From: a virus
Strand: one strand, 5' to 3'
Virus record (IMG/VR): IMGVR_UViG_3300046337_000201
Span: 1-64,000 of that record
Length of the DNA stretch: 64,000 nt
The notes below the pieces were generated by a model. It did not search any database, was not told the DNA's origin, and saw only the letters and a program-made list of their open reading frames with translations. The position numbers and the translations under genes are program-made. Below, in pieces: positions 1-64,000 of this stretch (positions within the stretch are counted from its first letter, which is position 1; each line of letters begins with the position of its first letter).

Positions 1-108
1 CATTAAGTGGGCATATGATGTTTGTCCTAATGGATATTTTAAAAATGAGTTTTCTAAATTTTTAGTTAGCAATATAACTGATTTAAAATAATCAAAAATA
101 AATAATCG

Positions 109-351
109 ATGAACAAAACAGCAATACAAGAATTAATTGAAAAGTGCGGTTATGGTAAAACATTTGATGGGAAGTATATGATTGTTTTATCTCAACAAGA
201 AGTTGAAGAATTACTTGAAAAAGAAAAAGAGCAGATAATGGAAGCTTTTGATTATGGAGATTTTTGTATTGATTTGCCAATGGGAGGTTGGGAACAAAAG
301 TACAAATCACCTGAAGATTACTATAACCAAAAATATAATCAAAAAAAATAG
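109..351 (+). CDS. hypothetical phage early protein
   Basis: 80-aa ORF in a run of small co-oriented genes. Confidence 0.7.
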   Translation: MNKTAIQELIEKCGYGKTFDGKYMIVLSQQEVEELLEKEKEQIMEAFDYGDFCIDLPMGGWEQKYKSPEDYYNQKYNQKK

Positions 352-353
352 TT

Positions 354-515
354 ATGAAAGTATGTTCGAAATGTAAAAAAGAAAAGTCTTTAAATGATTT
401 TTCAATCAATAGAGATAACGTAGATGGCAAAAGTGGAATCTGCAAACAATGTATCAATGAAAAAGTTAGAAAAGAATATCATGAGAAAAAAAATAACCCT
501 TTAAAAGCATTTTAA
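354..515 (+). CDS. small zinc-finger protein (not in ORF track)
   Basis: Manual translation MKVCSKCKKEKSLNDF...GICKQC..., 53 aa, two CxxC pairs. Confidence 0.7.
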   Translation: MKVCSKCKKEKSLNDFSINRDNVDGKSGICKQCINEKVRKEYHEKKNNPLKAF

Positions 516-516
516 T

Positions 517-714
517 ATGAAAAAAATAATTACATTATTAATGATAATCACATTAACATCATGTAGAACCTATGTATCAAATCCATTAATAGTTCAATCA
601 ATAAGAAAACTTGATGATTTCAGTTATAAGTATGCAGTTGTCATAAAAGCAGATATAGGGGATATTGAGTTTCATACCGATTCGATATATAAAGTTGGAG
701 ATACATTAAAATAA
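517..714 (+). CDS. putative lipoprotein
   Basis: MKK + hydrophobic stretch + LTSC lipobox. Confidence 0.6.
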   Translation: MKKIITLLMIITLTSCRTYVSNPLIVQSIRKLDDFSYKYAVVIKADIGDIEFHTDSIYKVGDTLK

Positions 715-839
715 TCAAAAAACAAATAACATGATAACAATAATTGTAATATTAATAATTGGGTTTGGACTATTCAAACTAATTGATTATGCCATTTATT
801 ATGATGAATGGTTAGGTAAAAAAAATAAAGACAAATAAT

Positions 840-1112
840 ATGAAAACATTTTTATGGATTGACACGAATTACGTTGAGTATGAAATTTTAGTTGCAAACG
901 CAAATTCACTAGAAGAAGCTAGAGAGTCATTGACCAATACAATTAGATTGAGATTAGCTGATGAGTTAACAAAATGTCAAAGACAAGACCAAGAACAATG
1001 GAGGCAATCTTTGAAGATGAGGCATAATGGGTGGTTAATGTACGTTAATAAAGAATTACCAACCATACTAGAGGAAGGAGAATCTCAATTTTACAATCAT
1101 TCAAACGCATAA
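840..1112 (+). CDS. hypothetical protein
   Basis: 90-aa ORF, operon spacing. Confidence 0.65.
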   Translation: MKTFLWIDTNYVEYEILVANANSLEEARESLTNTIRLRLADELTKCQRQDQEQWRQSLKMRHNGWLMYVNKELPTILEEGESQFYNHSNA

Positions 1113-1113
1113 C

Positions 1114-1311
1114 ATGAGAAAGTTAATTTTAATCATTGTTATTATAGTATCGTTACAAGGGTGTTACCCAACATACCCTATTTATGCTCCTTATAGACAC
1201 ATTTACCATCAAAACCTACAAAATAGATATTTATTTTCTCAATATAAACATTATAGGAATAGTTATCAACATTATTATTATAGACGAACAAACTATGGGT
1301 ATATTCACTAA
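1114..1311 (+). CDS. putative lipoprotein, Tyr/His-rich
   Basis: Signal-like N-terminus with LQGC lipobox. Confidence 0.55.
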   Translation: MRKLILIIVIIVSLQGCYPTYPIYAPYRHIYHQNLQNRYLFSQYKHYRNSYQHYYYRRTNYGYIH

Positions 1312-1340
1312 TTTTATAACATAACCATAAAATAAGTCTT

Positions 1341-1808
1341 ATGCATATAGGTTCAAAAGTATTTGGTCAACAAGATAAAGCAGGTAATCAATTAATAATG
1401 AGAGCCTTTTATAATGAGAATAAAGAATATGAATATGCAACTATTCATTTAAAACTTATCAAAGAGAAGAAACGTAGGCTAATTGGATATGTAGATGTCA
1501 ATGAAGCTACCTTCCATTGTGTTAGGGATTATAACAAGCACTATCATTATAAAACAAAAGGATTTGGGTTTAATTGGGAATTTTTAAATGGTCAATTCGT
1601 TTATATTAATAAAATATCAATGCGACTAGATGATGACAAATTGTATGTTTTCCCAAAAAAACTTTTACAAGAAAAAGGAATATTTTTGAACTTTAAGCAA
1701 CAAGGATTTGAGTTACAAAGGTTTCTACCTTTTGAACACATTAGGAAATATGAAAAACCATTAAAAGATGATACCAAGCAATGTTATGCTGAAATTACGA
1801 AAGAGTAA
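1341..1808 (+). CDS. hypothetical protein
   Basis: 155-aa ORF. Confidence 0.7.
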   Translation: MHIGSKVFGQQDKAGNQLIMRAFYNENKEYEYATIHLKLIKEKKRRLIGYVDVNEATFHCVRDYNKHYHYKTKGFGFNWEFLNGQFVYINKISMRLDDDKLYVFPKKLLQEKGIFLNFKQQGFELQRFLPFEHIRKYEKPLKDDTKQCYAEITKE

Positions 1809-2097
1809 GTACCTCGAAAACGATTTTATTTATACATTAAAAGTAGATGAGTCAATACACCAATACGAGGTATTTGAGAAAGTACTTACTACAATGTCCA
1901 AAATATACAATGTGGAATGGAAAAAGATACTAAAAGCTAGAAATAGCGATATTAATACATATACAATACTTTGTGAATCAGTGATTTTGATTGATAAATT
2001 ATTGAGAATTGAATTTAGAATGAGTTTATTAAATCGTGAAACCTTATTAGGTGATAGATTCAACGATATTGTGCGAGATTATTATAAGTATTTATAA
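1768..2097 (+). CDS. hypothetical protein
   Basis: 109-aa ORF overlapping the upstream gene. Confidence 0.6.
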   Translation: MIPSNVMLKLRKSKYLENDFIYTLKVDESIHQYEVFEKVLTTMSKIYNVEWKKILKARNSDINTYTILCESVILIDKLLRIEFRMSLLNRETLLGDRFNDIVRDYYKYL

Positions 2098-2106
2098 AAA
2101 AATAGG

Positions 2107-2114
2107 TAAATTTG
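2107..2114 (+). promoter_or_regulatory. Bacteroidota-type -7 promoter box TAAATTTG
   Basis: Matches TAnnTTTG, 30 nt upstream of ATG 2145. Confidence 0.5.
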
Positions 2115-2144
2115 TTTCCCTCACTTAATCATTATTAATCAAAA

Positions 2145-3020
2145 ATGGCTATTAAAAAAAATAAAGTTGTTGTTTCTAGCTTGAAAGGGATAAAGCTTTA
2201 TAATTTTTTATTGAAGAGGTTGGGAGAAGAAAATGATAAGTTACCTAACCAACAAAGATTGGGGATAGCTAGGAGAAGAGATGTAGTATCAAAAGAACTA
2301 TATCCTAAATTCAAAGCTAAGACTAAGATACTAGCTAGAGAGATTAATAGTGACTTGAAAAGAATCGTAAAAGCACTACCTCCAAAAGAAATATGTAATC
2401 CTCTTTATTTATCTGAAGCTTATCTTGCCTTTGTTGAATATTATGAGATAGACAATCATATTAGAACTGTGTTGCCTGATTGTTTGGATGTAAAAGTAAA
2501 TGCAGGTTATCTAGGTAAGACAAAAATATTCAATACTAGAAGTTATAGTTACAATAGCGATGGGGTTAAAAGGATAATAGAGAACATTAGAGAGGAGTTA
2601 GCAAAGAATGAGAGTGGAATGGCTTATTTCAGTGGAGTTATCAAATTAAAGCCTAAAAAGAAGAATGATGGTACACCTGACAATTACTATGTAGAATATA
2701 TTTTATACATAAACGATGCCCCTGAAGCCAATGATGACCCTATTGATTTTGATTTACCTCAAAAAGAACAAAAGAAAGTTGACAAGGTTCAAGATTATTT
2801 GGCTGATAAATTTAAGACTTTACAAAAGGAAAAGAGAAAGAGAAAGAGAATTGCAAAAAAAGCAGTTGTAAAAAAACCTGCCGAAGTAAAAAAAGAAACC
2901 ACAAAAGCAGTTAGAAATGCATTAAATTCGTTGAAGCTATTAGTGAAGCGTGGAGTGATAACTAAAGAGCAATTTGAAAAACAAAAGAAAAGCATACTAG
3001 CATATAAAAACAAACCATAA
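2145..3020 (+). CDS. basic Lys-rich protein, possible DNA-binding protein
   Basis: 291 aa with strongly basic termini; directly upstream of the PolB-like gene. Confidence 0.6.
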   Translation: MAIKKNKVVVSSLKGIKLYNFLLKRLGEENDKLPNQQRLGIARRRDVVSKELYPKFKAKTKILAREINSDLKRIVKALPPKEICNPLYLSEAYLAFVEYYEIDNHIRTVLPDCLDVKVNAGYLGKTKIFNTRSYSYNSDGVKRIIENIREELAKNESGMAYFSGVIKLKPKKKNDGTPDNYYVEYILYINDAPEANDDPIDFDLPQKEQKKVDKVQDYLADKFKTLQKEKRKRKRIAKKAVVKKPAEVKKETTKAVRNALNSLKLLVKRGVITKEQFEKQKKSILAYKNKP

Positions 3021-3034
3021 AAAAACCATAAAAT

Positions 3035-3772
3035 ATGTCTCTACAAAATGGGTTTACCATACTTAGACATCACCAAGAAAAGATAATATTCGATAAGTTA
3101 AAAAATAGAAAAGGGATAGCCTATTATAGAAAGGGCTCATTTTCTAATGAACTTATTTGGCAAAATAGAAAGTTTCTTTTCCCTTCCCCCAACAAAAGAG
3201 TTACCAAAGATGTATGGGTATTTAGAAGCGTACTTAATGAAGTAAAAGACTTTATTGAGAATAAACGTATACGAGAAAAAGAAAAATTACCAACCAACTT
3301 TTGGAATCCTAAAATGCGTAGTTTTCGTGGCAAAATTACCGCTACTGATGTAGACCATGCCTATTGGAGAATTGCTTTCCTAGATGGGATAATAAAACCT
3401 AAAACATATCAAAAGGGATTATTGATAAAGGACAAAGCCCTACGATTGGCTGCATTGGCAAATTTAGCCTCAATTAAGGAGTATCAAGTGATAAAGGATG
3501 GAGTTATGACCGATAAGGTAATACAACTCAAATACGACCCTATATTGCAGAAAGTGTACAACAACATACGATACACTTGTTTTGAGCATATGACCATAAT
3601 GGCTTCTATGCTTGGTGAAGATTTTATATGTTATAAGACTGATTGTATTTACTACAAAGACACACCTAAAAATAGAGAAATTGTTCAAGTATATTTAGAT
3701 AGCGTTGACATGGAATGGAAACAATTGGTTGAACCTGATAAACCAAAATTAGAAGATGAATTAACAAACTAA
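3035..3772 (+). CDS. minimal family-B DNA polymerase-like palm protein
   Basis: Motif A-like TDVDHAYW, motif B-like KALRLAAL and motif C-like YKTDCIY in the correct order; no room for an exonuclease domain. Confidence 0.5.
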   Translation: MSLQNGFTILRHHQEKIIFDKLKNRKGIAYYRKGSFSNELIWQNRKFLFPSPNKRVTKDVWVFRSVLNEVKDFIENKRIREKEKLPTNFWNPKMRSFRGKITATDVDHAYWRIAFLDGIIKPKTYQKGLLIKDKALRLAALANLASIKEYQVIKDGVMTDKVIQLKYDPILQKVYNNIRYTCFEHMTIMASMLGEDFICYKTDCIYYKDTPKNREIVQVYLDSVDMEWKQLVEPDKPKLEDELTN

Positions 3773-3776
3773 ATTT

Positions 3777-4055
3777 ATGAATGAAAATAAAACAAACTTT
3801 AAAGGTTATACTCATATTAGACTTGGCAATGCAAGTGACAAATTAAAATGGATGTTAAAAAGAAATAACAATGACATAGATAAGGTTATAAAATCACTCA
3901 AGATTCAAATGTCAAAATTATTCGTTTTTAAAAACAAGGATAAGATATATAAATTTTATGAAGAGGTAATGAGACAAGCCATTACATATAAAAATAAAAG
4001 AAACAAACAAAAAAATATATTAAAATATGGAACAATCTATACAAGACTTAATTAA
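3777..4055 (+). CDS. hypothetical protein
   Basis: 92-aa ORF. Confidence 0.6.
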   Translation: MNENKTNFKGYTHIRLGNASDKLKWMLKRNNNDIDKVIKSLKIQMSKLFVFKNKDKIYKFYEEVMRQAITYKNKRNKQKNILKYGTIYTRLN

Positions 4056-4356
4056 TTTTTTTAGCATTAATTCAAATGTAAAATACAAGGGTATTGACAT
4101 AGCTAATTTTCTACAAAAAGAACTTATCAAAAAAGTTCCTAAAGAATCAAAATCTGATGATGATGTTATGATAGTGGATTGGGCTAATGAACTATATGAA
4201 AAGGATTTAATGACCAATAGGCTTCACAACTTACTAATTGACCCTAGAAAGTTTGGTGGAATGACTATACAAGAATTAACACAAAAGGGATTTATGAAAT
4301 TTAGAAATTGTGGGATGTCGTCATGGGAGGAGTTAGTCAAGCTTAGAGGATATTAA
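4027..4356 (+). CDS. RNA polymerase alpha C-terminal domain-like protein
   Basis: MTNRLHNLL...TIQELTQKGFMKFRNCGMSSWEEL resembles alpha-CTD (R..N.L ... L.K..N.G.KS..EI). Confidence 0.6.
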   Translation: MEQSIQDLINFFSINSNVKYKGIDIANFLQKELIKKVPKESKSDDDVMIVDWANELYEKDLMTNRLHNLLIDPRKFGGMTIQELTQKGFMKFRNCGMSSWEELVKLRGY

Positions 4357-4360
4357 GCAC

Positions 4361-4396
4361 AAAAAAAGAGCAGAATGGCACAAACCTAGACTGCTC
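4361..4396 (-). terminator. intrinsic terminator facing the minus strand
   Basis: GAGCAG/CTGCTC stem followed by T7 on the minus strand. Confidence 0.45.
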
Positions 4397-4455
4397 CTAA
4401 CGAGTTTCACGAATTTCGGACTAAAGAAGTAAGCGAACTACAAAACAAAAGTACA

Positions 4456-4908
4456 ATGAAAAATCATTTAAAAGACCATATATTCAATAATTTTTTGCTT
4501 ATTTTAGAAGAGTCAATGCCTCAATTGAGTGAAGCCAAGCGTAGACAATTAGCCGAAAAGATGTGTGAGAACTCATATCAAGTCTATAAAAAGAATAGTG
4601 ATACACTACATGAAATCAATAATAACGCTATCTATGAATTAGAAAAGCATAGAGGTCAATTTAAAGAATACATAGATTTTACACAATCTAAAACGAATAA
4701 AATACTTGCTAACTTCAAAGAAAATGGATTCGTAACTAAAAAATATGATGCAAATACCAAGAAAACTATCCTCAAGGGTAGGACTACTATGGTAGACGAT
4801 ATGGTTTATTTTTTGAATGAATTGAATGATTTGGTATATTTATTTTACAAAGAGGTCTATAAAATAGAAGAAACCTCGATTGAAAATCAACAAATAACCT
4901 TATTTTAA
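4456..4908 (+). CDS. hypothetical protein
   Basis: 150-aa ORF. Confidence 0.7.
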   Translation: MKNHLKDHIFNNFLLILEESMPQLSEAKRRQLAEKMCENSYQVYKKNSDTLHEINNNAIYELEKHRGQFKEYIDFTQSKTNKILANFKENGFVTKKYDANTKKTILKGRTTMVDDMVYFLNELNDLVYLFYKEVYKIEETSIENQQITLF

Positions 4909-4917
4909 AACAAAAAC

Positions 4918-5223
4918 ATGGAATTTTACCTGAACCAAAAAAGCTTACCTATGATTAGAAAGTGCTCTAGTTGTAGGTTTTATCATACTGAATTTAAAAG
5001 TTGCTCTTTAATGAGAGTAACTAATGCGTTTGACCATCATAAGAACATTTACTTGACAACGGGGGATAATTTATATTGCGACAACCATAAATTTAAGAAT
5101 GAGGATATATTGAGAGAAGAAGCTATTGTAGTTGAATATAATAATATTGAAGAAGCAATGAAAGTAATTCAACAAGCAAAAGAACTTAAAATAATGAAAA
5201 ACGATTATTTCAATAAAGAATAG
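4918..5223 (+). CDS. Cys/His zinc-binding hypothetical protein
   Basis: CSSC...C...CDNH. Confidence 0.6.
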   Translation: MEFYLNQKSLPMIRKCSSCRFYHTEFKSCSLMRVTNAFDHHKNIYLTTGDNLYCDNHKFKNEDILREEAIVVEYNNIEEAMKVIQQAKELKIMKNDYFNKE

Positions 5224-5225
5224 TT

Positions 5226-5411
5226 ATGATTAACGCATTAAAATCTTTATTCTACTTTATAGTATCTATATTTATATGTACAATAATACTTTTTATATAT
5301 ACTTTATATGTATTAATTTATGTAATTTTGTTTATATACAACTCTTTAAAAAAAACCATTAAAAATGAAAAAACCAAACCTCAGCCAGAGCATTTTAAAA
5401 TCGTATGTTGA
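5226..5411 (+). CDS. small membrane protein
   Basis: Long hydrophobic segment. Confidence 0.45.
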   Translation: MINALKSLFYFIVSIFICTIILFIYTLYVLIYVILFIYNSLKKTIKNEKTKPQPEHFKIVC

Positions 5412-6165
5412 CTATTTTGACCCAAACATTAATGCGTGTGGGTTAGCTTTATACAAACAATATTTTGAAAAACAATCTACTCCAACAAGCGATGCAGCTA
5501 AACTAGGTATTTATTTCGAGTATCTATGTACTAGATATGTAAGAGAAGGGGATGAAATACCTCAAGCAAACTATTCTTATAAGGGAACTGCGAAAGAAAA
5601 GATGTCAGCCGAGTATGAAAGAGCAACTAAGTCAGCCGAGCTTTATAAGGAAATATTTAAAAAGCATGGAATTGAGATATTGTCAGTAGGTGAGTATATG
5701 TTTCATGATGGGTCAAGTGGAATAAGCGATATTAGAGCCAAATTTAAAGGCGAAGAGTGTATTATAGACTTGAAGTACACCGCCCTATTTGACGACAAAT
5801 TTAGCGACTATGGGTGGCATACTGAGAGTTTACCATACAAGTCTAAACTTTTGTTACAACCTATTCATTATAAATACCTTGCAAAGCATATTTTTGGTAT
5901 AGACGATATACCTTTTTACTTCTTTATATTTTCGTCAAAAGACCCTGAGAAGGTTAAAATCATTAAGACTAATATTCAAGAAGAACATATCGTATTGCAT
6001 GAAGATACTTTCGTTCCTAAAATGAAGAACTACATAGATTTTCACTACAATAACCCCTCTAAATTGGAAGCTAGACCTAACTACCTTAGATGTATGGAAT
6101 GTCCATTTTATGATACTTGTGATAAAAAAACTAGCGTACCTTTAATAGAAGAAATACACTATTAA
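5365..6165 (+). CDS. PD-(D/E)xK exonuclease (RecE/Cas4-like)
   Basis: SGISD...IIDLK...QPIHY; C-terminal CMECPFYDTC; close to recT. Confidence 0.8.
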   Translation: MKKPNLSQSILKSYVDYFDPNINACGLALYKQYFEKQSTPTSDAAKLGIYFEYLCTRYVREGDEIPQANYSYKGTAKEKMSAEYERATKSAELYKEIFKKHGIEILSVGEYMFHDGSSGISDIRAKFKGEECIIDLKYTALFDDKFSDYGWHTESLPYKSKLLLQPIHYKYLAKHIFGIDDIPFYFFIFSSKDPEKVKIIKTNIQEEHIVLHEDTFVPKMKNYIDFHYNNPSKLEARPNYLRCMECPFYDTCDKKTSVPLIEEIHY

Positions 6166-6166
6166 T

Positions 6167-6472
6167 ATGCGTAAAAAATGTAAACTAAGAATGTGGGAAG
6201 ATATGCCTACAATAGATGTGGAGGAAGGTACTACCATAGAACATGAACAAATTGGATTTATTGGTCATAACTATGGAGGTTATCCTGAAGATGTTTACTA
6301 CGAAAAGATAACAAAAGAGGATATTCAATTTATACTTGATAACGAAGTAGATTGTGAAATAGAAATGATAGATGAGTTTCTAGGTAGTGGTGAATCAAGT
6401 GATGAATTGTTATTTGAAGGAGAGTTAATACCAAAATTACATAAAGGGAAAGTTATAATTTATTTAAAATAA
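6167..6472 (+). CDS. acidic hypothetical protein
   Basis: 101-aa ORF. Confidence 0.6.
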   Translation: MRKKCKLRMWEDMPTIDVEEGTTIEHEQIGFIGHNYGGYPEDVYYEKITKEDIQFILDNEVDCEIEMIDEFLGSGESSDELLFEGELIPKLHKGKVIIYLK

Positions 6473-6565
6473 TATGAGAGAATTTTTAGAAATAGCAGTT
6501 GTTATATTAGCATCCATAGTGATTATATTGATATTTTCAGGTGACACAAAAAAAAATAAAAAATA

Positions 6566-6799
6566 ATGCCAAAGACTGATAAAAAAATTTATTTAGATTT
6601 CTATCAATTGGTTGCTGACATTGAAGAAAAATTTACAATTGAATCAAGAGTAGAAGAAGGTCATGGACAACATATCATTGAAGATACCAATGTATTGAGT
6701 AGAGAAATTGTTAGCTTAAAGATATTATGTGGTCATGAAGAAATAGATATTACTGATAGGATGACAAAAGAAGAACTTAAACTATTACTTGAAAGATGA
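6566..6799 (+). CDS. hypothetical protein
   Basis: 77-aa ORF. Confidence 0.6.
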   Translation: MPKTDKKIYLDFYQLVADIEEKFTIESRVEEGHGQHIIEDTNVLSREIVSLKILCGHEEIDITDRMTKEELKLLLER

Positions 6800-6928
6800 A
6801 ATACAAATACAAATGTTACCTATGTGGTCAAATAATTTATTTGCAACAAAACGTAGCATGGATAAAGTATTGGTGTGAATCAAAAGGTAGATACACAAAA
6901 ATTTATAGAACAAAATAAAACCACTAAA

Positions 6929-7852
6929 ATGGCAAAAGAAACCACAAAAAAAGAACCATCGCAACTTGAAATTACATCCAATGTAATGAAGGTAGAAGAG
7001 CAAAAGCCAATTACACCTGCTCCACTGCCTACCAAACCATTAACTCCTATTCAGCAATTTCACAACAACCTAGAAGCTTACAAAAAGAATGTGCTTCCCA
7101 ACTTATTATCGAAGCATAATATTGAACCTTCTCAATTTGTGCAAATCGTTGTATCTGAGCTTAAAAAGAATGAAAAGCTATTACAAGCATTTAAAGAGAA
7201 CCCAAGTTCATTGTTTGCATCGATACTAGCAGGAGCCGAAATTGGATTAATACCTAGTGATATGTTAGGAGAGTTTTACATTATTCCTAGAAATATTAAT
7301 GAAAAGATGACCGCAACACCACAAATAGGTTACAAGGGATTAGTTAATATCCTTTTAAGAAGTGGAGAAATAACTAAGATACATACTGAGTGTGTGTACG
7401 AAGGGGATGAATTTGAGGCTATTTATGGGCTTGAACAAAACATCATACATAAACCTAACTTTGATGTACAAAGGAACTCTAATACGCTTAAATTCGTTTA
7501 TGCAGTAGCTAAATTAAAGAATGGTGACTATCAATTCCAAGTATTGACAAAAGGGCAAATAACTCAGATTAAGTCTATGTCAAGATATGAGAATGACCTT
7601 TATTTCAATGACAAGAAAGACCCTAACATGTGGATGGTTAGGAAAACCGCATTGGTGCAATTAGCTAAAATGTTACCAAAAGACTACTATGGTAAGAAAG
7701 CAGTTGAAATGGATAACCAACTAGAAGGTGGAGCCATTTTAAGCTTAGATGACAATAACGAAATTAGAATCATTGATGGAAAGAAAATAGTGAGCCATAA
7801 ACAAGCTAATGTTATTGGGACACTGAATGCTTTGCCTGATATTCCTGAATAG
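6929..7852 (+). CDS. recT: RecT family single-strand annealing recombinase
   Basis: GLIP..GEFYIIP, QIGYKG, VYEGDEF, MVRKT and LPK motifs; ATG 6929 preferred over GTG 6875. Confidence 0.9.
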   Translation: MAKETTKKEPSQLEITSNVMKVEEQKPITPAPLPTKPLTPIQQFHNNLEAYKKNVLPNLLSKHNIEPSQFVQIVVSELKKNEKLLQAFKENPSSLFASILAGAEIGLIPSDMLGEFYIIPRNINEKMTATPQIGYKGLVNILLRSGEITKIHTECVYEGDEFEAIYGLEQNIIHKPNFDVQRNSNTLKFVYAVAKLKNGDYQFQVLTKGQITQIKSMSRYENDLYFNDKKDPNMWMVRKTALVQLAKMLPKDYYGKKAVEMDNQLEGGAILSLDDNNEIRIIDGKKIVSHKQANVIGTLNALPDIPE

Positions 7853-8639
7853 GAAAATATTTGTCAAGTAAATCTTTAGGGAAATCTAAATAGTGAGCTA
7901 CGATAAAATCGTGGTATGGCTTATAGGTTTCCCTTTCTAATTTTTCGATAGGTGTTTTCTCTAAAGGTCTTTTTGCATAATCTTTAGATGCCTCTTTATG
8001 ATTTTCAAAGTTATTAGGAGAGCCAATAGCTCCACTTTGTTTGTGTCCTGCTATTTCGTGTGGGTCAGACCAATTGAAACAATAAGAAGGTAAATAGTAA
8101 CTATTATTTTCATCTAAATGACCTTCGTCTCTTAATTTAGTATACCAACTTAGACCTTCATAGCCAGTAATATCTACTCTAAATCCTATTTCTCTAATCC
8201 TTTCCATCTTTACGATAACTGAAGCTTCTAAGGTATTTTTACACATCTCCACTTTGCCTGGTGCTGCAAAAAAACTTCTCTCAGGTTTCCATGCATCTTT
8301 CTCATTGGCTTCAATACCCTCCACCGCTTGTTGTAAATGCCATGATAAGTAAATATCATCATCATCAGCTAACATGAAATAATCTCCATTTGCGTGAGTT
8401 ACCGCATCTCTACAAATTTGACCTCTATTTTCATAAGGTTTGCCACTTTCATAATCAATGTCATTATTAACTATAATGATTGAGCTATCCTCAAATCCTA
8501 ATTCGTATGGGTGTTTTACATCAGTATTAAATATAATTAACTCTTTATTCTGATACGTTTGTGCGTGGTATTGTGCAACTATCCTTTCAACGCAAGTAAA
8601 TCTACCATAGGTAGTACAAACGAAACTAACTTTTTTCAT
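7812..8639 (-). CDS. glycosyltransferase family 2
   Basis: VSFVCTTYGR...QTYQNKELII, ADDDD DxD motif. Confidence 0.85.
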   Translation of the reverse strand: MKKVSFVCTTYGRFTCVERIVAQYHAQTYQNKELIIFNTDVKHPYELGFEDSSIIIVNNDIDYESGKPYENRGQICRDAVTHANGDYFMLADDDDIYLSWHLQQAVEGIEANEKDAWKPERSFFAAPGKVEMCKNTLEASVIVKMERIREIGFRVDITGYEGLSWYTKLRDEGHLDENNSYYLPSYCFNWSDPHEIAGHKQSGAIGSPNNFENHKEASKDYAKRPLEKTPIEKLERETYKPYHDFIVAHYLDFPKDLLDKYFPIQEYQAKHSVSQ

Positions 8640-8641
8640 GT

Positions 8642-9328
8642 TTATTTTTTATTTAAAGGTTGAGTTATGTATTTATCCCAATCCATTTTTGAATATTCTT
8701 GTGAATTTACAATGGTGCCCCACAAATCAGAGTAGGTTACATCTTGTAGCGTTAAAATGTCTTTACTAGCTAATAGCTTTCTTTGAGCAGAATGATAATT
8801 CAAATATAGAATATCAATAGTATCGTATAATTCAGACCCACAATCAAGTACTTTATCGTAAAATGTATTATTTATAGCATACGCATGAGTAGAGTATATA
8901 CCTCCATTTTCAATTTGACCCAAGTTGTCACTAATATATTTTGCATATTGATTTGGTTGACCTCCAAAATACATTAAGTCCCACTCTATGTTTTTTAAAT
9001 CATTTACACATTTTTGGGCTTTTTCTTCAAACCCATCCAAAAAGATACAATCATCCTCAAATATTAAAACATTTTGAAGTCCACTATCCTTAGCTATTTG
9101 TATTATTGCTTGATGTGACAAAGTACAACCTACTTTCCATTTTCTCCTGCTATCTAATTTATTAGATTCTATTTTATCATGTTCTCCTTCATTTGGTACA
9201 ATACCTGAAAACCTTTTAGCATTTATACCAATACTAGACGACCTTTCTTCAAAAAGCTTTCTTCTATCTTCTCTATAATCAAGGTTTATATAATATACTT
9301 CATCAAAATAATCTAAGTACTTACTCAT
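8642..9328 (-). CDS. glycosyltransferase family 25-like
   Basis: YINLDYREDRR, GCTLSH, IFEDD, STHAY. Confidence 0.85.
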   Translation of the reverse strand: MSKYLDYFDEVYYINLDYREDRRKLFEERSSSIGINAKRFSGIVPNEGEHDKIESNKLDSRRKWKVGCTLSHQAIIQIAKDSGLQNVLIFEDDCIFLDGFEEKAQKCVNDLKNIEWDLMYFGGQPNQYAKYISDNLGQIENGGIYSTHAYAINNTFYDKVLDCGSELYDTIDILYLNYHSAQRKLLASKDILTLQDVTYSDLWGTIVNSQEYSKMDWDKYITQPLNKK

Positions 9329-9914
9329 GTCCCTTGAATTTAATTAATTTACTTCCTCTAAAAGTTGGTATATAAATACTAGATTCAATCTTATCCTCAT
9401 TTTCTTTTATAAAATCGTCTATTGATTCTTTTACATAAGAATGATAATCGTAGTCATCTAATAAAGCATATCTACAATTAACCATAGCTAAGTTTAAATC
9501 ATGTTTTTTACAATCGTAATCATGACAACCATCAATATTTATAAAATCAAATTTTTGTGGTAATACATCCACTTTTTGTGAATCTACTTTTTGTATTTCC
9601 CATTTGCAACTACCATTGTAATACTTAGCTATATTTTCGTTTGCAATTTTATTGTCTCCATAAGTTTCTAAATCCCACCCCAAAGCATACTCTAATCTAT
9701 CAGAACCTACCAAGCTAGGTAAAAAGCTAAAACCAAAACGCACTCCTATTTCTAAAAATGTTTTTGGTTGTATATACTTTGCTATTGCATAATTCCACTC
9801 ATAGTAGTTTTTACAAAATACATAATCATTAACATCATATTTACTAAAAAAATCAGTAGGTATTACATCATGTATTGAATCAGGCTTATGTTTAATTATT
9901 TCTTCTAGTGTCAT
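9321..9914 (-). CDS. class I SAM methyltransferase (Methyltransf_24-like)
   Basis: LEIGVRFGFS, IDGCHDY, LDDY. Confidence 0.8.
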   Translation of the reverse strand: MTLEEIIKHKPDSIHDVIPTDFFSKYDVNDYVFCKNYYEWNYAIAKYIQPKTFLEIGVRFGFSFLPSLVGSDRLEYALGWDLETYGDNKIANENIAKYYNGSCKWEIQKVDSQKVDVLPQKFDFINIDGCHDYDCKKHDLNLAMVNCRYALLDDYDYHSYVKESIDDFIKENEDKIESSIYIPTFRGSKLIKFKGHE

Positions 9915-9916
9915 AT

Positions 9917-19699: not shown

Positions 19700-19745
19700 T
19701 GTATATTTTTACATAAAAATACAAAAATAAACGTACAATATAGAT

Positions 19746-20144
19746 TTATAATTGACCTTTTTGCTTCATTTCCTCACGAATCTTCGTAGCACTAATGTCA
19801 GCTATTTCACTAGGTGGAATGTATTCTACAATATCATATCCTACCCCTCTACCAAATGAAATTGAACACACATCAGGTATCTTCATAACCTTAATACGAC
19901 CCTCTTTTATCAAGTCAGCATAAAAGTCAGTAATGGTAACAAATACCTCACTAGCACTAAAAGGATTCTTTTCATCAGGTGCTACATCCCTAATGGCAAT
20001 TAATACGTTTCCACCCTCGTCTAACACTTGTTTAAAGAGTTTTTGATGACCTAAATGTAAAGGTTGCCACCGACCCACAAATAACGTAAACTGCCCTTCT
20101 TTCTTCTCTAAAGAGCTTTTAACATGTACTTTCTTATCCCACAT
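19746..20144 (-). CDS. HxGH nucleotidyltransferase (cytidyltransferase-like)
   Basis: GRWQPLHLGH, NPF, ISATKIR. Confidence 0.8.
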   Translation of the reverse strand: MWDKKVHVKSSLEKKEGQFTLFVGRWQPLHLGHQKLFKQVLDEGGNVLIAIRDVAPDEKNPFSASEVFVTITDFYADLIKEGRIKVMKIPDVCSISFGRGVGYDIVEYIPPSEIADISATKIREEMKQKGQL

Positions 20145-20150
20145 AAAATG

Positions 20151-20390
20151 CTATTTAATTATTGCTTTTACTTTGTTTAATTCCCATTTGTCTATGATAA
20201 CCTCGTTGGCTTCGGTAGACATATGCCATTTCATACCATGACCCTCTATAAAGGTTTCACTAGTCCATGTAGGGACTTCGCATCTTATGGTATTTACTAA
20301 AGTTTCTACTCCATCTACTAAAACCCTCCACTCAAATTGACTTTTTGAAGGGAAATTAGTGTTGAACCTAATATCAATTTTGTGTAGCAT
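20151..20390 (-). CDS. hypothetical protein
   Basis: 79-aa ORF inside the sulfation operon. Confidence 0.6.
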   Translation of the reverse strand: MLHKIDIRFNTNFPSKSQFEWRVLVDGVETLVNTIRCEVPTWTSETFIEGHGMKWHMSTEANEVIIDKWELNKVKAIIK

Positions 20391-20396
20391 AGTGTA

Positions 20397-21218
20397 TTAT
20401 TTAGTGTATCTAAATTGGTCGAAAAACCATTTGTAGTTATTCCAAACCCAGTCACAAATATCTTGTCCCAATAACGCTTGTGCTTTAGATAGGACGGGTG
20501 ATAATTTAGTTCTAATAACATGGTCTCCAAAAGCACCATACACTTCATCATCCTCTTTAGTAACTTGTTGTATATTGTCAAAATCGTGTTCAAAATAAGG
20601 TATTTCAAGATAATTGTATATTTTTTTCATTTGAGAATCAGGGTATAAACACAAGTCCTCAAACTTTATGAATAAAACATTATCAGATATTTTTAATCTA
20701 AACAACTCAGCTAGTCTTTCAATAGCCATCCCCACTGGTGGGTTTTGAGCCCATATATCCATTCGCTTTTGAACATTAGTGCCTTGCATCTTACTCCAAT
20801 CCAATATAGGGTCTTGTTTTTCAGGACTCTTTCTATAATTACCTTCCATAGAAGCAAAAATGTCTCTAAGGTCTCTAACCATACAAATAATCTTTGGCTT
20901 TTCTCCAATAACGAATTGTAAGAAGTCATGATGAATACCCCATCCTCTTGACTTATCTATTACATATTTTTTATCAGTTATTGCTTCGTAGAAAGAAATC
21001 ATACCACCTTTGCAAAAGGCTTGAAAACCTTTTTTCATTGTTTCTGCATCTTGAGCTTTAAACTCAGGACTATTGGTATAATTGGCTCTTGCGGCAAACA
21101 TCAACTCTAAAACACCACTCGTTGGAGTAGCGTAAATGTCAGGATTTTGAGCCATCAAATTCTGTAACAGGGTACTGCCCGAGCGAGGCAAAGAGCTTTG
21201 ATAAAAAATCTTTTTCAT
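20397..21218 (-). CDS. sulfotransferase
   Basis: 5'-PSB SLPRSGSTLL; 3'-PB VRDLRDIFAS; KFEDL. Confidence 0.9.
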   Translation of the reverse strand: MKKIFYQSSLPRSGSTLLQNLMAQNPDIYATPTSGVLELMFAARANYTNSPEFKAQDAETMKKGFQAFCKGGMISFYEAITDKKYVIDKSRGWGIHHDFLQFVIGEKPKIICMVRDLRDIFASMEGNYRKSPEKQDPILDWSKMQGTNVQKRMDIWAQNPPVGMAIERLAELFRLKISDNVLFIKFEDLCLYPDSQMKKIYNYLEIPYFEHDFDNIQQVTKEDDEVYGAFGDHVIRTKLSPVLSKAQALLGQDICDWVWNNYKWFFDQFRYTK

Positions 21219-21220
21219 GG

Positions 21221-21979
21221 TTATATTTTTTTAAAATGATGTTTACAACATGTTCCGTTGTTTTTTATTGATTGTCTTATTGCTTGATAACTAATATTAA
21301 ATTTTTTTGCAGCATCAATATATGAATTAAAAATTTCGTTTGTTTCTTCACATAATATTTTTACTCCATATATTAACTTTCTTGAATTTGATAAATTTAA
21401 CTTATGTTCTTTTGATTTTGGTTTTTTATTAATAATTTTTAAAATTTCTTTATTATGTTCAGTCATTGTTCTACCAATTTCTTTTTGTTTTTTAGAAATT
21501 TTCAATTTATGACTTTTAGATAAGCCTTTTACATAACCTAATTTTTCATAATAAATTAAATCTTCTTTTTTTACATATTTTACTAATTCATCTTTATAAA
21601 TCCATACTCTACCAAAACTAGGATTTTTATCTCCTTTAAATTTGTCTCTTAATTCTTGTAAACGATGCTCTGATAATTTTGTACCTCTAGTTGGATTTTC
21701 TATAAATTCACCAATATTAAATAATTCAATTCCATCATTTCTATATTTATTCGCCCAAAATGTTTCTCTCTCTATTAAATCATTGATATTACATTCTTCT
21801 ATAACTTCAAATAATAATGAATTAAATCCATATTTATTGTAACTATTTTGAAGATTAGGATTTGAACAATTATATTTTAGATTTGATTTATGTCTAAACC
21901 ATCTATTTTTTATATTAGAACTACTTCCAATATAAACTTTATTATTATTAATACAAGTTATTTTATAAATACCTATCAT
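21221..21979 (-). mobile_element. free-standing GIY-YIG homing endonuclease
   Basis: GIYKI...VYIGSS, NUMOD-type basic repeats. Confidence 0.85.
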
Positions 21980-22851
21980 TATTTTAAAGACTCAATTATC
22001 TCATCTAAATTAAACATTTCTCTTTCATCATTGTAAGGAAACTCTTGTAAGTCACCTGAAATGTTGTACTTGTTTAAATAAGAACTTCTTAATTGAATAT
22101 TATTTGTTTCTTTATTTGCAATGATATTAGTATGCATATCATACCCGAAAACGATAGGGCTATTAGCTATCCATAAAACTGAAGAAGGCTTGTCTAATGC
22201 TGCTGCTGCGTGTTGAGCAAAGCTATCCATTAATAACCTTTTTTCACTCATAGCTATTAAAACAAGTAAACCTCTAAAATTATCTTGAACACCTATGGTG
22301 CCATCATATTTTATTTGGTCATCTCTTCTAATATGTACAATGTTGTAAGCTTGGCTATACGTTTTGATAATTTCCAAAACGACATAAGAAGGAATATCTC
22401 TAGCCCATGAATATTTTAATTCAGATTGCCCACCTCCATTTGTTTGTAAAAGGAGAATAGGCTTATCTGAATTATATTTGTTTGCAAAGAAGTCAACTTC
22501 TCTTTTAGTAAGGAACAACTCACCTTTCTTCTTTACGATAGGCAAATTGAACATGTTACACCAAGTTTCGATTAAATGTTCTTCACATTTTATGTTTTTA
22601 GTCTCAAGATAAGGGTCATGAGCTAAAACAAGTATTTCTTGATTTTCAATGTACTCTTTATAAAAGTATTGTTGTCCTCCAAAAGCGTAAGTTCTATCTA
22701 CATTTGGATTGTTTAGATAGACTTCAGGATAGCCTGAAACAACAATTAGTTTACTAGTAGGGTACTTTTGCTTAATGGAAGCACAAACTGCGGTAGAGGC
22801 AATACACTTACCAATTCCACCATTAATTTGAAAAATAATTACATTAGGCAT
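21979..22851 (-). CDS. GT9-like (GT-B) glycosyltransferase
   Basis: GGIGK, NNPNVD, DSFAQHAAAAL. Confidence 0.75.
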   Translation of the reverse strand: MPNVIIFQINGGIGKCIASTAVCASIKQKYPTSKLIVVSGYPEVYLNNPNVDRTYAFGGQQYFYKEYIENQEILVLAHDPYLETKNIKCEEHLIETWCNMFNLPIVKKKGELFLTKREVDFFANKYNSDKPILLLQTNGGGQSELKYSWARDIPSYVVLEIIKTYSQAYNIVHIRRDDQIKYDGTIGVQDNFRGLLVLIAMSEKRLLMDSFAQHAAAALDKPSSVLWIANSPIVFGYDMHTNIIANKETNNIQLRSSYLNKYNISGDLQEFPYNDEREMFNLDEIIESLK

Positions 22852-22860
22852 ATATTATAT

Positions 22861-23595
22861 TTAATTGTTTACATATTTCCAATTGGGATAATTAATCGAA
22901 TTTAATTTTCTCCATATTTTAGTTCTATTTACATTAAAATTTTTAGAGTAATGTATTATAGAATCATAAATAATTCCTTCGATTTCTATTTTTTTATAAA
23001 GTTTAATAGCTCTTTTATCTTTTTCTTCTTGAGATTGTTTTCTTCCTATTAACTTTTCTCTAGCCTTTATTGCATTCATCCAAGAATGTAAACTAGATTT
23101 ACCAATATTACTTTCAGATATTTTTCGTTTATGTTCTTCGGATAACCTTTTTCCTTTTTTAGCATCTGAAAGTTTCTTTATGATAGCTAGATTTGACATA
23201 GCTTTCCTAGTAGCTATTTTAGTTTTTTCTCTATTATTTGGATTTTTATAATACTCAGTTAATGAAATTTTCAACTTCTCCTTTGTTTCATCAGAAATTT
23301 TACCATATCTTCCAGCACCTTTTAAATTTAACATTTCAAATCCACAATCTTTATATTGTTGTAAATATAATTCTTCATAATTATTCAATACTTCTTGAGA
23401 TACATCATTTGGTAATTCTTGTACTACATTAAACAAATGGGCTTCCCATCCATATTTGGATAAAGAAGCCCATAGTTTAACTTGACGCTTACAATTAAGT
23501 GATGAGTATTTCGATACCCTACTTTTTAAATTTATACTTTGTCCAATATAAATTTTATTAGTAGGAGATTGTATTTTATAAATACCTGAGTTCAT
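22861..23595 (-). mobile_element. free-standing GIY-YIG homing endonuclease with NUMOD3
   Basis: SGIYKI...IYIGQS; SEEHKRKISES. Confidence 0.85.
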
Positions 23596-23618
23596 TTATA
23601 TTTAGTTAATTTATAAAA

Positions 23619-23626
23619 CAAATTTA
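23619..23626 (-). promoter_or_regulatory. TAAATTTG -7 promoter box
   Basis: Intergenic, upstream of ATG 23595. Confidence 0.45.
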
Positions 23627-23667
23627 ATTAAAAATGTGATATAAAATACTAAATGTAAACATATATT

Positions 23668-23994
23668 TTACATATATTGTACTTCTACAAAATCAGAAAC
23701 CGCTACACCTAATTTTGCCGCAGCAATGGTTAATAAAATAGTGTCATCAGTTCCCCAAGTAGCTAAATCCTCTGAAGTTAATTCTAAATCAGAAGAACCT
23801 AATTCTTGTAAACGAGTTTTTTTACCTTTTACTTCTAAGTTACCAAATACAACTTGGAAGCGATTTTTAGCTGCTCCTGCTATATAAGGTCGACCAATAA
23901 CACTCATATGGTTAGCTTCGATTACTTCAGGTTGGCTAAAAGGGTTAGTTTGTTTTTGAAACTTAGCAGTTGGATTAATTTTTCCTACTAACAT
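23668..23994 (-). CDS. fibre-associated small protein
   Basis: WGTDD...AAAKLGV; directly downstream of the fibre genes. Confidence 0.55.
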   Translation of the reverse strand: MLVGKINPTAKFQKQTNPFSQPEVIEANHMSVIGRPYIAGAAKNRFQVVFGNLEVKGKKTRLQELGSSDLELTSEDLATWGTDDTILLTIAAAKLGVAVSDFVEVQYM

Positions 23995-24073
23995 GATTTT
24001 TAATTTTTAATTTGATTGTAAATTTATACTTTTTTTGTTTATAGATTAAAGATAACTATTTTTTAAATATTTT

Positions 24074-25339
24074 TTATACGATTGTTAATACTCCACTATT
24101 AGACCATACTGCACCACTAGGAAGCCCTGCGGCACTTGTTGGTATAGACATTATAGATAAGTTGTTTACAAAAGTGGTACAATCTCTATTAGCAGTTATG
24201 CTAGTTCCTGATATTACAACATTATTATATCCACTATCCGTACTAGATTGCCCATTCAAAATAGTTGAATAACAACCACTTGCAGTGTTACAATAACCAT
24301 TAACAATAGATGAATGTCTTCCACTTGGAGTATTGTAACGACCACCTACTATTGTTGAAAAGCTTCCACTTATATTATTAAATTCTCCAGTTCCCAAATA
24401 TGCAAAACACCCAGTGGCTACGTTACAAAAACCACTACCCATATATGAATAACATATACTTGAGGAGCAGTTACGATACCCACCACTAATAGTATTAAAA
24501 AGACCACAAGCCTCAATAAATCTACCATTACCTATGTAAGCGTATTCGCCACAAGCAATATTATTGAAACCATTAACTATCGTTGCCCAACAACCACAAG
24601 TAGTATTACCTCTAATTGGGTTCACATCACCACCACCATTCCCTATAAAATTATATTGCCCACTTGCAGTATTCCCATGACCACCACCTACTATTGAATT
24701 ACATGCACTAGCAGTATTAAGACACCCATTTAAAATTGTAGAATAATTTGCAGAAGATAAGTTAGACCATCCATTTAAAATAGATGAATATCTAGCACTA
24801 TCACAATTATTATAACCACTACCTATAAACCCTCCATAACAACTAATAGTATTACAATTACCACTACCTATAAAAGAATAATTTCCACTACTACTATTTT
24901 TAGTACCACCACCTATAATTGAATTATACCCACTTGCACTATTACAATAACCACCAATAATAGTTGAAAAAAATAAAGTAGCACAATTGTAAAAACCACC
25001 ACCTATAAAAGCAAAATATGAAGTAGCACAATTAGTAGTACCACCACCTACAAATGAATATTGCCCACTTGCAGTATTATTACAACCATTACCTTTTATA
25101 GAACAAGTACCAGTACCTACAACCATTGGCGAAGAACCACCACCTCCACTTGCACAAATTGTTACATTACCAACACCACAAGTAGGGCTTATTGTTATGT
25201 TTGAACCCGCTATAATAGAAGTTACACCACCACCACTTCCTCCGCTTCCACTAACAACTACTCCATTGCAACTAACTAAAGTACACCCATTAGGTATGCT
25301 TGGTATTTTAAGACCATTTTTTACTACAAATTCATTCAT
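24074..25339 (-). CDS. Cys/Gly/Asn-rich beta-solenoid fibre-like protein
   Basis: ~14-aa IGGGxxNxA repeats; C-terminal IPTSAAGLPSGAVW. Confidence 0.75.
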   Translation of the reverse strand: MNEFVVKNGLKIPSIPNGCTLVSCNGVVVSGSGGSGGGVTSIIAGSNITISPTCGVGNVTICASGGGGSSPMVVGTGTCSIKGNGCNNTASGQYSFVGGGTTNCATSYFAFIGGGFYNCATLFFSTIIGGYCNSASGYNSIIGGGTKNSSSGNYSFIGSGNCNTISCYGGFIGSGYNNCDSARYSSILNGWSNLSSANYSTILNGCLNTASACNSIVGGGHGNTASGQYNFIGNGGGDVNPIRGNTTCGCWATIVNGFNNIACGEYAYIGNGRFIEACGLFNTISGGYRNCSSSICYSYMGSGFCNVATGCFAYLGTGEFNNISGSFSTIVGGRYNTPSGRHSSIVNGYCNTASGCYSTILNGQSSTDSGYNNVVISGTSITANRDCTTFVNNLSIMSIPTSAAGLPSGAVWSNSGVLTIV

Positions 25340-25385
25340 TTTTTTTGTTTTTTAAATTCACTATCCTTTAAAAAATTATAATACC

Positions 25386-26930
25386 TTAAGCTATATTTAA
25401 AACACCACTATTGTTCCATATTGTTCCTGTAGGTAAACCTGCTGCACTTGTTGGTAAGCCACAAGACCATAAACCTGAAATATGCAAAGTGTTACTTGCC
25501 ACTGCACAAATTCCATTTCCTATAATAGTAGCTTGAGTAAACCCACAAGTACAATTATTGTTACCAAATATAACACCTTGACTAGCATCTATTACGTTAC
25601 AACTACCCATAATAAAAGAAGTCTCGTTATAATTACCACTAATAGTATTAAAATTACCATTTAAAATAGCATTATTACTAGCAGCATTTATAATATTAGT
25701 ATTACCATTACCTATAAATGAAAAATACCCTCTTTGTATTTGGCTATTACCTCCATTTATTATCACTCCATTATCTCCATAAGATGCAGAAATACTATTT
25801 GAACCACCTTGTATAATTATGGATTGCCCACCACAAGCTATGTTTTGTTGCCCACCTAATACAATAGAGTATGCACCACTTGTTGTATTAGTTTTACCTC
25901 CAAGTATAAATGAACAATCAGCAAGTGCATTATTACAACACCCATTCAATACACTAGAATTAGTACCACAAGCAGTGTTATGTGCTCCATTCCCTATAAA
26001 TGCGTTTTGCCCAATATTGATAGAGTTATATGCTCCACTTCCTATAAATGAGGAATATGTACTTATAGTATTATAAGAACCTGAAACTATTGCACTAAAA
26101 TGAGCTCCACTACAAATAATATTATTTTGTCCACCACCTATTAAACCACCATTTGCAATATTATTTCGACCACCAACTATTAAACCACCATTTGCAATAT
26201 TATTTCTGCCTCCACCTATAAAACCACCTCCACTACAAGTAGTATTACAATAACCACCACTTATAGTACCATATCCACCACTAATAGTGTTATGATAACC
26301 TCCACTAATGGTTGAATTACTCGTATACCCATTTATTGTGTTAAAAGAACCACCTGAAATTGTATTAGCGTGATAACCACTATAAGTAGAAAAAGTTCCA
26401 CTCTTAATTAAATACCCACTACAAGTATTAATTGTAGGGTCTACGCATATTGTTGTTGCAGTCCCATCAAATGAAGAACCACACACAACCATATCAAAAT
26501 AATTAATTTGTGGGTCTCCATATAAATCTTGAGATGAAACTGTACTACCAACTGAATAATATGCAGTTAAATCTCCAAAACAAGCAGCTAATGTAGTTGC
26601 ACCACTTACAAAACCATTAAAATATCCACCACTTTGGCTATTAGGTAAGGCATCACAAGCGATTACGTTAAAAGCACCACTTAAAATGCTACTATTTTCA
26701 GAAGCAACTACACTACCAAGACCACTTACACTTGAACTACAAGCACTTGCATTTATATGATTACAACAACCATAAAATGGATTAGCAGTAGTAAACCCAC
26801 CACCACCTCCTCCACCTACGTTACAAGCATAGGTAGAATACGTTACACCACATTGTTCAATTGGTATTAAACTATTACATACATCTACGCTTGTAAGTAA
26901 AGGTAATTCGGTTATTTTAACATTAGACAT
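25386..26930 (-). CDS. beta-solenoid fibre-like protein (paralogue)
   Basis: N-terminal NVKITELP; repeats; C-terminal LPTSAAGLPTGTIW. Confidence 0.75.
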   Translation of the reverse strand: MSNVKITELPLLTSVDVCNSLIPIEQCGVTYSTYACNVGGGGGGGFTTANPFYGCCNHINASACSSSVSGLGSVVASENSSILSGAFNVIACDALPNSQSGGYFNGFVSGATTLAACFGDLTAYYSVGSTVSSQDLYGDPQINYFDMVVCGSSFDGTATTICVDPTINTCSGYLIKSGTFSTYSGYHANTISGGSFNTINGYTSNSTISGGYHNTISGGYGTISGGYCNTTCSGGGFIGGGRNNIANGGLIVGGRNNIANGGLIGGGQNNIICSGAHFSAIVSGSYNTISTYSSFIGSGAYNSINIGQNAFIGNGAHNTACGTNSSVLNGCCNNALADCSFILGGKTNTTSGAYSIVLGGQQNIACGGQSIIIQGGSNSISASYGDNGVIINGGNSQIQRGYFSFIGNGNTNIINAASNNAILNGNFNTISGNYNETSFIMGSCNVIDASQGVIFGNNNCTCGFTQATIIGNGICAVASNTLHISGLWSCGLPTSAAGLPTGTIWNNSGVLNIA

Positions 26931-26952
26931 ATATCTATTTTTTAATATTTTT

Positions 26953-28308
26953 TTATACTATTTTTAAAGTTCCTGCATCATTCCATACAGCACCTGTTGG
27001 CAACCCTGAAGCACTTGTTGGTAGATTCCCTAACCATAAGCAGTTTGCGTGAAGTGTACAAGAAGCAGTTGCAGTAATTCCTGTTCCTGCAATTATGGCA
27101 TAATTAAACCCACTATCATTATTACAATTACCATTTAATATTGTTGAACAATTACCACAAGAAGTATTGCAATTACCACTACCTATAAATGAATATTGCC
27201 CACAAGCTACGTTATTATTACCACCTAATATACTTGAATAGTTTTGATAATTAGTATTATTGCAACCACCTAATATACTTGAAAAATTTCCATAATTAGT
27301 ATTACAATAACCACCACTAATTGTAGAATAATTACCACAAGATATATTTGTAAAACCTCCAACTATGGTTGAATAAGTTGCACAAGCAATATTATATCTA
27401 CCACTTAATATACCTGACATATATCCACTTGCAGTGTTGCGATAACCACCACCTATAACTGAATAGGTATTAGTAGCACAATTGTAAAAACCACCACCTA
27501 TAAAAGCATAACTACCACAATTAAAATTATTAACACCTGCACCTATAAAAGAATTATTACCTTGTATACAATTACCTGCACCTGCACCTATAAAACCACT
27601 ACCTTGATAGCAAAGACCAACAATATTATATTCTCCACCACCTATAAAGCTATACCCATTGCTAATAGTATTAAGATAGCCTCCACTAATAGTTGAAGCA
27701 CTCGTATACCCACTTATTGTATTAAAAGCACCACCTGATATTGTATTAGGATGATAACTACTATAAGTAGAGAAAGTTCCACTCTTTATAATGTACCCAC
27801 TACAAGTATTAATTGTAGGGTCTACGCATATTGTTGTTGCAGTCCCATCAAATGAAGAACCACACACAACCATATCAAAATAGTTACATTGCGTAGTGCC
27901 ATATACATATTGAGATGAAACTGTGCTACCAACTGTATAATACGCAGTTAAATCTCCATACCCTGCACTAAATGTAGTTTGACCACTTACAAAACCATTA
28001 AAATATCCACCACTTTGAGTGTTTGGTAAGGCATCACAAGCGATTACGTTAAAAGCACCACTTAAAATGCTACTATTAGTAGAAGCAGCAACATTACCAA
28101 ACCCACTTACCATTGAATTACAAGCACCTACATTTAAACTATTACAACATCCAACAATAGAGTTTGCTATTGTAAATCCACCACCACCTCCACCTACGTT
28201 ACAAGCATAGGTAGAATACGTTACACCACCTTGCTCAATTGGTATCAAACTAGTACAACTATTTACGCAAAGTAGTAAAGGTAATTCGGTTATTTTAACA
28301 TTAGCCAT
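26953..28308 (-). CDS. beta-solenoid fibre-like protein (paralogue)
   Basis: N-terminal ~200 aa highly similar to 25386..26930; same C-terminal cap. Confidence 0.75.
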   Translation of the reverse strand: MANVKITELPLLLCVNSCTSLIPIEQGGVTYSTYACNVGGGGGGFTIANSIVGCCNSLNVGACNSMVSGFGNVAASTNSSILSGAFNVIACDALPNTQSGGYFNGFVSGQTTFSAGYGDLTAYYTVGSTVSSQYVYGTTQCNYFDMVVCGSSFDGTATTICVDPTINTCSGYIIKSGTFSTYSSYHPNTISGGAFNTISGYTSASTISGGYLNTISNGYSFIGGGEYNIVGLCYQGSGFIGAGAGNCIQGNNSFIGAGVNNFNCGSYAFIGGGFYNCATNTYSVIGGGYRNTASGYMSGILSGRYNIACATYSTIVGGFTNISCGNYSTISGGYCNTNYGNFSSILGGCNNTNYQNYSSILGGNNNVACGQYSFIGSGNCNTSCGNCSTILNGNCNNDSGFNYAIIAGTGITATASCTLHANCLWLGNLPTSASGLPTGAVWNDAGTLKIV

Positions 28309-28322
28309 ATATATATAATATA

Positions 28323-30209
28323 TTAATTCGTTATTAAGAAATTATTGTCCTCAGTAACAATGAAATCTCCACTTTGAGTAATAATGTAAGCATCAGGAAC
28401 ATATGAATTATCAGGTAATAATTGTTTAGATAAAACAATATTCCAAGCGTTAGTATAAGCTATATCCACTAATAATTGAGCAATTATATCCATACCACTA
28501 ATTACAAAGTTAAATAAAGCCATTGAAGTATCTCCAATGCTTATTGTTGAGGTTTGATTAAAAGTAATTGCAGTAGGGTCGCTAATATTCCAACCAACTA
28601 CAATAGAGCCTGATTCACTATTACCATTACTCTTAATATTATAGTTATAAATTATAGTACTATTATTAACTCTAGGAGTAGTATCTACATTGATAACACC
28701 ACTTGTTGGAACTTGATTGTATAATTGTATGATTGTAGCACCACCTCCACCACCCGCATAAGGTACTAACATACCATTGCTATCGGCACAAACTGCACAT
28801 CCACCACTTCCTCCATTTGTTAAGTTAGTAGCAACTAATCTATTTGACATGAATGAACAAGCCACATTATTCGTTAACCCAAATCCAAATACACCTGAAT
28901 AAGAAGCACATGCAAAGTTGTTTTTACCTCCAACTATTGCAGAATAAGTACTAGATATAGTATTAGCTTTACCACCACCTATGAAACTAGAATACCCACC
29001 GCTAATTGTATTATTTGCTCCTCCACTTATCGTTCCATTATAACCACCTCCACATATATAATTTGTATCACCACCTCCAATTTGACTATTCTCTGTTGTT
29101 ATGCAATTCCCTGCTCCACCACCTATGAATGATATATATGCACTTGCTGACATGTGGTTAATATACCCACCAACAATAGAAGAATACCCACAAGAATCAT
29201 TTATATTACCATTACCACCACCTATGAATGCATAATTACCACTAATAGTGTTATTAGCACCATTACCTATTAAAGACCTTACACCATTAATACTATTATT
29301 AGTACCACCTACTATTGAAGAAAAATCACAAGTTACATGATTACCAATACCACTACCTATGAATGCATAATTACCACTAATAGTATTACAATCCCCAAAC
29401 CCATTTCCACCACCTACTATCGTTGAGTTAGCACCACTTACTGCGTTATAACATCCACCAAGTATAGAAGAAAAATCACCACTTACTACGTTACAATACC
29501 CATTTAAAACATTTGAATATAATCCACTTGCTGAGTTTGAATATCCATTTCCAACAAGAGAATATTGAGCACTTGCAGTGTTACGTTGACCATTTATAAT
29601 AGTACTAAGACAACTTGCACTATTACAACTACCATTCAATATAGTTGACCAATAGTCACTAGCAGTATTACACCTACCATTACCTACAAAAGAATAATGA
29701 CCACATGATTTGTTAATAGAACCAGTTCCTATGAATGAAAATACATTTGTAGAATTATTACTAGCACCACCACCTACAATTGAATGAGATTCACAAGCAT
29801 TATTAAAAGAACCACCACCTATAATTGAATAATGACCACTCGTTGTATTTCCTCTACCACCTAATATTAAAGAATAATCAGCACTCGCAGTGTTACAACA
29901 CCCAGTGCCTACTAATGCATAATCACAACTTGCTACGTTAAATCTACCATTTAAGATAGTTGAAAAACCTATACTTGCATTATTACAACTACCATTAAGA
30001 ATTACTGAATATTGAGCACTAGCAGTGTTTGAATATCCACCAAGTGCACCACTATATAAACCACATGCATTGTTCCCTACATCACATCTAATCGCTGAAC
30101 AATAACCTAATCCATCTACTATAATACCATTGCCGCACCCTCCACCACCACAACTTGTGCCGCCACCTATAAAACCAAAAGAATCAGTTCCTAAAAATGA
30201 ACTACTCAT
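28323..30209 (-). CDS. beta-solenoid fibre-like protein with distinct C-terminal beta domain
   Basis: Same repeats; ends YIITQSGDFIVTEDNNFLIT. Confidence 0.75.
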   Translation of the reverse strand: MSSSFLGTDSFGFIGGGTSCGGGGCGNGIIVDGLGYCSAIRCDVGNNACGLYSGALGGYSNTASAQYSVILNGSCNNASIGFSTILNGRFNVASCDYALVGTGCCNTASADYSLILGGRGNTTSGHYSIIGGGSFNNACESHSIVGGGASNNSTNVFSFIGTGSINKSCGHYSFVGNGRCNTASDYWSTILNGSCNSASCLSTIINGQRNTASAQYSLVGNGYSNSASGLYSNVLNGYCNVVSGDFSSILGGCYNAVSGANSTIVGGGNGFGDCNTISGNYAFIGSGIGNHVTCDFSSIVGGTNNSINGVRSLIGNGANNTISGNYAFIGGGNGNINDSCGYSSIVGGYINHMSASAYISFIGGGAGNCITTENSQIGGGDTNYICGGGYNGTISGGANNTISGGYSSFIGGGKANTISSTYSAIVGGKNNFACASYSGVFGFGLTNNVACSFMSNRLVATNLTNGGSGGCAVCADSNGMLVPYAGGGGGATIIQLYNQVPTSGVINVDTTPRVNNSTIIYNYNIKSNGNSESGSIVVGWNISDPTAITFNQTSTISIGDTSMALFNFVISGMDIIAQLLVDIAYTNAWNIVLSKQLLPDNSYVPDAYIITQSGDFIVTEDNNFLITN

Positions 30210-30213
30210 AATA

Positions 30214-30621
30214 TTATTTTATCAAATCAAGTAAATAAACTTCCTTATAAAGTTTACCTTGATTGAATACGAAATAACGAACATCTTCGTCATCATCTTT
30301 ATTCAAATAAACACATACTTCAATATCTTTCGACTCCATTTGCGTTTCAAGGTTCTCTATAATCTTCTTAATTTGAGGTGGCACTAATTGACTTAATGGC
30401 AACCCAAATTCTATTCTTCCTACGTTTAAAACCTCTTTTATAGTCAATTCTCTATTAGGAACATAATTATGACAAATTAAATACTTTACTTGTCTATCCT
30501 CTTCCTCACCTAACTTTAAAAGAATCGAAATATCCAATTCATCCATTTTGTCAACTTTAGCAAACCTTTTTATTGCTTTACTAAAAATTTCTCTAGTTTT
30601 AGAGATAATCATTTCTTCCAT
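30214..30621 (-). CDS. hypothetical protein
   Basis: 135-aa ORF. Confidence 0.65.
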   Translation of the reverse strand: MEEMIISKTREIFSKAIKRFAKVDKMDELDISILLKLGEEEDRQVKYLICHNYVPNRELTIKEVLNVGRIEFGLPLSQLVPPQIKKIIENLETQMESKDIEVCVYLNKDDDEDVRYFVFNQGKLYKEVYLLDLIK

Positions 30622-30651
30622 TTTTATGATTTTTTTGTTTTGTAAATATGT

Positions 30652-30930
30652 CTATCCAAATGATAACATGACCTCAGTTACATCTAATGATGTTGGAGCA
30701 CTTATGGTTATTCCATCTAAGGGTTGAGAAACAGAAATAGCACTTAAAGTAACACCTTGACCTGCTGATAAACCATTAGCTACCGAAGTCAAGCCATTAA
30801 AACTAGAAGTACCTAAAAAGCTTAAAGTTCCTGCTTTGCATAAAACAGTTAATCTTACCACGTTTTGAGAACTAGATATAGTTAAACTCCCATCAGTAAG
30901 AACATAAGTAAATACGTTTGTTGCTCCCAT
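30652..30930 (-). CDS. small all-beta virion protein (vertex/penton candidate)
   Basis: 92 aa, alternating beta pattern, S/T/G-rich, next to fibre genes. Confidence 0.4.
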   Translation of the reverse strand: MGATNVFTYVLTDGSLTISSSQNVVRLTVLCKAGTLSFLGTSSFNGLTSVANGLSAGQGVTLSAISVSQPLDGITISAPTSLDVTEVMLSFG

Positions 30931-30936
30931 TTTATA

Positions 30937-31425
30937 TTATTTTAATAAACTTTTTAAGTTATTCTCGTATGAAAAAGGAATAGTAGTATATATGAACCCA
31001 CTATGCACTTTAACATACCCCTCTGCATTTATCCTTAAGTCTTTTAACTTCAAAGTTAATGTAACCAAATTTACAATATTTTTCAATATTAATGTAGGAT
31101 TGAACGAAAATCTATAAGAAACATCAGTAGATTTTGTTGGAAGGATTACTATATCTTGAATTTCATTAATATTACCCACTTTGATACCATCTAAGTATAT
31201 ATCTAAATACACCTCAGTTACTACTGCTTCTACATTAGAAGCATTGTATACTCTTTGAGTAATATCCAATGCAACATCATCTTTTGATATATTGGCTATT
31301 TTGATACCAATAATCTTATATTGAATATCCTTCAAAAAGTTAATTTGTTTTTGATAATAACGATAAAGAGCAAATCCAATTACTCCTAATCCACTAAATA
31401 TCAAAATAGGTTTTAATGCTTTCAT
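30937..31425 (-). CDS. LEA_2/WHy-like domain membrane protein
   Basis: N-terminal TM; VYNASN...IYLDGIKVG. Confidence 0.6.
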   Translation of the reverse strand: MKALKPILIFSGLGVIGFALYRYYQKQINFLKDIQYKIIGIKIANISKDDVALDITQRVYNASNVEAVVTEVYLDIYLDGIKVGNINEIQDIVILPTKSTDVSYRFSFNPTLILKNIVNLVTLTLKLKDLRINAEGYVKVHSGFIYTTIPFSYENNLKSLLK

Positions 31426-32036
31426 TATTTCTTTCTTAATAATACTATTAATAAAATTACTCCTAATCCAATACCACCATATAGTAATAAATTCTTATTT
31501 GATGTAGTTGAAGTAGATGTATCAACACCTAATAAATCAGATTTAGCATTTTGTATTGATTTCTCACTTAAAGTAGTCAAAGTAGCTAATGTTTCAGCTT
31601 TTGTTGCTTCTGATTGAGCTTTTGCTTGTATAGCAACACAATCTAATTGAGTTTGTATACCTTTAAGTTTACCTTCTATTTCACGAACCACTGCCAATCT
31701 AACTGGCAAGAAAGCATCCTTTGGCTTTGCAGCTAATTCTTTTACAATAGATTCTCCTCTAGTAGACAAGCCATTCAATTTCTTTTGTATGTCATCGCAA
31801 GTCTTTTCAGGATATGCAGCCCACGCTTTTCTTTCTGCATCTTGATTTTCTTTCAAATGCTTTTTACGAAGTTGACTACCAAATAAGTTAGCCCAATCTT
31901 CGCCACCACCTTGAAAAAATTCTTGCCCCCCGGTGAAGTTTTTAAACTCTCTACTCTCATCAGCAAATTGGTGGTTACCTAATCTACTAGGAGCATGTGC
32001 ACCTTCGGTTGTTCTTTCAATCATATCTATTGCCAT
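31425..32036 (-). CDS. tail-anchored membrane protein
   Basis: C-terminal TM + RKK; N-terminal FKNFTGG motif. Confidence 0.75.
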   Translation of the reverse strand: MAIDMIERTTEGAHAPSRLGNHQFADESREFKNFTGGQEFFQGGGEDWANLFGSQLRKKHLKENQDAERKAWAAYPEKTCDDIQKKLNGLSTRGESIVKELAAKPKDAFLPVRLAVVREIEGKLKGIQTQLDCVAIQAKAQSEATKAETLATLTTLSEKSIQNAKSDLLGVDTSTSTTSNKNLLLYGGIGLGVILLIVLLRKK

Positions 32037-32069
32037 AAAATAATTTTTTCTTGTTGTTAATAATGCCTT

Positions 32070-32684
32070 TTATTTACTTTTGCTTTTAGCTAAAAAATAG
32101 ATTAATGCAATAACACCTAATCCTAATGCACCTAGTCCTATGTACTTCATCGTATTATCACCTTGAACACCTTGTGGTGGTGGATAATCGCCTTTAGCAC
32201 CCATTGTAGTGTCATTTGTTACTACATTTGAGCCAACACTAGCTTCTTGACTAGGAGGTGTATATAATGGAGTTTTTAAAATTCCACTAGGAGTAGGTAT
32301 TTTTATTCCTAAATCTTGGTTACCATATTTAGGTAATACGCTATAAGGAGTTTTACCTAAAAGACTATCAGCAGTTGGAGGAGCTATTGCTAATCCACTA
32401 TCAATTGAACCAACACCTGATTGCATATCTTTTATAGTATTTTGCATTGTGTTAATCCATGAAGATAACGCAGTTATATTTCTAGTCTTAATACGCTTAC
32501 CACCTGAAGTACTTGGTTTTGAGTTTTTTAATGTAGATAGCTCAATAGTAGCTTTCCCTATATTTTGTCTTACCTCGTTAATATCTTGACTTAAAGGGTA
32601 TTTAGATGCGAACTCATTTGCAGCTTCCGCTTTTCGTTGAGCTTCTCCACCTATTAATGTTTTTCCAAATATTGCAATTGCCAT
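32070..32684 (-). CDS. tail-anchored membrane protein
   Basis: C-terminal TM + KSKSK. Confidence 0.75.
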   Translation of the reverse strand: MAIAIFGKTLIGGEAQRKAEAANEFASKYPLSQDINEVRQNIGKATIELSTLKNSKPSTSGGKRIKTRNITALSSWINTMQNTIKDMQSGVGSIDSGLAIAPPTADSLLGKTPYSVLPKYGNQDLGIKIPTPSGILKTPLYTPPSQEASVGSNVVTNDTTMGAKGDYPPPQGVQGDNTMKYIGLGALGLGVIALIYFLAKSKSK

Positions 32685-32695
32685 AACCTTTATTT

Positions 32696-33217
32696 TTAGA
32701 TTTGATATTTAATTCCTTTTGCAGCCCAATCTTTGTTGATACTTGTTACTCTAGCACTAGTCAATCCACCCCACTCATTACCTAACTCACTTTTTACGAA
32801 AGTAAATAAGTCCATAGGATTACCGACAGGGATTCCAAAAGCATAATTTTGTCTATTTCCAAAAGCTGCTATCAATTTAGCAACATCTAAATTATTTTTC
32901 ATACTTTTTAAAGTACTTTCCACCGCAGCGTAATCATCCCCAACTGCATATCTCATACCATTATAAGCAGTATTAGCAAAAGTTACATAGTTACTATCTA
33001 AATACGTTGGCTTGTCACCATTAGATTGAGCAACCTTAATTTCACTACTAATGTTATTTACAAGTTCTTGATTCTTTTTAGCTTGGTCAGTAGGAAATAC
33101 TTTATCGTAAACTCTTTTACCTACTAAAAAAACTATTGCTCCACCACCAACAATAACGATACCTTTCGCCCATGATGGTAAGTCTTTGTAATAATCGTAA
33201 AATCCTGCTTTTGCCAT
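32696..33217 (-). CDS. membrane protein with N-terminal TM and helical domain
   Basis: LPSWAKGIVIVGGGAIVFLVG. Confidence 0.7.
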   Translation of the reverse strand: MAKAGFYDYYKDLPSWAKGIVIVGGGAIVFLVGKRVYDKVFPTDQAKKNQELVNNISSEIKVAQSNGDKPTYLDSNYVTFANTAYNGMRYAVGDDYAAVESTLKSMKNNLDVAKLIAAFGNRQNYAFGIPVGNPMDLFTFVKSELGNEWGGLTSARVTSINKDWAAKGIKYQI

Positions 33218-33227
33218 AACTTTAATT

Positions 33228-34034
33228 TTAATAGCCTACTGCGTAGACATCTTTTATTTTATATTCTTCTATATAATCTCTAATGAACTTATTGATTATA
33301 TCATATCTTTTTTTATTTTGCTCACTTGGGTAACCTATAAAAGTATCTCCAAACGCAGCATAAGCTTCTCTAATTGGATAACCTAATCCTAAGTATATAG
33401 TTAATCCATTCAAATCAGCCTCAGTTTCATTCGTTATATCACTATTTAAGTAAAAGTGACTAAACTCGTGTAACAATATTGCCATTCTCATTGGAATGGT
33501 ATAAGGTAAGAAAGACTCTTGAGATACTTGTATTCTACCATTTTTAGTAGAAATACGAGCAGGAGTAGCCATTTTCTCGCCACTTTTATTATTCTTAATG
33601 TATGGTAGGTATTCTATTTTAAAGCTCCCTACACTACTTACATAGTCTTTTGGGGCACTAATCCAACCCGCATTGTAACAAAACTTTTGAGCAAATGCTA
33701 CAAAGTTGCGTACCATTGAATTATCCATCTTTGTTTTACCCAAAGTAATATCTAACTCTTCTTTCTTAATATCTACTACTTGAAAGCTATTATCTTGCCC
33801 CTTTTGTAAATTGCCATTAGCCTTATTGTAAACCGATAAACTTGTTGAATATGGAGAAAGAGGCATTCTTACGAAAAGTTCTTCTTGTCCATTAATAGTT
33901 TTTTCTCTATCGGTGAAATAAGTATTAGCTTGGTTTTTATCGAACACTTTCACTACAATCACTTGAGGTGTTTGAGTTTTAATCACGATTTTAACCATGA
34001 TTGGTTCGTAAAGGGTAAGTAGCTTATAATTCAT
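33228..34034 (-). CDS. HExxH zinc metallopeptidase, candidate virion maturation protease
   Basis: ILLHEFSH followed by ETEAD (third ligand). Confidence 0.75.
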   Translation of the reverse strand: MNYKLLTLYEPIMVKIVIKTQTPQVIVVKVFDKNQANTYFTDREKTINGQEELFVRMPLSPYSTSLSVYNKANGNLQKGQDNSFQVVDIKKEELDITLGKTKMDNSMVRNFVAFAQKFCYNAGWISAPKDYVSSVGSFKIEYLPYIKNNKSGEKMATPARISTKNGRIQVSQESFLPYTIPMRMAILLHEFSHFYLNSDITNETEADLNGLTIYLGLGYPIREAYAAFGDTFIGYPSEQNKKRYDIINKFIRDYIEEYKIKDVYAVGY

Positions 34035-34035
34035 A

Positions 34036-34317
34036 TTAGATATATAGTGGGGCTTGTATTCTTTGTGGTTGAATAGCGTATCTTCCTTGTGTTAATTGCT
34101 CTTTCTTAGCTTGTTGTTTCTTAGTTACAATGTCAACTGGCATCATAATATTATATTGAGCTAATAATGGGTTGCTATACTTAGCTGATTCCTCAACTAA
34201 AATAGTAGCCGCTGATACCTCACTCGCTTTTACACTATTTTTATTTTTATAATAATAATATAAAGTAAGTGCACCCGCACCACCTAAAATCCACCAAATT
34301 AAATTATCTTTTTTCAT
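34036..34317 (-). CDS. membrane protein, N-terminal TM
   Basis: LIWWILGGAGALTLYYYY. Confidence 0.7.
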   Translation of the reverse strand: MKKDNLIWWILGGAGALTLYYYYKNKNSVKASEVSAATILVEESAKYSNPLLAQYNIMMPVDIVTKKQQAKKEQLTQGRYAIQPQRIQAPLYI

Positions 34318-34607
34318 TATGCTTTCTTTTTCATTAGTTGACTAATAACGATTGCACCTACGATAACACCACCTACTATAAGTAAAGTGCTTGTTGGGAA
34401 TCCAAATACTGTTTTGCTCATATTACTACTTTTAAGTTGTGACAACTTGTTATTAATATCTTCATTAAGATTAGCGTTTAATGGAAAAACACCTTTCTTT
34501 TTTTCTCTACTAAGCCAATCCGAAAAGTTTAACGTACCCCCTTCATCTTTATATAGTTTGAAGAGTTGATTTGCAGTTAGCTTTTGTTCCAAATTTACTT
34601 CTTCCAT
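34317..34607 (-). CDS. tail-anchored membrane protein
   Basis: C-terminal TM + KKKA. Confidence 0.7.
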   Translation of the reverse strand: MEEVNLEQKLTANQLFKLYKDEGGTLNFSDWLSREKKKGVFPLNANLNEDINNKLSQLKSSNMSKTVFGFPTSTLLIVGGVIVGAIVISQLMKKKA

Positions 34608-34623
34608 TTTTTGTGGTTATTTT

Positions 34624-35076
34624 TTATTGTGGTATTGAAGGATTTATTGCATTTTTTAATGCGTTTAAATCCATTTGAGTATCAATTGATTTTTTATTAA
34701 TCCAAAATTGTAAAGCTTGTTCAGTCTTTGTACCAAATATACCATCTTCAACCAACTTAATTAATTTCTTACCACTAAATTTATCTTGAGGTAACGAATA
34801 TCCTTTTTGATTAATTAATTTTTGCAATTCAACAACTTTACCTTTTGGCATTAATGGAGCACCATTATCCCTATCACCCTTCTTAATTGAATTAGGATTA
34901 CTAGGTACTACACTCTTTGTAGGTGTAGTTTCTTTTGAGGTGTTAGTGGCATTACTATCTATTGCAGCACCTTTACTTGAAGCTTTTTTACCTAATAAAC
35001 TTTTTATTACGAAGTAAGCTCCAACGATTGCTACTATACTAGCACCAACCATTAATTGTTTCTTATCTAGCTTCAT
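34624..35076 (-). CDS. membrane-anchored peptidoglycan-binding protein
   Basis: N-terminal TM; KKGD...VVELQKLIN...DGIFGTKTEQAL (PG_binding_1-like). Confidence 0.75.
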   Translation of the reverse strand: MKLDKKQLMVGASIVAIVGAYFVIKSLLGKKASSKGAAIDSNATNTSKETTPTKSVVPSNPNSIKKGDRDNGAPLMPKGKVVELQKLINQKGYSLPQDKFSGKKLIKLVEDGIFGTKTEQALQFWINKKSIDTQMDLNALKNAINPSIPQ

Positions 35077-35303
35077 TTATCTTCTAATTTAGGTAATAAC
35101 AATTGAGATACGATACCACCAACCAAAGCTCCTATAAATGCCGAAGAAACTAGATTATAGCTTCTTGACATACCAATTAAAAGACCACCACCCATTCCTA
35201 TAAAAGCTCCTGCAATAGTACCCTTAGTCTTTTTTAAAGCCATACTATCACTCTTGGATTTCAAAAGTTTTACTTTATCTAATATATCTTTTGCCTCTGC
35301 CAT
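35073..35303 (-). CDS. small glycine-zipper membrane protein
   Basis: GAFIGMGGG / FIGALVGG. Confidence 0.7.
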   Translation of the reverse strand: MAEAKDILDKVKLLKSKSDSMALKKTKGTIAGAFIGMGGGLLIGMSRSYNLVSSAFIGALVGGIVSQLLLPKLEDK

Positions 35304-35313
35304 TTGTTTAAAT

Positions 35314-35727
35314 TTACGCTATTTTAGGCAAATCTAGTGGTAGTTGTGTACCATTTGATTTTTGACCTAAATTAACTTTATTACAATTTTTTTGAATAAC
35401 ACCACCCGCTGCATTCATATATCCACTACAATTAACTTCCAACCCAATGTTATTATCATAAACATTTGGAATAGAGTTTGTAGGCTTGATGTAAATAGGC
35501 TTTTTTAAATTGATTAAAGTATCTATTGTACCACTATTAGTGTCATAGATGCGTTCACCATTAGCGTTTAGTTCTTTGCCAGTTGCATATTTAACATTAT
35601 CAGGTGTATCATTACTTGAACCTGATACTAAAACTGTGGGTTTCTTTTGATAATGTTTCCATACATAATAGCCAATGATGTATAAAACACCACCACCAAT
35701 TACATAATTTAAAGTCTTTTTATTCAT
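35314..35727 (-). CDS. membrane protein, N-terminal TM
   Basis: TM; LNANG and YMNAAG motifs. Confidence 0.7.
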   Translation of the reverse strand: MNKKTLNYVIGGGVLYIIGYYVWKHYQKKPTVLVSGSSNDTPDNVKYATGKELNANGERIYDTNSGTIDTLINLKKPIYIKPTNSIPNVYDNNIGLEVNCSGYMNAAGGVIQKNCNKVNLGQKSNGTQLPLDLPKIA

Positions 35728-35745
35728 AACGATAATTTAAAGATA

Positions 35746-36015
35746 TTATCTTCCATAAGTTAATTTCTGACCTAATGTGTTTAATCCACTAGGCATATTT
35801 GCTGCTTTACCAAAACGAGGTACACCACTTGCATTTACATTAGGTTCGCCACTTGCATTGAAGTAAGAACCAGTCCAAGATGCTTCACTAGGAGTAGTTG
35901 TAGATTTAGCTGCTTTTGCTGCTTTATCTTTTTTCATTTTCATCCAATACCAATAAGCACCACCTGCAACTACTGCAAGTACCAATAAATTTTTACCCTT
36001 TAACATATTTTTCAT
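35746..36015 (-). CDS. membrane protein, N-terminal TM
   Basis: TM; YFNASG and VNASG motifs. Confidence 0.7.
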   Translation of the reverse strand: MKNMLKGKNLLVLAVVAGGAYWYWMKMKKDKAAKAAKSTTTPSEASWTGSYFNASGEPNVNASGVPRFGKAANMPSGLNTLGQKLTYGR

Positions 36016-36032
36016 TTTAAATTATGATTTAA

Positions 36033-36782
36033 TTATTTCTTATACTTTTTGTATGCCAAAAATACAATAACACTAACTGCTAATATTCCAACACCTACCC
36101 ATACATAAGTCATCATATTAGATTGTGGTTGATTAGGTAAGTTTTGTTTCATTTGGTCTTGAACACCTTGTAATTGTAAAGATTGCTCTTGTAATGCGTT
36201 TTGCTTTGCTTGAGTCTTATTAGACATGCTTTGTAAGCCAATTTGAATACCCGCATTTACGTTTTCAGATGTCAAAACATTATCTTTTAAGAATCCACCA
36301 ATACTAGATAACGCTAATCCTACTTTAGTTTTACCTTGAGGATTTGTTGTTGTGTCAACTCTTGCAGCTTTCTTTTGTGCACTTGTTAATTTAGGAGTTG
36401 CTAATTTAGGAGTACTAGTTGTAGTGCTTTTACCTAACCCTAAAAAGCCTTTATCTTTACCAATACCTAAAAAACCAAAGTATTCATCCTCTCCTACGAA
36501 AGAATAATCATCAATTCCAGTAAACCCAAAATCAACCGCAGTGAAGCTTTTAAAATCTTCAGTAGCCTTTGGTACTTGTGAGCTTAAATATGTTGTTAAA
36601 TCGCTTCTAAACGTGCCACTCTTAGCATTAGCCATTAAGACTGCTAAAGTAACTTCATTATCTGAAGGATTATTAGGCATTTGAATACCATTTCTTTCAA
36701 GTAATCTAATTAAACCATTCTTATCAGTTAAAACTGCGTAAGATAATGCTTCATTTACTACTTGTGTTGCGTTTATTGCCAT
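36033..36782 (-). CDS. tail-anchored virion membrane protein
   Basis: C-terminal TM + KKYKK; internal FxG repeats. Confidence 0.75.
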   Translation of the reverse strand: MAINATQVVNEALSYAVLTDKNGLIRLLERNGIQMPNNPSDNEVTLAVLMANAKSGTFRSDLTTYLSSQVPKATEDFKSFTAVDFGFTGIDDYSFVGEDEYFGFLGIGKDKGFLGLGKSTTTSTPKLATPKLTSAQKKAARVDTTTNPQGKTKVGLALSSIGGFLKDNVLTSENVNAGIQIGLQSMSNKTQAKQNALQEQSLQLQGVQDQMKQNLPNQPQSNMMTYVWVGVGILAVSVIVFLAYKKYKK

Positions 36783-36786
36783 TGTA

Positions 36787-37197
36787 TTATTTTTTAATCA
36801 TGATTGCAAAAGCTATTAACACTGTTCCAAATATCACTGCCATTGTTGTTTGGTTTGTTAATTGCTTGTTTTCTGCGGTTTGTTGTGCCGCTTGTAATTG
36901 TCCTGAAAAATTCATGTAATTTTCAAGAATCTTTGTGTGCTCTCTTTCACTATCCTTTTCCACTAATTTCGAATCAAATTTCTTTTTAAAATAATCCATA
37001 AATAAATCCTTATCAGGATTATTCTCAATTATTTCCATCATTGCGGGTTCCCCCTCGTAGCTAACCAATTGTTGTAGTACGCTTGATAAAGGTTGGTCTT
37101 TATCAAATTCATACCCATACTTATGTGCAAGTGACCTTACAAAATAAGGATTTGCTTGTGCGGTGTATGTGAATATATTTACTCTAGGTAATGACAT
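36787..37197 (-). CDS. tail-anchored membrane protein
   Basis: YMNFSG; C-terminal TM + KK. Confidence 0.75.
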   Translation of the reverse strand: MSLPRVNIFTYTAQANPYFVRSLAHKYGYEFDKDQPLSSVLQQLVSYEGEPAMMEIIENNPDKDLFMDYFKKKFDSKLVEKDSEREHTKILENYMNFSGQLQAAQQTAENKQLTNQTTMAVIFGTVLIAFAIMIKK

Positions 37198-37222
37198 AGT
37201 ACGAATTTACTAAATTTTAATT

Positions 37223-37272
37223 AAAAAAAGGGTATAAGTATAAGATATTAAATCCCAACTTACACCCCTTTC
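37223..37272 (-). terminator. intrinsic terminator after capsid candidate
   Basis: GGGTGTAAGT/ACTTATACCC stem + T7. Confidence 0.7.
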
Positions 37273-37303
37273 TTATTTTTTTTATCTACTTTCTAAACTA
37301 GAA

Positions 37304-37999
37304 TTATCTAGTTGCAGGTCTGATAATCTTTGGACTACCATATTGCTTAGAAACTGGATTTCCACCCAATCCACGAGCAATGTTGATTGTATCAGAAGGG
37401 TAGAATTGGAACTGAACTGTTGTTGCAGCATAAAGTTGGAAAGTCAACTTTGTGAAACCATCGATTCTGAATGGTTGCTTCAATTCAATTACACCGCTTT
37501 GTTGTTGATACGGGTCAATTGTTGGTGTCAAGATTTTAGTAGCTTGGTTACCATTCGCATCTAATGTGCTTAATGTTAATGGAGCTAAAACTTGAGACGT
37601 TGTACCTGCTACTGAAGAAATCAAAGTACTACCAATTGTGAATGGAGATACACTTGATTGATTCAATAAGTTGTAGTAAGTTACGTTTGATAAACCTGAA
37701 CTAATTGTTACGTTAGATACAGTTAAAGAACCACCACTGAAACCAGTGTTGTTCAAATAAATGTAAGCACCGAATACATCGATAGTTACTGCTGCGTTAG
37801 ACGCATTAGAAACTGTTACGATATAAGGTTGAGAACGTAAAACTGGAGCTGCTGCCATTGGAGCTGCTTCGCCATCTGCACTGAAGAAATTTTCTCCACC
37901 TGCAAAATACATGTCATCATCTACGAATCCATCTACACCGATGAATTGCTCATTTACTTGGCGATTAGCCATTTGTAAATACTTTTGAATACTACTCAT
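37304..37999 (-). CDS. putative major capsid protein (single jelly-roll-like) with acidic propeptide
   Basis: Beta-strand-rich, 231 aa; C-ending codons (TTC, ATC, AAC) enriched against genome background; upstream promoter box and own terminator; next to packaging ATPase. Confidence 0.6.
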   Translation of the reverse strand: MSSIQKYLQMANRQVNEQFIGVDGFVDDDMYFAGGENFFSADGEAAPMAAAPVLRSQPYIVTVSNASNAAVTIDVFGAYIYLNNTGFSGGSLTVSNVTISSGLSNVTYYNLLNQSSVSPFTIGSTLISSVAGTTSQVLAPLTLSTLDANGNQATKILTPTIDPYQQQSGVIELKQPFRIDGFTKLTFQLYAATTVQFQFYPSDTINIARGLGGNPVSKQYGSPKIIRPATR

Positions 38000-38054
38000 T
38001 TTTAATGAATTTTAATTTTTAATTGAATTTGTTTTAAATTCAGTTACTTCTTGA

Positions 38055-38162
38055 TTACGCACCGATTTTAGCCTTGTCTAATAGTGGCTTTGCAACCAAC
38101 ATATATAGAGCAACACCTCCTGCAACGATAAGTAATTGTCCTGCGATTTTTTTGAAATCCAT
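38055..38162 (-). CDS. 35-aa membrane peptide co-transcribed with capsid gene (not in ORF track)
   Basis: MDFKKIAGQLLIVAGGVALYMLVAKPLLDKAKIGA. Confidence 0.75.
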   Translation of the reverse strand: MDFKKIAGQLLIVAGGVALYMLVAKPLLDKAKIGA

Positions 38163-38226
38163 TTTGTAAGATTTTAGATTTTTAAATTGGGTCAACTATT
38201 AAATACAGATTCAATGATTGACACTC

Positions 38227-38234
38227 CAAATTTA
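38227..38234 (-). promoter_or_regulatory. TAAATTTG -7 promoter box for the capsid operon
   Basis: Intergenic, upstream of ATG 38162. Confidence 0.55.
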
Positions 38235-38325
38235 TGTAATTATAAGGCATTAATATATTTTAATTACTTACTTTATTGTAACTTTTTTTTTCTATTGTTT
38301 CGTATGGTTACAATTTGTATATAAA

Positions 38326-38364
38326 ACAAATAACCCCTAAAATCTTTCGATAATAAGGGCTATT
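38326..38364 (-). terminator. putative terminator after ATPase gene
   Basis: AATAGCCCTTA/TAGGGGTTATT stem + T-rich tail. Confidence 0.5.
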
Positions 38365-38385
38365 ATAGGTTAGTAAAATGTGTAA

Positions 38386-39210
38386 TTATGAGAAATAAGA
38401 GTGAATCATCCTTTCTTTTATCTCTTTTATAGCACTTTCTTCAGTGTGTTTTTTCTTATTTCCTTCTTTTTGAACAAGATATGGTTTCAATATCTGCTTG
38501 TAATTTTCATTGATATATTGATTCAAAGCTTCCTCCCTTACATCATCAGGTATATTACCTCTAATCTTAGATTCATCCATATCTACATATAAGAAGTATC
38601 TAATATTACCCCTACCATATTCATTGTTTACCATTATTTCAGCGATACGCATAAACTCAAACTTATCAGGGAATTTTTGAGCATGTCTTTCCACACTCTC
38701 ATTATTCTTATGAAATCTTAATTGATTTAGATTACCCCATATCTTAGTATTAATACGACCTAATGATTGATAAGATAAAATAATATCCAATCCAATATGT
38801 CTATTGGTACAAATAGCACCAATTAAATCACCAGGCATGTGGTCATAGATAAACTTATTAATATCCTCAATTAGTAATAATCCATTCTGAAATCTATTGA
38901 GTACATAGAATAATGCTTGAGCCCATTCATCTAGGGTCATTCTAGCTCCATTTGGATGAAATGGTCTAACTCTACGAATTTGTACGCTTGGATGAACAGT
39001 GAATAGGGGTACATCCTTTAATGATATTGCTTGAACTCCATAAGTACCCGCACCATATTCATCATTCACATCCATTATTAAGCACTTCCTTCCTTTAATA
39101 CCTTGATAGTAGTCACCTTGAACGTATTGGTTCATCATTATCATATGTTGATATGACTTACCAACTCCTTTTTTACCACAAGCTGCCATTAACATTGGTT
39201 CTCTACCCAT
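38386..39210 (-). CDS. A32/P9-like FtsK-HerA genome packaging ATPase
   Basis: Walker A GKKGVGKS, Walker B LLLIED, NRHIGLDIILSYQ (Arg-His...Gln); 274 aa, no nuclease domain. Confidence 0.85.
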   Translation of the reverse strand: MGREPMLMAACGKKGVGKSYQHMIMMNQYVQGDYYQGIKGRKCLIMDVNDEYGAGTYGVQAISLKDVPLFTVHPSVQIRRVRPFHPNGARMTLDEWAQALFYVLNRFQNGLLLIEDINKFIYDHMPGDLIGAICTNRHIGLDIILSYQSLGRINTKIWGNLNQLRFHKNNESVERHAQKFPDKFEFMRIAEIMVNNEYGRGNIRYFLYVDMDESKIRGNIPDDVREEALNQYINENYKQILKPYLVQKEGNKKKHTEESAIKEIKERMIHSYFS

Positions 39211-39215
39211 AATAC

Positions 39216-39500
39216 TTATTTTCTATCTTTTAAAGTTATTTCGAATCTAGCCGAGTCTTTATATTTAGAAAAAGACAATGTTCTAATTTTTGTTACGCAA
39301 AAAGTAAAATCATACTCTACTTTTAAAAAATCCTCCTTCTTAGTAAATATTGGATTTACGATACAATCTTCCACTAACATTTTAAAATCCTCTTCATCTT
39401 CTATTGGATAATCAAAATGTATACTTTCCTCTTCAAATGTTTTTACAAATGATATGATTGTTTTTTTAAAATTAATCCATTCTTGGTTTTTGATTCTCAT
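39216..39500 (-). CDS. hypothetical protein
   Basis: 94-aa ORF. Confidence 0.55.
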   Translation of the reverse strand: MRIKNQEWINFKKTIISFVKTFEEESIHFDYPIEDEEDFKMLVEDCIVNPIFTKKEDFLKVEYDFTFCVTKIRTLSFSKYKDSARFEITLKDRK

Positions 39501-39501
39501 A

Positions 39502-40650
39502 TTAATCTAAATCCGCATAGGGGTCTTTTTCCTTCTTTGGTTGGTTAATAGTTTCATTCAAAATAATAGCTTCTGCAATTTCTTCTTCATCTAATGGAAT
39601 AGAATCAGACTTTGCTTTTCTACCTCTTTTGCCATTATTAGTTCTATTCTTCATTGCTAGTTCGTAAGCACTTGGTGTTCCTTCTGCATCCTTCTTCCAC
39701 TTTTTCTCTTTAGCCAATTGTTGAATAACTCGTGCCTTACCAGTGCTTGGAACTTGCATTTGTTGAACACTACTATTCATTACACTCTCATTTGTTTGAA
39801 AGTTGAAGTCAGCAGCATTAGTATTTATCGTTTGGTCATGATATACTTGTTGAGTAGGAGAAGGTGTTGTCGTTGGTTGTGTTGGATTTGGTTGAGTACT
39901 TGTTGGTCTACTCATTCCACTCTCTTTAAACGCTAATGTATGGTCTTTTATAATATTAATCATATCATTCATAGTACCACGCATTTGAGCTATAATAACC
40001 CCTTTAACTGCAAGGTCTTTACCAAAAGCAAAAAGTAGATATTGCTCATCAGTCATACCCGCACCTCTTTTTTGCAATACTCTAATTAATGGAGGTTTTA
40101 CATCTTTCTTAAACTCTTTACTTACGCTTAGAGTATCTTTATTTTGTTCATTAAATTCTTGAATAAACTCACCCGCAGTTATTGTCTTTCCATATTCATA
40201 TGGTATTTCAATACCTAAATCTATCTCTCCTTCACTTTGTAACTTCCTAAGTTTTCTTTCAGGAAATTGTAATAGTTGATTACCAAAAACGTGTAATTGC
40301 TCATAGCCATCTAAAATCAGATTAGCCATGTGTTCAGCACCCATTTTCTTTTCAGCATCAGACAAGTCGTTCATCATAGGGTTTATTGGAGGAGGAGTGC
40401 TTTTAGCACCACCGCCACCACCACTAGGAGCCGCATCACCACCTAGCATATCGTAGGGATTCTCGCCAGTGTCTATGGAGTGAGGTTGAAATGTTGGTTC
40501 AGGAATAGCATTTGTCATTTGTTCTTGACTAACACCTACCGATAAATTGGTATATGGTTTCTCGTTTACATTCTCAAAAAATGGATTGTAAGTTCTAGTA
40601 GGTTGACTAATAGGAGCTTCTTGCGTGGTTATTTTTTGTTCTTCACTCAT
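39502..40650 (-). CDS. hypothetical protein, partly disordered; possible packaging or assembly factor
   Basis: 382 aa, P/T/Q-rich flanks, two genes upstream of the ATPase. Confidence 0.65.
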   Translation of the reverse strand: MSEEQKITTQEAPISQPTRTYNPFFENVNEKPYTNLSVGVSQEQMTNAIPEPTFQPHSIDTGENPYDMLGGDAAPSGGGGGAKSTPPPINPMMNDLSDAEKKMGAEHMANLILDGYEQLHVFGNQLLQFPERKLRKLQSEGEIDLGIEIPYEYGKTITAGEFIQEFNEQNKDTLSVSKEFKKDVKPPLIRVLQKRGAGMTDEQYLLFAFGKDLAVKGVIIAQMRGTMNDMINIIKDHTLAFKESGMSRPTSTQPNPTQPTTTPSPTQQVYHDQTINTNAADFNFQTNESVMNSSVQQMQVPSTGKARVIQQLAKEKKWKKDAEGTPSAYELAMKNRTNNGKRGRKAKSDSIPLDEEEIAEAIILNETINQPKKEKDPYADLD

Positions 40651-40657
40651 TTAATTA

Positions 40658-49339: not shown

Positions 49340-50956
49340 TTATTTTTTATTTCTTTCTTTCCACTTAGCAGTTTGAGCACCAATAATTCTTAATGCAGAT
49401 TCGTGAGCTTCTTTTTTGTTATAAGTTTTACCATAGTCTTTTTGAACTTTTGGAGCTACTTTTTTACGTTCTAATAGGCTTTTTTCAACTGCTTTTACCT
49501 TGTCAGCAAATTTTACTTCGCCACCCATAGCGTAAAATCCTTCTTTTTCATATCTTGACTTTGACATATTACCCATAGAATTGTATTCACCACTTTCCCA
49601 TAGCTTTTTCATTTTCATATCAGCGGCTCTCATAGACTTAAATTCGCCTAATAACTCTCTTTTGTTTCCATCTTTAGAAACCCAAACTATGTATGGAACT
49701 ACTTCGCCACCTCTAGCATATTCATCTATTCTTTTGCCAGTTTCTAGGTCTATTTGAGCTCTTTTGTGTGTTTTTAAATTTTCTACAACTATTTGATTAT
49801 CCCAAAACATATCAGTTGTCACCTTGTCTCCTATTCTTAAACCATGTTCCATCATGCCGCCATGAGCCATTTTAGGAAAAATTCTAAATTGATTTTCAAA
49901 TTTATTTTTGTCAGCTAATAATCTCATACCCGATTCTTTGCCATCTTCATCTAAATAGGAATACTCATATTTTGTATCAGTTATTTTAGTGATTTTAGCC
50001 TCTCCACCTTCAAACATACCTTCATCGCCTACATTTAATTCACCACCTTCTTCAAAAATGCCAAAAAGTTTTCTTTCTTTTGGTCTCTCTTCAAATTCTT
50101 CTTCATCTTTTGTAACTATCTTCTCTCCATCATTAAATAGCATTTTACCTTGACTTTCGCCTATGTATCTAAATTCTTTGCCGCTATTGTCTTTGTACCA
50201 ACGACCCGCAGTCATACCGCCATGAGCATATTTATGCTTAATCAATGCTATCCATAATGCTTGAATACCTCTTGTTTCAAATATTATATCATCATTATCA
50301 TTATCTACTAAAAAGTATAATAATTCTTTGTCAATATTTATTTTAATTAAAGGTTTCATACCTCCAATTGCAGATGTACGATTGAAATATCTATATATCT
50401 TTTCTCCTTCTTTTAATTTAATGTCTTTTACCAAATTTTGGTCATAATCATTTAATTTATATAAATATCCATCAGCCATTTTGCCACTGCTAGTTTTCCA
50501 ACCAAAATTACCTACATAATCTTCTTCGGTATGTTGAACTTTTTGAAGTATGTCTTTTTCTATACTACCACTTGGTCTACTTAACCTCCACTCATCATTT
50601 TGGTCATAAAATTTAACATTTCCACCTTTAGCAAATCTTTCTCCTCTCGATACTCCTTCCCATACTTCTTTTGCAGGTTTTGGAGTAAAATATATATCTC
50701 TTTCAAGTCCTAATCCAAATGGAGGCACTTTAATTGTTTGAAACTCGGAACGACTTACGCTACCCATTTCAGGTTCAAATAAGTCTACTATTGCCCAAAT
50801 ATAATCAGGGTCTTCAGGGTCTGAGTTCAATAAATACCAAACACCATTTGAATATGGATTAAAAATTTTGGCAACAACCATCTGCTTGTCCAAATCAGCT
50901 CCATACTTGTATTGTTCAAACAATTTTTTATCAATCTCTTTTGTAAATAGACGCAT
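49340..50956 (-). CDS. modular protein with N-terminal DUF2958-like domain and repeated [MFY]xxGG motifs
   Basis: KIFNP...WY...EMGSVS...LERD.YF; six GG motifs. Confidence 0.7.
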   Translation of the reverse strand: MRLFTKEIDKKLFEQYKYGADLDKQMVVAKIFNPYSNGVWYLLNSDPEDPDYIWAIVDLFEPEMGSVSRSEFQTIKVPPFGLGLERDIYFTPKPAKEVWEGVSRGERFAKGGNVKFYDQNDEWRLSRPSGSIEKDILQKVQHTEEDYVGNFGWKTSSGKMADGYLYKLNDYDQNLVKDIKLKEGEKIYRYFNRTSAIGGMKPLIKINIDKELLYFLVDNDNDDIIFETRGIQALWIALIKHKYAHGGMTAGRWYKDNSGKEFRYIGESQGKMLFNDGEKIVTKDEEEFEERPKERKLFGIFEEGGELNVGDEGMFEGGEAKITKITDTKYEYSYLDEDGKESGMRLLADKNKFENQFRIFPKMAHGGMMEHGLRIGDKVTTDMFWDNQIVVENLKTHKRAQIDLETGKRIDEYARGGEVVPYIVWVSKDGNKRELLGEFKSMRAADMKMKKLWESGEYNSMGNMSKSRYEKEGFYAMGGEVKFADKVKAVEKSLLERKKVAPKVQKDYGKTYNKKEAHESALRIIGAQTAKWKERNKK

Positions 50957-50962
50957 TTTTTA

Positions 50963-51511
50963 TTAATTTTTATATTCAAATGAATGATTTCTAACTGATT
51001 TTTGTCTCTTTTTTAATACATTAACAATATCACTTTTTGTACATGAAAGATAATTTGAGGCTTCTGATATTGATTTAAACTCCTTAACAAATTCTGAACT
51101 ACCTTTTTTATACATTAAAACCGCCTTTTCATTATTAATTTGTGGTATTTTTAAATTTGCTTTATAAGCATGAATTTGATTTTCAGATTGATTACACCAT
51201 TCTAAATTACTTACGGTATTGTCTGTTTTAATTCCATTTATATGATTTATTTGATTTTTATTTTCAAATACTTCTAAAAATGCAAAACCTACCAAACGAT
51301 GTACTTTAAAAAACTTACCCTTACCTTCTTTATACAAATCTAAAACTAAATAACCATCACTATCTAAACTTGGATTTCTTAATTTTTCAGGCAAAACTCT
51401 ATTGCCACCACGAAAATGTGCTATTAACTTTTCACAGCTTTTCACTCTACCAAGATTACTTACTTGATAGAGTCCTTCATAACCAATAATATCTTTCCAA
51501 ATCTCTGACAT
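50963..51511 (-). mobile_element. NUMOD4-HNH homing endonuclease
   Basis: EIWKDI.GYEGLYQVSNLGRV; HRLV; NHING.K.DN...NLEW. Confidence 0.9.
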
Positions 51512-51514
51512 ATT

Positions 51515-51715
51515 TTATTCTTGTGTTCTGTGAATTTCTCCGCCCATTGCCATTTTCTTAGTTTGATATTCTAAGTAATGAGTAATATCGCTTAAATCGG
51601 TACTTGCTCTTTCAATTTTAGCTACTACCCAAGCTTCAATATCACTTTTAGTAGATACGATATGAGATAATTCATCAGCATGATGCTTAACTGCTTTAAT
51701 TTGACTTAAAACCAT
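51515..51715 (-). CDS. helical domain ending in MAMGG; possibly frameshift continuation of 51733..52665
   Basis: Its frame stays open upstream into the end of 51733..52665. Confidence 0.6.
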   Translation of the reverse strand: MVLSQIKAVKHHADELSHIVSTKSDIEAWVVAKIERASTDLSDITHYLEYQTKKMAMGGEIHRTQE

Positions 51716-51732
51716 TTCACTATTGCTTTCTA

Positions 51733-52665
51733 CTACTTCTTTTTCAGATACACCCCACCATCAGCCATTTTTTGTTCTTTTACACTATCCCATTTTTTAA
51801 TTAATTTCAAATGTAAGTCTCTTCTTTTTTTACCATTTTCAGAAGATAAGTGACCTTCTTTTTCATGTAATTCTAAAATTCTTTTAGCTTCTTTTAAATC
51901 TGCTTCATTACCGAAATGTTTTGCCAAAAGAACAACATTTTCAGAATGATAGTTATTATCTTCATTATCTAAATATTCTTTTTCAATCTCTTCTAATTCA
52001 TCTTTAGTCATTCCACCTTTAGCCATTTTATTAGAAAATTTCCAAAACTTTAATTCTCCCTCTCCCAACACTCTTTCTCCTCTATTGTTTCTTATTTCCC
52101 AAATATGAGGATTTTTATTGTATAAAGATTTTACTACATAAACACCATAATCCGCTTCTTTTGATTCAATTCTATCTCCAATTTTTATATTATCCTTTGT
52201 AATTTCTCCACCATCACCCATGTAGCCACCATGCTCTAATTTAGGGTATTTTTGAGCCTTTTTTGGTTGTTTTACATCAACACGATTTGCTCTATATTCA
52301 TAATAAACATGACCTTTTGAACTCTTTTTATCGCTAAATTGGTTTCCTTTTAATCCTTTTGATACTCTACGACCAACGTGCAATGCTCCCTCTTCTGCAT
52401 CCTTTTTCAAGTCTACACCCGCACCCTTATATATACCATATTTCTTTTTAGCAACTAATGCTTGAAGCTTAGATAATGTAGTAGCAGTACCTTTTGTAGT
52501 ACTTACTTTACGAGGTTTAGCTCCTCCTTTCATTGATTCAAGCTCATTTTGAGCCTTTTCTAATTGAGCTTTTAGTTTAGATTTAATAGTAGCATTCAAT
52601 CCTTTACTAGTCAAAGCCCCCTTTAATTTTTTAATATCACTCTTTAATTTTATTATAGTAGCCAT
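51733..52665 (-). CDS. basic modular protein with [ML]xxGG motifs
   Basis: LEHGG, MGDGG, MAKGG, MADGG. Confidence 0.7.
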   Translation of the reverse strand: MATIIKLKSDIKKLKGALTSKGLNATIKSKLKAQLEKAQNELESMKGGAKPRKVSTTKGTATTLSKLQALVAKKKYGIYKGAGVDLKKDAEEGALHVGRRVSKGLKGNQFSDKKSSKGHVYYEYRANRVDVKQPKKAQKYPKLEHGGYMGDGGEITKDNIKIGDRIESKEADYGVYVVKSLYNKNPHIWEIRNNRGERVLGEGELKFWKFSNKMAKGGMTKDELEEIEKEYLDNEDNNYHSENVVLLAKHFGNEADLKEAKRILELHEKEGHLSSENGKKRRDLHLKLIKKWDSVKEQKMADGGVYLKKK

Positions 52666-52689
52666 GTTATTTTGTTTATATGTTTAAAA

Positions 52690-53520
52690 TTACGAATTTT
52701 TTAGTTTTAATGCTTGTAATTCCTTCTTCTTTTTTTCCAATTCATCTTTTACCTCATCGTCAAACTCGGCTAATACTTCTAATCCATCTATTTCCTTTTG
52801 TAATCTCTTTATTTCTTTATCCTCTTTAGATATGGTTTTCTTAGGTAATTTTGCAATAAAACCACTATTTGAAGCTTGTACTACATTAATAGATTTTTTA
52901 GGAATGTATTTATTATAATAGTTACTTCTAACCCCATCTAGGAATTTTTCTTTTTCCATTGTAACCTTCAATCCATCGCTTATGTACTCAACGAGTAAGG
53001 TTTCAGTAGATATACTTTTAATTTCAAATACTAAATCAGTTCCATTTACTATAAATTGCTCTCCTACTTCAAATGGAAAAATAACTTTCTCTTCTTTTAT
53101 TTCATCCAATACTTTTACCCATTGACCACCATTAAAATAATCTTTTGCGTTTTCTATCTTTTCATTATATGATTTGTCAATTTTATCTACATTGGAATAC
53201 CAAGATATTTTTGCCTCTCCCTTATCCAAATTAATATCAGATATGGTATATATATTATTTTTTGAACTTTTATCTAATGGTACTATAAATTTAGTGCCTT
53301 CTTCAAATGGTAAATTGCTTTCTACAACTTGTTCAACTATTGGCTTTTCAACAATTTTAGTTTTCTCAGCAGTACCAAATCTTTTAGAAAGGAAATCCAA
53401 CGCAGATATAGTAGCATCAAACAACGCAGGATTTTCAGTTGAAATATTATTTAACTCACTATCATTTGATACGACAAAATTATCAATCAAATCTTGTGCT
53501 TGTTCTTTATTTAAAGGCAT
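52690..53520 (-). CDS. hypothetical protein with duplicated small beta-barrel domains
   Basis: PFEEGTKFIV / PFEVGEQFIV. Confidence 0.65.
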   Translation of the reverse strand: MPLNKEQAQDLIDNFVVSNDSELNNISTENPALFDATISALDFLSKRFGTAEKTKIVEKPIVEQVVESNLPFEEGTKFIVPLDKSSKNNIYTISDINLDKGEAKISWYSNVDKIDKSYNEKIENAKDYFNGGQWVKVLDEIKEEKVIFPFEVGEQFIVNGTDLVFEIKSISTETLLVEYISDGLKVTMEKEKFLDGVRSNYYNKYIPKKSINVVQASNSGFIAKLPKKTISKEDKEIKRLQKEIDGLEVLAEFDDEVKDELEKKKKELQALKLKNS

Positions 53521-53521
53521 A

Positions 53522-53860
53522 TTAATCTATTTTATCATATTGTGTTTCATCATCTATATTTAATGGCAATGATTCGCTTAAAAAAGATGCTCTTTCAAAA
53601 ATATCTTTAAACTTATGGTCAATAAAGTTAATTTGTGCATCTTGACCAATAGTTGCTATTCTAAATTCGTAGTCTCTTTCCCCCGCTAATACTGACTCTT
53701 TCTCGTATTTAATAACGATGGTATTAGGTAATCCTTGATTTTGCATGATAGTAACATTAGATATTGAACCATACCTTTTATCTACAAAATCCTTTAGGTT
53801 CTTTAATAATGTCATTGCAGCCATCAATTGTTTTGTGGTTATTTGTGGTTTTACTCTCAT
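53522..53860 (-). CDS. hypothetical protein
   Basis: 112-aa ORF. Confidence 0.65.
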   Translation of the reverse strand: MRVKPQITTKQLMAAMTLLKNLKDFVDKRYGSISNVTIMQNQGLPNTIVIKYEKESVLAGERDYEFRIATIGQDAQINFIDHKFKDIFERASFLSESLPLNIDDETQYDKID

Positions 53861-53861
53861 A

Positions 53862-55493
53862 TTAAAAGTTTTGTAATTCGTTTAAGACATTTTTCAGTAG
53901 TTCGTTTCTAACTTCTTGTCTATCCTCTTCAGTTTCGAAGAATATTCCCTCAGCATAGGTTGTAATCTCCAAAGTGATGTTGGTGATATACTTTTTAAAA
54001 GTAAATCTACCTTGTTTATCTATTATAGAATATCCAAATTCATTTAAGCTTTCATCGGTTCCTTGCAAAATTTTTGCTCCTAACTCTTTGAAAAAAACAC
54101 CTAATGTCTGCCCTTGATAAATCAAATTTACATCTGCTTTAGATACAATGTCATCTAATTCCAATACAAAATTGTATACTTCATTGCTAATAGCTGACAA
54201 ATCCTTTCTTAGCTCATTGGAGTTTACAATATCAATTTTATTCTTTAAGATAGTTGCACTTAGTCTCATCCACCAATTAAAAAATGGATTTATATTTATA
54301 TCAATAAGCACATCTGCATCATTATATTTATTTCTTATATAATTTTTTACCCCATATAAAAAAGAATCAAGTCTATTCTTGATAACCATATCATGAAAAA
54401 ACAACATAGCTTCAGGTAATACCTCTTTACTCTTAAAAAGACCTAATTTAACGTACTCTTGATATTTATTTCTATACCTCTCAATTCCCTCAAAATATTC
54501 ATTTTGGCTAAAATTTGGTTGACCATAAATATCTTCTTTTTCAATAAAAGATGCAGTAACTTCTTTTTCAACAGCCCACATTGCTAAATATTCATATACT
54601 TTCCTAAAACTATCTGAAGAAATCATAAAACCTAATGACTTATCAAATTCTTGACCAAAATCTTTAGCTATGATAGGTTGTATTAATAAGCTATTTTTAA
54701 AATTTTTATCCTTAGCCACTTTGTACATTGGCAATTCTACTCCATTTGGTGTATTTTGTTTTAATGTCCATTTGGTATTCAACTTAACAAATCTAGTCAT
54801 GTAGATTCTAGTCATTACCCCTATTGATTCAAGATAATCTGCAACCATCATCGCAGGTATGTGTCTAATAGCGAATTGAGTGTCACCACTTAAACTAGTA
54901 AAATAGAATAAGCTATATATTTCCACATACTTTACCTTACCCTTGTTTCTTTTGTGTGTTAAATACACTTTTCTGTTTCTAGTTGCATATTTTAACTTAG
55001 CCCCTTTTACTCCATCTTCAATTGCAGTTTCTCCTTTTTGTCTAATAACGCAATCAAAAATACCATTATCATCTTCGTAAATGTATATTTTCTCCCCATT
55101 ATCAACCTTTTGAACCACCAAATTAGGTGGCACTACTCCACTAGGAAGCTCAAAGTCTTTAAATTTATCGGGATATTCATTTGCCAATTTTTGAGAAAAA
55201 TACTCAGGAACTTTATACATACCCATAGAAGCCAATGAGAAATCAAATATTCCCATAGGTTTATCGGTAGCAACTAATTTGCTTTTTTCGGTTTTACCAC
55301 CTAAATTCAATTTGAATGGTGCTGAATCAAATAGTAAATTTATTTTACTAAATGAGTTATCATTATAATCGTTTAAATATTGTTGAAGATTGAAAAAAGA
55401 AGATTGCTCTTTTATAGAACTATAAAATTGCTCCCAATCGTCAATAGCCCAACATAATATAGGATAACCTTCAAATCTGTTTTGAAAAGCCAT
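53862..55493 (-). CDS. large hypothetical protein, probable partner of the AAA+ ATPase
   Basis: 543 aa, translationally coupled to the AAA gene; no clear MIDAS motif. Confidence 0.55.
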   Translation of the reverse strand: MAFQNRFEGYPILCWAIDDWEQFYSSIKEQSSFFNLQQYLNDYNDNSFSKINLLFDSAPFKLNLGGKTEKSKLVATDKPMGIFDFSLASMGMYKVPEYFSQKLANEYPDKFKDFELPSGVVPPNLVVQKVDNGEKIYIYEDDNGIFDCVIRQKGETAIEDGVKGAKLKYATRNRKVYLTHKRNKGKVKYVEIYSLFYFTSLSGDTQFAIRHIPAMMVADYLESIGVMTRIYMTRFVKLNTKWTLKQNTPNGVELPMYKVAKDKNFKNSLLIQPIIAKDFGQEFDKSLGFMISSDSFRKVYEYLAMWAVEKEVTASFIEKEDIYGQPNFSQNEYFEGIERYRNKYQEYVKLGLFKSKEVLPEAMLFFHDMVIKNRLDSFLYGVKNYIRNKYNDADVLIDININPFFNWWMRLSATILKNKIDIVNSNELRKDLSAISNEVYNFVLELDDIVSKADVNLIYQGQTLGVFFKELGAKILQGTDESLNEFGYSIIDKQGRFTFKKYITNITLEITTYAEGIFFETEEDRQEVRNELLKNVLNELQNF

Positions 55494-56887
55494 TATATAG
55501 TTTTTTGAGTTGCTTTATAATCCGATATTACCTTTTGTACTTCCATCAATTCGGCATCAGTGTCAAAATTAGGAGCACTTGAGTTATATGGCATTTTATT
55601 CTTTTCTTCAACTATCGCTTTAAATCTAGGGAAATCAACATCATTCAAAATAGCTTCTTTTGTTGCTGGTTTAAACAATCCAAAGAAATTTTCCATTGAT
55701 TCAACAATAGTTTTAGGATTAGTTATCGCATCATTACTAATTTTACCTCTTTGTTGTGCTACGTTATCTACAACTTCACGATATGCTACATATGTAGATT
55801 TAACATTACCCATTAAACGTAATGACACAAAAGCTTGTCCACTTGCTCTATTTTTCTCAATAGATTGTCTAACCTTAACTAAGAATAACCAAATGAATGA
55901 GAATCCTTTCATGATTGTTTCAGCTTCAAATTGATAATCCACAAATACTCTATATGTAGAACCAATGAATCTATCTTGTAAAGACAAATCTTGCTTAAAG
56001 TTAGCCTCGTAATCAGGGTCAATTGTGTTTAATGGTACGTTACCCGTTGCTATAACATACAAGTTACCTAATTCTAAAACCTTGTTTTTACCATTTCTAA
56101 TGGTAGGAGGTTTTGCAATACCCGTTGCAGGGTCTACTTTATAATCTTTTACTTTAGCTAAAGCTTCATTTAGAATACCCGCAGTGTTTGGGTCAATTTT
56201 AGGTAACTCATCCAATATAAGTACGCAACCATCTACTTTTTTCTCTGAACCATCTGCATTTACAATAACATTTGACCAAGCCATTGATAATTTACCTTCT
56301 TGGTAGCCATCAATAGTTTGACCTCCTAAAATATCCAATGGAGAAGTAAATTGGTTACAATTCAATGTTATTTTCTCCCATCCAAGCATATCTGCAATTT
56401 CTTCTGCAAGGTAGGTTTTACCAGTACCTGCACCGCCATACAAATAACTATTGTTTCTAGCTATAATATCACTCAAAATCAATTGAGTCAAAGGTCTAGC
56501 CAATGTTTTAGGACTAACATCCTTAGTTGTTTGAATACCTAATAGTTTACCAATTGTAAGCTTAACATTTCTTGTTGAATTTAACAAAGCAATTAATGAA
56601 GGGCTTAAATCACTTTCGGTAATTTTTCTTTTAGAAAGTTCTTCATTTACCGCTTTTCGTACTTCACTCATGCTTACGTTGGCACCCCCACTTTTCAAGG
56701 CACTTTGTAAAGCATTAAGCACTGCCATTAATTCGGCATCGCCTTCACCACTTATTGCAGCAGTTTGTACTTGTGCACTACCCACTGATTGAAGTCTAGC
56801 TAAGTTTTTTTGTGCTAATTCTCTATTAGCATCAGTAGTGTTAGGGTCGTTTATTATTCCTTCTAAAAGTTCAATTTGAGTTGCCAT
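55493..56887 (-). CDS. MoxR/CbbQ/CobS-type AAA+ ATPase
   Basis: GGAGTGKT, LILDE, IATGN, LQDRF. Confidence 0.85.
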   Translation of the reverse strand: MATQIELLEGIINDPNTTDANRELAQKNLARLQSVGSAQVQTAAISGEGDAELMAVLNALQSALKSGGANVSMSEVRKAVNEELSKRKITESDLSPSLIALLNSTRNVKLTIGKLLGIQTTKDVSPKTLARPLTQLILSDIIARNNSYLYGGAGTGKTYLAEEIADMLGWEKITLNCNQFTSPLDILGGQTIDGYQEGKLSMAWSNVIVNADGSEKKVDGCVLILDELPKIDPNTAGILNEALAKVKDYKVDPATGIAKPPTIRNGKNKVLELGNLYVIATGNVPLNTIDPDYEANFKQDLSLQDRFIGSTYRVFVDYQFEAETIMKGFSFIWLFLVKVRQSIEKNRASGQAFVSLRLMGNVKSTYVAYREVVDNVAQQRGKISNDAITNPKTIVESMENFFGLFKPATKEAILNDVDFPRFKAIVEEKNKMPYNSSAPNFDTDAELMEVQKVISDYKATQKTI

Positions 56888-56888
56888 A

Positions 56889-57992
56889 TTATTTTTTTGA
56901 ATTTATTATTTGTCGACTTAGTTCTCTAGCGGTAATGTTTGTTGGTAGATTTAAGTCTTTTTTTATTTTTGTAAAATTATTTGATAATAACCATAATTCC
57001 CCACTTTCTTCATTCCTAAAGATACTTAGTAACTCACTAGGGTTATATTCCCCATCGGTAGATTTAGAAATTTCTTGAATAGTACTAGAAAATTCCATTT
57101 TTTCTAGTTGGCTAGAAGCTTTAGTTTCTCCCTCGCTAGGTTCTCCTTTATCTTCACTTGGTTTATCACTTGGCTTACCTTCTCCCTCTCCTTCGCCTTC
57201 CTCACCCTCTCCTTCTCCTTGACCTTGACCTTCTCCCTCTCCTTCTCCTTCCTCACCTTCACCTTCACCTTCTCCCTCTCCTTCCTCGCCTTTTTCACCT
57301 TTCTCTCCTTTTTCACCTTTCTCACCTTTCTCACCTTTTTCACCTTTTTCTCCTTCTTCGCCTTCACCTTTTTCACTCTCTTGACCTTTTTCAGTGTTAC
57401 CACCTTCTTCTCCACCTTGATTAGTGATTGATTTAGGTATAAATAAGAATACTTTTTTACTTGGCTCCTCTTCGAAAGTTACATCTTCATATCTTTTTAA
57501 TAATACTTCACATTTTAATAGTTGTGGAATATCTTCGCCACTCCAATCTATTGTAAATACGTTATCAGGTAATGGTTGAGGCATTGTGTCCATGCTTACT
57601 TCAAAATCAAAAATCTTTACTTGGCTCTTATCATCCATAACTACAAATAGACTAATGGTTCTAAATCCATTTTGTTTTGCACTCCCAATAGCCAATAATG
57701 GCAATATATTAGGATTTTGTTGTGGATTATTACCTAAGTTACCTCCACCACTAGACCCTTGCTCTCCACTACAAACACTTAATAAGTTTTCAAAATAGTT
57801 CCATGCTTCTAAAGAATCATTAGTTTTTAGCTCATTTTGTCTATCATCTATACTTCCACTAAATACTTTAATGTTTCTATTTTTATTTTGACCAATAAGC
57901 TCAAGGTAAAAGTCAGTATCATTACAATTATAGGAATATCTAACAATATCCCCATCCATAGTTTTCTTAAAATTATCTCTATTTAGTTTCAT
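56889..57992 (-). CDS. protein with Gly/Glu/Lys low-complexity tract
   Basis: (GEK)n and (GE)n runs. Confidence 0.7.
   Translation of the reverse strand: MKLNRDNFKKTMDGDIVRYSYNCNDTDFYLELIGQNKNRNIKVFSGSIDDRQNELKTNDSLEAWNYFENLLSVCSGEQGSSGGGNLGNNPQQNPNILPLLAIGSAKQNGFRTISLFVVMDDKSQVKIFDFEVSMDTMPQPLPDNVFTIDWSGEDIPQLLKCEVLLKRYEDVTFEEEPSKKVFLFIPKSITNQGGEEGGNTEKGQESEKGEGEEGEKGEKGEKGEKGEKGEKGEKGEEGEGEGEGEGEEGEGEGEGQGQGEGEGEEGEGEGEGKPSDKPSEDKGEPSEGETKASSQLEKMEFSSTIQEISKSTDGEYNPSELLSIFRNEESGELWLLSNNFTKIKKDLNLPTNITARELSRQIINSKK
57180..57420. repeat. low-complexity GEK/GE coding repeat
   Basis: C/T-rich 6-9-bp units on the + strand; boundaries approximate. Confidence 0.8.
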
Positions 57993-57995
57993 ATT

Positions 57996-60185
57996 TTAAA
58001 TTTTACCTCCTTTTTCTAATAGGAATGATTTTAAAGAAGCAAATAACAACATACCTCTATTTGGGTCAGCAATTTTACATTGGTTAGCATCAAATATGAT
58101 ATAAGCCTCAGTTTTATGTGCATTTGAACTTTTATCAGGAACATTTGGATTGCTCTCGTAAAAATTAATGCCATCGTATATGTGCGTTTGAGCTATCTTT
58201 TGTAACATTTTAGGGTTATTCCTTATATATACCCATGTTTCTAATGCAGGAGTGCTATTAGATAAGAATAAAGGATTAACTTCTAATTGCTCCATTGTGA
58301 GACCAGTTGTTAGGTACATGTAATCAAAAAATTCTTTTGACTTAATGAGTTCAGTTCCAAAATGTGTTAAATCTAATGGATTCCTAATATTTAAAAAGAA
58401 AGGGATAACATATCCATTACCACCACCTTGTAAATCTGAAAAGAATTGTGAGTACTCTCTATTCACCGCAAAATATGCAGCAGGGAATTTATCAAAAATG
58501 AAATAAGAAAACTCTTGACCCGTCCCATGCCAAACCACTCTAGGTTCATAATTAGATGTCAATACCTTTGAACATTCCAATTCAATTGCATCAGTGTCTT
58601 TATATATGAATGAAAGCTCCCAATCACCAAACCACTCTTTGAATTGTGGAGTTCTAATAATTTCGTTTAGCCCAATGCTTAAATCACTTGTTTCACCATT
58701 TGGTGTAAAAAAGTCAGTTGCCTCCGAAGTAGGAGCATATACTCCCTGATATTCGTGTTTTATTTCAATAAATGATTGCTCAAAAAGGTCATCAAAAAAT
58801 TGGTCAGTAGCCATTTTCTCTTCAATACCTTTAAAATTTAGCTCATTTATCTTCTTTTGCTTTTCATCAATAAGTTGAGTAATCTCTATTTTTTGTTCAA
58901 ATTCAATTGGACTAACTAATGTCCTCATAAATAGCAATTGACCTAAATCTTTTTTAACTTGGTCTATTTCACTAAGTGTTGTGCTATTAGGTGTTATTGG
59001 TGTTGTACCACTATCTGCTTTTGGAACTAAAATAGGTTTGTCAAATATTTCCTCTAAATTGTAATATTCTTCAATAAATAAATGATAATTTTTAAATAAA
59101 GTTTCAAATGATATTGTAGTAGTTACTTGTGATTTTTCATTAATATTAAAAAACTCTATTTCTTTTTCTAATATATTAATATTAACAATTTTTAATAGAT
59201 ATTCAATTTTTTGAGATTTTGCAACTGCTTTAATCACATCGCCTATTACAAAAAACTCGCTTCTATATAATATAGTAGAATTTTTTGTATCTACATAAAT
59301 AATATCCCACTTAGAATTTTCTTGTTTATTAGCTTTTTCATTAACACCATCAATTATAATACCTTCTAAAGTAATAAGAGATATGCCATAATTCTCACCT
59401 CCACTAGCACTTTTACTATTTGCTTTAATGATTTGAATATCGTACTTTTTACTTTCTATTAATTCTTTCCAATAATCATCATATAGACTCCTAGTAAATC
59501 CTCTATCAATACCATTTATAGACCAAAAAGTTGGTTTTTTTGTAATAGATTCAACATTCATTTCATTGTAGATGCTACCATCTGATTTTATTGTTGTTTT
59601 AACAACATCCCCTTTTTTAACTTTTTGTAACTCCTCTAATATATCCATATTTGAAACTTGAGGCTGATTTACAAATATTTGTTTAATCTTGCCATTTGCA
59701 ACGTCATTTTCAAATGTTTTTTTATTTAAAAATAGTAAACTACCGCTTCTAGCTTTTTTTAATGCATATTGTTGTACACTTTTAATAGTATCATCAATAG
59801 TCCACGTTTCTCCTGATGACATATCCTCAAAAGTATCGCCAACTTTAAACTTAAATGAATTATCTATTGTTGTAGTTGTTGGTGAAGATGCAAATATTCT
59901 ACCTAATAGACGATTAATACCATCCATTAATTCTCTTTCTCTTTGAATATCAGTTACTTTAACATTAAAATAAAAATATACAAAATCAGTACGAGAGTCA
60001 TTTAATTTCCTATTAATTACAATACTATATTCTCCTAACTCATTAAAAATATCTTGAGCATCATCATTATTTATTAAATTTCTAGGAATAAAAAAATATC
60101 TTTCAGTAGTATTACCAATTTGATATAATTCTAAAGTAAAATTTTTATTTGGGAATGGTATGCTAACTCTTATTTTGTATGCCAT
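57996..60185 (-). CDS. polyvalent-type protein with C-terminal ADP-ribosyltransferase-like domain
   Basis: RTPQFKEWFGDW, EPRVVWHGT, FLNIRNP, YDG; ends LEKGG. Confidence 0.7.
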   Translation of the reverse strand: MAYKIRVSIPFPNKNFTLELYQIGNTTERYFFIPRNLINNDDAQDIFNELGEYSIVINRKLNDSRTDFVYFYFNVKVTDIQRERELMDGINRLLGRIFASSPTTTTIDNSFKFKVGDTFEDMSSGETWTIDDTIKSVQQYALKKARSGSLLFLNKKTFENDVANGKIKQIFVNQPQVSNMDILEELQKVKKGDVVKTTIKSDGSIYNEMNVESITKKPTFWSINGIDRGFTRSLYDDYWKELIESKKYDIQIIKANSKSASGGENYGISLITLEGIIIDGVNEKANKQENSKWDIIYVDTKNSTILYRSEFFVIGDVIKAVAKSQKIEYLLKIVNINILEKEIEFFNINEKSQVTTTISFETLFKNYHLFIEEYYNLEEIFDKPILVPKADSGTTPITPNSTTLSEIDQVKKDLGQLLFMRTLVSPIEFEQKIEITQLIDEKQKKINELNFKGIEEKMATDQFFDDLFEQSFIEIKHEYQGVYAPTSEATDFFTPNGETSDLSIGLNEIIRTPQFKEWFGDWELSFIYKDTDAIELECSKVLTSNYEPRVVWHGTGQEFSYFIFDKFPAAYFAVNREYSQFFSDLQGGGNGYVIPFFLNIRNPLDLTHFGTELIKSKEFFDYMYLTTGLTMEQLEVNPLFLSNSTPALETWVYIRNNPKMLQKIAQTHIYDGINFYESNPNVPDKSSNAHKTEAYIIFDANQCKIADPNRGMLLFASLKSFLLEKGGKI

Positions 60186-60187
60186 TA

Positions 60188-61390
60188 TTATGCGTTTATA
60201 TATTTGTCAACAAGCTTTTGATTACCCAATAGTAAAGCCATTTGAATCTTGTGTGGCAATTCATCAAAAACAATATTGTGTGTATTTTTTAAATAATTCT
60301 TATAATTACTTTTAGTAATATGAAAATCTTGATTACCATTTTCCAATTGAAATAATGTAAATGGTGGTACTACTTTATCAATAATTTGAATCATTCCCCC
60401 TTTTTCTAGTTTATGACCATATAATTTTTTGAAAGCTTCACTTGGAGGTAAATGATGGTGTTTAACTCCATATTCTTTTTGACTAGGTATTTTATAGGTA
60501 CCATCGTCTCCTATTTCAAACCCTTCATAGAATTTACTATTTGTTACTCCACCCTCTTGCATTTTATGTTGACAACCACATGAGGAAACTATTTCGCTAT
60601 CCTTCATTGTTTTTCCACCATACTTGTATGACTTTCCACTAACCATTATGTGTTTAGGCACATCACCTCCTTTTGCAAAAGAGACACCCCCACCACCTTC
60701 ATTGATACGAGAAAGAATTTCTCTATTAGTTAGCATTTCACCTTCAAACTCCCTTTTTTCATTATCACTAACTGCGTTACGAGTAATTACAACCTCACCT
60801 CCCTCCATTTCTAGTGGACTATTGGTTGACTTGTTTATTGCTTTTATTCCACCCTCACTATGTCTTTTCCCAACTAGCAAACCACCAACACTACCTGATT
60901 TATGAATCATTTCATTTTTTATCTTTGCATTGTCAGGATTAACTTCTCCACCTTTTTCCATTTTATTTGTTTTACTATGGTATTCCAAATAATCTTTTAA
61001 TTCATTTAAAGTTGTTGTTTCTTTATAATATTCTCCATCATAACTTTGGGCAATCCATGTTCCCTTAGTATATTGTTTATTAATATTATATAACATACCA
61101 TTTATTATTGTAGTATAACCTCCACCACCTTTATTATATATTTTTTTATATATTAAACCACCTTTTTCAAAGGTTGATTCCATTTTAGCTAATTTCTTAT
61201 AATAATCTATATTTTCATCTAAATGTTGTAAAGCAATTGTTCTTTGCACATCCTTAGAATTAGAATGCTCACTTTCTACCTTCATACCTTTCCTTAATTG
61301 CGTACTTGCATAAAGTAAAGACACACCCTTTTCCTTAGCTATTTTAGAAATATTCTTAGACGACTTTAAAGGTTTTAAGGTATTTTTCAT
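60188..61390 (-). CDS. modular protein with DUF5661-like N-terminus and GG motifs
   Basis: GMKVESEH...IALQHLDE..DYY; FEKGG, MEKGG, FAKGG, MQEGG, LEKGG; GKRHSEGG/EMEGGE. Confidence 0.7.
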   Translation of the reverse strand: MKNTLKPLKSSKNISKIAKEKGVSLLYASTQLRKGMKVESEHSNSKDVQRTIALQHLDENIDYYKKLAKMESTFEKGGLIYKKIYNKGGGGYTTIINGMLYNINKQYTKGTWIAQSYDGEYYKETTTLNELKDYLEYHSKTNKMEKGGEVNPDNAKIKNEMIHKSGSVGGLLVGKRHSEGGIKAINKSTNSPLEMEGGEVVITRNAVSDNEKREFEGEMLTNREILSRINEGGGGVSFAKGGDVPKHIMVSGKSYKYGGKTMKDSEIVSSCGCQHKMQEGGVTNSKFYEGFEIGDDGTYKIPSQKEYGVKHHHLPPSEAFKKLYGHKLEKGGMIQIIDKVVPPFTLFQLENGNQDFHITKSNYKNYLKNTHNIVFDELPHKIQMALLLGNQKLVDKYINA

Positions 61391-61421
61391 TAAAAAACAA
61401 ATTTGATATAAAAATAAGTAT

Positions 61422-61429
61422 TAAATTTG
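61422..61429 (+). promoter_or_regulatory. TAAATTTG -7 promoter box
   Basis: TTTG also at 61402-61405; upstream of ATG 61467. Confidence 0.5.
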
Positions 61430-61466
61430 ATATGTAATATATTTTTCACCCCTAAATCTATCAATC

Positions 61467-61583
61467 ATGGGAACAGGTTTCTTAGACATCAAGTCTCCAA
61501 ACTGGTTAGGCGGTAACAATGTACACAATACAATCGTAATTGTGGGTGTTGCTTACTTAGTTTACAAGGCTTGGAAAAAGTAG
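61467..61583 (+). CDS. 38-aa membrane peptide, lone plus-strand gene (not in ORF track)
   Basis: MGTGFLDIKSPNWLGGNNVHNTIVIVGVAYLVYKAWKK; own promoter box and hairpin. Confidence 0.75.
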   Translation: MGTGFLDIKSPNWLGGNNVHNTIVIVGVAYLVYKAWKK

Positions 61584-61620
61584 TAGCTCACCTGCGTGAG
61601 CCAATCTTTGGACACTAAAT

Positions 61621-61653
61621 ACCCTATATTTCGAGATGATTTATAGGGTTTTT
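61621..61653. terminator. terminator between convergent genes
   Basis: ACCCTATA/TATAGGGT stem + T run. Confidence 0.6.
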
Positions 61654-61658
61654 AGATT

Positions 61659-62906
61659 TTATGATAGTCTTTTTATATCCTCACTAAATGTTTTTGCAAT
61701 ATCCCTCCAATCTAAACCTCTTATAAATTCTAAAGCTTTGTCTAGTCTATTTTCTAAATCAATGCTATCTTCTTGCTTTTGATTGTAAATTAATTCCAAT
61801 GTATCAGATATTTCATAAAGGTCACTTTGAAAACGTATGATATTATCTACCATAGCCACAATAGGGTACAATGTTTCTATAAAATAGCTTCTTTCTCCAT
61901 TTGCACCTCCTAAAGTTAGGAATGAAGTGTGTCTTGGTATGATTGTAGGCACACGACAAGCCATCGCCTCAGTCACTGTAAGTTCCCATCCACCCCCCGT
62001 AGCGGTAGTCAAAAACACATCCAATGAGTTGTAAATCATATTTAATTTCTCTACGCTAACTCCTACATGACCCTCTTCTATTGGCATAAACATGTAATCA
62101 ATACCCTCTTGTAATGGTGTCTGAGACATAATAGTCCTTAAATTCCAACCCATAGGGTCATTTGGGTCACAATGTAGGTATAAGAATGATTTTGGGTTTT
62201 TCTCCCAATATTCCATAAATCCAAAAATTGTTGTTGGAATGTCTTTCCTAGATTGATTTCTATTTACGCATCCAACTATAAACTTGCTTACATTGGCTTC
62301 TCCAAAATACTCTTTTTTAAATTTTTTAAGTTTTGCTTCCTCCTCATTTTCCAATATTGGGTAAAAGTCTTTTGTGTTTCCACCATGTGGGATAACCTTA
62401 ATCTTGGTTTTTAAGTCAGGTCTAAGTATATTGAACATACTACGACCATATTCGGTGAATGTAGCCAATTGGTCAAAAAACTCTAATCCTTTAACTAAAT
62501 TAGGTGTAAGTGCAAAATCAATAGGAAAGTATAGAATGCTTTTAAATAGCTTTTTGTTTTCCTTTTTCTTATCGTCTAATATCTTTTTAACATGTGGAAC
62601 CATTGGAGTGACTACTCCTAAATCTTGTAATATGAATGATATGTCATAATTGCCATCCATTAATGATTTCATGAATACATATCTACCAAAGTCATCTTTG
62701 GCTACATCGTTCCTTTTAGCAGATATTACTCGTATGTTCTCATCTACTGAGTAGTTTTCCTCGAAATAGTTAACCGCAACTATATCTAGTTTTAGGCTAC
62801 TACCAAATATCTTTTTCCAATTATTGACTAAGTTTTTAGAAACTGTGCTAAAACCCGTAATGCTATTGTAGTCAAACAAAGCAATCATTTTTATTTCTTT
62901 CTTCAT
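61659..62906 (-). CDS. glycosyltransferase family 4 (GT-B)
   Basis: TGFS, IPHG, NRNQSRK, GGGWELTVTEAMAC. Confidence 0.85.
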   Translation of the reverse strand: MKKEIKMIALFDYNSITGFSTVSKNLVNNWKKIFGSSLKLDIVAVNYFEENYSVDENIRVISAKRNDVAKDDFGRYVFMKSLMDGNYDISFILQDLGVVTPMVPHVKKILDDKKKENKKLFKSILYFPIDFALTPNLVKGLEFFDQLATFTEYGRSMFNILRPDLKTKIKVIPHGGNTKDFYPILENEEEAKLKKFKKEYFGEANVSKFIVGCVNRNQSRKDIPTTIFGFMEYWEKNPKSFLYLHCDPNDPMGWNLRTIMSQTPLQEGIDYMFMPIEEGHVGVSVEKLNMIYNSLDVFLTTATGGGWELTVTEAMACRVPTIIPRHTSFLTLGGANGERSYFIETLYPIVAMVDNIIRFQSDLYEISDTLELIYNQKQEDSIDLENRLDKALEFIRGLDWRDIAKTFSEDIKRLS

Positions 62907-62933
62907 TTTGTGGTCTTTTTTTAAATTTAAAAT

Positions 62934-62985
62934 AGGGGAGGATAAGCCCCAACGGAATACTAAAACGTTATATTATTCCTCCCCT
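62934..62985 (-). terminator. hairpin downstream of the tRNA-like RNA
   Basis: AGGGGAGGA/TCCTCCCCT inverted repeat, long loop. Confidence 0.4.
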
Positions 62986-63023
62986 TTGCCCTTCATATTT
63001 ACTTCGTCTAGGCTATCGAAGTG

Positions 63024-63113
63024 CAGTCAGGATAGGATTCGAACCTATAATAGCCGTAATGCGTACGAAAGCCCACACCCAACTCTATTTGACACCAACA
63101 CTGCCACCTGACT
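63024..63113 (-). ncRNA. tRNA-like RNA without an assignable anticodon
   Basis: Acceptor stem AGTCAGG/CCTGACT; T-arm ATAGG-TTCGAAT-CCTAT; aberrant central arm. Confidence 0.65.
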
Positions 63114-63230
63114 ATGATACCATTTTTGCTAAAGGACACCAACGATATTACTACCTTATTTGGCTATAAATGGTCAAACCTTTGGAGACCTACGATACTA
63201 AGACCATAGGAAAGCCATTAAATGCTATTT

Positions 63231-63647
63231 TTAATGTTTTATTATTAGATAAGTTGAAGCAGCTCCAACCACTAGATATACCCATTTTTGTATCTTTTGT
63301 GATTTTAGTTGCTTAATCTGAATATCGTATATTCTTTGACTATTTTGCACATATTGGTTTAAATGAAATATCTTTTTATTATTTGTGCTATCTACCTTTC
63401 TCCAATATTGGTCTTTTTGACCATACCTCAATAATAGACTATCTTTTATAATTATTCTATTTTGCAAATACGCAACCTTCTGCTTAGTGTCAATAAGTTC
63501 TTCTTCAGTTACCTTTCCTCTTTCTATTACGTTAATTGCTATTCTAAGCTTGGAATTAGGTATTGCAGTTAAGCTATCTAAGTTCTGAGAAATAGCGTTG
63601 TATTTCGATAGAATTAAAATTATTAGAATGACGATTAGCTTTTTCAT
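63231..63647 (-). CDS. signal peptide + coiled coil + C-terminal TM (spanin-like)
   Basis: Overlaps the upstream TM/coiled-coil gene by 74 nt. Confidence 0.45.
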   Translation of the reverse strand: MKKLIVILIILILSKYNAISQNLDSLTAIPNSKLRIAINVIERGKVTEEELIDTKQKVAYLQNRIIIKDSLLLRYGQKDQYWRKVDSTNNKKIFHLNQYVQNSQRIYDIQIKQLKSQKIQKWVYLVVGAASTYLIIKH

Positions 63648-63930
63648 ACTTTTTATTTAGGGATTGAATTTTAATATCTAATTGTTCTAGTTTAAACTTC
63701 AAATTGTCATCTTTTGACTTCAATACGAGTATTTCGTATGATTTTAGGTTTATGCTATCGTGTAACTTACCATTTATTGAATCTAAAATTTTGTTATCCA
63801 ACAATAGGGAGTCATTTTCTAGTTTTAATGCCTTAACTGCATTTTCGCCTATTCCCTTTTCGTTTTGAACATAAGTTAGAATTATCATTCCAATGAATGC
63901 ACTAACCATAACTAATACAAAGTATTTCAT
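63574..63930 (-). CDS. N-terminal TM coiled-coil protein (i-spanin-like)
   Basis: TM followed by heptads. Confidence 0.45.
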   Translation of the reverse strand: MKYFVLVMVSAFIGMIILTYVQNEKGIGENAVKALKLENDSLLLDNKILDSINGKLHDSINLKSYEILVLKSKDDNLKFKLEQLDIKIQSLNKKYEKANRHSNNFNSIEIQRYFSELR

Positions 63931-64000
63931 AAAATTTCCATTTCAAGTGAATTAATTTCTTTTGCTTCCTTATCGTCAAAACCTTTTATAAACTTATTTA

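Follow-up and report, generated by a model that had tools for sequence, protein, structure and literature searches.

Motif-bearing genes

The window, a stretch of 64,000 nucleotides (positions 1 to 64,000 of the IMG/VR record IMGVR_UViG_3300046337_000201), is part of a 75-kb genome with 119 ORFs, that of an uncultured, probably tailless, membrane-containing bacterial virus. Five of its minus-strand genes encode proteins punctuated by the motif [MFYL]-[AEQG]-x-G-G. ORF 49340 (49340–50956; 538 aa) consists of a DUF2958 domain followed by six small modules and carries six motifs, at residues 108, 243, 301, 363, 413 and 475: FAKGG (50621–50635), YAHGG (50216–50230), FEEGG (50042–50056), MAHGG (49856–49870), YARGG (49706–49720) and YAMGG (49520–49534). 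ORF 51515 (51515–51715; 66 aa) is a single module with one motif, ending in MAMGG (51539–51553) and seven further residues. The modular ORF 51733 (51733–52665; 310 aa) bears four, LEHGG (52225–52239), MGDGG (52207–52221), MAKGG (52012–52026) and MADGG (51754–51768), and its stop codon lies six residues past the last. ORF 57996 (57996–60185; 729 aa) has a C-terminal ART-PolyVal domain (Pfam, residues 547–711, E 2e-10) and one motif at its extreme C-terminus, where it ends in LEKGGKI and the stop codon (motif at 58005–58019). ORF 60188 (60188–61390; 400 aa) combines DUF5661 with further modules and five motifs, FEKGG (61157–61171), MEKGG (60947–60961), FAKGG (60665–60679), MQEGG (60548–60562) and LEKGG (60395–60409).

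All 17 copies that a preliminary description of this DNA had listed were therefore found again in the ORFs it named, on the minus strand, and its domain labels were borne out by Pfam matches of DUF2958 to residues 3–99 of ORF 49340 and of DUF5661 to residues 16–72 of ORF 60188. With Foldseek, the small beta domains weakly matched the Spt5 tandem KOW domains. An eighteenth match, LQGGG at residue 585 of ORF 57996, falls within the ART-PolyVal domain and looks like a chance occurrence. Among GenBank phages, the motif-gene region had no DNA match, and the sole protein match was that of the DUF5661 part of ORF 60188, to cyanophages and a Vibrio phage. In PHROGs, none of the motif proteins had a match except ORF 57996, which hit two families without known function.

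Other genes are interspersed on the same strand. An HNH/NUMOD4 homing endonuclease gene (50963–51511, minus strand; Pfam NUMOD4 and HNH_3) lies between two motif-bearing genes. A MoxR-type AAA+ ATPase (55493–56887, minus strand; Pfam AAA_5) and its 543-aa partner (53862–55493, minus strand) are flanked by motif-rich genes, both in this genome and in the six relatives in which the pair was located, and they may play a part in the motif system. In a protein atlas, the partner is similar to phage clusters with DUF7192, and since these look-alike clusters come mostly from tailed phages, the MoxR pair is probably not lineage-specific.

Frequency and consensus of the motif

In the five proteins, 18 matches were observed, as compared to a mean of 0.64 expected from residue shuffling (at most 5 in any of 2000 shuffles). 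The remaining 114 ORFs contained seven matches versus 5.25 expected, which is the chance level, and the three plus-strand frames contained none. The preliminary description was thus right that the membrane-protein block shows no evident motif.

The 270 distinct sites from 12 genomes share a longer, seven-residue consensus, Φ-[A/E]-[K/D/N]-G-G-x-Φ, where the first Φ is Tyr, Phe or Met and the last is aliphatic. Tyr or Phe occupies the first position in 71% of the sites, position +2 is Lys, Asp or Asn in 78%, and position +6 is aliphatic in 96%; positions +2 and +6 are absent from the search pattern, so that the conservation there is not built in. Residue usage at motif positions 1–3 varies among genomes (chi-square p from 1e-5 to 6e-3), the Ala and Glu variants coexist, and synonymous codons vary. 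Strings such as ATGGCTGATGGTGG repeat within genomes.

The codons of the motif are biased: GCT encodes Ala in 75% of the cases, as compared to 44% elsewhere in the same proteins, while GGA encodes the first Gly in 9%, as compared to 34% elsewhere. This bias would fit a role in recombination as well, a point against cleavage. Two nucleotide-level signals were discarded. An internal translation start (context AAA ATG GCT AAA) was rejected because of the predominance of Tyr and Phe at the first position, and a Shine-Dalgarno-like signal was ruled out by the depletion, rather than enrichment, of GGA GG. A literature search with the motif strings returned unrelated papers only, and no paper describing the motif was found.

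Position of the motif in linkers and at termini

As the preliminary description had supposed, the motif lies between folded domains and not inside their cores. In the AlphaFold model of ORF 49340, seven confident small domains are parted by the motif stretches, and the six motifs correspond to six low-confidence linkers: the segments with pLDDT below 50 (residues 111–130, 241–246, 291–305, 360–370, 413–422 and 472–480) each hold or abut one motif. The conserved hydrophobic residue of the motif is not packed against any domain in this model. None of the seven Pfam domain matches found here and in relatives contains a motif, and five of them are followed by a motif that begins 1–15 residues past the end of the domain. 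Likewise, a motif of ORF 60188 begins at residue 74, following DUF5661.

The motif is also retained where nothing is left to be linked. The ART proteins of three lineages, which are 26–32% identical, all end with Φ-[E/N]-x-G-G-x-Φ and 0–2 further residues. Judged by this sequence conservation, the peptide is under selection even without a module after the motif. Some proteins of the lineage start with a leader of 11–20 residues, followed by a motif. Motifs with only 2–7 residues after them are odd for a mere separator, an observation that counts against cleavage.

Exchange of modules at the motif

The suggestion that the motif is also a junction for domain shuffling gained direct support, as homology breakpoints pile up at the motif and cases of reordering and gene fission were found. 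BLAST alignments start within 5 residues of a motif in 37% of the cases and end there in 30%, as compared to 12% for random positions. Compared with two related genomes, G003 and G044, ORF 60188 shows blocks of homology that stop at residues 71/74, 140/148 and 280/283, adjoining the motifs. The single module of ORF 51515 recurs in both relatives, closing a 528-aa protein in G003 and lying inside a 1634-aa protein in G044, with a motif after it each time. In G003, the orthologue of ORF 51733 runs on past the last motif (MADGG), implying gene fission at the seam. Modules are thus swapped, fused and split at the motif. Altogether, 248 modules fell into 131 clusters, and the proteins of relatives reach 3272 aa, with as many as 30 motifs in one protein.

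Distribution in the virus lineage

The records of the lineage have a packaging ATPase in common, and five of them have inverted terminal repeats. No protein match to the ATPase was found among GenBank phages. Of the 31 viral records with a DUF2958 homologue, 21 share the ATPase; all 21 possess motif-rich ORFs, and 20 encode an HExxH protein. Nine of the ten records without the ATPase, including a 292-kb phage and two proviruses, lack motif-rich ORFs, and the tenth, a 24-kb fragment, carries them. The DUF2958 proteins in other low-GC phage contigs are devoid of the motif. The motif occurs in each of the 12 genomes analysed whole, even in a distant one with 37% identity in the HExxH protein. The motif is therefore genuine, resides in linkers and is restricted to a single virus lineage.

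The putative zinc peptidase ORF 33228 and searches for other proteases

The preliminary description had placed the motif with the Gly-Gly sites of adenain and African swine fever virus (ASFV). This assignment gained no support: no Ulp1/adenain-like (C48/C5) protease was found, and the hydrophobic residue is offset by one from (M/I/L)xGG. Six-frame searches with Peptidase_C48 and C5 gave no match in this genome (E up to 10) or in 19 relatives (E up to 1), 15 of which are at least 90% complete, although a very divergent member could escape a profile search. Peptidase_C39 had no match in this genome or in four complete relatives, and the motifs are internal or C-terminal, in disagreement with double-glycine leaders. 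A six-frame search of this genome for MPTase-PolyVal was also negative.

ORF 33228 (33228–34034, minus strand) encodes a 268-aa zinc-metallopeptidase-like protein, a candidate reader or cutter of the motif, and is the sole protease-like gene among the approximately 60 of the 119 ORFs that were scanned. H189, E190, H193, E203 and D207 are invariant in its family (85 sequences), and all 136 family representatives contain HExxH. Clusters of the peptidase number 787. The protein thus displays the gluzincin hallmark, HExxH with a downstream Glu (ExxxD). Its structural model is confident (pLDDT 95), and the best fold match of the C-terminal domain is BepA/YfgC of family M48 (VIA-align Z 8.6 over 120 residues), with 3c37 at Z 6.9. 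A Foldseek search with the model returned no match at E 0.001 or better, Pfam gave no sequence match, and a PDB search with the peptidase profile found nothing below E 0.1. The protein is similar to the M48 gluzincins BepA/YfgC, HtpX and Ste24 in the HExxH and ExxxD elements and possibly in a zincin fold, whereas it differs from them in the spacer between HExxH and the Glu, which is only 9 residues, in its N-terminal beta-sandwich and in the lack of a membrane segment.

ORF 33228 is a core gene, present in all 12 genomes analysed whole, and lies about 15 kb from the motif genes, among genes for virion membrane proteins. Its link with the motif rests on co-occurrence in one lineage, and is therefore confounded with ancestry. 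Peptidase residues 241 and 245 rank in the top three of about 200 alignment columns for co-variation with the motif, and Leu or Met at residue 241 accompanies the Ala-type motif; counter-examples exist. The co-variation of these residues with the Glu variant was set aside, as it involves about five genomes and fails multiple-testing correction.

Possible readings of the motif

The motif has close to an even chance of being a linker signal that is read by a virus-encoded factor, likeliest by proteolysis, with ORF 33228 as the best candidate for the cutter. The motif sits exposed in the flexible linkers and at the module ends of polyvalent 'cargo' proteins; on this reading, each long protein would be a polyprotein from which cleavage at every seam releases single small modules. 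Many of these modules would probably counter host defences or take over the host, as for the ADP-ribosyltransferase. The cutter would be the core gluzincin-type zinc peptidase at 33228–34034. If ORF 33228 does cut, the conservation of a hydrophobic residue at the second place past Gly-Gly suggests that the bond cut precedes a hydrophobic residue, either at G-G-x↓Φ or immediately in front of the first Φ, and does not directly follow Gly-Gly. With less assurance, we consider it possible that the whole constitutes a true polyprotein system of a bacterial virus, in which dozens of small, rapidly evolving modules for anti-defence or takeover are produced as a few long chains and a dedicated core zinc peptidase cuts these at a uniform seven-residue site, either while the particle is assembled or following entry. 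Site and enzyme would then co-evolve within each genome, and the site would at the same time be the seam for module swaps.

Alternatively, the motif could be an uncut docking or packaging tag, whose copies bind a viral receptor (a capsid or membrane protein, or the MoxR AAA+ ATPase with its partner), multivalency serving to load the particle. The retention of all seven residues at extreme C-termini, where the proteins end at or just past position +6, agrees with such a tag, as do the exposed and conserved hydrophobic pair in a flexible linker, which is typical of a binding motif, the location of the MoxR pair between motif-rich genes here and in six relatives, and the restriction of the motif to one lineage. 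However, a tag would not have to recur at each seam, as many as 30 times in one protein; the free fusion and fission of modules suggests that they act alone; and the likeness of the MoxR partner to DUF7192-bearing clusters, mostly of tailed phages, makes it probable that the pair is not peculiar to this lineage. An uncut tag is unlikely. We deem it more improbable still that the motif is a passive linker cassette and recombination seam, a mere hinge spread together with the modules, whose conserved DNA supplies microhomology for illegitimate recombination, with the peptide itself unread. The breakpoints at the motif, the codon bias (GCT for Ala raised, GGA for the first Gly lowered) and the strings repeated within genomes are what such a cassette would leave, but it would not keep an exposed aromatic residue or Met together with an aliphatic one six places on. 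In addition, synonymous codons vary and Ala and Glu variants coexist, the motif is kept at the C-termini of proteins with only 26–32% identity, where no recombination partner follows, and homologous DUF2958 proteins of other phages do without it.

Reading of the motif by a protease or binding protein of the host, after entry or after synthesis in the cell, is very unlikely, given its absence from the DUF2958 proteins of other low-GC phage contigs and the different flavours it takes among the genomes of the lineage. The least probable of the readings, with only a slight chance of being correct, is the earlier proposal of an adenain/Ulp1-like cysteine protease cutting directly after Gly-Gly. The hydrophobic residue before Gly-Gly does resemble the sites of adenain and ASFV pS273R, and the virus could be one of the jelly-roll capsid viruses; nevertheless, the six-frame searches of this genome and 19 relatives found no C48/C5 match, the hydrophobic residue lies five, not four, places before the presumed cut, and the strong conservation of position +6, after Gly-Gly, is unexpected for clan CE. 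A Pup-like or ubiquitin-like C-terminal Gly-Gly was considered as well, but is not favoured.

Relation to known systems

Polyproteins with a uniform cleavage site are a hallmark of eukaryotic viruses, and to our knowledge are almost unknown among viruses of bacteria. Adenain (C5) cuts at (M/I/L)xGG↓x and the polyproteins of ASFV are cut at Gly-Gly by pS273R, both enzymes belonging to clan CE. The motif described here shares with them a repeated short Gly-Gly site with an upstream hydrophobic residue between functional units, but differs from them in three respects: the searches revealed no clan-CE protease, the hydrophobic residue stands one position farther from Gly-Gly, and the second residue after Gly-Gly is conserved. 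In phage T4, the capsid-targeting sequences of internal proteins are cut by gp21. Phage P1 offers the processing of Dar/DdrB (cited in PMC5512222). These, too, are cargo proteins of the virion whose short signal is recognised and cleaved as the particle assembles, reminiscent of the proteins here in which a leader is followed by a motif; however, the T4 and P1 signals are single, N-terminal, of other sequence and from tailed phages, whereas the present motif recurs from seam to seam, with up to 30 copies in a protein.

The motif proteins are of the polyvalent-protein kind, as supported by ART-PolyVal here and by LPD11 in a relative (E 4e-31), where motifs lie 4 and 3 residues from the edges of the domain. 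Besides these signature domains, they combine several unrelated domains in one polypeptide, with seven confident domains in ORF 49340. The in-built MPTase domain, which is frequent but not universal in the class, is absent here. Polyvalent proteins are predicted to be delivered with the invading DNA and processed into single units, the proposed processing enzyme being an MPTase domain inside the polyvalent protein (Iyer, Burroughs, Anand, de Souza, Aravind 2017, PMC5512222); the text of that paper contains neither 'linker', 'glycine' or 'GG motif' nor 'DUF2958'. The present proteins resemble this class in their many unrelated small domains per polypeptide and in ART-PolyVal and LPD11, and depart from it in the uniform seven-residue seam motif and the separate core peptidase gene, in a lineage that is probably tailless.

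If the motif is cut, the phage would pack a large, fast-changing arsenal of effectors into few genes and free them on demand. The motif also provides a simple rule to excise hundreds of uncharacterised modules from metagenomes, which could then be tested singly as candidate anti-defence proteins. Even if uncut, a lineage-specific seven-residue signal with up to 30 copies per protein points to a reader.

Capsid leader

The capsid leader carries another motif, FFxADG, and no GG motif. The string 'YFAGGE' in the leader of this virus is not conserved, relatives having FFxADG instead, so that the GG motif was ruled out as a part of the capsid leader. This arrangement is compatible with two separate signals and is no proof of the two-address code for virion compartments envisaged earlier. 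The FFxADG sequence of the capsid leader may be the real substrate of the ORF 33228 peptidase.

Enrichment and consensus of the motif

The preliminary description listed 17 copies of the pattern [MFYL]-[AEQG]-x-G-G in five minus-strand cargo ORFs (49340, 51515, 51733, 57996 and 60188, named by their lower coordinates), and every one of them was found in its named ORF. The five proteins (2043 aa) contain 18 matches in all, as compared to a mean of 0.64 and a maximum of 5 in 2000 trials of residue shuffling. The remaining 114 ORFs (21,298 aa) contain 7 matches, versus 5.25 expected, and a search of the three plus-strand frames gave none. The 18th match, LQGGG, falls within the ART domain and is probably due to chance.

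Across 12 genomes, 33 motif-rich proteins supplied 270 distinct sites, and these yielded a consensus longer than the original pattern, Φ-[A/E]-[K/D/N]-G-G-x-Φ, where Φ is a hydrophobic residue. Counting the first Φ as position 0, the residue ahead of Gly-Gly (+2) is K, D or N at 78% of the sites, while the second residue past Gly-Gly (+6) is V, I, L, M, T or F at 96%; both preferences lie outside the search pattern.

Position of the motif relative to folded domains

The AlphaFold model of ORF 49340, built with a 120-sequence alignment (mean pLDDT 77), consists of seven confident domains with six stretches of pLDDT <50 between them (residues 111-130, 241-246, 291-305, 360-370, 413-422 and 472-480). 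The motifs start at residues 108, 243, 301, 363, 413 and 475, and thus each low-confidence stretch contains or abuts exactly one motif. Given that these stretches make up only 13% of the protein, six such coincidences are very unlikely to arise by chance. The placement of the motif between domains was thereby borne out, with no copy inside a folded core in this model. Likewise, none of the seven Pfam domain matches inspected in the window and its relatives contains the motif, and the LPD11 domain of one relative has motifs on both sides, 4 and 3 residues off. In the ORF 49340 model, the conserved hydrophobic residues of the motif are exposed in a flexible linker, and in this predicted exposure they look like a binding or cleavage motif, unlike a plain hinge.

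The ends of the proteins bear on the possibility that the motif is a pure spacer. The ART-ending proteins of three lineages, in which the ART regions share just 26-32% identity, terminate in LEKGGKI, FE[TK]GGKVN and FNKGGYVRI, keeping all seven motif residues followed by 0-2 more. In some proteins of relatives, an N-terminal leader of 11-20 residues precedes the motif. The motif therefore seems, from these termini, to work without a downstream module, and a pure spacer would not be expected to stay conserved there.

In a subgroup of the relatives, adjacent genes end in GG-x(8-13)-P[D/E/N]YL[R/K/E]MFL-x-x-stop (three genes each in G005, 9517-12359, and G012, 19419-23884; two in G016, 53396-56657). 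This shared C-terminal peptide on the GG motif could serve in targeting and then be removed or, alternatively, may reflect a conserved DNA element at the gene junctions. Motifs also flank both sides of a module of ~283 aa with a P-loop (GGSPASGKST) in the same genomes (G005 9517-10464, G016 55710-56657 and G012 19419-20663), which is possibly a Zeta-toxin-like kinase.

Module exchange at the motif

Across 120 homologues of ORF 49340 there are 796 motifs, a density of 11 per 1000 residues. In an all-against-all BLAST comparison, 37% of the internal alignment starts and 30% of the internal alignment ends fell within 5 residues of a motif, as compared to 12% of random positions. Individual genes were also found split, extended or reordered. 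ORF 51515 (66 aa) is a whole gene in the window; as a module, it closes a 528-aa protein of the relative G003 and lies within a 1634-aa protein of the relative G044. ORF 51733 ends 6 residues past a motif, at a point where the G003 protein runs on, and G044 has the modules of ORF 49340 in another order. The proposal that the motif is a domain-shuffling junction is thus well supported. The 248 modules of at least 25 residues fell into 131 clusters, 105 of them singletons, a diversity that fits arms-race cargo. Codon usage at the motif differs from that elsewhere in the same proteins of the 12 genomes (GCT for 75% of motif Ala versus 44%; GGA for 9% of the first motif Gly versus 34%). This bias, which would accord with DNA microhomology playing some part or with recent copying, counts against the cleavage reading.

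Restriction of the motif to one lineage

Among 31 viral records with a DUF2958 homologue, 21 encode the window's packaging ATPase (38386-39210; FtsK/A32-like as judged from a Walker-type motif, with no Pfam match), 20 of these also encode its HExxH protein (33228-34034, minus strand), and all 21 have motif-rich ORFs. In nine of the ten records without the ATPase (among them two proviruses and a phage of 292 kb), DUF2958 occurs without the motif; the tenth, the 24-kb fragment G019, has a motif-rich ORF. Each of the 12 genomes analysed whole had motif-rich proteins, even one with an HExxH protein just 37% identical. Judged from these sequences, the motif is confined to a single virus lineage. 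Some genomes favour a Glu variant (FEKGG), and genomes differ significantly in the residues they use at the first three positions of the motif. Together, the lineage and flavour patterns point to a virus-encoded reader, rather than a general property of the domains or the host.

A candidate protease

Cleavage at the motif is plausible, but the adenain-like protease envisaged in the preliminary description was not recovered. This genome has no match to Ulp1 (C48), adenain (C5), C39 or MPTase-PolyVal, nor did C48 or C5 turn up in 19 relatives, of which 15 have a completeness of at least 90%; Pfam scans of ~60 ORFs revealed no other protease family. With the adenain-type family missing and the site shifted by one residue, what the cargo system shares with adenovirus and ASFV is a possible way of working, not membership.

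The best candidate, by elimination and co-occurrence only, is the HExxH protein, a core gene in 12 of 12 genomes. Its family comprises 787 clusters at 50% identity, and HExxH is present in all 136 representatives. The residues invariant among 85 sequences (H189, E190, H193, E203 and D207) correspond to the gluzincin signature HExxH…ExxxD. The model (pLDDT 95) combines a beta-sandwich at the N-terminus with a zincin-like domain, for which the M48 peptidase BepA was the best PDB match (Z 8.6 over 120 aligned residues, rmsd 4.1 Å); no clear result came from Foldseek or sequence searches. Zinc peptidases of the gluzincin kind usually choose a hydrophobic residue right after the cut, so a cut at a conserved Φ (+6 or position 0) would be more likely than one directly after Gly-Gly.

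The peptidase may instead serve the leader of the capsid candidate (37304-37999), which keeps 'DGF…DDFFxA[D/N]G' across 12 genomes; this leader bears the other, NASG-type motif (FFxADG) and lacks the GG motif. A link between peptidase and GG motif is hinted at by residues 241 and 245, neighbours of N240, which hardly varies, and of R243, which is invariant. Position 241 is small or polar in none but the five genomes with the strongest preference for the Glu variant, and Leu or Met there accompanies the Ala-type motif. This apparent co-variation is a lead only, as it is based on about five genomes, has counter-examples and is not significant after correction for ~200 columns.

As Iyer et al. 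2017 (PMC5512222) use the term, the cargo proteins count as polyvalent proteins. Those authors proposed that an in-built MPTase domain does the processing; the words 'linker', 'glycine', 'GG motif' and 'DUF2958' do not occur in the text of that paper. Literature searches with the motif strings returned only unrelated papers. The 'two-address code' for virion compartments is speculation.

Genome and gene neighbourhood

The window covers the initial 64 kb of an IMG/VR virus record of 75,160 bp, which is classed as linear and has an estimated completeness of 67%. The GC content is ~31%, and nearly all genes are on the minus strand. Judging from its genes, the virus is probably tailless and has an internal membrane: besides the packaging ATPase, which had no tblastn match among 50,697 GenBank phage records, there are two small capsid-protein paralogues, many membrane proteins with a tail anchor, three peptidoglycan hydrolases and a PAP2 phosphatase gene. 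Inverted terminal repeats are part of the classification of five related records. The virus is one of a large group with records of 45-102 kb that share the FtsK/A32-like ATPase, the two capsid paralogues, the zinc peptidase and the PAP2 phosphatase (in the window, 16345-16875, 33228-34034, 37304-37999, 38386-39210 and 42196-42843, compared with relatives G001-G060). The group appears to consist of tailless viruses with a membrane, as yet undescribed.

A MoxR-type AAA+ ATPase and its 543-aa partner (53862-56887) lie between motif-rich genes in the window and in the six relatives where they were located. Since the partner resembles DUF7192-bearing clusters, most of them from tailed phages, the pair probably occurs beyond this lineage. 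The cargo block also encodes a protein of 367 aa (56889-57992) that contains a long, acidic, low-complexity GEKGEK/GEGEGE tract. Elsewhere in the window, at 6929-7852, is a gene for a RecT recombinase (E 2e-30). Four probable free-standing homing endonuclease genes are present in the window. One, of the HNH/NUMOD4 type (50963-51511), sits exactly between two motif-bearing genes. The others (22861-23595, 41492-42196 and 44421-45155) comprise one GIY-YIG gene with NUMOD3 and two with NUMOD3 as the only Pfam match, which we called GIY-YIG-like from their N-terminal sequence.
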